DNA of 64,000 nt from Acidobacteriota bacterium (GTDB taxonomy: Bacteria > Acidobacteriota > Blastocatellia > Chloracidobacteriales > JADJPF01). The notes under the pieces are model-generated. The model searched no databases, had not been told where the DNA came from, and saw only the letters and a program-made list of their open reading frames with translations. The stretch is taken from assembly GCA_017303955.1 (NCBI GenBank), contig JAFLBC010000021.1, forward strand, positions 15,810 to 79,809, in the 5' to 3' direction. The position numbers and the translations under genes were made by a program. Shown here piece by piece: positions 1 to 64,000 of the stretch (its first letter is position 1; every line of letters starts with the position of its first letter).

Positions 1-144
1 AATCGTAGTATTCCTGACCCTATAGAAGCTTTAGTAATGAGAACTTTAGAAAAAGACCCAAACTTACGCCCAACAGCAAAAGAGCTAGGCGAAGAATTTC
101 TTAATATATTGATTGACCTTGAAACAAAATCTATGTTGCCTTAA
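1..144 (+). CDS. 3' end of a CDS running in from upstream; possibly the C-terminus of a Ser/Thr protein kinase
   Basis: Open frame from position 1 to TAA at 142-144 translates NRSIPDPIEALVMRTLEKDPNLRPTAKELGEEFLNILIDLETKSMLP. The '...L.KDP..RPTA.EL' stretch resembles kinase subdomain XI. Identification is weak. Confidence 0.35.
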   Translation, partial: NRSIPDPIEALVMRTLEKDPNLRPTAKELGEEFLNILIDLETKSMLP

Positions 145-213
145 ACACAAAAAATTAAAAGGCCAAATAAATTATTTATTTACCTGACCTTCAAAAAAAT
201 TAAGCTTTCTAAA

Positions 214-1002
214 CTATTTTGATAAAACCCCTAATTCTTTTAATGCTTGTTTAGTTAATTCTACTCGTGCTTTTGGAGGTACTATTTTACTATCAGAAAG
301 ATTAGTAGCAAAAACATAAGTATTTCCTTTTGTTTCAACAAAACCAACTAACCAACATAAAACATTATTTTCAGCTAAAAATCCTGTTCCAGTTTTAGCA
401 TAGATTTTATAGTCAGCAGTTTCTTCTAATAACATAATTTCTTTTAAGTTCTTTACTGTGTTTGAGGAAAAAGGCAATTGGTTTTTATATAATGCTGTAA
501 GAAATGTTATTTGTTCATTAATAGATATTTGCAGGCTGCTGTTTAACCAAAATTGGTCAATTCCACCAGAAATATCATGATTTCCATAATTAATTTTAGT
601 TAAGTAGTTAGACATTTTTTCTGGGCCAATTTTTTTAGCTAATTCCCGGTAGTACCAAAGAACAGAATGCTTAAAAGCAGAACGCAAACTATGATCTCGG
701 TTCCATTCTGAAGAAAAATTATTTTTTCTAGGGTATTTTTCCTCATCCCAAGTAGTGGTTAAATCTACATTTGTAACTACACTTGTTTCTAGACCTATTA
801 ATGAATTAGGAATCTTAAAAGTAGAAAAAGGGGAAAACCGCTCATTACAACGAGCTTCATTATAGCGTTGATAAGAGTTTTTCTGTAAATCATAAACAGC
901 AAATGCAGTTGTTTTGTTATGAAAAACCTTGCCTAAGTCTTGTGCAGTCGCTTGACCGCAAAAAAATAGTAGGAATACTAGTAAACCTAGTAATTTCATC
1001 AT
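214..1002 (-). CDS. Class D (OXA-type) beta-lactamase with signal peptide
   Basis: Signal peptide MMKLLGLLVFLLFFCGQATA. Active-site S-T-F-K (FSTFKIP), S-V-V, Y-G-N (INYGNHD) and K-T-G (YAKTGTG) motifs are in the canonical order and spacing of class D serine beta-lactamases. Confidence 0.85.
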   Translation of the reverse strand: MMKLLGLLVFLLFFCGQATAQDLGKVFHNKTTAFAVYDLQKNSYQRYNEARCNERFSPFSTFKIPNSLIGLETSVVTNVDLTTTWDEEKYPRKNNFSSEWNRDHSLRSAFKHSVLWYYRELAKKIGPEKMSNYLTKINYGNHDISGGIDQFWLNSSLQISINEQITFLTALYKNQLPFSSNTVKNLKEIMLLEETADYKIYAKTGTGFLAENNVLCWLVGFVETKGNTYVFATNLSDSKIVPPKARVELTKQALKELGVLSK

Positions 1003-1217
1003 TTGTTATTTACCTTTCTGATTATTAAATTTGAGGAGGCAAGCTTAAGCGATAGAAAGGAAATTTTATTAGAGGTGCTACCACAGTTTAGAATGTGGTA
1101 AAACATAAAATTTGACTGGGAAAGCAACGGTTAATAGATAGGATTAACAACAACTTTCATTTGTAAATATCACATATATGCTTAAAATTAATTTTTAAAC
1201 AAGTTCATATTTTTCTA

Positions 1218-2411
1218 TTACTTATCAGCAGAAGTTGTTACAACTATTCCTTCAATAACTTGGTTTGAAGGATGAGTTATAACTATTTGATTTTGCTTGA
1301 GGCCAGAAATAACTTCAGCCTCAGAATCTGTAATATGATCAATTTTTACAGCACATAATTTTGTTAGTTTGTTTTCTACTACAAATACATACCAATCATC
1401 ATCTTTTCTAAATAAAGCACTTATTGGTAGTTTTAAGACATTTTTCTTTTCCCAAATAACAATTTTAGCTTCTACTCTATAACCATCTCCCAAAGAATCA
1501 GGTATTTCTAATAGATCAGCTATTACATTTACTCGTTGTTCTTCAACACCTAAAGCAGAAATTTTTGTAAAAGCGGAAGGTTCAATTAATCTAACTTTGG
1601 CTTTTAAGGAACTTTTTCCTCCCCAACCTTCAATTATTACTGTTGCACCACATTTGATTTTTACTGCATCAGTTGAAAGTACATCAATAACAATTTCTAG
1701 TTTTTGACTGCTAATTTCTATTAATGGAGTTCCTGCACTAACTACACGTTCATTTTCTTCTATTATTTGTAAAACTTGTCCTTTAATAGGAGATTTAACA
1801 CTTACACTTTCAGTGTCAGCAGTTGAATTATTTTCTGATACTTTTAGCAGTGTAGCTTTAGCCATTTCAACTTCTGAACTAGCAGCATATGCCCGATATT
1901 TAGCTTCTGTTAATTCTTGAAAACACATTTGTTTATTGTTTTCAAGGCGTTCAAAATCTTGACGCGAGATAATCCCATTTTCTACCAAAGTTTTAGAGCG
2001 ATTAAATTCACGTTCTGCTTGTTCATAGTTAACAGTTAGCCGCTTAATAGTTGTATCAGCTTCTTTTTTTAATTCTTCTGCTTTAGACAAACGGGCTTTT
2101 GCTTCAGCTAACTGGCGTGAATCTAAAGGAATACTAGGAGTTGGAGTTATTTTAGCTATTATGTCATTAAGTAAAACTTGATCACCGCGACGAAGTTTTA
2201 CCCGTGAAAGTTTACCTGATACTGGTGCTGTAACTAAAAACCTATCTTGAACTCGTGTTTTACCCTCAGCCGTAATTACTACTTGCATTGGGCCACGACT
2301 TACTAAAGCAGTTTCTACCTTGAGTGGTTCGGTTTGAAACGCAAAAAAAACAAGAACACCTATTGCTAATATAAATAAAATTGAAAATAAATGTTTAAGT
2401 AGGTTTTTCAT
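1218..2411 (-). CDS. Efflux transporter periplasmic adaptor subunit (HlyD/MacA membrane-fusion family)
   Basis: N-terminal TM anchor, long coiled-coil hairpin region (AEAKARLSKAEELKKEADTTIKRL...), then lipoyl and beta-barrel regions typical of membrane fusion proteins. Lies in an operon with the FtsX-type permease and ABC ATPase downstream. Confidence 0.8.
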   Translation of the reverse strand: MKNLLKHLFSILFILAIGVLVFFAFQTEPLKVETALVSRGPMQVVITAEGKTRVQDRFLVTAPVSGKLSRVKLRRGDQVLLNDIIAKITPTPSIPLDSRQLAEAKARLSKAEELKKEADTTIKRLTVNYEQAEREFNRSKTLVENGIISRQDFERLENNKQMCFQELTEAKYRAYAASSEVEMAKATLLKVSENNSTADTESVSVKSPIKGQVLQIIEENERVVSAGTPLIEISSQKLEIVIDVLSTDAVKIKCGATVIIEGWGGKSSLKAKVRLIEPSAFTKISALGVEEQRVNVIADLLEIPDSLGDGYRVEAKIVIWEKKNVLKLPISALFRKDDDWYVFVVENKLTKLCAVKIDHITDSEAEVISGLKQNQIVITHPSNQVIEGIVVTTSADK

Positions 2412-2416
2412 GGCGT

Positions 2417-4780
2417 TTACTCCCTAGTTTTTAATACTTCAATTAAATCAAGTTGGTGCAACCGCCTTTGGACTATTATGCTTGAAACTAATGCTGCACA
2501 AATTGTGATAATAAAACTTACTGCTAAATTATAGCGACTAATGATCAAAGGTAGCCTTATCATTTCAGTATCTATTGCCGTTACAATTAAATGACAGAAA
2601 AAATAACCTAGCAAATAACCAGTAGGAATAGCTATAAATGTTAATAGCCATTGTTCACCTAATAGCATTGTACCTATTTCTGAAGTTGTAAAACCTAACA
2701 CTCTTAAGCTAGCTAGTTCTCTTCCTCGTTCAGATAAAGCAATTCGTGCACTGTTATAAACCATTCCTAAAACAATGGTACAAGCAAATGAAATAATAAT
2801 TGTGGTAGAAATTCCCATTGTTCGGGCAAGGGTGTCATTAAAATTATTTAGCACAACTTCTGGCACCATAACACTACTTACTGTTGGAATATTTTTAAGT
2901 TTTGCATAAAGTTGTTTTTTTTCTTTTCCATCTACTATTAAGCGTGCGCCATTAATTACTTCACCTTCATTTAACAGTTGATTTAAGCTATGCCTATTTA
3001 TATAAACTGATAATCCCAACACTTCATCAGCAACGGCTACAACAGTAATATTGCGTGTTAGTTTTTTCCCAACCAAAGTTTCAAACGTTAGTACATCATT
3101 TATTTTTACCTGCAAAATTTCTGCTAGCTTTTTGTTTATTACTATTCCATTAAGAGGTATCTCAACAACATTATTATTAGTTTCTGTAATTTGGTGTAGC
3201 TGATTGTTAGGATCTAGTCCTAATAATGCTACTCGTCGCGTTTTTTGACCAAAACGTAATCGTACCGGTACTGTGCGATAAGGTTCAACTCTCATTACTC
3301 CTGATAAACTAGCTAAATTATAAGCTGCTGTAATTGACCTAGGTTCAAAGAAAACTACATTGGCATCTTCACGCTGTGTTTTATCAAATTGAATATAAAT
3401 AATTTGAGTTATTGCATCATGAAAATAAAAACCTACAACTAATAATGACACAGACATTGCTATTCCAAACATAGTTAGTAAGGCTTTGAAAGGGTTTCGT
3501 TCAAGGTTGCGAATTATAGTTCTTGTAGATAAAGGCAATAGATTTTCTAATCCTAATTTTGCTAGCCAACCAGGACGAAATTGGGCTGGGGCCTCTGCTG
3601 ACATTGCTTCTGCTGGTGAAAGTCTAATAACTTTTTTTACTGCACTAATTGTTCCAATTGTAGTTGAAAGAAAGCTGATAGCAACAGCACTAGCAAAAAC
3701 TGCTAAATCAAATTTATACTGAAAAACAGGGAAGTGAAAAAACTCTGTATAAATCTCAGTAAGTTTATAGCCAAAATACCAACCTAAGCCCGCACCTAAA
3801 ATAATCCCAAAAGAAACTGCCAATAAACTTAATTTTAAGTAGTGAATAACTAAACTTATGTTTTTATAGCCAAAAGCTTTTAATACTGCGATTTGTTCAC
3901 GTTGTATTGCAACTAGTCGAGATAAAACCAAATGTATTAGAAAAGCTGAAACAGCTAAAAATAATGCTGGTGTTAGAGTTCCATTAACTTTAAGTTCTGC
4001 AATTTCATTTGAAACAAAATGATGTGATATTTGGTCTTCACGACCATATGCACCTAAACTACCATAGTTTTCTAATAATAAATCTAATTTTTCAATTACT
4101 GCTGTTTCGTTAGCTTGAGGAGATAAAGATAAAACAACATCATTAAATGCCCCCTGCATATTAAAAGCCGCACCTAAAGCTTGATCCCCCATCCAAATAA
4201 CTGCAAAACGTCGGCTATCTGGAAACATTTCTCCACCACGAATTTCATAAATAAATTCTGGAGAAAGTGCTAAACCAACAATATTTAATTTTGTCCATCG
4301 ACCATTAATAATTGCACTGATTGAATCGCCTGGCTTAAATTGATTTTTTTCTGCAAAAGCAACACTAATAATTACTTCATTACGATTATTAGGGCTAATC
4401 CAACGTCCAGATGTTAAATGTAAATCATTTAGAATAGGCACTTGTTTTTCTGGAATTGAAATTAATCTAGCTGAACCAGGTTCATTTAACCCAGGCACAT
4501 CCAGCGTTACTTCAGAAACAATTCGTGTTTGAACAGTAGCTACACCAGGTATTTGCTCTATTGATGATTTAATAGAGTCTGGAGCGCGTTTTACTTGCAC
4601 AAAAACATTAGCAAAACGATAGCTAGAATAATAAGTATCTTGTGTAATTAATAGCGATTGATAGATATTTCTTAAACAAATAAAAGCAGCAATTCCACAA
4701 GCTGCAACTAAAGTAATTGCAATTATTTGACCTCGCATATGTAATAAATCACGAATTAATTTGCGATTTAACATGCTCAT
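2417..4780 (-). CDS. ABC transporter permease, duplicated FtsX/MacB-like fold
   Basis: 787 aa. N-terminal TM helix, large periplasmic domain, 3-TM bundle, then a second periplasmic domain and a C-terminal 3-TM FtsX domain (…ARIALSERGRELASLRVLGFT…). Operonic with a MacB-type ATPase. Confidence 0.8.
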   Translation of the reverse strand: MSMLNRKLIRDLLHMRGQIIAITLVAACGIAAFICLRNIYQSLLITQDTYYSSYRFANVFVQVKRAPDSIKSSIEQIPGVATVQTRIVSEVTLDVPGLNEPGSARLISIPEKQVPILNDLHLTSGRWISPNNRNEVIISVAFAEKNQFKPGDSISAIINGRWTKLNIVGLALSPEFIYEIRGGEMFPDSRRFAVIWMGDQALGAAFNMQGAFNDVVLSLSPQANETAVIEKLDLLLENYGSLGAYGREDQISHHFVSNEIAELKVNGTLTPALFLAVSAFLIHLVLSRLVAIQREQIAVLKAFGYKNISLVIHYLKLSLLAVSFGIILGAGLGWYFGYKLTEIYTEFFHFPVFQYKFDLAVFASAVAISFLSTTIGTISAVKKVIRLSPAEAMSAEAPAQFRPGWLAKLGLENLLPLSTRTIIRNLERNPFKALLTMFGIAMSVSLLVVGFYFHDAITQIIYIQFDKTQREDANVVFFEPRSITAAYNLASLSGVMRVEPYRTVPVRLRFGQKTRRVALLGLDPNNQLHQITETNNNVVEIPLNGIVINKKLAEILQVKINDVLTFETLVGKKLTRNITVVAVADEVLGLSVYINRHSLNQLLNEGEVINGARLIVDGKEKKQLYAKLKNIPTVSSVMVPEVVLNNFNDTLARTMGISTTIIISFACTIVLGMVYNSARIALSERGRELASLRVLGFTTSEIGTMLLGEQWLLTFIAIPTGYLLGYFFCHLIVTAIDTEMIRLPLIISRYNLAVSFIITICAALVSSIIVQRRLHQLDLIEVLKTRE

Positions 4781-4786
4781 AAAAAC

Positions 4787-5578
4787 CTACCATTCTAGGT
4801 CTGCGGGTCTAGCTTTCTTTTGGTTATAGCTAATATCTACAATTTTGCCGCTACCTAATCGAATTACTCTATCAGCCATTGCTGCAATAGCCGCGTTATG
4901 GGTTATAACGGCTATTGTAGTGCCTAGCTGTTGATTAACTTGCTCTAATACCTCTAAAACTAACTTTCCTGTCTTAAAATCTAATGCTCCTGTTGGCTCA
5001 TCACAAAGCAGCACATCAGGTTGTTTAGCGATTGCTCTTGCAATAGCTACTCGTTGTTGTTCACCTCCAGACATTTGCGCTGGAAAATGGTTTAATCTAT
5101 CTCCTAAACCAACTAATTTAAGAGCTTCTTTTGGTTGCATAGGATGTAGTGATATTTCTGTTACTAACTGAACATTTTCTAAAGCTGTTAGGCTAGGAAT
5201 AAGGTTGTAAAATTGAAAAACAAACCCAATATGCTCCCGACGAAACCGCGTTAATTCACTTTCATTTGCTGTTACTAAATTATGATCACGAAAAATTACT
5301 TCTCCACTAGTAGGAGTGTCTAAACCACCTAAAATATTTAATAAAGTAGATTTACCACTTCCTGACGGGCCAAGTAAAACAACAAATTCTCCTTGAAAAA
5401 GCTCAAAATCTACTGAATTAAGTGCATAAACTTTTATTTCTCCCATTTGATAAGTTTTTGATAAGTTGTGGGCAGAAAATATTACTTCTTTAGAAAAAGA
5501 TCCGTGATTCCCTCTAAGAATGTTTTTTTCTACTAGTGTATTTGTAATCATTTGCCCACCTAATAAAATTAAAATCAA
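4787..5578 (-). CDS. ABC transporter ATP-binding protein (MacB/LolD-type)
   Basis: Walker [11 protein letters not shown]-loop, ABC signature [14 protein letters not shown], Walker [12 protein letters not shown] and H-loop ITHN. Confidence 0.9.
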
Positions 5579-5792
5579 GTTTTTAATGCTTTTTATTGTG
5601 TCAAAATCCCCAAATTTAATTCTTAACCACCATTAATGCCATCTACTTATAAGTGCTACTCAATTTCTATGCCAAGTTTTTCAACTTAAAGCCAAAATAA
5701 ATTTTTTATGAGTTGATTTTGTGGTAACTTCCAAAACAACTTTTGCTAGAAAAACTAGAGTTCTAGTTTTAATTCTATTTTATGGAGATTTA

Positions 5793-8198
5793 ATGAGTGT
5801 AACCCCCTTAAAACCAGAGCAGTTATATCAACATTGTGATCCAGCAATTTTTCCTTTTAATACTAGCGATGAATTAGAAGAATTAATGGAAATTATTGGG
5901 CAAACTAGGGCAATAGAAGCAATAAGGTTTGGAATAAATATTAAACAAGAGGGTTATCACCTTTTTGCTTTAGGTTCTTCAGCAATAGCTAAACAATCTG
6001 TGATAAGACATTTTCTTACACAAAAAGCAAGCCAAGAAATAACCCCTTATGACTTATGTTATGTAAACAATTTTGAAAAACCAACTCACCCTAAACTCTT
6101 AACTTTGCCTCCAGGCAAAGGATTAGAACTACATAAAGACATAGTCCAATTAATAGAAGAGTTGTATGCTGACGTACTTGCTGCACTTAAAAGTGATGAA
6201 TATCGAAGCCGTAAATCAGCCATCAAGAAAAAACTCAAATCACAACAAGACAAAGCCTTCCAAGCTTTACAAAAACGCGCTAAAGCTAAATCTATTACTT
6301 TAATGCAAACTCCAGAAGGAGTAGTTTGTGTTCCAACTAAAAAAGGGCAAGTAATTACTCCAGAAGAATATGAAAAACTTTCGGAAAGTGAACGTGAAGA
6401 GATAGAAGAAAAAATAAAAATCTTTACAGAAGAATTTATAAATCTAACACATAAAGAACTACAATGGCAAAAAGAGACAAGAAAAAAGATAAAAGAGCTT
6501 AATAAAGCAATTATTTCATTAGCTGTAGGCAATTTAGTTGATGAACTTAAGAAAAAATATATAGATTTACCTGCTATTATTGATTATTTGTCAGCAATGC
6601 AAAAAGATATGATTGATAATTCAGGTGTTTTTCTAAGCAATGGTAAACCTTCAGAAAAAACTTTTTCCGTTAAAACAAGAGCCTCACAACATAAAAATTT
6701 ATCATTACTAGCTCGTTACCAAATAAATTTGCTAGTAGAACATAGCCAAAACCTAGGCGCACCAGTTATTTATGAAAATAACCCTACCTACCATAATTTA
6801 TTTGGTCAGATTGAACATAAAACCCATTTAGGGTCATTAGTAACAGATTTTAGTTTAATTAAAGCTGGTGCATTACAAAAAGCTAATGGAGGCTACTTGA
6901 TACTAGACGCAGACAAAGTTTTAACTCAACCTTATGCTTGGGAAGGTCTAAAACGAGCTTTATTTTCTAATATACTTAAAATAGAATCACTAGAACAAAT
7001 AGTAAGTTTAATTAGCACTGTTTCTTTAAGTCCAGAACCTATTACGCTAAAAATTAAAGTTGTATTATTAGGCGAAAGAGAACTTTATCACTTACTTTAT
7101 CAAGTAGATCCAGAATTTAAAGAACTATTCAAAGTAGCAGTAGATTTTAGCGAAACCATGAACCGCAGCCAAGAAACTCAACTTCTTTATGCCAAAATGA
7201 TTGCTAATTTAGGTCGAAAAGAAAATTTATTACCCTTTAATCGTCAAGCAGTTGCAAGGATAATAGAACAAAGTTCGCGTCTTGTTGGTAATTCAGAAAA
7301 ATTATCTACTCATATGAAAACAGTTTTAGATCTAATGAGAGAATCCGATTATTGGGCAAAAGAATTTGACAATAAAATTATTGGTATTAGAGATGTAGAA
7401 CAAGCCATAGAAAAGCAAATACAACGAGTTAATCAATTTCAAGAAATTTTACAAGAACAAATTAGCAAAGGGCTGCTTTTAATAGACACTCAAGGGGAAA
7501 AAATAGGTCAAATTAATGGTCTTTGTGTTGTCCAAATAGGCAATTTTTCCTTTGGTTATCCAACACGTATTACAACTTCTGTTCGTTTAGGAAAAGGTGA
7601 ATTTATTGATATTGAACGAGAAGTTGAATTAAGCGGCCCAATTCATTCTAAAGGTGTGCTGATATTAGCCGGGTTTCTAGGCTCTCGTTACGCGATTGAT
7701 AAACCTCTATCATTAAAAGCTAGTCTTGTTTTTGAGCAATCTTATAATTTAGTAGATGGTGACAGTGCTTCATCAGCAGAGCTTTATGCTTTGCTATCAG
7801 CCTTAGCCGATTTACCAATCAAACAATCTTTAGCCGTTACAGGTTCAATTAATCAACGTGGTCAAGTACAGGCTATAGGCGGAGTAAACGAAAAAATAGA
7901 AGGATTTTTTGATATATGCAACCAACGAGGATTAACCGGCCATCAAGGAGTTTTAATTCCATCATCTAATGTTAAAGATTTAATGCTAAAAAAAGAGGTA
8001 ATAGAAGCTGTAAGAAATAATCAATTTTATATTTATCCAGTAGAAAATATTGACCAAGGCATAGAACTTTTAACAAGCACAAAAGCAGGTGAAAGAGCCA
8101 TTGACGGCACTTTCCCAGAAGGAACCGTTAATTATAAAGTAGAGAAAAAGCTATTAGAGTTAGCAAAAAACCGCTTAGAATTTAGTAAAATTATGTAG
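5793..8198 (+). CDS. LonC-like (LonB-related) protease with degenerate ATPase motifs and a large coiled-coil insertion
   Basis: N-terminal LonB-family region (IIGQTRAIEAIRFGINI...GYHLFALGSSAIAKQS) in which the Walker A position is degenerate (GSSAIAKQS instead of GxxGxGK[ST]). Long charged coiled-coil insert (KSDEYRSRKSAIKKKLKSQQDKAF...EEIEEKIKIF). C-terminal Lon proteolytic domain with a Ser-Lys dyad context (DGDSASSAELYALLSAL...; ...NEKIEGFF). Start chosen at the ATG after GGAGA (MSVTPLKPEQL); the ORF opens at 5721. Confidence 0.7.
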   Translation: MSVTPLKPEQLYQHCDPAIFPFNTSDELEELMEIIGQTRAIEAIRFGINIKQEGYHLFALGSSAIAKQSVIRHFLTQKASQEITPYDLCYVNNFEKPTHPKLLTLPPGKGLELHKDIVQLIEELYADVLAALKSDEYRSRKSAIKKKLKSQQDKAFQALQKRAKAKSITLMQTPEGVVCVPTKKGQVITPEEYEKLSESEREEIEEKIKIFTEEFINLTHKELQWQKETRKKIKELNKAIISLAVGNLVDELKKKYIDLPAIIDYLSAMQKDMIDNSGVFLSNGKPSEKTFSVKTRASQHKNLSLLARYQINLLVEHSQNLGAPVIYENNPTYHNLFGQIEHKTHLGSLVTDFSLIKAGALQKANGGYLILDADKVLTQPYAWEGLKRALFSNILKIESLEQIVSLISTVSLSPEPITLKIKVVLLGERELYHLLYQVDPEFKELFKVAVDFSETMNRSQETQLLYAKMIANLGRKENLLPFNRQAVARIIEQSSRLVGNSEKLSTHMKTVLDLMRESDYWAKEFDNKIIGIRDVEQAIEKQIQRVNQFQEILQEQISKGLLLIDTQGEKIGQINGLCVVQIGNFSFGYPTRITTSVRLGKGEFIDIEREVELSGPIHSKGVLILAGFLGSRYAIDKPLSLKASLVFEQSYNLVDGDSASSAELYALLSALADLPIKQSLAVTGSINQRGQVQAIGGVNEKIEGFFDICNQRGLTGHQGVLIPSSNVKDLMLKKEVIEAVRNNQFYIYPVENIDQGIELLTSTKAGERAIDGTFPEGTVNYKVEKKLLELAKNRLEFSKIM

Positions 8199-8201
8199 AC
8201 T

Positions 8202-9488
8202 TTATAAGCTACTGTTACATTCTTTTAAAAAAGTAACAAAGTTTCTAGCTTGTTCAAAAATGTTCTCAACTTTTAGTGGATCAGGACGCATACCACAGTG
8301 CATTAAATCATTGCGAAGATCTATTGTTGACCATGCTTTATAAAAAGCATCGGTTTTGTCAATATTATTAATTTGTTCTATCATTAATATTGGTTTTACA
8401 AAGCTTTTCCCTTCTTCTTTCTTTTTCTTTTTTTCTTTTTTCCAATGATAGTAATTGTTAATACCGTCTTCTATTAGAGATCTATGATCTTTAGCTAAGT
8501 AATTATGCCATGGCTTTAGTCCAAGAGCCTCACTAGCCCAGGAAATTAACCATTCTCTTCCTAGAGACACAGCTTGCGAAATATGGTTATGATTTATATA
8601 CCATTCTATTAGTTTAAGTTGTGTTGTTAAGTCTGTGTTTTCAAAGTTTTTATATTCTTGTTGAATTCGATCAAATAAAACTAAGATTGGTTTAGCAGAG
8701 AGTTCAGCTTCTATTTTAGCTTTTTCATCATTTAAATTTTTTTCTAATCTTTCAACATTTTTACTTATTTCTATTGGGCGAACTAATAATAGACTTTTTG
8801 ATAAAGTGTCCAATATATTTCCTAGCTCTTTTAAAGATTTAGCAAGCGTTTTCTTACCTTCAATTTTTTGTTCTACAGGCAAATTTTTTAAATTTTCCAA
8901 TTGATTATCATGTGGAATTTTAATTAATTTTCCGATTTGGCTAGAATCACCTGTTTTAACAAACTGATCTGTTGCTGTAATCCAATCTAATAAATTAACA
9001 AATTCTGTTAAGTTGAAAGTAGGAGATAGATTATTATTTTTATCCCTTGCGTCAAAAGCACCATAAAGTAAATACTCAACATTGATGTTTTTAGCGACAC
9101 GTAAATATGAAATAGCTAGTAAAGATAAAAGAGGTAGAGAACGAAAACCATGTGTTATATCAAATACAAGTTCATCACTTTGTTCAATGTATTTTGTTAA
9201 TCTAGAAAATATTTGCCAAAGTTCTGTTTCATTACTACCACTAGGTATGTTAACTACAAAAGGTGTATAGTTAAATTTTGTTTCTAATAAACTTTTTAAT
9301 TCTTTCCAGTTATTGTGATTTTCTGCTTCTTCTGTCAATAATACTAAAACCTTTTCTGGTTTGAGCCAATTGGCAAGAGCCTCAGGAAAAAATTTTGTTT
9401 TATATTCTAACTTCTCTGATGCGTCTTTTTCCCAAAAATAATTTGTTTCTTGATAGTTACCTGTACCTAAAAATGTAATTAATTTCAT
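8202..9488 (-). CDS. csx1: CRISPR-associated CARF-HEPN ribonuclease, Csx1/Csm6 family
   Basis: N-terminus MKLITFLGTGNY resembles CARF-domain starts. C-terminal R-x4-H HEPN motif RNDLMHCG matches the Csx1 pattern (cf. RNVLAHAG). It is the last gene of the cmr operon. About 430 aa is typical Csx1 size. Confidence 0.7.
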   Translation of the reverse strand: MKLITFLGTGNYQETNYFWEKDASEKLEYKTKFFPEALANWLKPEKVLVLLTEEAENHNNWKELKSLLETKFNYTPFVVNIPSGSNETELWQIFSRLTKYIEQSDELVFDITHGFRSLPLLSLLAISYLRVAKNINVEYLLYGAFDARDKNNNLSPTFNLTEFVNLLDWITATDQFVKTGDSSQIGKLIKIPHDNQLENLKNLPVEQKIEGKKTLAKSLKELGNILDTLSKSLLLVRPIEISKNVERLEKNLNDEKAKIEAELSAKPILVLFDRIQQEYKNFENTDLTTQLKLIEWYINHNHISQAVSLGREWLISWASEALGLKPWHNYLAKDHRSLIEDGINNYYHWKKEKKKKKEEGKSFVKPILMIEQINNIDKTDAFYKAWSTIDLRNDLMHCGMRPDPLKVENIFEQARNFVTFLKECNSSL

Positions 9489-9526
9489 AAAATATACTCC
9501 AAAAATTTATAAATCATTTCAAATGT

Positions 9527-10573
9527 TCAACTAGCAGAATAATTTTTAAACTTTTCATACCAAGATTTATCTTTAAACTTTTTCTTATCAACTTCGTCGG
9601 CTCTTTTTATTATTACTTCAGCCACTTTTAGTTTTTGACTAGGTTCTGTTATATCTTCCCATTTTTTAATATAATTGCCAATTTCACCAGCAAATCTATT
9701 ATTTGGTAAATTATTAATTGCCATTATCATAGGATCTTCTATTTTAGTTTCTTTTTTTTCTAATACTGCTACTGACTGATTTTCTACAGATATTTTTCTT
9801 TCAGGAATTTCTAATTCCATACGACCATATCCGCTAGATGTTTTTGCTCCAACACCTAATTCTTTTAATGCTTCTTTTAGTATGTCAAAAGTTAAACTTA
9901 CCCAATCTTCTGGGCCTGATAATGCAATTAAATATTCTCCTGTAGCAGTAAGAAATGAAATAGGCGTTGTGCTGTCCCAATCTGCTGGTGCAAGATTTTT
10001 ATCTTGATAATAATCTTGGTGGTGGACTGTGATTACATCAGCATGTAAAGCTTGTTTATTAATTCCACTATCAGGAACATAAAGCGCGTCATAAAATGTA
10101 ACAAAACCTGCTGCTTCTTTAATGTCGTTTTTCTCGTCTGTAGAAGTGCCAAACACAGTTACATAATTAGAAGAAGTTTGTTCCCAACCATGTAAATAAT
10201 CTCTTGCATAACTAGCCGCTACACCTTTTAATGCACTAGCAGGAATATAAGGCACGCCATAAGTATGATATAGCTTTATAGAAGTTTCTAAAACGCTTTC
10301 TGTGCCAAGTCCAACAGCCATACGGCCTTGAACCGTAGCTTTACCAGTTTGCACATCTGAAATTTGCTCTAAAGTTTGCTTCCAGCGTTGATAAAATTTT
10401 GTGTAAATTTCTGGTTGAGCAATTGTTCCTACTTCATTGACTAATCTAGTTTTTGGTTGCTCATTGTTATTGGTTGATTCTTGTTGAGTTGTAAGAAACT
10501 TATCTAGCCAAAGACCTGCATGGTTAGCTATTGGTTTATCTAAATTAACAAAGACATTTCGGCGACTACTCAT
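9527..10573 (-). CDS. cmr6: Type III-B CRISPR RAMP protein Cmr6
   Basis: N-terminal NHAGLWLDKFL motif characteristic of Cmr6. Glycine-rich loop GVGAKTSSGYGRM near the C-terminus. Position after cmr5. Confidence 0.85.
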   Translation of the reverse strand: MSSRRNVFVNLDKPIANHAGLWLDKFLTTQQESTNNNEQPKTRLVNEVGTIAQPEIYTKFYQRWKQTLEQISDVQTGKATVQGRMAVGLGTESVLETSIKLYHTYGVPYIPASALKGVAASYARDYLHGWEQTSSNYVTVFGTSTDEKNDIKEAAGFVTFYDALYVPDSGINKQALHADVITVHHQDYYQDKNLAPADWDSTTPISFLTATGEYLIALSGPEDWVSLTFDILKEALKELGVGAKTSSGYGRMELEIPERKISVENQSVAVLEKKETKIEDPMIMAINNLPNNRFAGEIGNYIKKWEDITEPSQKLKVAEVIIKRADEVDKKKFKDKSWYEKFKNYSAS

Positions 10574-10608
10574 AACTATTTCCTCTAATTTGTTTTAGTT
10601 ATTTATGT

Positions 10609-10956
10609 TTAGTTTAATAAAGCTTGTGCAAAGCGTTTATACCAAGATAGCGCAGCTAAAACATCTCTAGTTAATTTCATATACTCAGCTAATTCAGCCA
10701 TGCGACTTCTTTCTAGCAATTGATTTTTATCTGTTCCTATAGTTGTTGCTAAATGGGTTAACAACAATTTCCAAGCTTGTTCATTTGATGAGTTTGCTTT
10801 GGCATCAACAAAAGATAAGGCTTGAGCTAGACCAGCACTATGAATTAAAACAGGCAATTTGTCTGTCATAGTTTTATACTTGCTTTTTTCTGAATCTTTT
10901 ACGTTTTTTACATTTTCATAAGCACTGCTTGCATATTTTTGATTTCGAGTTGGCAT
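10609..10956 (-). CDS. cmr5: Type III-B small subunit Cmr5
   Basis: 115-aa alpha-helical protein with an LPVLIHSAGLAQALSFV-type motif, lying between cmr4 and cmr6. Confidence 0.7.
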   Translation of the reverse strand: MPTRNQKYASSAYENVKNVKDSEKSKYKTMTDKLPVLIHSAGLAQALSFVDAKANSSNEQAWKLLLTHLATTIGTDKNQLLERSRMAELAEYMKLTRDVLAALSWYKRFAQALLN

Positions 10957-10973
10957 AGTTTTTTCCTCCTAGC

Positions 10974-11861
10974 TTACTGGTTTATTAATTTGACTGAGCA
11001 TAAGCCATGACCAACGGTTGCTTTACCGCCAAATTGCACAGTTTTGTTAGTTATTGTTGTAATAGCTTCAAAGACTTTGTTGGTAGTTATCTCTGCTTTC
11101 TTAGTAGGGTTAGCAATGACTAAGCCAGACAAAATTGTTTCTGTTGGCAAGGTTTCTTCATACCAAAGATTTTCTGCTGTTTTAGATTCATCATTTATAA
11201 CAATTCTTGCAGAAACTTCTGTTGCAGTTTCTAACAAAAAGCTTAATAAATCATCTGACACAATGCAAAAACGCTTTTTAAGCATATCTTGCCATTCTGG
11301 AGAGTCAGCAAAAATTCTTGGTGCTAGCCAATCAGCCCAATTGCTAGCTTTTACAACTTCAGTATTATTATTGCTTGGAGTTAAATCTAAATCTTCTAAA
11401 AATACCTTGCTATTATTGTTAACACCATGTTTTAGACAACTAGTTGTTATTACTAAACAAGAGGTTTCTTCTAATATTGTAGGATTTGCAGGCAAATTAT
11501 TTATTCCTGCTACCTTAGCATCACGAACAAATCTTTGTAGAATGTAAGGCGAAGTCACCCAAGCAAATGTTCCTACAAGGCTACGAATAGGCAACAACAA
11601 CAAACGTTGATCAGAAAATTGCACAGATCCAGCATGTTCCATAGTTTGAGATTTTTCTTCATTCCCAGTTCCAAAAATACTTTTTTGTTGTTTTTCGTCT
11701 GTGCAAAGATCTCGCAAACTGCCTTTTACAGATGAACCGGGCAAAAAAGGTATTCCAGTAGCTTTTTCTCTAGCGATAGGCAAATCAATTACACCAATTC
11801 CTTGGCCTGTACCAGCGTGCAAAGGCGATAGTGCATGGACAAAAGCTAAACGCGCTTCCAT
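10974..11861 (-). CDS. cmr4: Type III-B backbone RAMP Cmr4 (Cas7 family)
   Basis: N-terminal ...LSPLHAGTGQG..IDLPIARE..TG.PFLPGSSVKGSLR, the hallmark of Cmr4. C-terminal glycine-rich loop GGKATVGHG. Confidence 0.9.
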   Translation of the reverse strand: MEARLAFVHALSPLHAGTGQGIGVIDLPIAREKATGIPFLPGSSVKGSLRDLCTDEKQQKSIFGTGNEEKSQTMEHAGSVQFSDQRLLLLPIRSLVGTFAWVTSPYILQRFVRDAKVAGINNLPANPTILEETSCLVITTSCLKHGVNNNSKVFLEDLDLTPSNNNTEVVKASNWADWLAPRIFADSPEWQDMLKKRFCIVSDDLLSFLLETATEVSARIVINDESKTAENLWYEETLPTETILSGLVIANPTKKAEITTNKVFEAITTITNKTVQFGGKATVGHGLCSVKLINQ

Positions 11862-11906
11862 AAAAATTTCTCCTTGGTTATAAAAAATCTTTTGAAATAA
11901 TTAAAC

Positions 11907-13313
11907 TTATAGCTTATTTAGAAAAGCTTTAAGAACATCTGTTTCATTACCTAAAAGCTTAGTTTTATTGTCTGGTTTAAGTATTTGACCAGCCTCAGTT
12001 GTATTTAACTTAACTGCAAGGTTAGGCCAGCTTTCATTTTTTTGTTGTGTTGTTCCAGTAGCCTCATTTGTTTTTAATTCAACTTGAGCATTATCTAAAA
12101 GGCGTTGTGTTCCTTCTAAAATGGCGGCTAAACCTACATAACCATTGCTGCATTTAATTGGCCGTAAGATAAGCGGGCTTGCTAATCTGTCAGATTCAAT
12201 TCCACTTCCAGATAAAATAAGCATTGTTGTTCTTGGATCAAAACTTGAGTCATAAGGATTATTACGGTTATAATCATCAGGGTTAAACTGGAAAATTATT
12301 GGTAGACCAAATGCTGCACGAGGAAATTTGTTTAATTTATTTATTGGAGAATGTGAGCTTGTATGTTGTCCTGTTAAATCCCTTATATAATCAGGTTCAG
12401 GCCATCGGCTACGACCTGGGCGATTAGGTTTTGAGCCGGGATTACGTTCTTGGCGAAATTCTTTTAGAGTTTTTATTAAGTAACTCCAAACATCAGTAGC
12501 TTTGGTAGAATTTGGTCTTGGAACAGATTTATGAGCTAAATTTTTAGTTAGATGTGGCAAATCTGAAGGCCATTTTACAACGTCAACAACATGTTTTTTA
12601 AGTTGTTGGCTAATAAAACTTTCAAAGTTATTAATTGCTGGCAAAGTTACAGGTTTTTGATCAATTGAAAGTAATGAAATAGCTCCAAAACCTCGTCTAG
12701 TCCTTGCTCCAATGCCGCCAAAAGTTTCCCATGCCCAAAGAGCAGCTTCTACATCAGTTTGTAAATCTTTTGGGAACTTTATTTCTAATATAAAAGAAAC
12801 ATTTTCTTTTATGGGTGTTGTTGGCATATTGACATAAATTGTTCTTTGTTCTGGTCTTAAGGGAAAAGCAGCATAAGAAGGTGCAACATTTTCAATATTT
12901 TTTATTTGTGGAATAGGTTTGCCATTTCTATATTCAGGTTTGCCATCCTTGATTTTTTGGATAACTTCAAAAGGCTTAACAGCTTTTCCATGGTCTTTAA
13001 CCTTAACAAAAACTTGTACTTTTGAAGCAGGCTTTTCACCTTTTTTATCTTTGCTAGCTGTTCCCCAAATCGCGTCTTCTGCTTTTTTCATTTGTTCTAA
13101 ATCTGCAAATGCTCCACCACGACAAGCACGCCACCAAAAACGCAGTTGTCCACGAATGCTTGAACCACGAATTGTTGTTATTGGGTCGGCTTCGCCTGCC
13201 TTGACTCCACCGCCAAATAAAGGTGTGATTAATTCATATTTACGTTCTTGAGTAATGATTTGTGATTTAACAAGTTTTTCAATTTTACTTGGGGCTTTAG
13301 GTGCTACTCTCAT
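11907..13313 (-). CDS. cmr1: Type III-B RAMP Cmr1
   Basis: ITPLFGGG...IRGSSIRGQLRFWWRA, the typical RAMP N-terminal motif of Cmr1, with a G-rich loop FGGIGARTRRGFG. The ORF extends to 13349, but the start is probably the ATG overlapping the cmr3 stop (MRVAPKAP...). Confidence 0.75.
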   Translation of the reverse strand: MRVAPKAPSKIEKLVKSQIITQERKYELITPLFGGGVKAGEADPITTIRGSSIRGQLRFWWRACRGGAFADLEQMKKAEDAIWGTASKDKKGEKPASKVQVFVKVKDHGKAVKPFEVIQKIKDGKPEYRNGKPIPQIKNIENVAPSYAAFPLRPEQRTIYVNMPTTPIKENVSFILEIKFPKDLQTDVEAALWAWETFGGIGARTRRGFGAISLLSIDQKPVTLPAINNFESFISQQLKKHVVDVVKWPSDLPHLTKNLAHKSVPRPNSTKATDVWSYLIKTLKEFRQERNPGSKPNRPGRSRWPEPDYIRDLTGQHTSSHSPINKLNKFPRAAFGLPIIFQFNPDDYNRNNPYDSSFDPRTTMLILSGSGIESDRLASPLILRPIKCSNGYVGLAAILEGTQRLLDNAQVELKTNEATGTTQQKNESWPNLAVKLNTTEAGQILKPDNKTKLLGNETDVLKAFLNKL

Positions 13314-14509
13314 TATTTCACCTCCATTATTTCGTTTTCTCCTGACCAAGTGCCTAGCACGGCTAAACCAAAACTGTCTAAGCGGCTTTGTTCATCGTCG
13401 CTAATTGCAGTTAGCCAGATTTTATCAATCCAAGTTTCTAGCTCTTTTTCATCTGTCATCTTCTCATCAAACTTTAAGAAAAACACTGTTCCAGCAGGTG
13501 CTAAACGTCGCGTAGCTTTGGGCTTGTTAGTTTCAAAGTCCCAGCCAGAGATGACTTGAGGACGCTCTACACGAATGGCTTTTATTTGTGCAGTTAAAGT
13601 TTTGTGAGGTGTTATCAAATATTCAGGTTGACAAATATTCTTAAAATGGCCTGGTGTTAACAGCAACACTCTACAAGCTTTTGTGCAAAGAATTTGTTTT
13701 TTAATTTGGTCAGGACATTTAGCAAAAGGTATTGAATCGTTGTTTTTATGCCAATTGACTATTCGTCTTTCACCGCCAAGCATAGCAACACCTTCGCGTA
13801 AATTAGCGTCAGTTTGCACAGCTAAAGCTAGACGAGTTAAATTAGCAAGTTTTTTATCAGCTTGTTTTTGATAAGTAAATTCTAAGCCTTGTGTTTGAAA
13901 TAACGCGCCTTCTCTAGCAGTTTGGCTTTCATTCAAAATGCTTACATGTGTTCGTATATCTAAACTTGGCCCTTTATGCCCAAGATCAGAGAGATTAACA
14001 TCTAGCTTATCTTGAGCGTTATTTAACCACTCTTCAAGCTTTTTCCAATACCAAAACCTAGGTGCAAATTTATGTGTTTTGCTAGGGTCGGCTTTAGTCA
14101 TACCAACCAAAGAAAGGTTTGTTTGTAAATCAGTAAAGCTATCTTCAGGCATGTTTATTGGTACAAGTTTTTTTATATTGCCTCTAGTTTCATCAATTTT
14201 AGTTTTATTATTTGAGTCATTATTAAGAATTACTAAATCTATTGGTGCAGGAGTTAACCAATTTTGAATATTGCCTTGTTCATCAAGTTCAACTAAAAAA
14301 GGCCCTTTTATAACAATTTGTTTTACTTCATTGATTTTTGCTGTTTGAAAATGGCCTTGTGCGTCTAGTCCAGCACGGGTGCGAACTCCGCCAGCAATTG
14401 TTGATGGGAAAGGAAAACTTAAGCTAGCGGCTCTCGCGCCAGGATCACCAAACGGGCGACCATCACGAAAAATAATTGGGTCACGGGGTTCAAGTATCCA
14501 AACAGTCAT
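13313..14509 (-). CDS. cmr3: Type III-B Cmr3 (Cas5-group RAMP)
   Basis: N-terminus ILEPRDPIIFRDGRPFG...SLSFPFPSTIAGGVRT matches the conserved Cmr3 signature. Lies immediately downstream of cmr2. Confidence 0.85.
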   Translation of the reverse strand: MTVWILEPRDPIIFRDGRPFGDPGARAASLSFPFPSTIAGGVRTRAGLDAQGHFQTAKINEVKQIVIKGPFLVELDEQGNIQNWLTPAPIDLVILNNDSNNKTKIDETRGNIKKLVPINMPEDSFTDLQTNLSLVGMTKADPSKTHKFAPRFWYWKKLEEWLNNAQDKLDVNLSDLGHKGPSLDIRTHVSILNESQTAREGALFQTQGLEFTYQKQADKKLANLTRLALAVQTDANLREGVAMLGGERRIVNWHKNNDSIPFAKCPDQIKKQILCTKACRVLLLTPGHFKNICQPEYLITPHKTLTAQIKAIRVERPQVISGWDFETNKPKATRRLAPAGTVFFLKFDEKMTDEKELETWIDKIWLTAISDDEQSRLDSFGLAVLGTWSGENEIMEVK

Positions 14510-14512
14510 AAA

Positions 14513-16255
14513 TTAGTCTCCCTTTCCTTTAGAAATTAATTTTTCAACTTCAGCAAAAATGCGAGCAACTACAAGTTCATCAGCTAGATCTTTGATGGAA
14601 ACTTTGTCTTCATCAATTCTTTTTTCAATGTTTGTTAAAACATCTTTATCTACTTTTTTGCGTCTAAAAATTCTTTTCGCTTCTACTTTAATTAAATCTT
14701 TTAAGTTAGCTGTATCACCTAAACTTAAAACTAAATCTCTTAATTCATAAGCCACCCCGTCAGGAATTTGACCATTTGCATGCAATGTGATCCAATTTTT
14801 TAGACGGTCATCTATTTCGCCCCAACTTCCTTTGACTGTTAAATCCACACCAGCACGTTTGCTTACAGTCACAGCCAAAGCATTTTTGCCAGCTACACTT
14901 TTAGCAGCTTTTTCTGCTGCTCTTGCTAAATTTAACGAATCGCTAAGAGGATCCAAATGATGGACAATCGCAACTCCAACAGAAAGAGTAGGAGAATCAT
15001 TGTCATTAGGACTTTTTTTAGGAACGGGAAAACCTTTTAATTTTTCTTTGAAATCTTGGTTTAGTTCACACGCACAATCTAAAATTGTATATATTGGCAC
15101 AAAAGCCAGCACATCATCACCACCTGCATAAACAAGTGAACCTTTATGCTCTGCTACAATTTTTCGGACATTGCTAGCAAATCGACTTAAAGCTTGAGAA
15201 ATTTTTCTGTGTGCTTCAGGAGTTTTTTGGTTGTCAATAGCTTCACCCATTCTATCACCGTCGCCTAAAAGCAGCCCGTAATAGGGGCTTGGGCGTTTGT
15301 CAGCAAGATTGCAACTTTTATAAAATTCGTTTAGTGCTTTTTTAGCTTGTTTTAGTTTCTCATCTTCATTTTTAGCAAAAAAATCAACTAATCTTTCTTC
15401 AAACAAAATATGTCCATCATAATTTTCAAAAACAGGATGAGGATCTCCTGGCACATTTCCCAGTTCACTTTCAAGACCAAAATCTTGTTTTAAGGTAAGA
15501 ATATATTTTCTTACAGCAGTTTTATGCTCTTCTTTTAGCAATTCTAAAAATGGCAAAGATGCTACGTGAGATGTAGAAAAGAATCTATCTTTCCCTTTTC
15601 GCCGTTCTCCATGACGTTTTAATAAGCCTACTCCGCAAAGCTTTTCACTAGGTTTAATCCGACATTGACGAAGGAGTTCTTTTTCAGGAAATCTAGTAGG
15701 ATCAATAACAGCTTCACGTTGTCCATCTAATGATGATTTTGGAACACCAGCCTTTCCCCAAGAAACAGCATTATAATTTTTAGTAGCTTTTCGTGCCGCC
15801 ATTAGAGCTTCTGCTTGTTTGCGAGTTTCAACATATTTTTCTAAGCTCTCTAATTTTGTAGCTACCCAGAAAAACTCTAGCATGTCCGCTATTTGTGCAT
15901 CTGCGGTTTTATTATCAAAATATCCTCGAAGATTTTTCAAGCCATCTTCTTTAATTTCATTAAGTCGAGTTTTTACATTAGTTAGAGCTTGTTTACAAAT
16001 TTCTTCAGGATTATTTTTAACAATTGCTACTATTTTGTTTGCCACATCAAAACTAATATCAGGCTCTAAATCAGATAATTCTGTTGGAGCAGGGAAAATT
16101 AAGTTCTCAATGCCTTCTTTTTCCGCAATGCTATGAGCAGCCGTTTTTGAAAGCTCACTAAGTAGCCAAGAACCAAACCAAAGATCCCGACTTCGCCTAG
16201 CAGTGATAATAAAATCCTGCACTGGGCCGATATGAATAATAATTAAGTATTCCAT
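14513..16255 (-). CDS. cmr2: Cas10/Cmr2 large subunit lacking the HD nuclease domain (Cmr2dHD-like); cyclase GGDD motif retained
   Basis: Starts directly with IGPVQDFIITARRSRDLWFGSWLLSEL, the conserved start of the Cmr2 body after where an HD domain would be. First palm motif LLLGDGDRMGEAI. Second palm motif VYAGGDDVLAFVP. Only 580 aa. Confidence 0.9.
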   Translation of the reverse strand: MEYLIIIHIGPVQDFIITARRSRDLWFGSWLLSELSKTAAHSIAEKEGIENLIFPAPTELSDLEPDISFDVANKIVAIVKNNPEEICKQALTNVKTRLNEIKEDGLKNLRGYFDNKTADAQIADMLEFFWVATKLESLEKYVETRKQAEALMAARKATKNYNAVSWGKAGVPKSSLDGQREAVIDPTRFPEKELLRQCRIKPSEKLCGVGLLKRHGERRKGKDRFFSTSHVASLPFLELLKEEHKTAVRKYILTLKQDFGLESELGNVPGDPHPVFENYDGHILFEERLVDFFAKNEDEKLKQAKKALNEFYKSCNLADKRPSPYYGLLLGDGDRMGEAIDNQKTPEAHRKISQALSRFASNVRKIVAEHKGSLVYAGGDDVLAFVPIYTILDCACELNQDFKEKLKGFPVPKKSPNDNDSPTLSVGVAIVHHLDPLSDSLNLARAAEKAAKSVAGKNALAVTVSKRAGVDLTVKGSWGEIDDRLKNWITLHANGQIPDGVAYELRDLVLSLGDTANLKDLIKVEAKRIFRRKKVDKDVLTNIEKRIDEDKVSIKDLADELVVARIFAEVEKLISKGKGD

Positions 16256-16721
16256 AGCACAACCTGTAAATGAAAATTAATTAAATTGTTATTATGAAAA
16301 AGTAATATGCTATTTTTGCTAGACGCAAAATTTACATAACTTTTTACTAATAATCAACTACTTAATCTTAAAAAGATAAAATTACTATTTATAGCTTTTT
16401 AACTAAAGCATTATTTGTATTTTTATTGGGATTCTAAAACAAAATTGGCAGATTAAAAGAGCCAGCAAGCTTGCTGAGTGGAAAATTTTTAGGGTTTATG
16501 TTGTCTATTTAGCTACTCTCATTTTCTGACTGCTGCTAAATTCCCAAACTCTAGTTAATCCTTGGGAAATGTAAGTAATATAGATTCGTGAGAGTTTTTT
16601 AGGGGTTTTTGACATTTTTTTCATAGAACTTTTTTGCAGGTTAAGCAAAAACACCCAAATTATGCTAGGAATATATCTTGCATGTTAAATGGGTTAGCAT
16701 GATTATGGAGGTTAAACTGTT

Positions 16722-17486
16722 ATGAAAAAGGTAATAAGCTTGTTGATCCTTAGAATAGCTATTATTAGTTCTCTAATAATAGCTACTACGCTAGGTGTAA
16801 CAGCACAGTGGAACAACCCGTATTGGGGAACAAGTTGGAATAATCCTACATCAAGCCTACTGCAAACTATGACTATGAATAAAGTTTTTGCCGATAGTAT
16901 GAGAAAACCGTTTGAGCAAAGAGGCAAAGCTTTAGATCAAAGGTCGATACCAAAGCAAAATAAACTTACTCCATACCAGCAAAAATCTGTAACTTTCTTG
17001 CCTGTTGCTAATATGATTATGCCAAAACAGCTAGCTGAAACGATTGGAGCAACACCCAAGGATCGCAAAGAACTTCAAAAAGCATTTACCGAATTTTTGC
17101 AGGTTTTCGACCAGGAAGCCGCTTTAGACAAAGAAGAAAATAATGTTGCTCGTGCAGTCACTTTTTTTATTGTTTGTAACTACATTGTTGCTACAGGCTT
17201 GGAGTTTGAGGAAGAGCAGATCAATTTTATGGAGAGAGATATAAATATTTACCTAGCGGAAAACGAGTATTTTTGCGCCTTCGATAACCACAGGAAGCAA
17301 GAACTTTATGAAAGCTTGGTCATTCTTGGCACCCTTGCTGCCGCAGGCTATCATGACGGAGAGGAAAACGGACGAAAAGAGCAAATGGAGAGATTCCGCT
17401 CTTTAGCACGTAATGGCTTGGAAACCTTGCTAGGTGTACCTGTTGAAAGGTTGAAATTAACAAAAGTAGGGTTGGTTATTAAATAG
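16722..17486 (+). CDS. Hypothetical secreted protein
   Basis: Signal peptide (LLILRIAIISSLIIATTLGVTAQ). GGAGG RBS 8 nt upstream. No recognisable domain. Divergent from the cmr operon. Confidence 0.5.
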   Translation: MKKVISLLILRIAIISSLIIATTLGVTAQWNNPYWGTSWNNPTSSLLQTMTMNKVFADSMRKPFEQRGKALDQRSIPKQNKLTPYQQKSVTFLPVANMIMPKQLAETIGATPKDRKELQKAFTEFLQVFDQEAALDKEENNVARAVTFFIVCNYIVATGLEFEEEQINFMERDINIYLAENEYFCAFDNHRKQELYESLVILGTLAAAGYHDGEENGRKEQMERFRSLARNGLETLLGVPVERLKLTKVGLVIK

Positions 17487-17699
17487 TTTTACTTCTGCTC
17501 GAATAATCCATTTCTATCAGATTTGCCTTTTTAATGTCTTCTTGTTTTTTTCCTTAACTCTAACAGAAATAGAATAAAGGGAAACAAAAGGATATTACGA
17601 TACAACTCAATAAGCAAATCATACAAAATCAATAGTTTATCTATTAAAACATCTCAATTCTTGAGAGTTTTCTAATGATTAAGTAGTTTTATCTAAAAC

Positions 17700-17742
17700 C
17701 AAAAATGCAGCCGTGCTACAAACAACAGGGCTGCATTTTGAC
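17700..17742 (-). terminator. Rho-independent terminator downstream of the OmpA-family gene
   Basis: Hairpin aatgcagcc-N16-ggctgcatt. On the minus strand it is followed by TTTTTGGTTTT. Confidence 0.6.
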
Positions 17743-17754
17743 TTGTAATCTATA

Positions 17755-18603
17755 TTATTGTTTGACTAGTTCTACACGGCGGTTTTCTGCGCGACCTTCC
17801 TCAGTATCGTTGCTTGCTATAGGAGCTAAGGGGCCGACACCGCGGCTAATAAGGCGACTTGCAGAAATACCGTGTTGTGTAATGAGTGCTTGCACTACTG
17901 CTTCAGCACGGGCATGGGAAAGCCTCATATTTAGATCCAGCGAAGCAATATTATCTGTATGACCTACTACATAGACCTTCAATGCTAAGTCTGCTTTCAG
18001 CAATTTGGCAATTTCGGTTACTGCGTTGTCTGATTCAGGTTTCAACTCAGATTTTCCTGTATCAAAGTAAATTCCTGGAACCTCAACGTGTCCACTAGTT
18101 CTAAGGCTAGTTTTAAAGATTTCTGCACTTGAAGTTACTTCCTGGGTCATTGCTTCCTTTTCGATAATGGTTAGCATATAGCCTTTTCCCCAAGCAGTGT
18201 CAAGCAATGCCCAGACTTCCTTACCATTCTTAGCTACTTTCAGAACTGTATAGCGTTTATCTTCAAAAAGTGTTGTTCCACCGATTTGAGCGATAGCTTG
18301 CTGATGATTACGTATGATCTGCAAGGGTGAAGGGGCTACTGTAGCATCAGTCTTATATCTAATTTCAAAGCGTTTTCCTTCTACAGCAGTTTCGGTTGTC
18401 TTTCCAGTTTTAAAAGCAAATCGGTCAAAAGCGACTGTTTTGCAATATTCTATATGCATGTCCTGCATGCGAGTAAAAAGCGGATGGTCTTGGCAGCCAG
18501 CTTTATCTGGACTCTGAGACAATACAATACTACAAAACAAAAAAATCCAAATGATGAGAACATGGATGGAAACCAATAGAGATTTTAATTTAGTACATTG
18601 CAT
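17755..18603 (-). CDS. OmpA-family protein (C-terminal OmpA peptidoglycan-binding domain)
   Basis: N-terminal TM/signal segment. C-terminal OmpA-like domain ...YFDTGKSELKPES...VVGHTDNIASLDLNMRLSHARAEAV...NRRVEL. Confidence 0.8.
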   Translation of the reverse strand: MQCTKLKSLLVSIHVLIIWIFLFCSIVLSQSPDKAGCQDHPLFTRMQDMHIEYCKTVAFDRFAFKTGKTTETAVEGKRFEIRYKTDATVAPSPLQIIRNHQQAIAQIGGTTLFEDKRYTVLKVAKNGKEVWALLDTAWGKGYMLTIIEKEAMTQEVTSSAEIFKTSLRTSGHVEVPGIYFDTGKSELKPESDNAVTEIAKLLKADLALKVYVVGHTDNIASLDLNMRLSHARAEAVVQALITQHGISASRLISRGVGPLAPIASNDTEEGRAENRRVELVKQ

Positions 18604-18888
18604 ATGATGCCTCCAGTCAAAAGTTGCTCATTGTTTTGCTTAATACATCAATTACTTACAATAACTACAAAAACAAGACTTCCAAAATCGTCCCACAACT
18701 TTGCTGATGTGCTTCTATACTTAAAGCAATGAGTATGCCTAATACTAAGCTTATAAAAATGGGTGGTTATATTTTGTATATGGGTTATATTTCCCAAAAT
18801 TGAAGAATAATTGGGGGAATTAACTGTAGTGATTGCAATGTCTATTGACCATATTTAATACTCCAAAGTATTTTTGTTTGAAGTTTAT

Positions 18889-19833
18889 TTATTTTCTTGC
18901 AGAGATATAAATTTTTACAGGTGGTTGCACTTTGTACACTTGAGCAAAGTTGTTTTGGTTGATTGCTAAGGCTAAATGGCCGCGAGAATCAATGTAAAGC
19001 AGAGGTTGGTTAACTGCCACATCACTAAAGGTTTTTACAAAAGGTAAGGAAATATTTTGCTCCCCTATTTTTATATTTATTTTTTCACTAATTTTATAGC
19101 CTAGTTTATAAAAAACTTCTGCATCAACATTGGTAACTAAATTTCCATAGGGGCCATCTAGCCCGATGACCTCAGCACTTAAGCCTTTTTCATCAATTTG
19201 TGCAGCACTGATATTAAGTTTTACTAGCTCATTAATTGGTAATATGGGCCCTACTTTAGCCCAATTTTCACCTTTTGCTATGTGTGCTGCTACAGGTGAA
19301 AAAATATCTCGGCCATGAAAAGTTGATGACAAGGCTTGACCAATCATTAATTTAGTGTTGGTAATTTCCCTTACAGCTTCTAATCCGTCTTGTTGCTCAA
19401 CTAGCGTTAGCAAACCATTGTTAGGCAAAACAAAATATTGACCGCGCTTTGATTTAGCTACAATAGCTTTTCTTTCACTCCCAACACCAGGATCTATAAC
19501 AACTGCAAACACTGTTGCAGGGGGGTAATAAGCAGTTGTTCCTGCCAAAAATCGCGCTCCATCTAAAATTGAGTAAGGCGTAACTTGATGGCTAATATCA
19601 ATAATTTTAAGTTTTGGTTCGATTGAAAGCATTACACCTTTACAAATTGCTACAGAATCGTCAATTACTCCAAAATCAGACATAAACAGTATTGTAGGGC
19701 TGTTAGTTTGCTGAGTTTTCGGAGTTCGCTTTGAAGTTTGATAACTGCTAGCAAAAGTCATTAAGCTAGGCGACACCAACAAATTAAAAAGAATAAAAAA
19801 AGTAGCAAAAATAGATAAGATTAATTTTTTCAT
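18889..19833 (-). CDS. SAM hydroxide adenosyltransferase family protein (DUF62, fluorinase/chlorinase-like fold) with N-terminal TM anchor
   Basis: ILFMSDFGVIDDSVAICKGVM...IDISHQV matches the N-terminal DUF62 core (LTDFG..D.YVG..KGV). The ORF runs to 19917, but a start at MKKLILSIF avoids overlap with the upstream MFS gene. Confidence 0.65.
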   Translation of the reverse strand: MKKLILSIFATFFILFNLLVSPSLMTFASSYQTSKRTPKTQQTNSPTILFMSDFGVIDDSVAICKGVMLSIEPKLKIIDISHQVTPYSILDGARFLAGTTAYYPPATVFAVVIDPGVGSERKAIVAKSKRGQYFVLPNNGLLTLVEQQDGLEAVREITNTKLMIGQALSSTFHGRDIFSPVAAHIAKGENWAKVGPILPINELVKLNISAAQIDEKGLSAEVIGLDGPYGNLVTNVDAEVFYKLGYKISEKINIKIGEQNISLPFVKTFSDVAVNQPLLYIDSRGHLALAINQNNFAQVYKVQPPVKIYISARK

Positions 19834-19847
19834 ATAGATAAAACACT

Positions 19848-21035
19848 CTAAGCTTTTTGTTTGATTTTTAGCATCATTATTGCAGAAAGAAAACCAAGAA
19901 ATAAACAACTTATCCAAAGTGTTGATGCTCCAAAATTTTCTAAAACGTTTGTACCAAAAACTGGCCCTAAAGTAGTTCCAAAACCAAAAGACATTGCAAA
20001 AATTCCCATGTATTCACCACGTCTACTAACTGGTGAAACTTCAGCAACATAAGCAGAACTTGCAGGAAATAAAATCATTTCTCCAAAAGTCCAAATAACA
20101 ACGCTAATTGCTGCTGTGATTGGATCGCTAATCCAAATCATTGCACCAAACCCTAGTGCAATTAAAATACAACCTAATGCTAGAGAATATTTGTAAGCCC
20201 AAGTGTTGGTGACGGAATTAATAGGAATTTCTAGAAATGTGATAATTATTGTATTTAATGTAAATAATAAACCATAAATGGCTTCTGACATTTTTAGATC
20301 TCTAACTAAATAGAGTGCTGCTGTACTTTCTAGCTGAAAAAATACTAATATAGTTGGAATTAGTGCTAGTAGGAAGTAAATAAAAGCTCTATTTTTAACT
20401 GGGGGCAATGGATTATCAATGTTTTCTAGCTTTGCATGACTTTCGCTTTTTACGATAAAAGCTTTTTTTACATGCTTAAAGAAAAGTATAAGCACAATTC
20501 CTGCTACTAGTGAAGTAACACCATCTACAACAAATAGAAGAGGATAAGAAAAATAAACTAAAAAACCTCCAACCGCTGGGCCAACACTCATTCCTAGATT
20601 TATTGCTAGACGATTTAAGGCAAAAGCTTGTTTTAACTGCGAGCTTGGGACTATTTCGCTAATTATTGCCATACAAGCTGGCCTAAAAGCTTCACTAATT
20701 ATTGACCAAATAAAGGTGAGGGCAACAATAGCTGGAAAACTATTGATAAAAGGAAATAAAAACAATGTTAAACCAGATAAAACTAGGGAGGTTTTCATCA
20801 CTTTACTTGCACCAATGTTGTCGGCAATACGCCCAGCTATTGGAGCCGTCAGTATTCCACCAATTCCATGCGCTATTAAAGCAAGACTAGCTTTTTGTGC
20901 TGGAATATTTAATGCTTTGGTTAAATAGATCATTAAAAAAGGCAGTACCATAGTACCAGCACGATTTATTAACACGGTTGCAGACAGTAACCATAACTCT
21001 TTAGGTAAACCTTTAAGATCTCGCCAAGGATTCAT
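19848..21035 (-). CDS. MFS transporter (12 TM)
   Basis: Hydropathy pattern of 12 helices. MFS motif A-like GRIADNIGASK between TM2 and TM3. Confidence 0.8.
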   Translation of the reverse strand: MNPWRDLKGLPKELWLLSATVLINRAGTMVLPFLMIYLTKALNIPAQKASLALIAHGIGGILTAPIAGRIADNIGASKVMKTSLVLSGLTLFLFPFINSFPAIVALTFIWSIISEAFRPACMAIISEIVPSSQLKQAFALNRLAINLGMSVGPAVGGFLVYFSYPLLFVVDGVTSLVAGIVLILFFKHVKKAFIVKSESHAKLENIDNPLPPVKNRAFIYFLLALIPTILVFFQLESTAALYLVRDLKMSEAIYGLLFTLNTIIITFLEIPINSVTNTWAYKYSLALGCILIALGFGAMIWISDPITAAISVVIWTFGEMILFPASSAYVAEVSPVSRRGEYMGIFAMSFGFGTTLGPVFGTNVLENFGASTLWISCLFLGFLSAIMMLKIKQKA

Positions 21036-21241
21036 AAAAATTCTTCTACCCAGACAACAGCAATTTGAGCTACAAATTGAGGATTCACGGGATTTTTAGA
21101 TTAAAAATTAAACTTCTATTTGCTATTTGCAAGAATATAAACTAAAAACAAATACAAAAAGGCTTGCTAAATTGTTCTCTTTGTTGGCAGATTTGGCTTT
21201 AATGGCTATAAAAACTAATTGTAAAAGAGGAGATTATACAG

Positions 21242-22045
21242 ATGTTTACTGTTGGTGTGGTGCAAATAAATTCTACAGATAAAGTTTTAGACAACTTAAA
21301 TCGTTGCGAGAAGCTTATTTGTCAAGCTGCTGAACGAGGGGCAACAATGGTAGCTTTGCCAGAAAATTTTGCTTATTTACGCTCAGAATCAGAAGCTGTT
21401 GAATATCGACAAACTCTTACAAGTGATTTAGTTACATGGTGTAAAGAGCTTGCTCAAAGATTAAAAATTTTTCTCCTAGCAGGAAGCTTTCCAGAAAAAA
21501 CGGAAACGTCTGATAAAATATATAATACAAGCTTAGTTTTTGACACGGAAGGTAATATTATTGCTCATTACCGAAAAATACATCTTTTTGATGTTACATT
21601 GCCTGATGGTACAGTGTTGATGGAATCGCAGTTTGTTCAAGCAGGCGATGAAATGGTTACTACAACGGTATTAGGTCATAAAATAGGTTTAACTATTTGT
21701 TATGATTTGCGATTTCCTGAACTTTATCGACGGCTAACTTTAGCTGGAGCAAAAGCTATTTTTGTTCCTTCGGCTTTTACATTGCAAACAGGGCGCGATC
21801 ATTGGGAAGTGTTACTGCGAGCGCGAGCAATAGAAAATCAAGTTTATATAATTGCTCCAGCACAATTTGGGCAGCATACCCCAAAACGTGCTAGCTATGG
21901 TCGAGCTTTAATTGTTGATCCTTGGGGAACTGTCATTGCAAAAGCATCTGATAAAGAAAGTGTAATTCTTGCTGATTTAGATTTTGATTACCTTGACGCA
22001 ATTCGTCAAAGAATGCCTTGTAGCAAACATATCAAGTTAATTTAA
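21242..22045 (+). CDS. Carbon-nitrogen hydrolase family protein (nitrilase/omega-amidase-like)
   Basis: Catalytic triad context: E in LPENF, K in YRKIHLFDV, C in GLTICYDLRFPE. Confidence 0.85.
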   Translation: MFTVGVVQINSTDKVLDNLNRCEKLICQAAERGATMVALPENFAYLRSESEAVEYRQTLTSDLVTWCKELAQRLKIFLLAGSFPEKTETSDKIYNTSLVFDTEGNIIAHYRKIHLFDVTLPDGTVLMESQFVQAGDEMVTTTVLGHKIGLTICYDLRFPELYRRLTLAGAKAIFVPSAFTLQTGRDHWEVLLRARAIENQVYIIAPAQFGQHTPKRASYGRALIVDPWGTVIAKASDKESVILADLDFDYLDAIRQRMPCSKHIKLI

Positions 22046-22057
22046 CTAGGAGATTTA

Positions 22058-22999
22058 ATGACTAACTTACGCGGTAACAAAACTTTGGAGCTAGTTTTAT
22101 CTCGTGACAGCACGATTTCAATTCATGAACAATTAGTAACACAACTAAGCTTGCAAATAGTTAATGGTCTGCTTAAACCAGGTGATAAACTTGCCTCAGT
22201 TCGTACTCTAGCACGTCGCTTAGGTATTCATCATAATACAGTTAGCACTGCTTATGGAGAATTAGCAGACCGTAATTTAGTAGAAATTAAACATGGAAGT
22301 GGAGTTTATGTAAGTAAACCTAGTTTAATTACTTCAGAAGAGACAGATTTAGATAGCATTATTCGTAGCTTTTTAGATGTTGCTCGTAAACAAGGCTATT
22401 CTTTGCAATCAATTCGTGAGTCAGTAATAAAATGGTTAGATAAACAGCCGCCAGACCATATTTTAATTATTGAGCCAGCAAAAGATTTACAAAAAATATT
22501 AATTTATGAGCTAAAGCAGCATTTTGATTGTGAAATTTTGGCAGCAACACCAACAGAAGTAGCTACAAAAACAGCAATTTTAACAGGTGCGCTTTCAGTT
22601 GCTACTATTTATCATTCAGTAGAAATTAAGAAGTTATTACCTAAAGATATTTTACTAATAAATATAAATTTACAAACAGGTCAACAAGAAGCTGAAAAGC
22701 TTAAAAAGTTGCCTGTAGGGGCAATGGTTGGACTAATTTCTATTGGGGAAACAATGCTAGAGTTTGCCCGAATTGTGATTGGCTCTTTACGAGGGGAAGA
22801 TTTAATGGTTAGAACAGAAATTTTTGCTGATACTAAAAAATGGCAATCGCTAGTTAATGTTGCTGATTTAGTTATTACAGATAGTTTTTGTTTTGAAAAA
22901 GTGGCTCAAGTTGCAGGGAAAAAAGTTTTACAACTAAACTTAATTTCCCCTCAAATAGTTCGTTATTTGCGTAATGCCTTAAAAAATTCTTTTAGCTAA
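22058..22999 (+). CDS. GntR-family transcriptional regulator with C-terminal sensor domain
   Basis: N-terminal winged HTH ...LASVRTLARRLGIHHNTVSTAYGELADRNLVEIKHGSGVYV, typical of GntR. Confidence 0.7.
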   Translation: MTNLRGNKTLELVLSRDSTISIHEQLVTQLSLQIVNGLLKPGDKLASVRTLARRLGIHHNTVSTAYGELADRNLVEIKHGSGVYVSKPSLITSEETDLDSIIRSFLDVARKQGYSLQSIRESVIKWLDKQPPDHILIIEPAKDLQKILIYELKQHFDCEILAATPTEVATKTAILTGALSVATIYHSVEIKKLLPKDILLININLQTGQQEAEKLKKLPVGAMVGLISIGETMLEFARIVIGSLRGEDLMVRTEIFADTKKWQSLVNVADLVITDSFCFEKVAQVAGKKVLQLNLISPQIVRYLRNALKNSFS

Positions 23000-23002
23000 T
23001 AA

Positions 23003-23518
23003 TTAGGCAATAATAACTGTGATAGTTGAAAATTTTTCATGAAATCTTAAATCTAGCCAAAAACCTAAAGTGTATTTTTGCTCTTGGTCAGCACCATTTA
23101 AGGCTAAAACTATTTCTTCACCACTTTCTATAACTTGAGCCGTGACATTAAATTTTGCTAAATAGGGATTAATTTCTTGTAAAAGGAAATTTTTAATTTC
23201 TTCTACAACATAACTTTCAATTACTTTATCTTCTGTATTTTCAGCTAAATGAAAATGTAAGTCTTCCTCATCATCTCCAATATGATTATGAAAATCTAAA
23301 GTTGTACAAAAGCGACGTGACATAATAAGTCGAGCAATTTCTTCATGACAGGAGCCACAACCGCCGCCAGCTTTGCACTTACGGCGGACTTGAGCTACAG
23401 TATTTGCATCTATTTCTAAAATTGTGTCTAAAACTTTTTGTCGGCTAACTTTTAAGCATAGACAAATTAACTCATCTGGAGAGCCTGTATAAATTCTACG
23501 GTCGCCATGTAAGTGCAT
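23003..23518 (-). CDS. BFD-like [2Fe-2S]-binding domain protein with NifU/Nfu-like C-terminus
   Basis: ELICLCLKVSRQKV...CKAGGGCGSCHEEI is a BFD-like four-Cys module. C-terminal region resembles an Nfu-type domain. Confidence 0.5.
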   Translation of the reverse strand: MHLHGDRRIYTGSPDELICLCLKVSRQKVLDTILEIDANTVAQVRRKCKAGGGCGSCHEEIARLIMSRRFCTTLDFHNHIGDDEEDLHFHLAENTEDKVIESYVVEEIKNFLLQEINPYLAKFNVTAQVIESGEEIVLALNGADQEQKYTLGFWLDLRFHEKFSTITVIIA

Positions 23519-23550
23519 AAATTTTCCTTTTCTGATTTTATTAATAAAAA

Positions 23551-24117
23551 TTATTCAGCCGCTTCATAAGCTTGTTTAATCCAGTTAATAAGCTCTGAGT
23601 CTACTTCATCAACAGTTGTTAACTTTACCTTAAAATGACACATACTATTAGCAGGCATTTCAGCTAGTCTATCAGTAGCTTGAAGACTTTTTAGGTTTAT
23701 CCCCACTTCAACCCGACTATTAGTAGCAGGTGTAATCATTGCAAATTGTTTTTTACGACGTAGACTAACATAGCCTTTTTTTGGTGCAATTTCAAATGTG
23801 CCAAATTCATTAATTGCTTCCATTAGCTTTTCATGGATTGGTCGTAAACTAGCCTTAGCTCCTGCGTAAATTTCATTAAGTATGTCAGTTGATGAATTAT
23901 CTTTAGTTTCATTTTCAGCAGGCTTAAGAAATAAATGTGTTAGAGTGTTAGCATCTCCATGCCCTAAAGTTAAGTCTTTTTTAAGCATGTCTCGGATTTC
24001 ACCATGTTTTGCAAGACCACTTTGTTTAATTATTGACATTAAATCATCTAGAGTTTTACCTGTTTTTGTTTGAATATTTTTTAGCTGAGTTTCAATAGCT
24101 TTGTTAACATCACTCAT
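23551..24117 (-). CDS. DUF4287/DUF5655-like hypothetical protein
   Basis: N-terminal IETQLKNIQTKTGKTLDDLMSIIKQSGL...HGE, a DUF4287-like helical domain. Confidence 0.45.
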   Translation of the reverse strand: MSDVNKAIETQLKNIQTKTGKTLDDLMSIIKQSGLAKHGEIRDMLKKDLTLGHGDANTLTHLFLKPAENETKDNSSTDILNEIYAGAKASLRPIHEKLMEAINEFGTFEIAPKKGYVSLRRKKQFAMITPATNSRVEVGINLKSLQATDRLAEMPANSMCHFKVKLTTVDEVDSELINWIKQAYEAAE

Positions 24118-24264
24118 AGATTTTTCCTTTCAATAGCTTGTTTTTATCATTTAAAAGGCTTTGCTAGCTTTGTTATGAGTACTAGATTTAAGCGTGTTAT
24201 ATTAGCAAGATCAAGTTTTCTTTATCTATCAAATTTTCCAAAAAGCAGTTTAGGATAAATTTTT

Positions 24265-25629
24265 ATGTTTAGCCCAGAAACCATTATTACCGAGCAAATA
24301 GCAAATAATTATCGGCCTACTTTATCACCAGAAATTTACAAAAAACGTCGGGAAGAATTTTTGTCAAAACTAGGTAATGGAGTAGCAATTTTTCCTAGCG
24401 CACCAACTACTATTCGCACTAATGACACAGATTATCGTTATAGACAAAATAGCGATTTATATTATTTAACAGGATTTACTGAACCAGAAACAGTATGTTT
24501 ACTTGCACCAAACCACCTAGAACATAAGTTTGTCTTATTTGTTCGTCCTCGAAATGAGGAAAAAGAGATTTGGGAAGGACGGCGTGTTGGCCCGGAAGGT
24601 GCTAAAGAATTATTAGGTGCAGATGCTACTTATGAGATTGAAAAACTAGATGAAGAACTACCTAAATACTTAGAAAAAGTAGATTTTATTTACTATTCAT
24701 TAGGCAATGAACAGCGTTTTGACCAAAGAATTATTAATTTAATTAAATATTTTCGCTCAATGCGTCGGCGCAATGGTGTAGGGCCTTATTCAATAATTGA
24801 CCCAACGGAAATTTTACAAGAAATGCGGCTTATTAAAACACCTGAAGAACTAGAACTGATGAGACGTTCGGCTACAATTGCTGCACAAGCTCATTTAGCT
24901 GCAATGAAAGCAGTTAAGGTTGGGATGTATGAGTTTGAAATTGAAGCAATTATTGAGCATTATTTTCGTCGAAGTGGTGCTAATGCACCAGCTTATAACT
25001 CAATTGTTGGAGCAGGTGCTAATGCTACAATTTTGCATTATGTAGAAAATAACTGCCAGATAAAGGATAACGATCTTTTACTAGTAGATGCTGGTGCAGA
25101 ATATGAGCATTATTGTTCAGATATTACCCGAACTTATCCGGCTAATGGACGATTTACTAAGGAACAAAAAGAAATCTATGAAATTGTTTTGGCGGCTCAA
25201 CTTGCTGCAATTGAAAAAGTAAAGCCAGGTGCAGCCTTTGATGATGTTCATCAAGCAGCTTTAGATATAATTGTAGACGGACTTTTTAATTTAGGGCTGC
25301 TTTCTGGTGAACGGGAAAAAGTTATAGAAGAAAAACAATATCAAAAGTTTTTTATGCACCGTACTAGCCATTGGTTAGGTATAGATACACATGATGTAGG
25401 TAAATATAAACAATCCGATGAGTCACGTATATTAGAGCCAGGAATGATACTAACCGTTGAGCCAGGAATTTATATTAGACCAATGGATGATGTACCAACA
25501 AAATATCATAATATTGGAATACGTATTGAAGATGATGTATTAGTTACTGAGCAAGGGTCAGAAATATTAACTGCTTTTGTACCAAAGCAAATCAATGAAT
25601 TAGAAGCAATTATTGGACGGGGGAATTAG
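24265..25629 (+). CDS. pepP: Xaa-Pro aminopeptidase (PepP, M24B)
   Basis: AMP_N-type N-terminal domain, then a pita-bread catalytic domain with metal ligands in ...LLLVDAGAEYEHYCSDITRT..., HRTSHWLGIDTHD and EPGIY...IRIEDDVLVT. Confidence 0.85.
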   Translation: MFSPETIITEQIANNYRPTLSPEIYKKRREEFLSKLGNGVAIFPSAPTTIRTNDTDYRYRQNSDLYYLTGFTEPETVCLLAPNHLEHKFVLFVRPRNEEKEIWEGRRVGPEGAKELLGADATYEIEKLDEELPKYLEKVDFIYYSLGNEQRFDQRIINLIKYFRSMRRRNGVGPYSIIDPTEILQEMRLIKTPEELELMRRSATIAAQAHLAAMKAVKVGMYEFEIEAIIEHYFRRSGANAPAYNSIVGAGANATILHYVENNCQIKDNDLLLVDAGAEYEHYCSDITRTYPANGRFTKEQKEIYEIVLAAQLAAIEKVKPGAAFDDVHQAALDIIVDGLFNLGLLSGEREKVIEEKQYQKFFMHRTSHWLGIDTHDVGKYKQSDESRILEPGMILTVEPGIYIRPMDDVPTKYHNIGIRIEDDVLVTEQGSEILTAFVPKQINELEAIIGRGN

Positions 25630-25633
25630 AAAA

Positions 25634-26344
25634 ATGAAGCGTTGCCCAATATGCGATAAGATGTGGGAGATTAATAAAGTATTTTGTCCCTGGGATGGAT
25701 ACCGGCTAAAGGAAATGACACCTGAAGAAGTGACAGAAAGAATGGCTGCTAATGCTATAGAGCCACAATTTGAAATCTTTGAAGAAATAAGAAAGATGGA
25801 TAAAACATTGCTTGATTCTGTAGCTGAATTTGGGGCAACAGAAACCAGCAAATTAGTTGATATTGCTATTTCTGCATTGGAAAAACGCCGGGAACGTGAC
25901 CAAGAAAATGTCCGTGATCAAATGAAACTAATAGATTTATTTAATCTGCATTGTAGGACAATGCAATATTTTGTTGATCGGCTGAAAGGACAAAGTGAAT
26001 TATTCTCCTTTCAAATTGAACATAGAGACGATGTGGATCAAATGTATATGGTTTTTGTAGTCTCTTTTGGACAAGCTCAGTATCGACGGCATTTTCCTGT
26101 AAAGATTACTTATTTTCGTGATCCTGTTAGGGAAGTTACTTTTGAAATCAATCTTCATGATATTGCAGATAATAAAGATAAAAGACACTTAAAAACAGAA
26201 AGAGTTGGAGGAAAAGCAGAAACAAATATTTTTGGACATAAATATTTTATAGCTGCTCCTAAAGGTTTAGAAGGTATTGAACTGCTCCAATGGTTGGAAA
26301 ATTCATTTAAGGATGTTTTCAAACAAGCTTACTCAGTTGATTAA
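25634..26344 (+). CDS. Hypothetical protein with N-terminal zinc ribbon
   Basis: MKRCPICDKMWEINKVFCPWDGYRL, a CPxC...CPxDG zinc-ribbon. The rest has no recognisable domain. Start taken at the Met after the GGGGGAA RBS; the ORF opens at 25613. Confidence 0.5.
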   Translation: MKRCPICDKMWEINKVFCPWDGYRLKEMTPEEVTERMAANAIEPQFEIFEEIRKMDKTLLDSVAEFGATETSKLVDIAISALEKRRERDQENVRDQMKLIDLFNLHCRTMQYFVDRLKGQSELFSFQIEHRDDVDQMYMVFVVSFGQAQYRRHFPVKITYFRDPVREVTFEINLHDIADNKDKRHLKTERVGGKAETNIFGHKYFIAAPKGLEGIELLQWLENSFKDVFKQAYSVD

Positions 26345-26354
26345 GTAGTTAAAA

Positions 26355-26394
26355 AATAAATGTCTTGCTAAAATGTAAGCAAGACATTTATTTT
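26355..26394. terminator. Bidirectional rho-independent terminator between convergent genes
   Basis: Perfect 16-bp inverted repeat aaataaatgtcttgct/agcaagacatttattt with an 8-nt loop, flanked by A/T runs on both sides. Confidence 0.7.
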
Positions 26395-26414
26395 GAATGT
26401 TTTCCAAAGTTATT

Positions 26415-27197
26415 TTAATTTTGTTGTGTTGTGGGTTCTGCTGTCTCTACAGGTTTAGTTATTTCAGTAGTTCTATTCAGTAATATATCTGCATCTAATC
26501 TAACTTGTAAGCGTGAACCAGATAATAATTCAATATCACGTCCTCTTGCTAATAACACTCCACCTAAACCAACTCCAGCACCAATGCCAGCACCAATACC
26601 AGCACCAGCAGCACCTCCAGTAATTGCACCAATACCAGCACCTATGCCAGTTTGAGTTGCTACTGTTCCAGCTTTACTTTTTCCTTTGCTTGGATCTTTT
26701 ATTTTACCTTCTCCATCTTCTTCTACTACTTGATCAGTGCGGTTAATTACAGAAAAAAGAGAAGCTTTCAAAGGAATTTTTGTTCCATCATCTAAAATTA
26801 GTTCATCAAAACCAATGGTTAAAGATCCGTTTTTTCCCTTACGTGCTGCTGCTTCAACATTTATTATGTGGCATTTAACCGATGCTCTAGTAAGTGCTAG
26901 TTTATCCTTAACAAATACTGGTTCAGATAATCTAACAATAAACTCTTCACCTTTTTTATTAGTTTTTGAGCTTAAAGATTGATCTAAATGTAGGTTTAAC
27001 AAAGTATTTTTAGGGATTTTGTCAGCAGTTGGAGTGTTTGAAGGAATTGAAGTGCTATTACTATTGCTACGGGAAAGAGAATTAGGAGTGTTGCTATCAC
27101 GAGATTTTACACGTCCAGATTGAGCAAAAACATTAGCTGAAAAAAGATTGGCTATTAAAAAAAGAGTAAAAGATAAAGATAATTTTTTTAATGACAT
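26415..27197 (-). CDS. Secreted glycine-zipper domain protein
   Basis: Signal peptide, S/T/N-rich linker, and a C-terminal GIGAGIGAITGGAAGAGIGAGIGAGVGLGG glycine-zipper segment. Confidence 0.55.
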   Translation of the reverse strand: MSLKKLSLSFTLFLIANLFSANVFAQSGRVKSRDSNTPNSLSRSNSNSTSIPSNTPTADKIPKNTLLNLHLDQSLSSKTNKKGEEFIVRLSEPVFVKDKLALTRASVKCHIINVEAAARKGKNGSLTIGFDELILDDGTKIPLKASLFSVINRTDQVVEEDGEGKIKDPSKGKSKAGTVATQTGIGAGIGAITGGAAGAGIGAGIGAGVGLGGVLLARGRDIELLSGSRLQVRLDADILLNRTTEITKPVETAEPTTQQN

Positions 27198-27292
27198 AAT
27201 AATTATTTACCTCAAATGACCAGATCTACCCTTTGAATAATAGAATAGGCCATTGGATGTTGCAAACAATCTAATTAGGTAAATAGAGACTA

Positions 27293-27994
27293 TTACTTTT
27301 TAAGCTGAAAAGTCTCGTCATAATCGGCTAAGGTTGGAAAAACAAGTTTAGGTGTTTCGTTAACACTTAATAACCTTTGTTTATATTCTTCTAAATAAGC
27401 TTTGCGGCGTTCAGTGTTAACACGGCTAACACCATAAGCTATAAATGGTGGTAAGACATCAAAGCCAACAAAATAAAGGATTCCATGATTAATAGGGAAA
27501 AGAATTTGGTGAATACTTCCATTTAATCCTAATGGAGTATACATTGACTCACCGCCTCCAGTAGTAAGCACAAGCATAGCTTTTTTGCCATGAAAAACAC
27601 CCTGGTCATACCATTTACCCCCGCCATAAATGCGACCCATAGCAAAAACACGATCTACCCAACCTTTTAATATTGCTGGAAGACCAAACCACCAAAGGGG
27701 GAATTGAAAAACTAGTACATCACACCAATCTAGTTTAGCCATTTCAGCTTTTACATCAGAGGCAAAGCTATCTGTTTCTGAAGCAAAGATTTCTTCAACT
27801 TGTTGTTTATAGTAATGTGGCTCTTTGACATTAAGGAAATTGTGACGACCAGAAACAGGATTAAATTGTCTACCATAAAGATCAGATACTATTATTTCAT
27901 GTCCTTGAGCAGGCAAAACTTCTTTGGCTAAATTAAGCATCGCACCATTAAAGCTTTTTGGTTCTGGGTGTGCATAGACAACAAAATACTTCAT
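27293..27994 (-). CDS. Flavodoxin-like NAD(P)H dehydrogenase (quinone) family protein
   Basis: MKYFVVYAHPEPKSFNGAM..., VLVFQFPLWWFGLPAILKGWVDRV, typical Flavodoxin_2/NQO fold. Confidence 0.75.
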   Translation of the reverse strand: MKYFVVYAHPEPKSFNGAMLNLAKEVLPAQGHEIIVSDLYGRQFNPVSGRHNFLNVKEPHYYKQQVEEIFASETDSFASDVKAEMAKLDWCDVLVFQFPLWWFGLPAILKGWVDRVFAMGRIYGGGKWYDQGVFHGKKAMLVLTTGGGESMYTPLGLNGSIHQILFPINHGILYFVGFDVLPPFIAYGVSRVNTERRKAYLEEYKQRLLSVNETPKLVFPTLADYDETFQLKK

Positions 27995-28070
27995 GCTTTT
28001 ATACTCCTGCGCTTTTTGGGGAAGTTATTTTAGAAGTTTAATATGTTAAGACTTAGTTTTGTCAAACTGA

Positions 28071-28340
28071 TTATTCTGTTTTATTAATAATATTGCGCAA
28101 TTTAGTACTAGGTACAAAACGAATTATGGTTTTACTAGTTGATGGCGGGGGATTTTCTAGGGGATTTTCTGATTTAGCAAAAAGCTTGAACCCTCCAAAA
28201 TCCCCTAAACTAACTTGTCCATCTTTTCTTAACCCTTCTGCTACACCACTTAAAATAAGATTAATAGCCCGTTCCGCTGAATCTAGCGGGAGATTTGTAT
28301 CACGGGCTACTTTTTCAATTAAGTTAGTTTTTTTGCTCAT
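28071..28340 (-). CDS. HU/IHF-family DNA-binding protein
   Basis: LIEKVARDT.L....AERAINLILSGVAEGLRKDGQVSLGDFGGFK, the HU family signature. Confidence 0.7.
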   Translation of the reverse strand: MSKKTNLIEKVARDTNLPLDSAERAINLILSGVAEGLRKDGQVSLGDFGGFKLFAKSENPLENPPPSTSKTIIRFVPSTKLRNIINKTE

Positions 28341-28345
28341 AGAAA

Positions 28346-29509
28346 TTAAATAGTCTCTATCAGTGATTTTTTAGGTAAGAAAAAATTAGAAATTTCACTT
28401 ACTACCCGTTGAGTAGCATCTGGTGTAGATAACTCTTGTGCTGCTTCACTCATTGCTTGGCAGTCACTTTGGTTATCAATAAGATTTTTTAGGATTGGTA
28501 CTATATCGCTTACTTGACAAAGCCTCAAACCAGCATTATGACTAGCAATTAAATCTGCTGTATTAGCTTCTTGGGGCATTGGCTCAGTAATATGATCCAT
28601 AATAATTGGTAGTTGACAAGCCAAAGCTTCAAAGGTTGTTAACCCACCTATTTTAGAAATCATTACATTAGCTGAACGCATTAGCCGTTCCATATTATTA
28701 GAATAACCTAATACTTTAACAGGAAAACGAGAATTAGCAGCAAGTTTGTCCATTTCTTGTTTTAGTTTTGGATTATTTCCTGCTAGGAAAATTGCCTGCA
28801 TATCTAGGTTAGTGTTAGTTAAATGGGCAAAAACTTTTGGAATGTTTCCACCACCAATCCAACCTGCATTAATAAAAACTGTGAATTTATCAGGATCTAA
28901 GCCAAGTTCTTGCCGCATTTCGCTTGGTACTAATTGGCTAGCTTTTTGGAATTTAGGATGTATTGGCATACCACAAATACGAATACGTTCAGGACTAACA
29001 CCATAAGTTATCATTTCTTGGCGAGCTTGTTCATGTGCTACTAAATAAAGTTGTACATGCTCATTTGCCCAACCTTTCCATGAATTTCCACAGGGATCTG
29101 TTACTACAGTAACTAATGGAATACGATCTAATAATTTTAAGTCTTCTAAAATACGAGCAATACCATACTGCACCATTGGATGTACTGATACAATTACATT
29201 AGGACAAAACCGATCTACAGTTTGACTTATATATTTACGGTAAAACCTATAAAGAGAGCGATCCAAATTAAATTGATGTATTGCCCAATGATAGTATTTA
29301 ACATAGGACTGATAATGACGAAGTAAGAAATTATAAAAATTGATAGATTGGCGAGTAACATAACTAGAATCTTCAACAATACGAGAAATTTCTACTAAGT
29401 AAGAGAGGCGACCGGCAAACATTCCTAACCCAGCTTCAATAGCATGAGCAGCCGAAGTATGACCACCACCACTGTCAGAGGTAAGGATAAGTATTTTCTT
29501 TTGTGACAT
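28346..29509 (-). CDS. GT28-family glycosyltransferase (MGDG synthase / UgtP-like)
   Basis: N-terminal KILILTSDSGGGHTSAA, C-terminal ...KIGGLTTFEALACQLPII..., typical of the MGDG synthase/MurG-like GT-B fold. Confidence 0.7.
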   Translation of the reverse strand: MSQKKILILTSDSGGGHTSAAHAIEAGLGMFAGRLSYLVEISRIVEDSSYVTRQSINFYNFLLRHYQSYVKYYHWAIHQFNLDRSLYRFYRKYISQTVDRFCPNVIVSVHPMVQYGIARILEDLKLLDRIPLVTVVTDPCGNSWKGWANEHVQLYLVAHEQARQEMITYGVSPERIRICGMPIHPKFQKASQLVPSEMRQELGLDPDKFTVFINAGWIGGGNIPKVFAHLTNTNLDMQAIFLAGNNPKLKQEMDKLAANSRFPVKVLGYSNNMERLMRSANVMISKIGGLTTFEALACQLPIIMDHITEPMPQEANTADLIASHNAGLRLCQVSDIVPILKNLIDNQSDCQAMSEAAQELSTPDATQRVVSEISNFFLPKKSLIETI

Positions 29510-29545
29510 TTAATGGCCTTTCATCACAGATTTGCGATAAATAAG

Positions 29546-30652
29546 TTAAATAACTTCAAAAAGTTCTAAGAATTCTTTTTGTGCAATTGGAGATATTGAT
29601 GCTGTAGAAAGATTTTCCTCTACATGCGGTTTTTGGCTCATTCCTACTAAAGCTGTAGTTACTCCAGGAGTTGAGCGTACAAATTGAATTGAGCGTTGAG
29701 CATCGGTTTTTAATCCAGGAAAATGAACTTTAAGCTCTTTAGGTAAATTATGAGCTAGCCGAGATTGCAAGATTGAAGCAGAAGACATCACTGTTAAACC
29801 ATAATGTTTGGCAGCTTCTAGGACACAATATTTTTCATCATCAATAGTTTGATTAGTAATTGTAAAAGCTTCTGGCATAGCTAAATTATATGGTAATTGG
29901 ATAAATCGAAAATGATGGTTTTCCCCTGCTAATGACTTAGCTATTTTTACTAGATCAGTTAAATCTAAAAAATCTCTAGTATTTGACATTTGACGGTAGC
30001 CATTCCATGTAGAAGTACCATAAAAGGCTATTTTTCCATCAGATGCTTTTTTTTCTAAAAACTCAAATGCTAGCTGAATACGATGGTAAAATTCTGACTG
30101 GCTAACTTCTTGTAATTGAGTTTCTGGATTATGTAAGTAATAAATATCAATTTTATCAACATTTAAGTTTTGTAAACTTTGCTCTAGTTGGTTTTCTAGA
30201 TAAGCTGGGGTCATACAATGGCAATCAGCTACAATATCATTTTGAGTAATTATACCTGGGTCAATAAATTGTTTTTGTCGGTATTGATAAGGATCTGGTG
30301 CTGCTTTTGAATCAAAGGGAAGAAAACCACCTTTTGTAGCAATAATAATTTCTTCTCTATTTATTTTACCTTGTTGGAAAAGTTGTTTTAGAGTTGTTCC
30401 AATAATTCGCTCACTACGTTGGCTACGATAATTAATTGCTGAATCTAAAACATTACAACCAAGCTCAATTGCTCTAGTAATAGCAAGTTGATAAGCTAGG
30501 TCTGTTATTTCATTAGGTTGGCCCAGATAAGTACCTAATCCTATAGAAGAAAACCAAAGATTTTGTTCTTGACGAAAGTGTCCTGGTTGGGCTTGGGGTA
30601 TTTTTTCACAATAAGCCGCTGTTGCAGCTAAAGTTGCTCCCGACCTCATCAA
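29546..30652 (-). CDS. Aldo/keto reductase
   Basis: (alpha/beta)8 AKR motifs ...LGCNVLDSAINY..., ...IDIYYLHNPE..., ...GTSTWN.... Confidence 0.8.
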   Translation of the reverse strand: MMRSGATLAATAAYCEKIPQAQPGHFRQEQNLWFSSIGLGTYLGQPNEITDLAYQLAITRAIELGCNVLDSAINYRSQRSERIIGTTLKQLFQQGKINREEIIIATKGGFLPFDSKAAPDPYQYRQKQFIDPGIITQNDIVADCHCMTPAYLENQLEQSLQNLNVDKIDIYYLHNPETQLQEVSQSEFYHRIQLAFEFLEKKASDGKIAFYGTSTWNGYRQMSNTRDFLDLTDLVKIAKSLAGENHHFRFIQLPYNLAMPEAFTITNQTIDDEKYCVLEAAKHYGLTVMSSASILQSRLAHNLPKELKVHFPGLKTDAQRSIQFVRSTPGVTTALVGMSQKPHVEENLSTASISPIAQKEFLELFEVI

Positions 30653-30874
30653 AATCTCCTAAAAGAATTTAAGCCTTATATATATGAATTGTTTATAGTA
30701 ATGCCGAAAGCTACTAAGAGTCAATTAAAGTCAACCATTAGAATTAATAAAAATAAAAACTAAAGAAAACCTTTTTGTTTTTATCCAACCTTGCTTTATT
30801 AAATTATCACTTTCATAATAGTTAATCCTTAGACTTTGTTCTCTAAATTTTTACTATATAAGAAAGGATGTTTT

Positions 30875-33172
30875 ATGGCAGAAAGAGATGTCCGGGAACG
30901 GGATATTTTAGTTGCTCCTAATGAATATGCTTATGTACAAGACTTAACTAAAGGAGACATTATCCTTTATGTAGGCCCTACTAAAATAAGTCTTTCCAAT
31001 ACAGAACGCTTGGTTGAATATTATGAAGGTCGGTTTATCCCAATTCGAGGAGAAGAAGGAGGTGTTGGAGTCAAACCTTTTATTATTGCTTCTTCCTCAA
31101 AATATATAATTTTAGAAAATCCTCCTAAAGATACTAGCGCAAAACCAATTAAAGGTGCTAATTATTCCATAGAATTACTTATAGGTAGAAAAGTTGTTGT
31201 TTCCGGCCCAGCGGCTTTTCCACTCTGGCCCGGACAAATGGCAGAAGTAATTGATGGTCACGAATTAAGAGAAGACCAGTATTTAATAGTAAGAGTTTAT
31301 GATAGGGTAGAGGATGATAATAGTCCTATTGGTACAGAAAAAGTTATTAAGGGTATAGATGTTAGTTTTTATATTCCCAAAACTGGCCTAGAAGTTGTTC
31401 CAGATGAAAAAGATGATTATGTACGAAGTGCTGTTACTTTACTTGATGGAGAATACTGTATTTTACTTTCTCCAAATGGTAAAAAGACTTATTTTAGAGG
31501 CCCAGCAGTAGTATTTCCAGAAGCCACTGAAGAATTTGTAGAAAAAGATGGTGAACGAGTATTTAAGGCACATCATTTAAGAAAAAATATGGGCTTACAT
31601 GTCCAGGTGATAAAAGATTTTCAATCCGATGGAAAAGATCAAGTTCCAATGGGTTCTTATACAGCAGGACAAGAAATTTTTCTTAAAGATAAAGAAGGAT
31701 TTTTCTTTCCTAGTGAAAATTTAGAAGTAGTTAGCGAAGTTTATTCTATTCCAATTGCAGAAAAAGAAGGAATTTATGTAAGAGAGATTGAGACAGGAAG
31801 AATTTCTACAGAAGTAGGGCCAAAAAATTACTTACCAGATCCTACAAAAGTAGACATCATTACTCGACAACTGGACAAAGAAACTATGCGGCTATATGGG
31901 CTTATTGAGCGAAATTCCCAGCTTGTACCTGCACAAAATATGATTTCACAAGTGGAAATGGAAGAAAAACGAGGCAGAAAAAATGTTGCAGTCCAACGTT
32001 TTGCCAATGTCATAGGCCCAAAAGCGGCTGAATATGACACAACTAAAGCTATTTCAATTTATATTCCTCCAAGTTTTGCTGTACTTGTTACAGCAAAAAA
32101 TAAACGTGAAGTTGTAAAAGGGCCTCAAACCCGGATTCTAGATTATGATGAAGACCTGGAAGTTTTACGACTTTCTACAGGTAAACCAAAAACAGATGAA
32201 TATTTGCTTACAACTTGTTTTTTGCAAAAAGATGGTAATAAGGTTTCGGATATTGTTAAAGTCAAAACAAGTGACCATGTTGAGTTAGAAGTTTTGCTTT
32301 CCTACAGAGTTTCTTTTCTTAGTAAAGGAGATCAGCAGGATGAAAAATGGTTTAATGTAAAAAATTATGTTGGTTTACTTTGTGACCATTTAGGCTCAAT
32401 TGTTCGTGGAACTGTAAGAAATACCTCTATAGATGCTTTTCATGCAAATAGTACAGAAATAATTCGCACTGCTATTTTAGGTGATAAGCGCGAAGGAAAG
32501 CGTGTTGGGCGACTTTTTGAAGAAAATAATATGTGGGTTTATGATGTAGAAGTTTTGGATGTTAAGATTTTAGATTCAGACGTTAATAAGTTACTTTCCG
32601 ATGCTCAACGAACAGCAATTGTTTTTGAAGTTAATAGCAAACAAGAGTATATGCGCTTAAATAGTGAAAAAATTAAAGAAGAAGTAAATCAACAAATTTA
32701 TCAAACTCAAATGGCTACAGTAGAAAAAGCTATTGCGCTTGAAAATGTTAAAAAAGAACTAGTTCTTACAAAAGCACAACTTAATATTGATACTGACAAA
32801 CTAGAAACAGTTGGTAAGGCTAAAAATAGGGCCGAAGCAATAGAAATCACTGGAGTTAAACAAATTGAGTTAGCTAAACAACAAGCTGAAGTAGACCAAC
32901 ATATCTTAGCTAGCAAAGTTGCTGCTTTTAAGGAAGAAATGGCTGCTTTAGCTCCAGAACTTGTTACAACTCTAAAAGTTTTGGGAGATCAACAACTTGC
33001 TACAGAACTAACAAAAAATCTTTCTCCCTTAGCAATACTTGGTGGTGAAAGCGTTGCAGAAGTGGTTCAACGTCTATTAAAAGGCTTGCCTATAGGTATA
33101 AATCTGGATAATAACGGTGATGCTAAAGCTGTTGGGCAATTACAAAAGCCATCAGAAGAGAAGAAAAAATAA
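30875..33172 (+). CDS. Major vault protein (MVP) homolog
   Basis: Three motif matches to human MVP. N-terminal MVP-repeat: ILVAPNEYAYVQDLTKGDIILYVGPTKISLSNTERLV (cf. [37 protein letters not shown]). Repeat 8/9 region: EKEGIYVREIETGRISTEVGP (cf. ENEGIYVQDVKTGKVRAVIG). Shoulder domain: FHANSTEIIRTAILG (cf. FHKNSARIIRTAVFG). This is followed by an SPFH/cap-helix-like coiled coil. Start taken at MAERDV after the AAAGGA RBS; the ORF opens at 30836. Confidence 0.85.
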   Translation: MAERDVRERDILVAPNEYAYVQDLTKGDIILYVGPTKISLSNTERLVEYYEGRFIPIRGEEGGVGVKPFIIASSSKYIILENPPKDTSAKPIKGANYSIELLIGRKVVVSGPAAFPLWPGQMAEVIDGHELREDQYLIVRVYDRVEDDNSPIGTEKVIKGIDVSFYIPKTGLEVVPDEKDDYVRSAVTLLDGEYCILLSPNGKKTYFRGPAVVFPEATEEFVEKDGERVFKAHHLRKNMGLHVQVIKDFQSDGKDQVPMGSYTAGQEIFLKDKEGFFFPSENLEVVSEVYSIPIAEKEGIYVREIETGRISTEVGPKNYLPDPTKVDIITRQLDKETMRLYGLIERNSQLVPAQNMISQVEMEEKRGRKNVAVQRFANVIGPKAAEYDTTKAISIYIPPSFAVLVTAKNKREVVKGPQTRILDYDEDLEVLRLSTGKPKTDEYLLTTCFLQKDGNKVSDIVKVKTSDHVELEVLLSYRVSFLSKGDQQDEKWFNVKNYVGLLCDHLGSIVRGTVRNTSIDAFHANSTEIIRTAILGDKREGKRVGRLFEENNMWVYDVEVLDVKILDSDVNKLLSDAQRTAIVFEVNSKQEYMRLNSEKIKEEVNQQIYQTQMATVEKAIALENVKKELVLTKAQLNIDTDKLETVGKAKNRAEAIEITGVKQIELAKQQAEVDQHILASKVAAFKEEMAALAPELVTTLKVLGDQQLATELTKNLSPLAILGGESVAEVVQRLLKGLPIGINLDNNGDAKAVGQLQKPSEEKKK

Positions 33173-33197
33173 TTAAATTTCTTAATTGTTAAGAATA

Positions 33198-33228
33198 AAA
33201 AGGTTAATCTTAAAGGTTAGCCTTTTTT
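33198..33228 (+). terminator. Rho-independent terminator after the MVP gene
   Basis: aaaggttaa-N7-ttagccttt hairpin (one G-U pair) followed by TTTTTT. Confidence 0.55.
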
Positions 33229-33329
33229 ATTTGCCGGAAAATATTAAAAAATTTTTCTTAAATAAAAGACAGATTTTTCTGCATAAACGCATCTACAACT
33301 AAAAAATAATCTTATAGGAGTATAAATTT

Positions 33330-33740
33330 ATGCAAAAAACCTTAATTAATAAAACTAATAAAACTAGTATTTCTCTCTTTCCAAAACAAACTTTTGCTTC
33401 TGAAATTTTATTAACAGATAGTAATATTCGTAGCTTTGAAGTTATTACAGAAAATAGTACCTACTGTTTTCTTAAAGTAGGACAAACTACAGAAGATTTT
33501 CCACTTTGGTATGTTATTTCAGGTCAAAAAGACTTGTTAGGTTGCAAAGTTGGAGTTTTAGTTCTAAATGAAAAAGGACTTTCTCCTAAAGCTATAAACC
33601 GTGGTGATAGACTTGCAATTTGTCTTAATGAAGTAATTGCAGATGCTCCTGTTAAAGTCTGGTATACAACAAAAATATTAAACTTTTCTATTTTAGATTA
33701 TCAAGATAACAATTTAAGTAACCTTAAGAAAGCATGTTAA
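33330..33740 (+). CDS. Hypothetical protein encoded between MVP and VIT-vWA genes
   Basis: 136-aa ORF with no recognisable motif. Its position inside the putative vault-like cluster is the only functional hint. Confidence 0.4.
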   Translation: MQKTLINKTNKTSISLFPKQTFASEILLTDSNIRSFEVITENSTYCFLKVGQTTEDFPLWYVISGQKDLLGCKVGVLVLNEKGLSPKAINRGDRLAICLNEVIADAPVKVWYTTKILNFSILDYQDNNLSNLKKAC

Positions 33741-33827
33741 TTTATAAAAATTCTCCCTAAAACGAAATTTTGGCCTTACCAATTTAATCAGAAAACTTTG
33801 TTTACAGTATACTAAATAATTTTAATC

Positions 33828-33856
33828 TTGACAGTATTACAGTAATTTTTTAATAT
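33828..33856 (+). promoter_or_regulatory. Near-consensus sigma70 promoter (TTGACA-17-TAATAT) for the VIT-vWA gene, embedded in a palindrome
   Basis: TTGACA at 33828-33833, a 17-nt spacer, TAATAT at 33851-33856. Flanked by inverted ACAGTATAC / ATATACTGT arms (33804-33812 and about 33853-33862) and extra ACAGTA half-sites. Confidence 0.55.
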
Positions 33857-34077
33857 ACTGTCAGTTTGCAAATATTTAAGCAATCTTCGCGTTAGTTTTG
33901 GGGAACGTATCCAATTTATTTTTATGATTGGATAGCGCAAGATTGCTTAAATTTATATCTAAAATAAATAGCAAATAGGAACTTGTTAGGTAGATAAACG
34001 ATGTTAATAAAAAATAAATCTCTAGCAATGTTATAGATAAAGAAACTAAGTAAATAAAAAAGTTGGAGGGTAAAAAG

Positions 34078-36771
34078 ATGAGTTGGTCAGTAGAAGATAG
34101 CTATATCCCTAGGATAGAAATTCCTAGTGAAAGAACTTGTGGTGTAGGTAGTATTTTTGCAGAAATAAACTCAAGACGTGTAATGTTGCCCTTAGCAGAT
34201 GTAAAAATCAATGCACAAATAGCTAGCCAAGTTGCTTCTGTAGTGATGAAACAGACATTTGAAAATCCTTATCAAGAGCATTTAGAAGCTGTATATATTT
34301 TTCCCTTGCCAGGTGGGGCTGCTGTAAGCGATTTTGAAATGAGGATTGGATCTAAGATTGTAAAAGGTAAAGTTGAAGAACGCGCTGAGGCTCGCCGCCA
34401 ATACCAAGAGGCAATTAACCAAGGCAAAAGAGCCGCTTTGATGGAAAAAGAAAGAGACGATGTTTTTACTCTACAATTAGGAAACTTGCCTCCTGGACAA
34501 GAAATTACAATTGCTATTACCTACTCTAAAAAATTAATATTTTTTGAGGATGGGACAACGGAAATTAGACTCCCATTAGTTGTTGCGCCTCGCTATATTC
34601 CAGGTCAATCTCTATATCGTGACCCTGTTGGAGATGGTATTGAGCCAGACACAAATATTGTTACAGATGCTTCTAGGATTTCCCCTCCAAGGCTTGCAAA
34701 AAACTTTGATCCAAAAATTTCTTTATCTATTGAAACGCTAATTCTTTGGGACGATACAATAGATGGCGGAGAACTACGTAATCTTTGTTGTTCTCAACAC
34801 GCTACACGAACTTCTGCTGGTAAAGAAGGTGTTAAAGTCTCGCTAGCACGTCAAGATGAAGCTTTAGACCGGGATTTTGTACTTCGTTGGACTCTTAGCA
34901 ATGCAAAACTACGTACCTCACTTTTAGTTTATCGAGACTCCTATAGTGAAGCTTATGGAATGCTCTCAATTATTCCGCCTTCAGAAGAAGGACGTTACAA
35001 CCAAGCCCGAGATGTTGTTTTTATTGTTGACCGTTCTGGATCAATGCAAGGGATAAAAATGGCTTCTGCTGCTCGTGCTTGTGCCTTGCTGCTTAAAACC
35101 CTTGGCCCACAAGATCGATTTGCTATTCAATCTTTTAGTAATGGGGTGGAATGGCTTAATCCTAATTATAGTGCTTATGGTAGAGATAATTATTTTATTC
35201 CAGCCGATTATTATGGGCTTGAGCAAGGAGAACGTTATTTAAGGGGTATTAATGCTGCTGGAGGAACAGAAATTTATAAAGCTTTGGTTGAAGCAATGAA
35301 AATGCTTGAGCAAAGGCGCGATAGCTATCGACGAGTACCAGTAATTGTTTTACTTACGGATGGTGAAGTAGGTAATGAATCTCAAGTCTTAAAAGAAGCA
35401 CAACAGAGATTAGGCGTAACTAGACTTTTTACAATTGGAATTGATACAGCCGTCAATCAAGGATTTTTACAACATTTAGCTAATGTTGGTAGTGGAACAG
35501 CAACTTTTGTTACTCCTGGCTCGCAGTTAGAAGATGCTTTAGTCAATGTTGGGCGGGAAATTGGAAGTCCATTAGTTGTAAATTTAAGATTAGAAGATGT
35601 GGATAGCGGGCTAGACATTTCAGCTATTGCACCAAGTAAAATACCTGATCTTTTTAATGGTCGCGCTAGTTCAGCCTTCTTTATTGCTAGAAATATTGGA
35701 CGTATTAGAGTTAGGGGACAATTTATTGCAGGCGGGGATTTTGACATAATTGTTAACCCTCAAGAAGTGTTTATGTCGGCTATTGCTCAACTTTGGGCTA
35801 AAGAACGAATTACAGATTTAGAAGATCGTTATAGAGTAGAACTATCATCACAGGAACGCTTAAAACGGGAAATTATCAGTCTTTCAACAAGGTTTAATAT
35901 TTTAACAAGGTTTACTGCTTTTATTGCTGTAGATCATAGCGAAATAGTTAACCATCAAGGCTATCAACGTCATGTTGTTCAACCTGTGGAAATGCCTGCT
36001 GATTGGCAAGCTGCTCCAGCATCAACTTCTTATGAACAGGCAAGTAAATCTAATTGCGCTACTAAATCAATTCGTACTCGTGGCGATTATTCAATGCAAG
36101 AAAGAGAAATAGCAGACACAGCTAAAAGAAAAGAGAGTATTGTTAGTAAGAGTTCTAACAGGCCAATGGCACCACAAGTGCCACAATCAGCACCTCCAAG
36201 ACCTGCTGCGCCACCAGCACGACCCGTACCACCAGCAGAACCAATGCTTGATAGGAGACAAAGCAAATCTGAAAGTTTTGGACAAATAGAAGGTGTTGTA
36301 CCTGCAAGCAAAAAAGTTGATGTAGCTAAACCTCAACCCAGCATTGTTGAAAAGGCAATTGATGCTGTCAAAGGCTTGTTTAATACTGGTGTTTCTAACA
36401 GTCAACCAATTAATGCTTTACCAACTAATGAACGAGAGTTAATAGAGCTTGCAATTAAAACTCTACAAGATACTTATAGCGATGTTATGAATGGATATGC
36501 TCCTTCACCAGAACGTTTAGATCAAATTCGTAGCAGCATAATTAATTTAACTAACACGCTACTTAAGCAAAATCTACCAAAATTCTTTAGATTTTTTGAG
36601 GTAGAAGTTTATGACTTAGTTGGAGGTTTAAGAAGACAAACACCAAAACCAATTTTTGAGCAACATCAATATATTTTTCAACAAGTAGTTGTAGAAGTAA
36701 AAAATTATTTTGCCAGTCCGTCCCAACCTTCTAATCGTAAAGATGGCTCTTTTTGGGACTCTAACATATAG
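34078..36771 (+). CDS. VIT (vault protein inter-alpha-trypsin) + von Willebrand factor A domain protein with long Pro/Ala-rich C-terminal extension
   Basis: N-terminal VIT domain (about 130 aa). vWA domain with MIDAS DxSxS (VVFIVDRSGSMQGIK), plus ...GGTEIYKAL... and ...VIVLLTDGEV.... C-terminal PQVPQSAPPRPAAPPARPVPPAEP low-complexity region and a final about 200 aa with no recognisable motif. Start at ATG 34078, preceded by GGAGGG; the ORF opens at 34063. Confidence 0.85.
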   Translation: MSWSVEDSYIPRIEIPSERTCGVGSIFAEINSRRVMLPLADVKINAQIASQVASVVMKQTFENPYQEHLEAVYIFPLPGGAAVSDFEMRIGSKIVKGKVEERAEARRQYQEAINQGKRAALMEKERDDVFTLQLGNLPPGQEITIAITYSKKLIFFEDGTTEIRLPLVVAPRYIPGQSLYRDPVGDGIEPDTNIVTDASRISPPRLAKNFDPKISLSIETLILWDDTIDGGELRNLCCSQHATRTSAGKEGVKVSLARQDEALDRDFVLRWTLSNAKLRTSLLVYRDSYSEAYGMLSIIPPSEEGRYNQARDVVFIVDRSGSMQGIKMASAARACALLLKTLGPQDRFAIQSFSNGVEWLNPNYSAYGRDNYFIPADYYGLEQGERYLRGINAAGGTEIYKALVEAMKMLEQRRDSYRRVPVIVLLTDGEVGNESQVLKEAQQRLGVTRLFTIGIDTAVNQGFLQHLANVGSGTATFVTPGSQLEDALVNVGREIGSPLVVNLRLEDVDSGLDISAIAPSKIPDLFNGRASSAFFIARNIGRIRVRGQFIAGGDFDIIVNPQEVFMSAIAQLWAKERITDLEDRYRVELSSQERLKREIISLSTRFNILTRFTAFIAVDHSEIVNHQGYQRHVVQPVEMPADWQAAPASTSYEQASKSNCATKSIRTRGDYSMQEREIADTAKRKESIVSKSSNRPMAPQVPQSAPPRPAAPPARPVPPAEPMLDRRQSKSESFGQIEGVVPASKKVDVAKPQPSIVEKAIDAVKGLFNTGVSNSQPINALPTNERELIELAIKTLQDTYSDVMNGYAPSPERLDQIRSSIINLTNTLLKQNLPKFFRFFEVEVYDLVGGLRRQTPKPIFEQHQYIFQQVVVEVKNYFASPSQPSNRKDGSFWDSNI

Positions 36772-36804
36772 GAAATTTTCTAGTTAAAGTAAATATCTTA
36801 CTAA

Positions 36805-36840
36805 AAAAGTAGCTGCTAAATTTGGTAGCTACTTTTTAAT
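36805..36840 (+). terminator. Rho-independent terminator after the VIT-vWA gene
   Basis: aaaagtagct-N12-agctactttt hairpin, then TTAATTTTT. Confidence 0.6.
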
Positions 36841-36943
36841 TTTTAGCTCTAAGTTTTCCCTAGACAATATTCAATTACGGCGAAGTTATAAGACAAACCA
36901 GATATTTTTTAATAAGATAAAAAGAAATTCAGAAAAAAAAGTT

Positions 36944-37819
36944 ATGTTAGAAGTAAAATCACAAGTGCTTGGTCTTGCTACCAATATGGTAAGTCAGTTG
37001 GTTTATTACCGTAATGGTATGGAAAGACAAAAAAATATCGCCAAAGTTATTAAAATTAAAGGCCATAGAATTTGGTATCAGGATATTGGGCAAGGTCAGC
37101 CTATTTTGTTTTTACATGGGCTAGGGTCAAATTCTCTTAGCTGGTTGATGAGTGTTCCTATGTTTTGCCAACAATATAGAGTGATTGCTATTGATAATAT
37201 TGGACATGGACGTTCTGATAAACCAGATTTAGATTATAAAATTACAGACTTTGTTAATTATGTTGAAGGTTTTTTGGATACGCTAAATCTTAAGGAAATT
37301 TATATAGTAGGTAATTCCTTGGGAGGTTGGATAGCAGCGCGGTTAGCAATAAAACGGCCTGAACTAATAAAACGGCTTGTTTTAGTTTGTAGTGCAGGCT
37401 TGCAACCTTGGCCGGAGCTTAGAGAAAAACTAGAAAAAGTTAAATTTGCCCCCCGTACAATTTCGGAAACTAGGTCAATGTTATCTCTTTGTTTTTATAA
37501 TAAAGTACAATATGTTAATCAAGTTAGCGTAGTAATTAGCTATTTGCTACGGAATTTAGAATCTAACCATAAAACAGTAGAAAAGGTTTTAGCATCGGCT
37601 TTAGATCCTAATGAATGGCTAGATGATAAATTAACTAAAATTAGAGCAGAGACTTTAGTTTTATGGGGTCAACACGATGAATTGATGCCAATAGAATTTG
37701 CTAGACAATTTGCAGAAAATATCCCTGGTGCCAAACTAGAAGTAATCCCCAATTGTGGGCATGTTCCACAAATTGAACGACCAAAAGAGTTTAACCAGTT
37801 ATTAAAAATTTTTCTTTAA
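36944..37819 (+). CDS. Alpha/beta hydrolase fold protein
   Basis: HGLGSNS oxyanion region, nucleophile elbow GNSLGG, C-terminal ...NCGHVPQIERP... (His of the triad). Confidence 0.8.
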   Translation: MLEVKSQVLGLATNMVSQLVYYRNGMERQKNIAKVIKIKGHRIWYQDIGQGQPILFLHGLGSNSLSWLMSVPMFCQQYRVIAIDNIGHGRSDKPDLDYKITDFVNYVEGFLDTLNLKEIYIVGNSLGGWIAARLAIKRPELIKRLVLVCSAGLQPWPELREKLEKVKFAPRTISETRSMLSLCFYNKVQYVNQVSVVISYLLRNLESNHKTVEKVLASALDPNEWLDDKLTKIRAETLVLWGQHDELMPIEFARQFAENIPGAKLEVIPNCGHVPQIERPKEFNQLLKIFL

Positions 37820-37842
37820 TTAATTTTTGCTAAGGATTTTTT

Positions 37843-40800
37843 ATGGGGCAAGCTAATAACGCTACTTTAGCTGCTGATACACTTATAGCTGATAAATATA
37901 GAGTTATTGAGCTTATTGGTTATGGTGGTGTAGGAGAAGTCTACTTAGCGAAAGATGAAAAAATACAACGACTTGCAGCTATAAAATTGCTTTTTAAGGA
38001 ACTTAATAACGATATTGATCATAAATCTCGATTTCTTCGAGAAGCTCGGACAATTTCCTCTCTAAATCATCCTAACATTATTACCGTCTATGAAATAGGT
38101 TTTTTTGATGATCAATTATTTATTGCTACAGAATATGTTGAAGGTCAAACACTACGCCAAATTGTAGAGAAAAAAGGGAGTTTTAAGCTAAAAGATTTTT
38201 TTAGTATTGCAATCCAATCAATCCAAGGCTTAATGATTGCCCATCAAAATGGTATTGTTCATCGAGACTTAAAATTAGAGAATTTTATTTTGCGCTCAGA
38301 TGGATTAGTAAAAATTCTAGATTTTGGCCTAGCAAAAGTTTCTGACAATTGCTCAAATACGGTTTTAAGAAGCGGTGCAGGCTTTAAGACTGATGCAGGT
38401 GTGATTTTAGGAACGCCTAATTATATGTCTCCAGAACAAGCCAAGGGGGAAGATGTAGATATAAGATCAGATATATTTTCTTTAGGATCAGTATTTTATG
38501 AGTTGTTAACAGGTAAAGTTGCTTTTGATGGCAATAGCCTAGTGCAAACCTTAATGAATTTAGCTGTATCACAGCCTCCACCAATGCCAGCAACTGTTCC
38601 TAGTAAGCTTAAAGCAGTAATAATGAGAATGCTGCAAAAATCACCAGCAGCACGCTATCAAACAATAGAACAAGTTTTAACAGAATTAGCAAATTTATAT
38701 GATGAGCTTAATTTAGCTAATAATCTTACTAATTATGTAACAACAGCCAATAAAATACCTACAGGAGTTTATAAAAAAGTTGGTACTGCTGCTTTAACCC
38801 CAACTACACCACAATATGATCAATTTGTTGGACGTATAGAAGAACTCCAACTAATACAAACTCAAATCTTACAAATGGGTCAACAATCAGCCCATCCAAT
38901 AATAATTTTATCTAATAGTGGTGCAGGCAAGACGTTTTTATTAAGTAAGTTACAGGAAATTATTAGTCAACAAGATCTATTAGTTACATTAGTTAATCTT
39001 TTTGATCAGGATAATTTTACTCAACCTTATCAATGGATTTTACCGATGCTTGCTAATTTACTAGGCTTTCGCTTTGAAGATTCTTTAATGGATAAAAGCG
39101 GAGCATTAGCACAACGTGTTAACGCTAGAATAAAAGCTCGTTATGGTTTAACTTTGCCAACAGAAATATGGAGTCAGAATTTAGAAACAAAACATGAAAG
39201 TGAAAAATGGCCTGTTTTTGAAGTTATTAATCAAATCCTTCAAGCTCTAGTTAAAGATAAAAAACTTCTTATCCTATTTGATAACTTACATTTAGCTAAT
39301 GAGTTAAGCCTAGAGTTGATAGGTTATACAATTAGAAATAACAGTAATAAAAAAATATTTTTAGTTGCTACTACGAATTTATCAGAAATAAATCGATCAG
39401 GTAGTTTTCTTGAAGACTGGTTTTTTAGACAAAGTAAATATGTGAAGTTTGAAATTGTTGACTTAAAATCTTTTACTTTAGAAGAAACAAAAATTTATTT
39501 TGAAGCTTTATTTCGTCAGATAGAAATTTCCGAGCGAGAGCTAAACTATATTTATCAAATTACTAATGGTAATCCTTATTACTTAAGCGAAGTTGTTCGT
39601 TTATTGGTGCAGGAAGGAAAAATACATTTAGTTGGTAGTTGGTGGCATTGCGAAGCTTTAGAAAATATTGCATTACCTAACACTATTGGAACAGCTTTAC
39701 TTTATAAAATAGAGAAATGTGACGAAGAGTTAAAAGAATTAATTACTAAAGTTTCCATATTAGGTAATAATTTTAGCTTTGATTTGCTTACAGAATTTTT
39801 AGAATTTGAGCCAGAAAAGCTAGAACCGTTATTAGTAGAAGCAGAAAAAGAGCATTTTATTTATGAGCAACGAAGCTCAAAAATAGATGAATATTGTTTT
39901 CAAAGCTCTGCTCTTCAACAAGTTTTGTATGATTCTCTTAGTAAACGTCAAAGGAGAAAGCTACACTCACAAGCAGCCCTAGCGATAAAGAAGATATTTC
40001 AAAATAATTTAAGGCAAGTTTTAAGCACACTTACTTTTCATCATTATGCTGCAACGGAATGGCAAGAAACTTTTTATTTTGGACAACAAGCAATAATACA
40101 ATCTTTTGAACAATCTGCTTGGGGTGAAGTTGTAAAACTTGGTCAATTGGTTGAAGAAGCAGCCACAATTTTACAAGAAAATCAAGAAATTAATTTGGCT
40201 GATTTAGCTTTACTAGTAGATATAAAAAATAAACATGCTAGCGCGTTAGTAAATTTAGGTAAATTAGAGCTAGCATTGACCATAGCTCAAAGCGCGCTTC
40301 AACTAGCAGAGAAATTACAAGATAATAATCTTCTGGCTCAAAGCTATGGAAATCTTTCACATTTTGGTTGGTATCAAGGGCGTTTCAAAGATGTAATCAT
40401 TTGGGCAGAAAAAGGGTTATCTATTGCTCAAATAGCACAAAATAAATTTTGGCAACAACAGCTAAACTTGCAAACAGGCCGGGCTAAATTGCGAGTTGCT
40501 CATTACAAAGAAGCTCTATTTAATTTAACAGAAGCTTGTCGGCTAGCTGAACAACTCCAAGAAGAAAAGCTACTTGCTCATGCTCAGGTTTTTCAAGGTC
40601 TTTGTTTACAGCTTTTAGGTGAGCGTCAAAAGGGTTTTGAATTAGTTGAGAAGGGCATGGCATTAGCTAACAAATTAGGGGATTCACTCTTTTTATGCCG
40701 AGCTTATTCTATGCTTTCGGTTATGTATTTTTATGAATACAATACAGATTCTCTTAAAGATATTCATAAAAAAGGAGTTGCCCTATCTCGTCAAATTGGT

Positions 40801-41388
40801 TGGAGGCTTGGAGAGGTTTACCAGCATGTTTATTTAGGAAATGCTTATCTTTTTGAAATTAGTTTTGATATAGATCAGGCATCAAACCTTTTACAACATG
40901 CTTTAGCTCTTGCTTTAGAAATAGGGGACAAAGCTACTACACTTGTGATTAAACGAGGAATAGCCAAAATAGCTGCTTTAGAAGGAGATTATCATTTAGC
41001 TACCAATCAATTAAAACAATTTGTGGCAGTGCTAAAAAGTTTTGGTGAATTGCCAGAACAAATGTTAACCCTAGAAGTACTAGCTCAAATTCAAGAATCA
41101 GCCGGAGAAAATGCAGTTGCTTATGATACTTATAATAATGCCCTAGAAATAGCTCAAAATATTGGAGCTATACATCAGCAATGGAGTATTTTACTTGGTA
41201 AAGCTCGCTGTTTGTTTAAGTTAGAAAAATTTGAGGAAGCTTTAGAGACTTTAAAATTATCAGAAAAAATAGTGAAAATTTTGTTAGAAGGTTTTACTAA
41301 TGACGAAGATTCAAAATGCTTAACTAAAGCAACTCAAAGTGTGTATCAGCTTTTAAGGCAGATTCAACTTCAAAGCTCTACAAATTAA
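37843..41388 (+). CDS. Ser/Thr protein kinase fused to AAA-like NTPase and TPR-repeat regions (STAND-like)
   Basis: Hanks kinase motifs: GYGGVGEVY, AIK, HRDLKLENF, DFGLA, TPNYMSPE. A P-loop-like SNSGAGKTF region follows at about aa 355. Long helical TPR-like repeats occupy the C-terminal 500 aa. Confidence 0.8.
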   Translation: MGQANNATLAADTLIADKYRVIELIGYGGVGEVYLAKDEKIQRLAAIKLLFKELNNDIDHKSRFLREARTISSLNHPNIITVYEIGFFDDQLFIATEYVEGQTLRQIVEKKGSFKLKDFFSIAIQSIQGLMIAHQNGIVHRDLKLENFILRSDGLVKILDFGLAKVSDNCSNTVLRSGAGFKTDAGVILGTPNYMSPEQAKGEDVDIRSDIFSLGSVFYELLTGKVAFDGNSLVQTLMNLAVSQPPPMPATVPSKLKAVIMRMLQKSPAARYQTIEQVLTELANLYDELNLANNLTNYVTTANKIPTGVYKKVGTAALTPTTPQYDQFVGRIEELQLIQTQILQMGQQSAHPIIILSNSGAGKTFLLSKLQEIISQQDLLVTLVNLFDQDNFTQPYQWILPMLANLLGFRFEDSLMDKSGALAQRVNARIKARYGLTLPTEIWSQNLETKHESEKWPVFEVINQILQALVKDKKLLILFDNLHLANELSLELIGYTIRNNSNKKIFLVATTNLSEINRSGSFLEDWFFRQSKYVKFEIVDLKSFTLEETKIYFEALFRQIEISERELNYIYQITNGNPYYLSEVVRLLVQEGKIHLVGSWWHCEALENIALPNTIGTALLYKIEKCDEELKELITKVSILGNNFSFDLLTEFLEFEPEKLEPLLVEAEKEHFIYEQRSSKIDEYCFQSSALQQVLYDSLSKRQRRKLHSQAALAIKKIFQNNLRQVLSTLTFHHYAATEWQETFYFGQQAIIQSFEQSAWGEVVKLGQLVEEAATILQENQEINLADLALLVDIKNKHASALVNLGKLELALTIAQSALQLAEKLQDNNLLAQSYGNLSHFGWYQGRFKDVIIWAEKGLSIAQIAQNKFWQQQLNLQTGRAKLRVAHYKEALFNLTEACRLAEQLQEEKLLAHAQVFQGLCLQLLGERQKGFELVEKGMALANKLGDSLFLCRAYSMLSVMYFYEYNTDSLKDIHKKGVALSRQIGWRLGEVYQHVYLGNAYLFEISFDIDQASNLLQHALALALEIGDKATTLVIKRGIAKIAALEGDYHLATNQLKQFVAVLKSFGELPEQMLTLEVLAQIQESAGENAVAYDTYNNALEIAQNIGAIHQQWSILLGKARCLFKLEKFEEALETLKLSEKIVKILLEGFTNDEDSKCLTKATQSVYQLLRQIQLQSSTN

Positions 41389-41792
41389 AATGTTTCTGAG
41401 AGAATAAACTGTACCAAACGATTAGTAGCGTCTAAAGCTGCTTGTGCAATTCCTCTGTGCATCATAGGTTCTTCACATTGACAAGCCCCTGTTAACTCAT
41501 ATTTACTGCGTCCATATGCTAAATCAGCAATTACTACTAACAATGGTGTATCAAGAAATTGAGGATTTAGCTTAATTGCATTTCGTAGAGTAAACTCAAC
41601 TGAGACAGGTAAGGCTTCTTGAACTGCTTTTAAGGTGGCTGTTGCAACAGTGGCTAGAGAGTCTTCATTTGCTTCAGCTAAGTGTTTAGCCGTAATACGT
41701 TGCCCTTTTAAGGATAATACTACGGAAGCTTCTTTAGGTGTATTAGAATCACCTATTATTAGATTTACATCAATTAAAATTAAACGTGCCAT
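41385..41792 (-). CDS. Hypothetical protein
   Basis: ORF overlaps the kinase stop by 4 nt on the opposite strand. No confident domain assignment. Start taken at MARLILID; the ORF opens at 41837. Confidence 0.35.
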   Translation of the reverse strand: MARLILIDVNLIIGDSNTPKEASVVLSLKGQRITAKHLAEANEDSLATVATATLKAVQEALPVSVEFTLRNAIKLNPQFLDTPLLVVIADLAYGRSKYELTGACQCEEPMMHRGIAQAALDATNRLVQFILSETF

Positions 41793-42031
41793 TTTTTTAG
41801 TAGAATTATGGGGTTTGGATAACTGGTTTTGTGGCATAACATTATATGTAGCAAAAAGAGTTTTGGCTAGCTAGCTTGGAAATTTATTGGATTTAACCAA
41901 ATTAAAGAAATAAAGTTTTTGTTTAAATTTGAAGGTTAATTAAGATAAAAATACTTTTTGCCACTTTATAGAAGTTTGATAAGATCTAAAGGTATGTTAA
42001 TAGTAAAAATCTTAGGGAGAAATCATTATAA

Positions 42032-42547
42032 ATGACTACAAATTATCCAAAACCTTCTGTTACAGTAGACACAATTATTTTTGCTTTACACCAACAAGAT
42101 ATAAAAATTTTGCTAATAAAGCGTAAATATCCGCCTTTTGCTAATAAATGGGCAATTCCTGGAGGGTTTGTAGATGTAAATGAAGCTTTACCTTTAGCCG
42201 CAGCTAGAGAATTAGAGGAAGAAACAGGGCTAAAGGGTGTTGAATTAAAACAATTTTATAGTTTTGGTGATCCTGGACGTGATCCAAGAGGTCATACAGT
42301 AACTGTTGCCTATCATACTTTTTTAGCTGATCTTCCAACAGAAGTAACCGGAGCAGATGATGCAGATAAAGCAGAATGGTTTTCTATTAAATCTTTGCCG
42401 GAAATGGCTTTTGACCATAAAGAAGTATTGGATTTAGCTATAAATGATTTGAAAAATAGAGTAGAAATAACTTTGAGGCTATCAGATTTTTTTAGTGGTG
42501 AGTTAAAAATATCTGATTTGAGAAGCATTAATGGAATATTTAAATAG
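42032..42547 (+). CDS. NUDIX hydrolase
   Basis: Nudix box GGFVDVNEALPLAAARELEEETGL (GX5EX7REUXEEXGU). Confidence 0.85.
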   Translation: MTTNYPKPSVTVDTIIFALHQQDIKILLIKRKYPPFANKWAIPGGFVDVNEALPLAAARELEEETGLKGVELKQFYSFGDPGRDPRGHTVTVAYHTFLADLPTEVTGADDADKAEWFSIKSLPEMAFDHKEVLDLAINDLKNRVEITLRLSDFFSGELKISDLRSINGIFK

Positions 42548-42560
42548 ATAAAATTTTATT

Positions 42561-42590
42561 AAAATAGCCTCTTCCAAAAGAGGCTATTTT
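42561..42590. terminator. Bidirectional terminator between NUDIX and kinase genes
   Basis: aaaatagcctctt-ccaaa-agaggctatttt perfect hairpin with A/T runs on both sides. Confidence 0.7.
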
Positions 42591-42596
42591 AAGGTT

Positions 42597-43679
42597 TTAA
42601 CGAGCGAAGACCAAACTAAGTAATCTTTGCCAAAAACTTTTCTTTTGCTCAGGAGGAGGTGGAGGAGGTTTTTCTTGTTTTGGCTCTTCTTTAATAGGAA
42701 TTTGCTTAATTTCTGGAACTTCTGCTGGAGCATTAGACAAAGCTTCTTCCAATTCCTGGGCTAAAACAGCAGCGGATTGTTGTCGATCTTTAGCTTGCTT
42801 AGATAAGGATCGCAAAACAGATTGTTCTAATCTAATAGGGATTTCCGGCTTTATTTCACGAGGGGGTTTAGGTTTTGCCTGAATATGTTGCATTAGCAAC
42901 ATTGCTGAGGTTTTACCAGTAAAAGGAACATTACCAGTAAGCATTTGATAGAGTATTATCCCCATACTATAAATATCAGAACGGTTATCCAATTCTAGAC
43001 CTTGAGCTTGTTCAGGTGAAATATACTGAGGTGTCCCTACCACAACACCAGCACTAGTAAGATTAGGGTCTTTGCCACTTTCTTTCATTTTAGCAATAGA
43101 AAAATCTATTACTTTTACTTTTTCTGTGTCTTTACCATAATCAAGGATCAAAATATTATCGGGTTTAAGGTCTCTATGGATAATAGATTTTTGGTGAGCA
43201 ACATCAACTGCTAAACAAACTTGGCGCATTATTTTTACTGCGCGGCTGCTTTCAATAGTAGTTTCTCTTTTTAAGACTTCTTGTAAGCTTATACCATTAA
43301 TTAACTCCATAACTAGGTACAAGACATTATCTGATGTTACGCCAAAGTCCATTATAGAAATAGCATTTGGATGATTAACTGTGCGGGCAGAACGGGCTTC
43401 ACGTCGAAAACGTTCTACAGCAGTGCTATCAGTAACTAAATGTGGATGGAGAATTTTGACTGCTACGGGCAGTCCCATATGTAGATGTTTGGCTTCATAA
43501 ACATTACCCATACCACCTTTACCAATTAATCTTTCAACTTGGTATTTGGCATCTAAAACCAAACCAACAAACTTATCTGGAGATTCTTCATCATCAACTA
43601 ACCTTTTGCCATCATTTGGACAAAAGACCGCTGTTTCTGCAAAAAGCTGACTGCAGGCTGGGCATTTTTTCTTGGCCAT
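42597..43679 (-). CDS. Ser/Thr protein kinase with N-terminal zinc ribbon and Pro-rich tail
   Basis: N-terminus CPACSQLFAETAVFCPNDGKRL. Kinase motifs GKGGMGNVY, AVK, HRDLKPDNIL, DFSIA, GTPQYISPE. C-terminal PPPPPPEQKK. Confidence 0.85.
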   Translation of the reverse strand: MAKKKCPACSQLFAETAVFCPNDGKRLVDDEESPDKFVGLVLDAKYQVERLIGKGGMGNVYEAKHLHMGLPVAVKILHPHLVTDSTAVERFRREARSARTVNHPNAISIMDFGVTSDNVLYLVMELINGISLQEVLKRETTIESSRAVKIMRQVCLAVDVAHQKSIIHRDLKPDNILILDYGKDTEKVKVIDFSIAKMKESGKDPNLTSAGVVVGTPQYISPEQAQGLELDNRSDIYSMGIILYQMLTGNVPFTGKTSAMLLMQHIQAKPKPPREIKPEIPIRLEQSVLRSLSKQAKDRQQSAAVLAQELEEALSNAPAEVPEIKQIPIKEEPKQEKPPPPPPEQKKSFWQRLLSLVFAR

Positions 43680-43893
43680 TATCTGTTCCTGTTTTTTATT
43701 AATATATTATTATTTAATACTAAGATTTTAATAAGCCCTATATAAGTTACGACTTTCTTAGCCAAGAATCAAGAAAATCCTGAATATAATTTAGTAAAAG
43801 AAGCTAATATGATGTTTTATTGATGTAATAATTCAGGAGTTTAGCATAGTAACCCGCTAAAAATTAATAAAAATTAACGGGTTACTAACAAGA

Positions 43894-45081
43894 TTAGATG
43901 TTACCAATAGCGATCTGCATTTTTAAAGCACTTTGTCTTGTAAGATAAAATTTAGTTGTTCCATCTCTTCCACTTAAATTAAGAACTAAACCACCATCTT
44001 TTCCAGTTGAAATTGTGACACTAGTTCCATATTGACCGCCAAAACTACCAACAGATGTTTGTACAGCAGTAAGAGTAGGTTGACTATCAGTTCCTTTACT
44101 TAAAAGTTTTTCTAGATCTTTTAGACCATTGTATGTAGTAATAAAGGTAATTTCTTTGTTTTCTTGTTTTATGCTGATGCGATAAGAGGTTCCTATTACT
44201 TTGTTAACAGCTTTATAAAGCTCTAATTTTTGGCTTTGGTCAAAGGCAGAAAAAAATACTGAACGAGTAACATCATAAACTTGCTTAATGTCTTCATCTG
44301 GATCATTATTTTTTATTGTTGTGTTATTTGATGTTGCAGGGCGGGTATTAGGATTTGTTTTTCTTAAATCATCCATGCTCATAGCAGCAGGGGGACGGTT
44401 ATTTGAATTGTTGGATGTGTTGCTAGTAGGACGATTAGTAGCTAAATCATTAAGGTTTACACCTGGGCCTTGTAATATTGGAGTAGAGGGACGAATATAA
44501 ATTAAGTTTAAGCTTGGTTCTGGTTCTTGAAAGCTTTTTCCTTCAGCTTCAGCTATTTCTATTGGAGACTTCTCAGAGTTGGCCCAAATACCTACTTTTT
44601 GTTTACGAGCTTGTGCTTCAGCAGATTTAAGTGCGCCATCAATTTGTAGGTCTTCTTTTGCTGGTGTATAAAATCCAACTCCTAGTTTTAGAAGTTCTGT
44701 GTTTGCAATATCTTTTTCTATTCCACGTGAAAAAGTAACATAAATAAGTGCGCGACCAAATTGATCTCTATGGCCTAAACTTCCATAAGCACGATCAAAA
44801 GATATTTCTATTTTTTTACCTAAAAGCAAATCTTCCGTTAAAGCACGTGCTTGATCTCCAAATGGTTGTCCTTCTTTTTTACCATGTTTAGCTTGTGGGG
44901 AGGTTATTCCTATTAATTTGGCTACTTCACCATTATCTAATACTAAAGTGTCAGCATCTTGAACACTTATAACAACACGATTTTTCCAAGGGTCAATTTG
45001 AGCAAGTAATAAAATAGGGAAAAATAACATTGTCAAAGTTGCTAACCAAAAATTCTTGAGCATAAGCAAATCTCCAAACAC
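43894..45081 (-). CDS. Secreted/membrane-anchored thermonuclease (SNase-like) domain protein
   Basis: N-terminal TM segment. SNase-like core (...VISVQDADTLVLDNGEVAKLIGITSPQ...RAYGSLGHRDQFGRALIYV...). N/S/T-rich linker, then a C-terminal domain of unknown function. Confidence 0.6.
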   Translation of the reverse strand: MFGDLLMLKNFWLATLTMLFFPILLLAQIDPWKNRVVISVQDADTLVLDNGEVAKLIGITSPQAKHGKKEGQPFGDQARALTEDLLLGKKIEISFDRAYGSLGHRDQFGRALIYVTFSRGIEKDIANTELLKLGVGFYTPAKEDLQIDGALKSAEAQARKQKVGIWANSEKSPIEIAEAEGKSFQEPEPSLNLIYIRPSTPILQGPGVNLNDLATNRPTSNTSNNSNNRPPAAMSMDDLRKTNPNTRPATSNNTTIKNNDPDEDIKQVYDVTRSVFFSAFDQSQKLELYKAVNKVIGTSYRISIKQENKEITFITTYNGLKDLEKLLSKGTDSQPTLTAVQTSVGSFGGQYGTSVTISTGKDGGLVLNLSGRDGTTKFYLTRQSALKMQIAIGNI

Positions 45082-45189
45082 ATCAAATTACTAAAAATTT
45101 TATTGTTTTCTTATTATGCTTATAAATGATTTTCTTTGCAATTGTAGATATAAATTCATTTCTTTTAACAATTACCTAGCACTTTTCAT

Positions 45190-46731
45190 TTAGTGAGAGG
45201 TATTGACTTTTTCTTGTTCAAGCAAAGAAATTTCCTTAAATTCATTTGATTGACTGCTTGGAATTAATAAAGCTGTTAAGAGTCCAAGTAGAGAAAGAAA
45301 AAAACAAATTGTAAATATTGAGTGTAAAGAATTTGATAGTCCTTGAGCAAATATATTTATTGATTCAAAACTTAAATTAAGACGAGTTGAAGAATCAAAA
45401 ATTATACTAGGATTATCAACTATTTGTGTAAGTTCTTGTCTTATTTGAGAGTTAGAAGCTTGTGTAGTTATTTTTGCTAAACTAAAAGCTAGCATACTTC
45501 CTAGTATACCTGTACCTAATACACCTCCAATATTGCGGAAAAATTGAGTTGAAGAAGTAACTACACCTAGTAGTTTATGCTCTACCTGGTTTTGTACAGC
45601 CATCAATATAGCAAAAGTAGCAAAACCCATGCCTATACCAATTGTTGCTATACTTAGGTAAATATAATATTTATTGCTATTAGGGTTTATAGATAAAATA
45701 AGAAGAAAGTTTCCTAAAACTAGAGCTATCATTCCTAATATTACTAAAGGACGATAGCCAAAGCGTAAGATTAATTTACTGCTTATAAAAGAACTAAAAA
45801 TCCAGCTAAATAATAGAAACATAATAGTTTTACCAGCTTCTGTTGCCGTGGATTTTAGAACAGATTGCATAAAAAGTGGTACAAATGACAATGTTCCAAA
45901 AAGTACACATCCTAATAAAAAGTTTCCTACACTACTAATTAGAAAGATTCGTTCTTGAAATAAACTAAGCGGTAATATTGGTTCAACAGCTTGTTTTTCA
46001 AAATAGATAAAGGCAAACAATAGAAGTAAACAAATTAGTAATAAACTTATTGTTATTAAAGAAGAGGAAATTTCTTTTGATTCTAAACAAACTATTAATA
46101 ACAGAGAAATTAAAGCTGTTAATGAAATGGCTCCAGCATAATCAATTTTAGGTTTAGTTGTAGCAATAGGTAAGTTCTTCATACTAAAACTAATAACCAA
46201 AGTGGCTAACAAGCCAAAAGGGATATTTATATAAAAAACCCAACGCCAAGAAAAATTATCACTAATAAAACCACCTAAAACCGGCCCAAGTATAGAGGCA
46301 ATACCCCAAACACTACTAAATAAGCCTTGCATTTTAGCTCTTTGCTGTATGGTGTAGATTTCTCCAATAATTGTTAATCCCAAAGGAATAATTGCTCCAG
46401 CCCCAAGACCTTGTAAGGCACGAAAAATGATCAATTGATTCATAGATTGGGAAAGCCCAGAAAGTGCTGAACCAATTAAAAATATACTAATACCTAATAG
46501 ATAAGCAGAACGTCTTCCATAAAGATCAGAAAGTTTGCCCCAAATCGGCATGCTAACAGTAGAAGTAAGTAGATAAATAGAAAAGACCCAGCTATATCTA
46601 GCCAATCCACCCAGACTTGCTATTACTGTGGGCATTGCTGTTGAAACAACAGTTGATTCCATTGCCGCAAGTAACATTCCTGTTAATACTGCAATAGTAA
46701 TCCATAAACGTTGTTGTCTAGATAGTTGCAT
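45190..46731 (-). CDS. MFS transporter, DHA2-like (14 TM)
   Basis: 14 predicted helices. MFS motif GKLSDLYGRR between TM2 and TM3. Confidence 0.8.
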   Translation of the reverse strand: MQLSRQQRLWITIAVLTGMLLAAMESTVVSTAMPTVIASLGGLARYSWVFSIYLLTSTVSMPIWGKLSDLYGRRSAYLLGISIFLIGSALSGLSQSMNQLIIFRALQGLGAGAIIPLGLTIIGEIYTIQQRAKMQGLFSSVWGIASILGPVLGGFISDNFSWRWVFYINIPFGLLATLVISFSMKNLPIATTKPKIDYAGAISLTALISLLLIVCLESKEISSSLITISLLLICLLLLFAFIYFEKQAVEPILPLSLFQERIFLISSVGNFLLGCVLFGTLSFVPLFMQSVLKSTATEAGKTIMFLLFSWIFSSFISSKLILRFGYRPLVILGMIALVLGNFLLILSINPNSNKYYIYLSIATIGIGMGFATFAILMAVQNQVEHKLLGVVTSSTQFFRNIGGVLGTGILGSMLAFSLAKITTQASNSQIRQELTQIVDNPSIIFDSSTRLNLSFESINIFAQGLSNSLHSIFTICFFLSLLGLLTALLIPSSQSNEFKEISLLEQEKVNTSH

Positions 46732-47357
46732 AAAGTGTTTTTCCTAGTTTGACAAATTAAAAAAATACAAAACATAATAAGTAACAAAAATGAATCTACG
46801 CAATAGATCTAAACATAGTTGAACTATTTGCCAAAAGTAGTGACAATAACAAAAAACTTGCGCTACTATAACTAAAAATATTTAGTTATATCAGAAATTA
46901 CTTAAAGTAATCTAAAGAATTAAACATATAAATAAGCTATAGTTTTTTATTGCTAAGGACAATAAGTTTTAGAGGTGATGATGTCATCAGAAGCAAAAAG
47001 CATTTTTTGTGAACATATTAGGGTAGGCGATAAACCTTTGTTTGAAGATGATGATCCAACAATAGATAGTTCACAAGTGGAAACAGCACCTGCTTTTCAA
47101 TGTGGATTAAGTGTGCAGCCCTGTCGCTATGCAACACGTAAAAATCAATGCCCCACTTATCAAAATTATTTAGTAAAACTTTCCTCTATAAATTAGTTAA
47201 GTAAAAAGTTAAGATTATTAAAAATCTTAATTTTCTGTTAAAAGTGCTTTTATAATAAACTATTGATTTGTTAGTTATTTGGAAACAAAGAAAATATTTA
47301 GACATTTAGATAATCATATTTTTGTTTTATAAAAGATTTTATATATTTAAGGATGTT

Positions 47358-48482
47358 ATGGGTACAATACTTGTTATTGATGATGATAAATTTATTACAG
47401 AAATAATAGCTAGATTTTTAAATAAGCATAATCATGAAGTATTAAAAGTACATAAAGGTAAAGAGGGTATCAAAATAGCTATAGATACATTACCAGATGT
47501 TATTTTACTAGATCAAGTAATGCCAGATATTGAAGGCACTGCTGTTTGTGAGACCTTAAAAAATGATGAAAGAACAAAAGATATCCCAATAGTTTTTGTT
47601 ACTTCTAAGGTTGAGTTAGATGATCAAGTACAAGCCTTAAGACTAGGAGCGCATGACTATATTTGTAAACCTATTGAGCCAAAAGAGTTAATTGCTCGTG
47701 TTGAGGCTGCTTTAAGGATCAAATATCTTCAAGATCAATTAAAAGATAAGTTACGCATTAGCCAAGAATTAGAAGAAACTCGCCAACATTTACTTGAACA
47801 ATATATGAATTCTATGTTTGGGCAACTAGCAGAAAGTCTAATGCATGAATTAAATAATCCTTTAATGGCCGTTATTGGACTAGCAGAGCTAGTAAAAGGA
47901 CGTGGTTTATCTAGAGACAATCAATTGTTATCCCATATGGAAATGATTAGAGATATGGGATTAAGGGCTAGTGCTAAACTAAATAGTCTACTCTGTATTG
48001 CTAAAGATGAAGGTAGTAGTATAAGTATTGATGTTAATAAAATTGTTAAAGATGTTGTTGAATTAGTAAATGCACATCTTTTAATTGCAGGTGTAGAGTT
48101 AAACTTAATTTTGCAAGATAACATAAAGGAAATTAAAGGAAATCAAAGTCAAATTGCTAGAGCCATACTAGCCTTAATAAATAATGCTATTGAAGCTACA
48201 GAAAAAAGTTCAGATATTAGCAATAAAAAAATTGCTGTTCATACATCACAACTACCAACAGGAGAAGTTAGTATAAAAGTCTATAATTTTACAGGACATA
48301 TTTCTGAAGATATAAAAGAAAAACTGTTCCAACCCTTTTTTACTACCAAAAAGAGTAATTATCATGCAGGTTTAGGATTATATTTTGTCCAAAATATAGC
48401 TAAAGACCATAAAGGTCATATTAATTGGGAAAGTACATTAGAAAATACTTGGTTTGAGGTAGTTTTACCAGTTAATCTATAG
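47358..48482 (+). CDS. Hybrid response-regulator receiver / histidine kinase
   Basis: REC domain (ILVIDDD...phospho-acceptor D in LDQVMPDIEG...KP). HisKA H-box ESLMHELNNPL. HATPase_c N, G1 and G2 boxes (LINNAIEAT, ...GLGLYFV...). Start taken at MGTILVIDDD; the ORF opens at 47322. Confidence 0.8.
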   Translation: MGTILVIDDDKFITEIIARFLNKHNHEVLKVHKGKEGIKIAIDTLPDVILLDQVMPDIEGTAVCETLKNDERTKDIPIVFVTSKVELDDQVQALRLGAHDYICKPIEPKELIARVEAALRIKYLQDQLKDKLRISQELEETRQHLLEQYMNSMFGQLAESLMHELNNPLMAVIGLAELVKGRGLSRDNQLLSHMEMIRDMGLRASAKLNSLLCIAKDEGSSISIDVNKIVKDVVELVNAHLLIAGVELNLILQDNIKEIKGNQSQIARAILALINNAIEATEKSSDISNKKIAVHTSQLPTGEVSIKVYNFTGHISEDIKEKLFQPFFTTKKSNYHAGLGLYFVQNIAKDHKGHINWESTLENTWFEVVLPVNL

Positions 48483-48501
48483 ACTCACGTTTTTATTTAG
48501 G

Positions 48502-49542
48502 TTAATCTCCTATAGATCCAATACTATCTAAAGGCCAATAGCGAAATATTGCTTTACCATAAATATATTTCTCTGGTACTAGTCCCCATGCACGACTGTC
48601 ATTAGAAGCATCCCGATTATCTCCCATTACAAAATAATGGTGTTCATCAACTATCCAATAACGATTGGGTATTACATTAGATGTATATTCGGCAGAAAGA
48701 TAAGGCTCAGGTACATAACTATTATTAATGTATAATTTACCGTTAGTAATACGGATTTCATCCCCAGGCACACCTATTACTCTTTTAATAAATGATTGAC
48801 TTGGGTTTTTTGGATACCAAAAAACTACTATATCTCCTCTATTTATTGACTCAAATTGGTAAATAAATTTATTAATAAAAATCCGTTCTCCATCATGTAA
48901 CTTAGGCAACATACTTGTGCCTTCTACTTTTACTGGTTGAATAACAAAAATAACTATCATTAATGCAACAGTAGCAGCAAAAAGAAAATCCCTAGTTAAA
49001 GATTTAGCCTCACTAAACCAAACTTTAGAACTAGGAGTTTCTTTGTCTAAATTTACTAACTCTATTTGTAAATCATCTGTAGGTAAAAAACCTTTTAGAG
49101 GAGTATTTTTATTAGGGCGAATATAAAGACTTGGCATTGATAACTTTTGTTTTTTAATTGCTTTTTGACTAGAAATAAACAAATCTTCTTTTGTGCTTTC
49201 TTTTAAGGTCAGGGCTATCTGATTATTGATTGTTTGGTTTTCTAACATAGCCTTGCCTAGGGCATCAGCTTCATCTATTTCTGTTATTGGCAATGCTTTA
49301 TCTAAAACTATTTTATCTGCTAATAAATTTATAGGTTGATCTAATAAACAAGTTGCTGATTGCAGATCTGTTAAAGGTATTTCAATTATATTAGAATTAG
49401 TTGTAGATAATACACTTTGAGCATTTTCACTATCTATGTTATTTTTAAGTAAGTTATCGTGTGTAGTAGGATTATGTTTTTCTGTTTCTAAAGTTGGTTG
49501 AAGGTTGTTTTTAACTTGAGTAGTTAGATCTCTATTTTCCAT
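48502..49542 (-). CDS. lepB: Signal peptidase I (S26) with long N-terminal extension
   Basis: Catalytic Ser box GTSMLP, Lys box, and GDNRDASNDSRAWG box, in canonical S26A order. Confidence 0.8.
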   Translation of the reverse strand: MENRDLTTQVKNNLQPTLETEKHNPTTHDNLLKNNIDSENAQSVLSTTNSNIIEIPLTDLQSATCLLDQPINLLADKIVLDKALPITEIDEADALGKAMLENQTINNQIALTLKESTKEDLFISSQKAIKKQKLSMPSLYIRPNKNTPLKGFLPTDDLQIELVNLDKETPSSKVWFSEAKSLTRDFLFAATVALMIVIFVIQPVKVEGTSMLPKLHDGERIFINKFIYQFESINRGDIVVFWYPKNPSQSFIKRVIGVPGDEIRITNGKLYINNSYVPEPYLSAEYTSNVIPNRYWIVDEHHYFVMGDNRDASNDSRAWGLVPEKYIYGKAIFRYWPLDSIGSIGD

Positions 49543-49830
49543 AAAATTTTGTTTATTTGAATTTTTAATAATTTGTATTGCTATTTGAAATTTTCTTTGG
49601 CTACAAAATTATAACCTAAATATACTTAGAGCAAAATAATTCTATTGCCTAATAAGTTAGATAAGAAAATTTTGTTTCAAAAAATTTTTGATTTTTTAAG
49701 AACTAAAGCTAATCTTAAAATTATATGGATAATTTAAGCGATTAAGCTCTTGACAGAAAGTAAATAAACAAACTATCTTTACTGCTTCTGTTTTCAACAT
49801 ACAAATTCTTAACCTAAGTGGAGAAAAACC

Positions 49831-50040
49831 TTGAAAGAGAAAATTCATCCTCAATACAATGTAATTACTGTTAGTTGTTCTTGTGGAGAACAATTTCAAA
49901 CTAAATCAACCAAAAAAGAATTAAGACTAGAAATTTGTTCTGCTTGTCACCCTTTTTATACTGGCAAACAAAAGCTAATTGATACTGCTGGGCGTGTAGA
50001 TAGATTTAACAAGAAATACGCACGCGCTATGCAAAAATAA
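49831..50040 (+). CDS. rpmE: 50S ribosomal protein L31 (TTG start)
   Basis: [26 protein letters not shown]...[12 protein letters not shown]...[10 protein letters not shown] is the L31 Zn-ribbon signature. TTG start with a GGAGAAAAACC RBS. Confidence 0.85.
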
Positions 50041-50246
50041 GTTACTATAAGCGAGGTTGGAACTGGTGAAATACACGAGAGGAAAAATAAATTAATGTCC
50101 ACTCATCCAACCAAACTAAGCTATATACACTAGCTAACTAAAAACCACAATATTAGTCTTAAGTAAAATGCTACTTTGATAGCGTTACTTAGCTCTAGTG
50201 TTGTGGTTTTTGCTTTTTAGTTAAGTTTTTTGCAAAGGGAAATTTT

Positions 50247-51344
50247 ATGAAAGAAGAAGAAATTATTGTTGGTGGACAAGCTGTTATTGAGGGTGTAATG
50301 ATGCGTGTGCCAAATGCTTATGCTGTGGCTGTACGCCGTCCCGATGGAGAGATAGTTAGCTTACAAGAAAAACTTCCTCAACATAATATAAAATTCCCTT
50401 TGTTAAAGTTACCTATAGTTAGAGGTAGCGTTACTTTAATACATTCAATGTTACTTGGGGTTAAAGCCTTAACATTTAGTGCTAATGTAGCAATTGAAGC
50501 CGAAGAAATAGCAGCAGGTAAAACGCCAACAAAGAATACTCAAACTACAATTTTTGCTATTTTGCCTGCAATTGGGTTTAATTTACTGATTTTTGTCTTT
50601 CTACCATTGTTTTTAACAAATCTGATTTTTTTAATGGCACGTGGGGAAAATTTTGAGAAATACCATCAACAAAATTTAATAAACAACCATCAAAGCATTG
50701 AAAGCCCAAACAACACAGGTACTTGGCAAAATAAAGCTTATGAAACGCTAGAAAAAGTAAAATTTTATGTTCGACCCGTTAGACCATCTCTACTTTTTAA
50801 CTTAGTAGATGGTGTAATTCGTATGTTGTTATTTTTAAGTTTTATTACTTTGATTTCTCGAATGGATGATATTAAAAGAGTCTTTCAATATCATGGGGCA
50901 GAACATAAGGTTGTTTATAATTGGGAATCTGGCAAAGCCTTAACTGTTGAAAACGCTCGTTGTCAACCACGTCAACATCCTCGCTGTGGTACATCATTCT
51001 TAATGATTGTTATGTTAGTAAGTATTATTACTTTTTCTGTTATTAAATTTGACACTTTTTTGTTGAATTTTCTAGCTAGAATTTTTTTAATTCCTTTAGT
51101 TGCAGGAGTTTCTTATGAATTTATTCGTTTTTCTGCCCGATGTTTAGCAAACAAAGATGGAAATCTAAAAACTAAAAATGTTTTAGCTGTAGCGTTATTT
51201 CAATTTTTAACTGCTCCAGGGCTTTGGCTACAAAATATTACTACTCAAGAGCCATCTGATGATCAATTGGAAGTAGCTATTTATGCCTTAAAAAAAGCCT
51301 TAGAAGTAGAAAATCCAACTACTCTACAATTAGCCGCGGATTGA
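50247..51344 (+). CDS. DUF1385 (YqhQ-like) membrane-associated protein
   Basis: GGQAVIEGVMMR N-terminal motif and an HGAEHK motif. Conserved location between rpmE and prfA. Confidence 0.7.
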   Translation: MKEEEIIVGGQAVIEGVMMRVPNAYAVAVRRPDGEIVSLQEKLPQHNIKFPLLKLPIVRGSVTLIHSMLLGVKALTFSANVAIEAEEIAAGKTPTKNTQTTIFAILPAIGFNLLIFVFLPLFLTNLIFLMARGENFEKYHQQNLINNHQSIESPNNTGTWQNKAYETLEKVKFYVRPVRPSLLFNLVDGVIRMLLFLSFITLISRMDDIKRVFQYHGAEHKVVYNWESGKALTVENARCQPRQHPRCGTSFLMIVMLVSIITFSVIKFDTFLLNFLARIFLIPLVAGVSYEFIRFSARCLANKDGNLKTKNVLAVALFQFLTAPGLWLQNITTQEPSDDQLEVAIYALKKALEVENPTTLQLAAD

Positions 51345-51411
51345 TATTAGAAAGCTAAAACACTCAACGGATTGCTTAATAAAATTTACTTGAGATTATA
51401 GAGGCAAAGTT

Positions 51412-52488
51412 ATGTTTGAAAAATTAGCGTCAATAGAAAATAAATATGAAGAATTAGCTCAACAAATGAGCGACCAAGAAATTTTGTCTGACCCTAGTCG
51501 TTACACAAAAATTGCTAAACAACATCGTGACTTAACAGAAGTTGTTAATAAATATCGTATTTATAAAACTTCTTTAGATGAATTGGAACAAGCCAATGAA
51601 CTCTTAAAAGAGTCTGACGATCCAGAAATGCTAGCCTTAGCTAGAGAAGAAGTTGCTAGTGTAGAAAAAAAACTTTCTCAAACAGAAGAAGAATTAAAAG
51701 TATTACTACTACCAAAAGACCCAAATGATGATAAAAACGTGTTGTTAGAAGTTCGTGCTGGCACAGGTGGCGACGAAGCTGCGCTTTTTGCAGCAGAAAT
51801 TTTACGTATGTATGCCCGTTATGCTGAACGTCAAGGATGGAAGCTAACAGTTTTAGATTCTTCTGAAACAGGTATTGGGGGGCTTAAAGAAGCTGTAGCA
51901 ATGATTGAAGGCGATAAAGTTTATTCTAAGCTTAAACATGAATCAGGTGTTCATCGTGTTCAACGTGTTCCACAAACGGAAAGCTCTGGGCGTATTCATA
52001 CTTCTGCTGTAACAGTTGCTGTTTTACCTGAAGCAGAAGACGTTGATGTTCATATAGATATGAAAGATCTAAGAATTGATACTTTTTGCTCTTCTGGGCC
52101 AGGGGGTCAATCAGTAAATACTACATATTCTGCTGTAAGACTTACTCATATTCCTACTAACACCGTAGTTTCTTGTCAGGATGAAAAATCTCAAATTAAA
52201 AATAGAGAAAAAGCTATGCGAGTTCTACGCTCTCGTTTGTTAGAAGTTGAGCGACAAAAACAACAAGATGCAATCTCTGCTGAAAGAAAGCAACAAGTTG
52301 GCTCAGGTGATCGTAGCGAGAAAATTCGTACCTATAATTTTAAGGATAACCGAGTTTCAGACCATCGAATTGGTTACACTGTTCATCAATTGGATATGTT
52401 TATGGATGGAGAAATCGGAGATCTAATCCAAGCACTTATTACTTATTATCAAGCAGAAAAACTACGTCAACAAGCTGAAGCAGCCTAA
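51412..52488 (+). CDS. prfA: Peptide chain release factor 1
   Basis: GGQ motif ([12 protein letters not shown]). RF1-type recognition loop [17 protein letters not shown] (P-x-T class). Confidence 0.9.
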
Positions 52489-52582
52489 ACAAATTAATAT
52501 AAATGTTTAGAAATTGGCTAAAAGCTGTGTAAAGTATTTAGGCAATTTTAAGTATTCATACTTGTAAGCTATGCTAAAGAAT

Positions 52583-52611
52583 AAAACCTGCTAACACAGG
52601 TTTTATTTTTT
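52583..52611 (+). terminator. Rho-independent terminator after prfA
   Basis: aaaacctg-ctaaca-caggtttt hairpin, then ATTTTTTTAT. Confidence 0.7.
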
Positions 52612-52739
52612 TATAAAAAAGGCAAAATTATCTAAAATTTACACTTTCGCCAGTAAATTTCCAAACTTGTAAATAAGTGATTAAGTCTAATGAGGCAAAT
52701 GAGCAAACCAATAAGAAAAAATTTAGGAGGCTCGAAAAG

Positions 52740-53975
52740 ATGCGCTTAATTATTTGCTTTTTTTTATTATTTTTAACTTTAACTTGGAGCAATGTTGCTT
52801 TAGCTCAAACTCAAACAAACACACCTGCTACAACTCAAGCCAATCCTAGGATTTTAGGCGAAGTGAAAGAAATTAATAAACAACAAAACTATTTAACAAT
52901 TAAAACTCCTAATGGAGAATTTCGCGTTAATGTAGCAAGTAATGTTGTTTGTAAACGTGTTGCTCCTGATGCAAAAACTCTGGATGGAGCAGAAGAAATT
53001 ACTTTTACTGATATTATGGCTGGAGATCGTGTCTGGGCTAGAAATACTACTGCCGAAACTACACCAAATTCAGTACAAGCTAAACAACTTGTTTTAATGA
53101 GTGCTACTTCTATTGCTGAGCGTAATCGCCAAGAAAGAGATAGTTGGCAACGTAGGGGCGTTGTTGGTGAAATTACTGAGATAAATTCAACTACCAAAGA
53201 AGCTACAGTGAAGTTAAGAAATGGAAGCACTATGGTAGTAACAGTTACCCCTCAAGCAGATGTTCGCCGCTATCCCCCAGGATCAGTTGAGTTTACAGAT
53301 TCTAAACCAATAAGTTTTGAAGAAATTAAAATAGGGGACACTATTTTTGGACGTGGTGAGCGTAGCGAAGATGGAAAGAATTTTCGTGCAGAAATGCTAA
53401 TTACAGGTGATGTTCCTCGTCCAACTTTTGGGCAAATTGTTTCTATCAACTTAGAAAAACAAGAAATTATAGTAAGAGGCCAAGGACAAGAAACCCTCAT
53501 ACAAGTAACTGCACAAACTCTTCTACGTAATATGCCAGAAAATCTAGGTGGCCCAGCGGCTACAGACCCAAATAGACCTCCAAGAACAAATAACCCAGAT
53601 CAAACTAATCAAACTAATCAAACTAACCAAGCTAACCAAGCTAACCAAGCTAACCAAGCTAACCAAGCTAACCAAGCTAACCAAGCTAATGCTACTGGGC
53701 AAAGTCCAAATCCTGCTCGTCGGGAAGGTTTTCAAGGTGGGCGAGGTGGTATGTTTAACCCTAATGAAATGATAGAAAGACTACGTAATGCACCAGCAAT
53801 ACAATTAACAGATCTAAAAGCAGGAGAATTTATTGTTGTTAACGGGCCAAAACTAGAAGATGGTAAATCTATTAAGGCTTTATTTTTGGTTAAATTACGC
53901 ATTCCTACCAATAATCAAAATACCCCCGCAATTAGTCCTAATGGCGGTGGCTTTGGGGAAATAGGGCCACAATAA
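52740..53975 (+). CDS. Secreted protein with internal (NQT)3(NQA)7 tripeptide repeat
   Basis: Signal peptide MRLIICFFLLFLTLTWSNVALA after an AGGAGG RBS; the ORF opens at 52677. Two similar roughly 110-aa beta-rich halves. A repeat-encoded low-complexity linker. Confidence 0.5.
   Translation: MRLIICFFLLFLTLTWSNVALAQTQTNTPATTQANPRILGEVKEINKQQNYLTIKTPNGEFRVNVASNVVCKRVAPDAKTLDGAEEITFTDIMAGDRVWARNTTAETTPNSVQAKQLVLMSATSIAERNRQERDSWQRRGVVGEITEINSTTKEATVKLRNGSTMVVTVTPQADVRRYPPGSVEFTDSKPISFEEIKIGDTIFGRGERSEDGKNFRAEMLITGDVPRPTFGQIVSINLEKQEIIVRGQGQETLIQVTAQTLLRNMPENLGGPAATDPNRPPRTNNPDQTNQTNQTNQANQANQANQANQANQANQANATGQSPNPARREGFQGGRGGMFNPNEMIERLRNAPAIQLTDLKAGEFIVVNGPKLEDGKSIKALFLVKLRIPTNNQNTPAISPNGGGFGEIGPQ
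53601..53690 (+). repeat. Ten tandem copies of a 9-bp unit (caaactaat/caagctaac) inside a CDS
   Basis: Direct reading gives 3x caaactaa[t/c] then 7x caagctaa[c/t], in frame, encoding NQTNQTNQTNQANQANQ.... Confidence 0.9.
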
Positions 53976-53987
53976 AGGGGGTTAAAA

Positions 53988-56933
53988 ATGAAAAAATTAA
54001 GTAAATGGAAAAGAGAATTTTTCCTAAATTGCTGTTTAGAAATTGCTAGGTTAGTTGGTATGGTTGGGCTTACTTTTTGTTTAGTTTCCACAAGTTATGC
54101 ACAATCTAAGCAAAATACTAAGTTAAAAGGACAGGTTTTAGATGAATCTGGGGCAAGTTTAGCTGGTGCAGAAGTTACATTAACTGAGGTTAATGGTAAA
54201 ACTACTCAAACTGTTTCTTCTGAAAAAGGAGACTTTGAATTTTCAAGAGTTGATTTTGGTACTTACACTCTAACTGTTTATGTACCAGGCTTTACTGTTT
54301 ATGAAAGTTCAACTTTTAGCGTTGGAAATACTTCTCTTACACCTTTAGAAGTTCGTCTTGCTGTAGCTGCTGTAACAGAACAAGTTACAGTAGATTCTAG
54401 CTCTCCTGTTAGTCTTTCTTCAGAAAATAATGCTACAGCAATAGTATTAAAAGAAAAAGATTTAGAATCGTTACCAGAAGATCCAGATGAACTAGCTAGC
54501 GCGTTACAAGAATTAGCAGGCCCGGCTGCTGGCCCAAATGGAGCGCAACTTTTTGTTGATGGTTTTAACGGTCTTCGTGTTCCTCCAAAAGGCTCTATTA
54601 GGGAAATTCGTATTAATTCTAATCCTTTTTCTGCTGAATATGACCGTCTTGGTTTTGGGCGAATTGAAATTTTAACTAAGCCTGGACTTGATAAATTACA
54701 TGGTGAAACTTTCTTTAATTTTAATGATGAAAGTCTTAATGCTCGCAATGCTTTTGCTCCTTTTCGCGCACCGCTTCAAATAAGACGTTTTGGAGGTAAT
54801 TTATCTGGAGCAATTAAGCCTAAAAAAGCTTCATTTTTCTTGGATTTTGAACGTCGAGAAACAGACGAAAATACTTCAATTAATGCCACTATTTTAGATA
54901 ACAACCTTTTTGCTGTTCCTTTTTCTGATGTAATCTTAACTCCTCAAAGGTTTACTACTTTTTCAACTCGTGTAGATTATCAACTAGATCAAAAGACTAC
55001 TCTTGTAGGACGTTATAGCTTTACAGATATTAGTAGACAAAATCAAGGAATAGGTAATTTTGCTTTAGATTCTCGCGGTTTTGATAGCACGATTCGTAAT
55101 AATATACTAAACTTTACTGCCACAACAATTATTAGTCCTAAAGTCATTAATGAAATACGTTTGCAGATGACTCGGCAATCATCTACAAGTCAAGGGGATA
55201 ATTCCACGCCTTCGCTTAATGTTTTAGGGGCATTTTCTGGAGGTGGCGCGCAAGTAGGGCTTAATCGTCGAACAGAAGATAGTTTTGAGTTACAAGATTA
55301 TATTTCTTATGCCTTAAGTACTCATACCTTAAAAACAGGTGTAAGGCTTCGTGGAACTAGAATAACTACCAGCAACACAGAAAATTTTGGAGGAAGCTAT
55401 AGTTTTGCTGGTGATGTTAATCGTGATCCAATTACAGGATTACCCGTAGGTGGGACAATTACTAGTTTAGAGCATTTTCGCCGTACTTTATTGGGTTTGC
55501 CTGGTTATCGTCCTTCTCAATTTTCTGTTAATTCAGGAGATCCTTTTGTTTCTGTCAATCAATATGATGTAGGGCTTTTTGTACAGGATGAATGGAAAGC
55601 AAAACAAAATCTAACGGTTTCTTTGGGCCTACGTTATGAAGCACAAACAAATCTAAATGCAAAATATAATTTTGCTCCACGCATTGCTGTTGCTTATGCT
55701 CCTCGTTCAGGTGCCAACAATTCAGCCAACAAGCTAGCAACTGTAATTCGCGGAGGTTTTGGCATTTTTTATGATCGGTTTAGTGAGGGTTTTACTTTAG
55801 AATCCCGTCGCTTAGATGGAAATCATATTACCCAATTTATCGCTACTAATCCTGACTTTTTTCCAAATATTCCTGATCTTTCTAGTTTGACAGCATTAAG
55901 ACCTATTCGCCGTCAAATTGAGCCTAATTTGGAATCTCCTTATGTAATGCAATTTGCTTTAGGAGTGGAACAACAACTTCCTTATCAATTAGTTACAACG
56001 GTAAATTACTTATTTGCTCGTGGTAATCACTTACTGCGCTCACGTAATATAAACGCTCCATTGCCAGGTACTTTTACTGGTATTCCTGGGTCAGGCATTC
56101 GCCCACTAGGAAATATTGGAGATATTTATCTTTATGAAGCAAGTGGGATTTCTAAAATGCACCAACTACGAGTTGGACTTTCACGTCGATTAGGGCGGGT
56201 TAGTTTCTTTTCTAGTTATGCTTATACAAAAGCTGATACTGATGCAAATGGAGCAAATGATTTTCCTGCTAATAGTTTTAATCTAGCTCCTGAATATGGA
56301 ACAAGTTCTTTACAAGTAAGCCATCAAGTATTTTTAGGTAGTACAATCACCGCACCTTATGGAATTAGAGTCAATCCTTTTTTAATAATTCGTTCAGGTC
56401 GTCCATTTGATATTACCACTGGGCGAGACAATAATGGGGATACTCGTTTTACTGATCGCCCCTCTTTAGTTGCACCAGGAACACCTGGCAGTATTACAAC
56501 AGAATTTGGCACTTTTAACCCAAACCCTAGACCTGGTGAGCAAATTATCACACCAAATTTAGGTGATGGGCCAGGTTTTGCATCCTTAAACTTGTCTTTA
56601 AGTCGCACTTTTAGCTTTGGTACTAAGCAAGCTGATGCAAATACTCAAGTTAGTGGCGGTGGAGGCCCAGTTGCAGGTGGTTTTGGTGGTGTGGCAGGTC
56701 GTGGAGGCCCGGGTGGTGGACGTGGTGGCGGTGGACGTGGCCCAGGTGGATTTGGTGATGCAGGAGATGGTAATAAACGCTTTAATATGGTACTTACATT
56801 TAGAGCCTCTAATTTATTTAATCGTACTAACTTAGGGGGTTTTACAGGTTCTCTAGGTTCACCAATTTTTGGGACTGCTAATTTTGCTAGTGAAGCAAGA
56901 CGAATTGAAATGCAGATGCGCTTCCGCTTCTAA
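53988..56933 (+). CDS. Carboxypeptidase-regulatory-like domain + TonB-dependent-receptor-like outer-membrane beta-barrel protein
   Basis: Signal peptide. N-terminal CarbopepD_reg-like Ig domain (KLKGQVLDESGASLAGAEVTLTEVNGKTTQTVSSEKGDFEFSRVDFGTYTL). Long beta-strand-rich body. C-terminal aromatic residue (…RFRF). Gly-rich insert GGGGPVAGGFGGVAGRGGPGGGRGGGGRGPGG near the C-terminus. Confidence 0.65.
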   Translation: MKKLSKWKREFFLNCCLEIARLVGMVGLTFCLVSTSYAQSKQNTKLKGQVLDESGASLAGAEVTLTEVNGKTTQTVSSEKGDFEFSRVDFGTYTLTVYVPGFTVYESSTFSVGNTSLTPLEVRLAVAAVTEQVTVDSSSPVSLSSENNATAIVLKEKDLESLPEDPDELASALQELAGPAAGPNGAQLFVDGFNGLRVPPKGSIREIRINSNPFSAEYDRLGFGRIEILTKPGLDKLHGETFFNFNDESLNARNAFAPFRAPLQIRRFGGNLSGAIKPKKASFFLDFERRETDENTSINATILDNNLFAVPFSDVILTPQRFTTFSTRVDYQLDQKTTLVGRYSFTDISRQNQGIGNFALDSRGFDSTIRNNILNFTATTIISPKVINEIRLQMTRQSSTSQGDNSTPSLNVLGAFSGGGAQVGLNRRTEDSFELQDYISYALSTHTLKTGVRLRGTRITTSNTENFGGSYSFAGDVNRDPITGLPVGGTITSLEHFRRTLLGLPGYRPSQFSVNSGDPFVSVNQYDVGLFVQDEWKAKQNLTVSLGLRYEAQTNLNAKYNFAPRIAVAYAPRSGANNSANKLATVIRGGFGIFYDRFSEGFTLESRRLDGNHITQFIATNPDFFPNIPDLSSLTALRPIRRQIEPNLESPYVMQFALGVEQQLPYQLVTTVNYLFARGNHLLRSRNINAPLPGTFTGIPGSGIRPLGNIGDIYLYEASGISKMHQLRVGLSRRLGRVSFFSSYAYTKADTDANGANDFPANSFNLAPEYGTSSLQVSHQVFLGSTITAPYGIRVNPFLIIRSGRPFDITTGRDNNGDTRFTDRPSLVAPGTPGSITTEFGTFNPNPRPGEQIITPNLGDGPGFASLNLSLSRTFSFGTKQADANTQVSGGGGPVAGGFGGVAGRGGPGGGRGGGGRGPGGFGDAGDGNKRFNMVLTFRASNLFNRTNLGGFTGSLGSPIFGTANFASEARRIEMQMRFRF

Positions 56934-56961
56934 TAAGTTTTACTGGGTTTCTTAACTTAAA

Positions 56962-56993
56962 ATAGCCAGACTAAAACTAGTCTGGCTATTTTG
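56962..56993 (+). terminator. Rho-independent terminator
   Basis: aatagccagact-aaaac-tagtctggctatt hairpin followed by TTGTTTATTG. Confidence 0.7.
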
Positions 56994-57159
56994 TTTATTG
57001 TCTACTTTTTAACAAGGAGATTACAGCCCATTTTTCTTATTTCAAACTTACGTTAAGTAAATACTGCAAATACACTTAAGTTTATTAGATTGTTGTTTAA
57101 GTTATATATGTTAAAATGGGTCGTCTGCAAAATAGTAAAATATTGAGAAAAGACAAATT

Positions 57160-57612
57160 ATGCAAATAATTGAAATAAATGAAGTTACAAAAATACTACA
57201 AACTGCAATTTCTCCTGTAGTTTTAGTTTCAGGTGTTGGGTTATTAGTACTTTCTATGACAAATCGATTTGCTAGAACTACGGATCGCGCTAGGGCTTTA
57301 GCAAGGGAGATTGAGGAGAAAAATATTGCTACAGATGATGTAAATAACTTAAAAGCTCAAATAGGAATACTTTATAAGCGTTCAAAAATACTAATGTTTT
57401 CTATTAGTTTTGCTATTACTAGTATATTTTTTGTTTCTTTATTAATAATAGCTCTATTTTCTGCCTCCACATTAGGGCTACATATTAACATTATAATAAC
57501 AATTTTTTTTGTACTTAGCCTTATTTCTTTAACTATTTCCTTAGTTTTATTTATTAAAGAGATAAGTTTATCTCTAAAAGCATTAAAACTAGAAATCAAA
57601 GAGCTTTTATAA
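57160..57612 (+). CDS. DUF2721-like membrane protein
   Basis: N-terminal ...ISPVVLVSGVGLLVLSMTNRFARTTDRARALARE..., two further TM helices and a C-terminal amphipathic helix. Confidence 0.55.
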   Translation: MQIIEINEVTKILQTAISPVVLVSGVGLLVLSMTNRFARTTDRARALAREIEEKNIATDDVNNLKAQIGILYKRSKILMFSISFAITSIFFVSLLIIALFSASTLGLHINIIITIFFVLSLISLTISLVLFIKEISLSLKALKLEIKELL

Positions 57613-57642
57613 TAGGTGATTTCTAGTTTTAGATGGCTTTCT

Positions 57643-58941
57643 TTAACGACCTACACCAACATAATCAAAGCCTAATTTGCGGATATAGTTGGGATCATAA
57701 ATATTGCGTAAGTCAGCAATTGCAGGCTGTTTCATCAATAGTTTAACTTTTTCTAGGTCAAGTTTGCGGTATTGGTTCCATTCTGTAAGAAAAACTAGTA
57801 GATCTGCATCAGTTGCAGTTTCATAGGCATCATTGCAAAACTTAACTTTTGGAAGTAAAGTAGCCGCCTCGCTCATTGCTACAGGGTCATTAGCTTTGAC
57901 ATTAACACCTAGTTCTAAAAGTTCATTTACAACTGCAATACTAGGGGATTCTCTGATGTCATTAGTATTAGGTTTAAAAGCTAATCCTAAAACTCCAATA
58001 GTTTTATCTTTAGGATTGCCAAGCATGGTTTTAATTTTACTTACCATTAAATCTTTTTGACGTTCATTAACTTCAATTACAGAACGGACAATTTTGAAAT
58101 CGCACTCTACACGATTAGCTAAATGTAGCAAAGCACGAGTATCTTTAGGAAAACAAGAGCCTCCAAAACCTGGGCCAGGATGAAGAAATTCTGGGCCAAT
58201 ACGTTTATCTAAACCCATAGCACGGGCAACATTATAAACATCACAACCTAAACGGTCACAAAGCATAGCAATTTCATTAATAAAAGAAATTTTAGTAGCT
58301 AAAAACGCATTAGAAGCATACTTAATTAATTCTGCTGTTTCTATGCTAGTTATTACAAACGGAATATCAATTAAGTAAAGTGGGCTGTATAAATCTTTTA
58401 GAATTGCAACTGCTTGTGGGTCAGAGCAGCCAATTACAATTCGGTCAGGGTGCATAAAGTCTTCAATAGCAGCACCTTCACGTAAAAATTCAGGGTTAGA
58501 AGCAACAGAGAAATGACTTTCTGATTGAGAGTTTTCTGTAATTATTCTTTTAACTAAAGCTCCTGTACCTGCTGGAACAGTGCTTTTGGTGACAATTACT
58601 TTATAACCGTTTAGATGTTTACCAATTTCTGCTGCTACTTCGGCAACTTGGGAGAGGTCTGCATCGCCATCTTCACGCGCAGGAGTACCAACGGCAATAA
58701 AGATTACTAAAGATTTTTTTACTGCTTCTGCTAAATTTGTAGTAAAGCTTAAGCGGCCTTCCTTAAAACCTTTATTAATAACTACATCTAGTCCAGGTTC
58801 ATAAATAGTTGGTTCACCAGCCATTAATCTATTTATTTTGTTTTCGTCTTTGTCAACACAAGTAACATTAACTCCAAACTCAGCAAAACAAGCTCCTGTC
58901 ACTAAACCAACATAGCCTGTTCCAATAATTGCGATATTCAT
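57643..58941 (-). CDS. ugd: UDP-glucose 6-dehydrogenase family protein
   Basis: N-terminal Rossmann motif MNIAIIGTGYVGLVTGACFAEFG. Catalytic Cys context GFGGSCFPKD. C-terminal UDP-binding domain. Confidence 0.85.
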   Translation of the reverse strand: MNIAIIGTGYVGLVTGACFAEFGVNVTCVDKDENKINRLMAGEPTIYEPGLDVVINKGFKEGRLSFTTNLAEAVKKSLVIFIAVGTPAREDGDADLSQVAEVAAEIGKHLNGYKVIVTKSTVPAGTGALVKRIITENSQSESHFSVASNPEFLREGAAIEDFMHPDRIVIGCSDPQAVAILKDLYSPLYLIDIPFVITSIETAELIKYASNAFLATKISFINEIAMLCDRLGCDVYNVARAMGLDKRIGPEFLHPGPGFGGSCFPKDTRALLHLANRVECDFKIVRSVIEVNERQKDLMVSKIKTMLGNPKDKTIGVLGLAFKPNTNDIRESPSIAVVNELLELGVNVKANDPVAMSEAATLLPKVKFCNDAYETATDADLLVFLTEWNQYRKLDLEKVKLLMKQPAIADLRNIYDPNYIRKLGFDYVGVGR

Positions 58942-58977
58942 AAATTTTCCTTGTCAATAAAATTTGGTTTGTAAGTT

Positions 58978-60333
58978 TTATAATTTGATAACTTTATCTA
59001 AATTTTCTGTTACATAACGTGTAGCATTTCGAGTATCAATTATTAATGGGGCATGATCGACTATAAATTGATAATTAAAATCGCTGTGATCTGTAACAAT
59101 TATTACTGCATCAGAGTAGGTTAATACAGTACGATCTATTTCTACACTTTCAATAACAAGGTCATTTTCTAAAACTAAAGAAGGCACATATGGGTCACTA
59201 TAAGCAATAATAGAGCCTTTTTGATGCAACTTTTGCAGAATTTCTAAGGCTGGTGATTCTCTAACATCATCAATATTTCGTTTATAGGCAACACCTAAAA
59301 CTAATATTTTTGACCCATTTAGAGGTTTACGATGTTTATTTAAGGCATCTGAAACTATTTCAACAACATGACTTGGCATATTAGAATTAATTTCTTCTGC
59401 TAAGGAAATAAACCTAGCTTCAAAGCCATGCATACGAGCTTTCCAAGATAAGTAAATAGGATCTAGTGGAATACAATGACCGCCAATGCCGGGGCCAGGA
59501 TAAAAGGGCATAAAACCAAAGGGTTTGGTAGCGGCTGCTTCTACTACTTCCCAAACATTTACACCTAAAGCATGGCATAACATAGCAATTTCATTTACTA
59601 GGCCAATGTTAACACTACGAAAAGTGTTTTCTAGTAATTTAGTTGTTTCTGCTACTTTAGCAGAAGATACTTTGTGAACATTACCAATTACTTTTTGGTA
59701 AACCGTAGCAGCAATTTCGGTTGAAAGCTGCGAGACTCCACCAACTACTTTAGGAATATTACCTGTATGAAATTGAGGATTACCTGGGTCAACTCGCTCT
59801 GGGGAAAATGCTAAGAAGAAATCCTGATCAACTTTTAAGCCTGTTTCCTCAAATAGTGGCAATAAAACTTCATCTGTTGTACCAGGATAAGTAGTGCTTT
59901 CAAGCATTATTAATTGTCCTGGGTGCAAATGAGTTTTGATAGCTTCAGCAGCAGCTAAAATATAAGAAATATCAGGTTCTTTTGTTTTACTTAAAGGTGT
60001 AGGGACACAAATTATTACAATATCTGATTCTGATAAAACATCAAAACTTGTACTAGCACTAAAAAGCAGCTTTTCAACCAGTGTTGAGACTTTTTCACTA
60101 GCAATATCTTTAATATAAGAAAAACCTTGGTTTAACTCTGCTACTTTTTCTGGGTTAGTATCTATTCCTAATACAGAAAAACCAGCTTGACCAAATTCTA
60201 CGGCTAAGGGTAAGCCAACATATCCTAAGCCAATAATTGCTATACGTGCTTGTACGGAAGAGATTTTACTAAGTAAAACATTTTGGCTACTTAAAACTGT
60301 GCAACTACTCATTAATAATGCTCCTAAAAACAA
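58978..60333 (-). CDS. Nucleotide-sugar dehydrogenase (UDP-N-acetyl-D-mannosamine/-glucosamine dehydrogenase-like)
   Basis: IAIIGLGYVGLPLAVEF Rossmann motif. Catalytic Cys context GIGGHCIPLD. Confidence 0.8.
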   Translation of the reverse strand: MFLGALLMSSCTVLSSQNVLLSKISSVQARIAIIGLGYVGLPLAVEFGQAGFSVLGIDTNPEKVAELNQGFSYIKDIASEKVSTLVEKLLFSASTSFDVLSESDIVIICVPTPLSKTKEPDISYILAAAEAIKTHLHPGQLIMLESTTYPGTTDEVLLPLFEETGLKVDQDFFLAFSPERVDPGNPQFHTGNIPKVVGGVSQLSTEIAATVYQKVIGNVHKVSSAKVAETTKLLENTFRSVNIGLVNEIAMLCHALGVNVWEVVEAAATKPFGFMPFYPGPGIGGHCIPLDPIYLSWKARMHGFEARFISLAEEINSNMPSHVVEIVSDALNKHRKPLNGSKILVLGVAYKRNIDDVRESPALEILQKLHQKGSIIAYSDPYVPSLVLENDLVIESVEIDRTVLTYSDAVIIVTDHSDFNYQFIVDHAPLIIDTRNATRYVTENLDKVIKL

Positions 60334-60359
60334 AAAATAATGCTCTTAAAATGTTAATA

Positions 60360-60385
60360 GGCCACCAAAAGGTGGCCGAAGGAAT
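60360..60385 (-). terminator. Rho-independent terminator for the NHL-repeat gene
   Basis: ggccacc-aaaa-ggtggcc hairpin. The minus-strand transcript continues into TATTAACATTTT. Confidence 0.6.
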
Positions 60386-60400
60386 TATTTACTGGTAGAT

Positions 60401-62680
60401 TTAAGGTAAGACGACTCGGCGAACTCTATGATTACCTGAATCTACTACTAAAATGACTTTATCTTCTATCATAAGCATAAATCTTGGATCACGAAATGCT
60501 ACTTTTGGTGCTGATCCGTCTTCAAAACCTCTAGCACCACCAATAACTGTTGTAACTATTCCATCAGGCGTAACTCTACGGATACGGCTGCCATCAAAAT
60601 CTAGTACATAAAGATTTCCAGCCATATCAAAAGTAGATGAAATTGGGCCTTTTAGGACTGCAAAAAATCTATTGCCATCTCCAAAAGTAGGACTATTAAC
60701 ATTTACTTGGTTTAATGCGCTAGATTGAATGCGGCGACGAAGGCCAACAAATACTTGTACTTGATTGGAAGACATATCTACTTGGCGAATTGAGTTATTA
60801 GAAAAATCACTAACAAATAGTGTGTTATTTCTCATTATTAACCCTAATGGACGGTTAAACTGTACGCTATTTCCATTTCCATCAGAAAGGCCAGGAAAAC
60901 CATTACCTAAAACTGTAGAAACAGAAGTTGCCTCACCATTTTCTAAGGTAATTTTACGAATTACATTATTAAATGAGTCAGATATTAATAGATTTCTGTC
61001 CATATCTATTGCAATTCCATAAGGGCCAGAAAAGACGGCTCTTGAAGGAATATCATCTAAAAAGCCCATTTCGCCTACACGTTCTTTAGTACCATCTTCA
61101 TTTCTTGCCATTCGACTTTTACCTGCAATTGTGTCAACTGTAAAAGTACCTGAACTATTAGGTCGTAATCTTCTGATAGCTTCATTACCAAAGTCTGTAA
61201 CATAGATAGTGTTATCAGGAGTAACAACAATTCCAATAGGATTACTAAAGCGTACTGTAGGATTATTTTTATTTATTTCATCTGTATCAACATAACCAGG
61301 TATTCCATCAGGATCTCCTGCTATGGTGACAAGTTGACCTGAGCTTGGGTTAAATCTTCGGATAGCGTTATTGGTTTGATCTGCAATATAAATCATTCCA
61401 TCTGGCCCAACTGCTAATTGGCTTGGATTAGTTAGCAAAGCATCTTTTCCTGAGCCATCAGTAAAACCTGGAAAACTACCTAATATTGTTGAAACTGTAC
61501 CAGCAGGTTCTACTACTAAAGGGACAATATTTGTTGTTCCTTTATTGGTGCTAAGCTGTAAATTTAATGTAGTTGGACTTTCAAGTTGTTTAGTTCTAAC
61601 AACTATTCTTATAGTACGTCTACTTAATTCTGTAACATCATCTTTTTTAATTTTTATTCCATTAAATGTAGCTTCTTTAAAGTTTTCTAGGTTTGCACCT
61701 ATAACAATCATTTCTACATCTTTTGTACCAGCAACAATGTTGGAGGGATCAATTGAATAAATTAAAGGGGTTTTATCAGAAGGTGTGACATCAAATAGTA
61801 AAGTTTCTGAGTCACCAACATTAGGAGTTACTACTTTTACTGTTATTTGTCCTACTTTAGTAAATAAGCTTGCATCAAAAGTTGCTTCAAGCTGAGTAGT
61901 TTTCTTTTTACCTTTTTGTAATGTTACTGGGACAGATTGACCATTAACAAGTACAATACTATCTTTAGTAAAGTTACCACCTTTAATTTTTACTTTAGTT
62001 GTTTTTGCTCCAAGATCTGCACTACTTGGTTCTAACTCAGTTAGATTTGGCCCAGGAGAGGCAATAGTAATATTAAAAGTGTTAGAAAGAGTTCCATCAC
62101 CATTTTCTATTTGAACAGGCAATGTACCAACAAAAGTAGTTTCAATAGGATCAACTGTTCCAATTGCAAAAGAAAGTTCGCCTTTGCGTCTAATTTGTGT
62201 AGTGGTCTTAAATCCACCAACTCTAACAATTGATTTGCTAGTAAAGTTATTTCCTTGAATTTCTACACCAAAGTTAGTAGCAATTTCATTAGCAATAACA
62301 ATTCTAGGGCGAATTGCAGTAATTACTACATCACTAGCAGCAACAACATCAATAGTATCAGTATTTGATATTGTTCCTTTGGACATTACAGCAATAGTAA
62401 TTGTACCTGGTTGAGCAATTAAATTGGCTGGAACAGTGCCAATCAAAGTTCCCTCTTGGAATTGAGTATTTACAGGGCTACCATTAACTATTAATGAAGA
62501 ATCTTTTTTATATTTGCTTTTACCCACCACTCTAACGCGAAGTTCGCTATCTCCAGCAGTTACTTTTTTAGGAAAAATATTTTTAATATTAGGAGTATTG
62601 TTTTGGGCCAGAGCTTGGTTAGGATTAATAAAAACTAAGCTAAAAAAAACAATTAAAAGACTAAATATCAGTCCTCGCAT
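60401..62680 (-). CDS. Secreted IPT/TIG-domain + NHL-repeat beta-propeller protein
   Basis: Signal peptide. Several Ig-like modules of about 90 aa (IPT/TIG-like). C-terminal repeated ...YV.D..N..IRR..... blocks typical of NHL repeats. Confidence 0.65.
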   Translation of the reverse strand: MRGLIFSLLIVFFSLVFINPNQALAQNNTPNIKNIFPKKVTAGDSELRVRVVGKSKYKKDSSLIVNGSPVNTQFQEGTLIGTVPANLIAQPGTITIAVMSKGTISNTDTIDVVAASDVVITAIRPRIVIANEIATNFGVEIQGNNFTSKSIVRVGGFKTTTQIRRKGELSFAIGTVDPIETTFVGTLPVQIENGDGTLSNTFNITIASPGPNLTELEPSSADLGAKTTKVKIKGGNFTKDSIVLVNGQSVPVTLQKGKKKTTQLEATFDASLFTKVGQITVKVVTPNVGDSETLLFDVTPSDKTPLIYSIDPSNIVAGTKDVEMIVIGANLENFKEATFNGIKIKKDDVTELSRRTIRIVVRTKQLESPTTLNLQLSTNKGTTNIVPLVVEPAGTVSTILGSFPGFTDGSGKDALLTNPSQLAVGPDGMIYIADQTNNAIRRFNPSSGQLVTIAGDPDGIPGYVDTDEINKNNPTVRFSNPIGIVVTPDNTIYVTDFGNEAIRRLRPNSSGTFTVDTIAGKSRMARNEDGTKERVGEMGFLDDIPSRAVFSGPYGIAIDMDRNLLISDSFNNVIRKITLENGEATSVSTVLGNGFPGLSDGNGNSVQFNRPLGLIMRNNTLFVSDFSNNSIRQVDMSSNQVQVFVGLRRRIQSSALNQVNVNSPTFGDGNRFFAVLKGPISSTFDMAGNLYVLDFDGSRIRRVTPDGIVTTVIGGARGFEDGSAPKVAFRDPRFMLMIEDKVILVVDSGNHRVRRVVLP

Positions 62681-63239
62681 AATTTTTAACCTTCCTCAGT
62701 ATCAAACATAAGCTAAAATAATGTTGATAAAAATTTTTTAGATACACAATTAAGAAATCAACAGTTTAACAAACTTACTCTGCTATCTTCAACCTAGATG
62801 CCTTAATTGTTTCCTAAATATCTTATAAATCAATTACTATTACTTTTGATAACTCAATAAATTTAAGATACTAGATTTAATTTATTTCCCTTTTGTTTTA
62901 TTCCAAAGAAAATAGTTTAGATAAATAACCTAGTGTATTTACCGTTTTAATTTTACTAGATTCTAGCTTAAAGCTATAGATGTTAAACACCAGAATTGGA
63001 TTAAAAGTTTAATTAGCTGCAAAAATTTTTGTCTCTCATGGATTTATAAATACTCCAAAAAATATATTTAAGCTGTTGTGGCTAGGATTGCTTAACAATT
63101 AGGAACAAAAGCTTGAGTATAAATAGAGTTTCTCTTATCCTATTGCATTGTCAAAATTAGTTCCTCTAAATCTTTTAAGAGTTCAGTTAAATTTTTAGTA
63201 TTTTGTTAGGAAAGCAACTTACTTTCTCAGGATATTATT

Positions 63240-64000
63240 ATGGACATAGCTCTATTAATTGAATGGTCAGTCAAAATAGGCATAGTATTTTTTATCTTGA
63301 TGACAGCCTTAGCCTATATTGTTTTATTAGAGCGTCGGCTACTAGGTTTTATCCAAATGCGTTTAGGCCCTAACAGAGTTGGCCCATTTGGACTTCTTCA
63401 ACCTTTAGCTGATGGAATTAAATTCTTCTTTAAGGAAGAAATAATTCCTCATGAAGCAGATCGCGCACTCTATATTTTAGCTCCAATGGTTGCCTTAATT
63501 CCTGCTTTAACAACAGTTGCTGTAATTCCTTTTGGTGAAAGTGTAACTGTTAGCCTTTGGGGTTATACTCGTGAAATAGGACTTTATATTACGAAAGTAG
63601 ATGTAAGTTTACTTGTAGTCTTTGCCTTAACCAGCATGGGAATTTATGGAATTGTTCTAGCAGGTTGGTCATCCAATAATAAATATTCTTTAATGGGTGG
63701 TTTGAGATCTTCAGCACAAATGATTAGCTATGAATTAGCTATGAGTTTAGCTGTTGTTGGAGTAGTAGTTTTTAGCGGATCTTTAGATTTAACACAAATT
63801 GTTAAAGAGCAAATGAATACTTGGGGCGGCATTATACCTAAGTGGAATATATTGACTCAACCTATAGGATTTTTATTATTTTTGATTGCTGCTATTGCAG
63901 AAACTAATCGTGTACCTTTTGACTTACCAGAAGCAGAAACTGAGCTAGTCGCAGGTTTTCACACAGAATATAGTTCTATGAAATTTGCTATATTCTTTAT
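63240..64000 (+). CDS. nuoH: NADH-quinone oxidoreductase subunit H (5' part; continues beyond the window)
   Basis: Translation from ATG 63240: MDIALLIEWSVKIGIVFFILMTALAYIVLLERRLLGFIQMRLGPNRVGPFGLLQPLADGIKFF...ETNRVPFDLPEAETELVAGFHTEYS. This contains the conserved NuoH/ND1 motifs. No stop codon before the window end. Confidence 0.85.
   Translation, partial: MDIALLIEWSVKIGIVFFILMTALAYIVLLERRLLGFIQMRLGPNRVGPFGLLQPLADGIKFFFKEEIIPHEADRALYILAPMVALIPALTTVAVIPFGESVTVSLWGYTREIGLYITKVDVSLLVVFALTSMGIYGIVLAGWSSNNKYSLMGGLRSSAQMISYELAMSLAVVGVVVFSGSLDLTQIVKEQMNTWGGIIPKWNILTQPIGFLLFLIAAIAETNRVPFDLPEAETELVAGFHTEYSSMKFAIFF

Follow-up and report, generated by a model that had tools for sequence, protein, structure and literature searches.

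A seven-gene Cmr operon

The window (the whole stretch of DNA analysed, 64 kb) comes from the MAG of a mesophilic, low-GC, wastewater-type member of the Blastocatellia/Acidobacteriota. On its minus strand, between positions 8202 and 16255, lie seven contiguous chromosomal genes, which Pfam, NCBIfam and PADLOC profile searches of the window ORFs identified as encoding Cas10/Cmr2, Cmr3, Cmr1, Cmr4, Cmr5, Cmr6 and Csx1. An earlier note on this DNA had described such a minus-strand operon of Cmr1–6 plus Csx1; the ORFs lie exactly where it had put them, and the profile matches agree. The features are as follows.

14513–16255, minus strand: cas10/cmr2, 580 aa, HD-less large subunit (Pfam, TIGR02577, PADLOC)
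13313–14509, minus strand: cmr3, Cas5-family subunit, 398 aa (Pfam Cas_Cmr3 4e-73; PADLOC Cmr3 5.8e-76)
11907–13313, minus strand: cmr1 (from its probable start), double-RAMP capping subunit (Pfam RAMPs 3.7e-27; TIGR01894; PADLOC Cmr1 2e-33)
10974–11861, minus strand: cmr4, Cas7 backbone and target-RNA-cleaving subunit, 295 aa (TIGR02580 236.4 bits)
10609–10956, minus strand: cmr5, Cas11 small subunit, 115 aa (Pfam Cas_Cmr5 1.2e-30; PADLOC Cmr5 1.6e-31)
9527–10573, minus strand: cmr6, RAMP capping subunit, 348 aa (TIGR01898 128.6 bits; PADLOC Cmr6 4.5e-42)
8202–9488, minus strand: csx1, CARF-HTH-HEPN protein, 428 aa (TIGR02221 134.7 bits; PADLOC CARF2--CARF_HEPN 1.7e-114)
16256–16721, no strand: AT-rich spacer 5′ of cas10, 466 bp, 28% GC, presumed promoter region

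The intergenic gaps measure 3–45 nt, and the cmr3 stop and cmr1 ATG overlap as TAATG, preceded by GGAGGTG. The mechanical ORF for cmr1 runs from a TTG at 13349 to 11907 (480 aa); translation probably begins instead with the ATG at 13313, giving a product of 468 aa, which is also the length of the gene call on L001. The set of Cmr1, Cmr3, Cmr4, Cmr5 and Cmr6 is full, each protein scoring above a Pfam, NCBIfam or PADLOC model; Cmr3 reached 92.8 bits against TIGR01888, under the cutoff of 100.4, but was still clearly matched by the Pfam model. In Cmr6 the TIGR01898 match spans residues 80–253, and the C-terminal extension of ∼95 aa matched no family. A promoter scan of the 466-bp spacer gave scores no better than those of shuffles, so the promoter 5′ of cas10 is one that we infer. 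Tandem Repeats Finder, a direct-repeat search and a custom CRISPR detector found no repeat, array or leader in this spacer. The GenBank annotation of these proteins is already type III-B, and we conclude that the operon is an intact, ordinary type III-B (Cmr) interference module with a Csx1 RNase.

An HD nuclease domain on Cas10 is typical of type III systems, but optional. The protein encoded here was matched by Pfam Cmr2_N (8e-18) and Cas10-Cmr2_palm2 (3e-37), by TIGR02577 (229.6 bits, cutoff 79.4) and by PADLOC Cas10 (2e-103), the PADLOC profiles being matched from their position 2. Its N-terminus reads MEYLIIIHIGPVQDFI...RDLWFGSWLLS, with IGPVQDFI at residue 9, and the same motif opens all 18 aligned homologues. 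The ATG has an in-frame stop 11 codons upstream, and the 466-bp spacer holds no ORF able to supply an HD domain, which bears out the earlier description of this Cas10 as HD-less. Since the whole family of 570–670 aa starts likewise, the sequences indicate that the absence of the domain is ancestral and does not reflect truncation; lacking it, Cas10 would have no ssDNase arm.

The cyclase motifs GDGD (residues 331–334) and GGDD (378–381) are intact, and in an alignment of 18 homologues D332/G333/D334 and G378/G379/D380/D381 are invariant. The statement that ‘both palm motifs’ are kept stands as regards the motifs, but not as regards two palms, as both lie inside a single Palm2 cyclase domain (Pfam Cas10-Cmr2_palm2, residues 325–461). 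Synthesis of cyclic oligoadenylate (cOA) is predicted from these motifs. Cmr4 aligns residue for residue with Pyrococcus furiosus Cmr4 (4wnz_A, 1.2e-42), its D26 falling on PfCmr4 D26, which, from the literature on Pyrococcus Cmr4, we take to be the catalytic residue for target RNA cleavage.

Csx1 exceeds the TIGR02221 cutoff of 76.25 bits and is also matched by the TIGR02549 DxTHG domain, with DITHG at residue 110 (D110 and T112 invariant). The HEPN R-x4-H motif is RNDLMH at residues 392–397, in which R392, N393 and H397 do not vary among 20 homologues. An AlphaFold model (pLDDT 90.4) has a Rossmann-like beta/alpha N-terminal domain, and its best PDB folds are Marinitoga Csx1-Crn2 with cA4 (TM 0.68–0.73, E 1e-14), Sulfolobus islandicus Csx1 (SisCsx1; 2.3e-9) and Thermus thermophilus Csm6. 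These features point to a CARF-HTH-HEPN protein of the TM1812/TIGR02221 family, predicted to be a cOA-activated RNase. A sequence search of the PDB gave no sequence-level match, so ligand specificity is read from fold similarity; on the model, the most likely activator is cA4. That Csx1 is the ‘sole collateral effector’, as the earlier note had it, is more than 64 kb can show, as the rest of the genome may encode further cOA-responsive effectors.

Search for an array, cas6 and adaptation genes

Tandem Repeats Finder, a direct-repeat search, a custom CRISPR detector and Rfam at gathering thresholds all failed to find a CRISPR array in the 64-kb window, and repeats found beside relatives of the operon matched it no better than shuffled controls. 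PADLOC detected no Cas1, Cas2, Cas6 or further Cas effector among the other 40 window ORFs; nor did these ORFs yield a NucC, CorA, SAVED or further CARF match. The earlier report that array, cas6, cas1 and cas2 are missing from the window is therefore sustained, and it extends to the immediate surroundings, as none of them was found on reading 7.5 kb past the left end and 11.8 kb past the right end. These ∼19 kb of flanks were read on nearly identical contigs from other samples. The source contig measures 104 kb, so that the search covered ∼83 kb in total (window plus flanks), all but ∼21 kb of that contig. Closely related syntenic loci were likewise devoid of an array, cas6 or cas1/2 in every case.

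An array in the locus is not required for membership of type III-B, because 20 of 30 relative loci, each with at least 5 kb of upstream and at least 4 kb of downstream sequence, have none nearby; array-less relatives include some on complete chromosomes. Among array-bearing relatives, 16 of 28 repeat consensus sequences terminate in ATTG-N4, presumably the usual type III 5′-handle type.

Relatives and characterized systems

The family of HD-less Cas10 proteins (∼580–620 aa) comprises at least 2,936 members, the best 120 of which are 573–666 aa long save for one 342-aa fragment. Proteins of D. audaxviator, P. thermopropionicum and D. kuznetsovii, annotated as III-B Cas10/Cmr2, are among the matches, and relatives occur in at least 582 GTDB species, Thermus and Herpetosiphon included; both genera would fit a supply of crRNAs from arrays elsewhere in the genome. 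The gene order cas10-cmr3-cmr1-cmr4-cmr5-cmr6 is kept in 53 of 65 complete relative loci, including the Thermus loci L058 and L062, and 17 of the 65 also have a csx1-like gene. The operon in the window matches both this order and the IGPVQxFI..RSRDLWFGSW start of Cas10, and on these sequence traits we assign it to the HD-less Cmr lineage that includes Thermus. The HD-less, array-less configuration is unremarkable: it is the majority state of the lineage, and both features are already in the literature. With the missing HD domain and missing array the norm of its lineage, the operon is not an anomaly, and the value of the check is to keep it from being treated as one; as one more uncharacterized example in a very large, already annotated, often array-less HD-less type III-B family, it matters little in itself.

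Thermus thermophilus has a Cmr2 without an HD domain, and its immunity works through cOA together with the recognition and cleavage of RNA (bioRxiv 10.1101/2023.09.03.556089). Thermus L058 and L062 have a Cas10 of this family and the gene order of the operon here, and L062 has a csx1-like gene adjoining the operon. Nevertheless, identity is only ∼38%, the present operon belongs to a low-GC, mesophilic Acidobacteriota MAG and ends with csx1, and the Thermus loci have arrays within 4–6 kb where none was found here in ∼83 kb. The Vibrio metoecus system (VmeCmr) is likewise HD-less and without adaptation genes, and has been proposed to interfere solely through cyclic-nucleotide signalling; unlike the present operon, which lies on the chromosome with neither Cas6 nor an array nearby and encodes a CARF-HEPN RNase, it is prophage-borne, has its own Cas6f and array, and uses cA3 and the DNase NucC (PMC8682760). 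In the same phylum, the type III-B system of Thermoanaerobaculum aquaticum includes a Csx1 RNase that responds exclusively to cA4 (PMC12993439), and the Cas10 proteins of the Thermoanaerobaculia loci L030, L031 and L042 are family members with 38–42% identity; that Csx1, however, is paired with a CARF adenosine deaminase (CAAD), whereas the operon here has no second CARF effector. Marinitoga Csx1-Crn2 and SisCsx1 share the CARF-HTH-HEPN layout and R-x4-H motif of the window Csx1, which differs in its sequence (14–20% identity) and in lacking the Crn2 ring-nuclease fusion. The closest solved Cas10 is PDB 9arw_A (612 aa, ‘Type III-B CRISPR-associated protein Cas10/Cmr2’), to residues 21–556 of which residues 3–534 of the 580 align with the same HD-less N-terminus, but identity is low and 9arw_A has GGED in place of GGDD.

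Selection, proposed mode of action and the effector slot

In comparison with the syntenic orthologues in L002, dN/dS is 0.18 for cas10 and 0.16 for cmr3, values enclosed by the range of 0.08–0.21 for neighbouring housekeeping genes in the same comparison. The operon is under purifying selection, and at least five related lineages have it at the same place in the chromosome.

We judge it likely that the operon is a functional stand-alone type III-B module of the HD-less lineage that receives crRNAs in trans, cleaves targets through Cmr4 and signals through cOA to Csx1. Cas6 and one or more arrays elsewhere in the genome would provide crRNAs with an 8-nt repeat-derived 5′ handle, to be loaded into Cmr1–6. 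Judging by the intact motifs, once a complementary transcript is bound the Cmr4 backbone (D26) would cut the target and the Palm2 cyclase of Cas10 (GDGD, GGDD) would be switched on, yielding cOA, most likely cA4. Bound by the CARF domain, this messenger would activate the HEPN RNase of the co-transcribed Csx1 for collateral RNA degradation. Supply in trans is suggested by published work, in which type III loci without cas1/cas2 draw crRNAs from the arrays of other systems in the genome (PMC6013697), and by the relatives that have no array nearby.

A decaying relic, whose arrays and Cas6 have been lost and whose Cmr complex is guideless and idle, would also explain the lack of array, cas6 and cas1/2 across ∼83 kb and in the closely related syntenic loci. 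We regard this as improbable, as none of the seven ORFs is disrupted and the catalytic motifs are kept, dN/dS resembles that of the housekeeping neighbours, and the site has been retained in related lineages, among which the effector slot is actively exchanged. Somewhat less probable still is a module that runs without CRISPR-derived crRNA, either on non-CRISPR guide RNAs or in a regulatory, non-defence role. What speaks for it is limited to the missing nearby array and the long-term conservation of the array-less arrangement in related lineages, while array-less Cmr loci are the family majority even on complete chromosomes, use of other arrays’ crRNAs by type III loci without cas1/cas2 is documented (PMC6013697), and nothing sets the proteins apart from canonical Cmr subunits; the suggestion in the earlier note that the complex may act without crRNAs thus finds no support. 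The strongest form of this idea is that the organism and its sister lineages, which keep the array-less operon at one chromosomal site under purifying selection, lack any array or Cas6 and that Cmr is guided by non-CRISPR RNAs or is a guide-independent sensor with swappable CARF effectors; this we rate lowest of all.

A variant of the crRNA-guided, signalling module is unlikely but deserves more weight than these, namely that the messenger is not cA4 (but, for example, cA3, cA6 or SAM-AMP) or that Csx1 is one of several effectors, others lying elsewhere in the genome. The HD-less VmeCmr makes cA3 (PMC8682760), other CARF effectors occupy the same slot in sister strains, and the view of the genome is limited to 64 kb. 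Conversely, the Csx1 model is nearest to cA4-bound Csx1-Crn2, SisCsx1 and TtCsm6, the characterized acidobacterial Csx1 answers to cA4 only (PMC12993439), and, against several effectors, none of the other window ORFs matched NucC, CorA, SAVED or a further CARF protein.

In close relatives the slot 3′ of cmr6 always holds a CARF effector, be it Csx1, CARF-RelE or CARF-DUF2103, and this constancy argues for cOA signalling by the Cmr complex. Near-identical strains, in which the flanking Lon, ABC and MacB proteins are 99–100% identical, yet differ in which of these three CARF effectors fills the slot; they share the same Cmr backbone, with subunits that are mosaically diverged. These strains form a natural comparison set that may serve, if modestly, in studies of type III effector exchange and diversification.

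The Cmr operon and its HD-less Cas10

The earlier note had assigned seven minus-strand genes (8202–16255) to a stand-alone type III-B operon; all seven were recovered with exactly the same boundaries, and searches with Pfam, NCBIfam and PADLOC profiles gave unambiguous identities. The intergenic gaps are 3–45 nt.

Genes of the operon (window coordinates)
14513–16255, minus strand: Cas10/Cmr2; Cmr2_N and Cas10-Cmr2_palm2; TIGR02577, 229.6 bits against a cutoff of 79.4
13313–14509, minus strand: Cmr3; profile searches (Pfam, NCBIfam, PADLOC)
11907–13349, minus strand: Cmr1; profile searches (Pfam, NCBIfam, PADLOC)
10974–11861, minus strand: Cmr4; TIGR02580, 236 bits
10609–10956, minus strand: Cmr5; profile searches (Pfam, NCBIfam, PADLOC)
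9527–10573, minus strand: Cmr6; profile searches (Pfam, NCBIfam, PADLOC)
8202–9488, minus strand: Csx1; TIGR02221/DxTHG; PADLOC CARF2--CARF_HEPN (1.7e-114) and Csx1

The ATG at 13313 is likely to be the cmr1 start, giving a product of 468 aa; it overlaps the cmr3 stop codon as TAATG and is preceded by GGAGGTG, and the gene is called as 468 aa on an identical Logan contig. Identical proteins are already present in GenBank (MBN8725318.1 to MBN8725324.1, from a MAG named ‘Acidobacteria bacterium’) under the labels ‘type III-B CRISPR-associated protein Cas10/Cmr2’ and ‘TIGR02221 family CRISPR-associated protein’, and close relatives carry the label Blastocatellia. A promoter and terminator scan returned 29 sites as compared with 29.5 expected. 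Cmr6 carries a C-terminal extension of ∼95 aa past its RAMP domain (residues ∼255–348, window 9527–9811) that matches no family; tblastn matches span the full length in several relatives (e.g. loci L003, L004 and L009) and the RAMP core only in many others, which suggests that the extension is not universal.

Cas10 begins at MEYLIIIHIGPVQDFI..RDLWFGSWLLS, with an in-frame stop 11 codons upstream, and the 466-bp spacer upstream of cas10 (28% GC) contains no ORF able to supply an HD domain. A hidden or split HD domain upstream was rejected on the grounds of these stop codons and the lack of such an ORF. GDGD (331–334) and GGDD (378–381) are both present, and D332, G333, D334 and G378–D381 are invariant in an 18-sequence family alignment. 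The earlier description of ‘both palm motifs’ needs amending in one respect: the two motifs do not mark separate palm domains, but lie within a single Palm2 cyclase domain (Pfam, residues 325–461). The nearest solved Cas10, 9arw_A, is a Cmr2 of 612 aa whose N-terminus is HD-less in the same way and which aligns to residues 3–534 of the 580 in the query; no publication was found for PDB codes 9ARW, 9Z7Q and 9LQ5.

The HD-less Cas10 is not a truncation but belongs to a very large family, with at least 2,936 proteins matching it at E ≤ 1e-10. The best 120 of these are 573–666 aa long, bar one fragment, and include proteins from Desulforudis audaxviator, Pelotomaculum thermopropionicum and Desulfofundulus kuznetsovii that are annotated as III-B Cas10/Cmr2. 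Relatives are encoded in at least 582 GTDB species, among them members of Thermus, Herpetosiphon, Chloroflexus, Sorangium and Deinococcus; the best match among GTDB representatives shows 79% Cas10 identity.

No arrays, cas6 or adaptation genes in or near the window

No CRISPR-like array emerged from the window with Tandem Repeats Finder, a direct-repeat search, a k-mer CRISPR detector run twice, or Rfam at gathering thresholds. Degenerate or solitary repeats were also rejected, because none of 28 repeat consensus sequences from arrays beside relatives matched the window above shuffled controls. PADLOC detected no Cas1, Cas2, Cas6 or other Cas effector among the other 40 window ORFs, with only a weak CasR-type HTH match. 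Two apparent leads to a Cas6 were dismissed: a weak PADLOC match within Cmr6 (5.5e-4) most likely stems from similarity shared among RAMP-family proteins at the C-terminal end of this domain, and the 254-aa ORF at 16722–17486 is a DUF6683 protein with an apparent signal peptide.

The flanks beyond the window were read from near-identical contigs of other samples: 7.5 kb on the left from L082 (overlap 100% identical) and 8.7 plus 3.1 kb on the right from L083 and L089 (99.7% identical). The left flank holds two-component and kinase genes, the right nuo genes, TPR proteins and a 970-aa protein; neither the left 7.5 kb nor the right 11.8 kb contains an array. The absence of array, cas6, cas1 and cas2 noted earlier for the window thus holds, and extends across ∼83 kb (the source contig is 104,445 bp).

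Related loci and a proposed mode of action

This arrangement is usual for a well-known lineage that is already annotated. All six cmr genes were found in 65 of 80 loci examined, in the window's order (cas10–cmr3–cmr1–cmr4–cmr5–cmr6) in 53 of those 65, and a csx1-like gene lay within the stretch examined in 17 of the loci. Of the 30 loci with upstream and downstream flanks of at least 5 and 4 kb, respectively, 20 had no CRISPR array. Among the 28 repeat consensus sequences from relatives' arrays, 16 end in ATTG-N4 (ATTGAAAC, ATTGCGAC and similar), which we take to be the usual type III 5′-handle type. Published work describes comparable arrangements. Thermus thermophilus Cmr2 has no HD domain, and III-B immunity there is taken to depend on RNA recognition, cyclic oligoadenylate (cOA) and RNA cleavage (bioRxiv 10.1101/2023.09.03.556089); the HD-less Cmr of V. 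metoecus acts purely by cyclic-nucleotide signalling (PMC8682760); and type III systems without cas1/cas2 use adaptation genes and crRNAs from other systems in the same genome (PMC6013697). The earlier interpretation is essentially right, though the configuration is ordinary for the lineage.

The residues on which activity would depend are in place. Cmr4 can be aligned to its P. furiosus counterpart (4wnz_A) residue by residue, and D26 then falls on PfCmr4 D26, the residue responsible for target-RNA cleavage in the Pyrococcus protein. Csx1 carries DITHG at residue 110 and RNDLMH at 392–397, with R392, N393 and H397 unchanged across 20 homologues. A search of Csx1 against PDB by sequence gave no match. 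Its AlphaFold model is confident (pLDDT 90.4, pTM 0.82), and the best PDB fold match is to Marinitoga Csx1-Crn2 with and without cA4 (E 1e-14, TM 0.68–0.73), with S. islandicus Csx1 and T. thermophilus Csm6 also among the best. In the acidobacterium T. aquaticum, cA4 is the only activator of Csx1 (PMC12993439).

Decay of the operon into a relic is unlikely, because dN/dS against the related locus L002 is 0.18 for cas10 and 0.16 for cmr3, inside the range of neighbouring housekeeping genes (0.08–0.21). The locus also occupies one and the same chromosomal site in at least five related lineages (L002, L090, L091, L092–95 and L096), flanked upstream by genes for MFS and SAM hydroxide adenosyltransferase proteins and downstream by a convergent Lon-like protease gene together with ABC/MacB genes. 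The best-supported model is one in which crRNAs would be supplied in trans from arrays and Cas6 elsewhere in the genome; the Cmr4 backbone, with its motif intact, would cut bound target RNA; the Palm2 domain of Cas10, its motifs also intact, would make cOA, probably cA4 (as the fold neighbours of Csx1 and the acidobacterial precedent suggest); and cOA would switch on the HEPN RNase of Csx1, intact in motifs and fold. The DNase arm of Cas10 would be absent, there being no HD domain. Csx1 may share its role with cOA effectors encoded outside the window. A novel reading would be a genome entirely devoid of arrays and of Cas6, and we consider it highly improbable.

Effector slot, mosaic divergence and neighbouring genes

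Between cmr6 and the convergent Lon gene lies a slot in which the CARF effector differs among closely related strains.

Effectors in the slot, by strain contig
Window 8202–9488, minus strand: Csx1 (CARF2-HEPN); Csx1 also in L092–95
L090:12809–13927: CARF7-RelE (PADLOC 1.4e-130)
L091:7078–8145: CARF7-DUF2103 (PADLOC 2.5e-133)
L092:1205–2485: Csx1, only 65% identical to the window Csx1

The L090 protein has what we take to be a Cami1-type architecture. The L091 effector is not significantly similar in sequence to Csx1 of the window, in agreement with the modularity of type III accessory effectors. Because a CARF sensor is found in the slot every time (window, L090, L091 and L092–95), this variation also supports the view that the system can signal.

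The Lon, ABC and MacB proteins of L091 and L092 are 99–100% identical to those of the window, and the L091 flank adjacent to the operon shows 99.3% nucleotide identity. Within the operon itself (window 9527–16255 versus L091:309–7053), amino acid identity is 97% for cmr1, 94% for cmr3, 91% for cmr4, 87% for cas10, 83% for cmr6 and 59% for cmr5; in L092, cmr6 is 94% and csx1 65% identical. Such mosaic divergence between otherwise near-identical strains suggests recombination or diversifying selection inside the operon. A second variable slot lies directly upstream of cas10 (16476–18885). In the window it holds the DUF6683 gene (16722–17486; likely signal peptide) and an OmpA-domain gene (17755–18603), neither of which occurs in L002 or L090; in L096 an ORF6N-domain gene takes their place.

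The convergent gene at 5721–8198 (plus strand) encodes an 825-aa LonC/LonB-like AAA+ protease, its stop codon 3 nt from that of csx1. It was rejected as a CalpL-like CRISPR partner, having no CARF/SAVED domain and only a weak BrxL match. None of the 80 other Cmr loci carries the gene, which is part of the conserved chromosomal flank (L090 and L091 among others) and probably has no relation to the CRISPR module.

The protein encoded at 43894–45081 (minus strand; 395 aa) has a staphylococcal nuclease domain and a hydrophobic N-terminus. It is probably the ORF matching PADLOC family C3a212 (SNc+LTD), whose name suggests a candidate family associated with type III systems; the Cmr operon is ∼28 kb away, and we found no evidence tying the two. 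A cluster at 30836–41388 encodes a bacterial Major Vault Protein homologue (778 aa; MVP shoulder and vault repeat), a VIT-vWA protein (902 aa), a 291-aa ORF and a 1,181-aa Ser/Thr kinase, with a second kinase nearby at 42597–43679. PADLOC matches to PD-T4-6 and mad6, and a further mad3 match, may be due to nothing more than kinase or other generic domains held in common. Finally, the ORF at 52677–53975 contains ∼10 copies of the 9-bp tandem repeat CAAGCTAAC (53601–53689; 97% matches). Its orthologues in contigs L083 and L084 are 402 and 399 aa long, respectively, and the alignment of L084 to the window breaks at the repeat; the copy number therefore appears to vary between strains.
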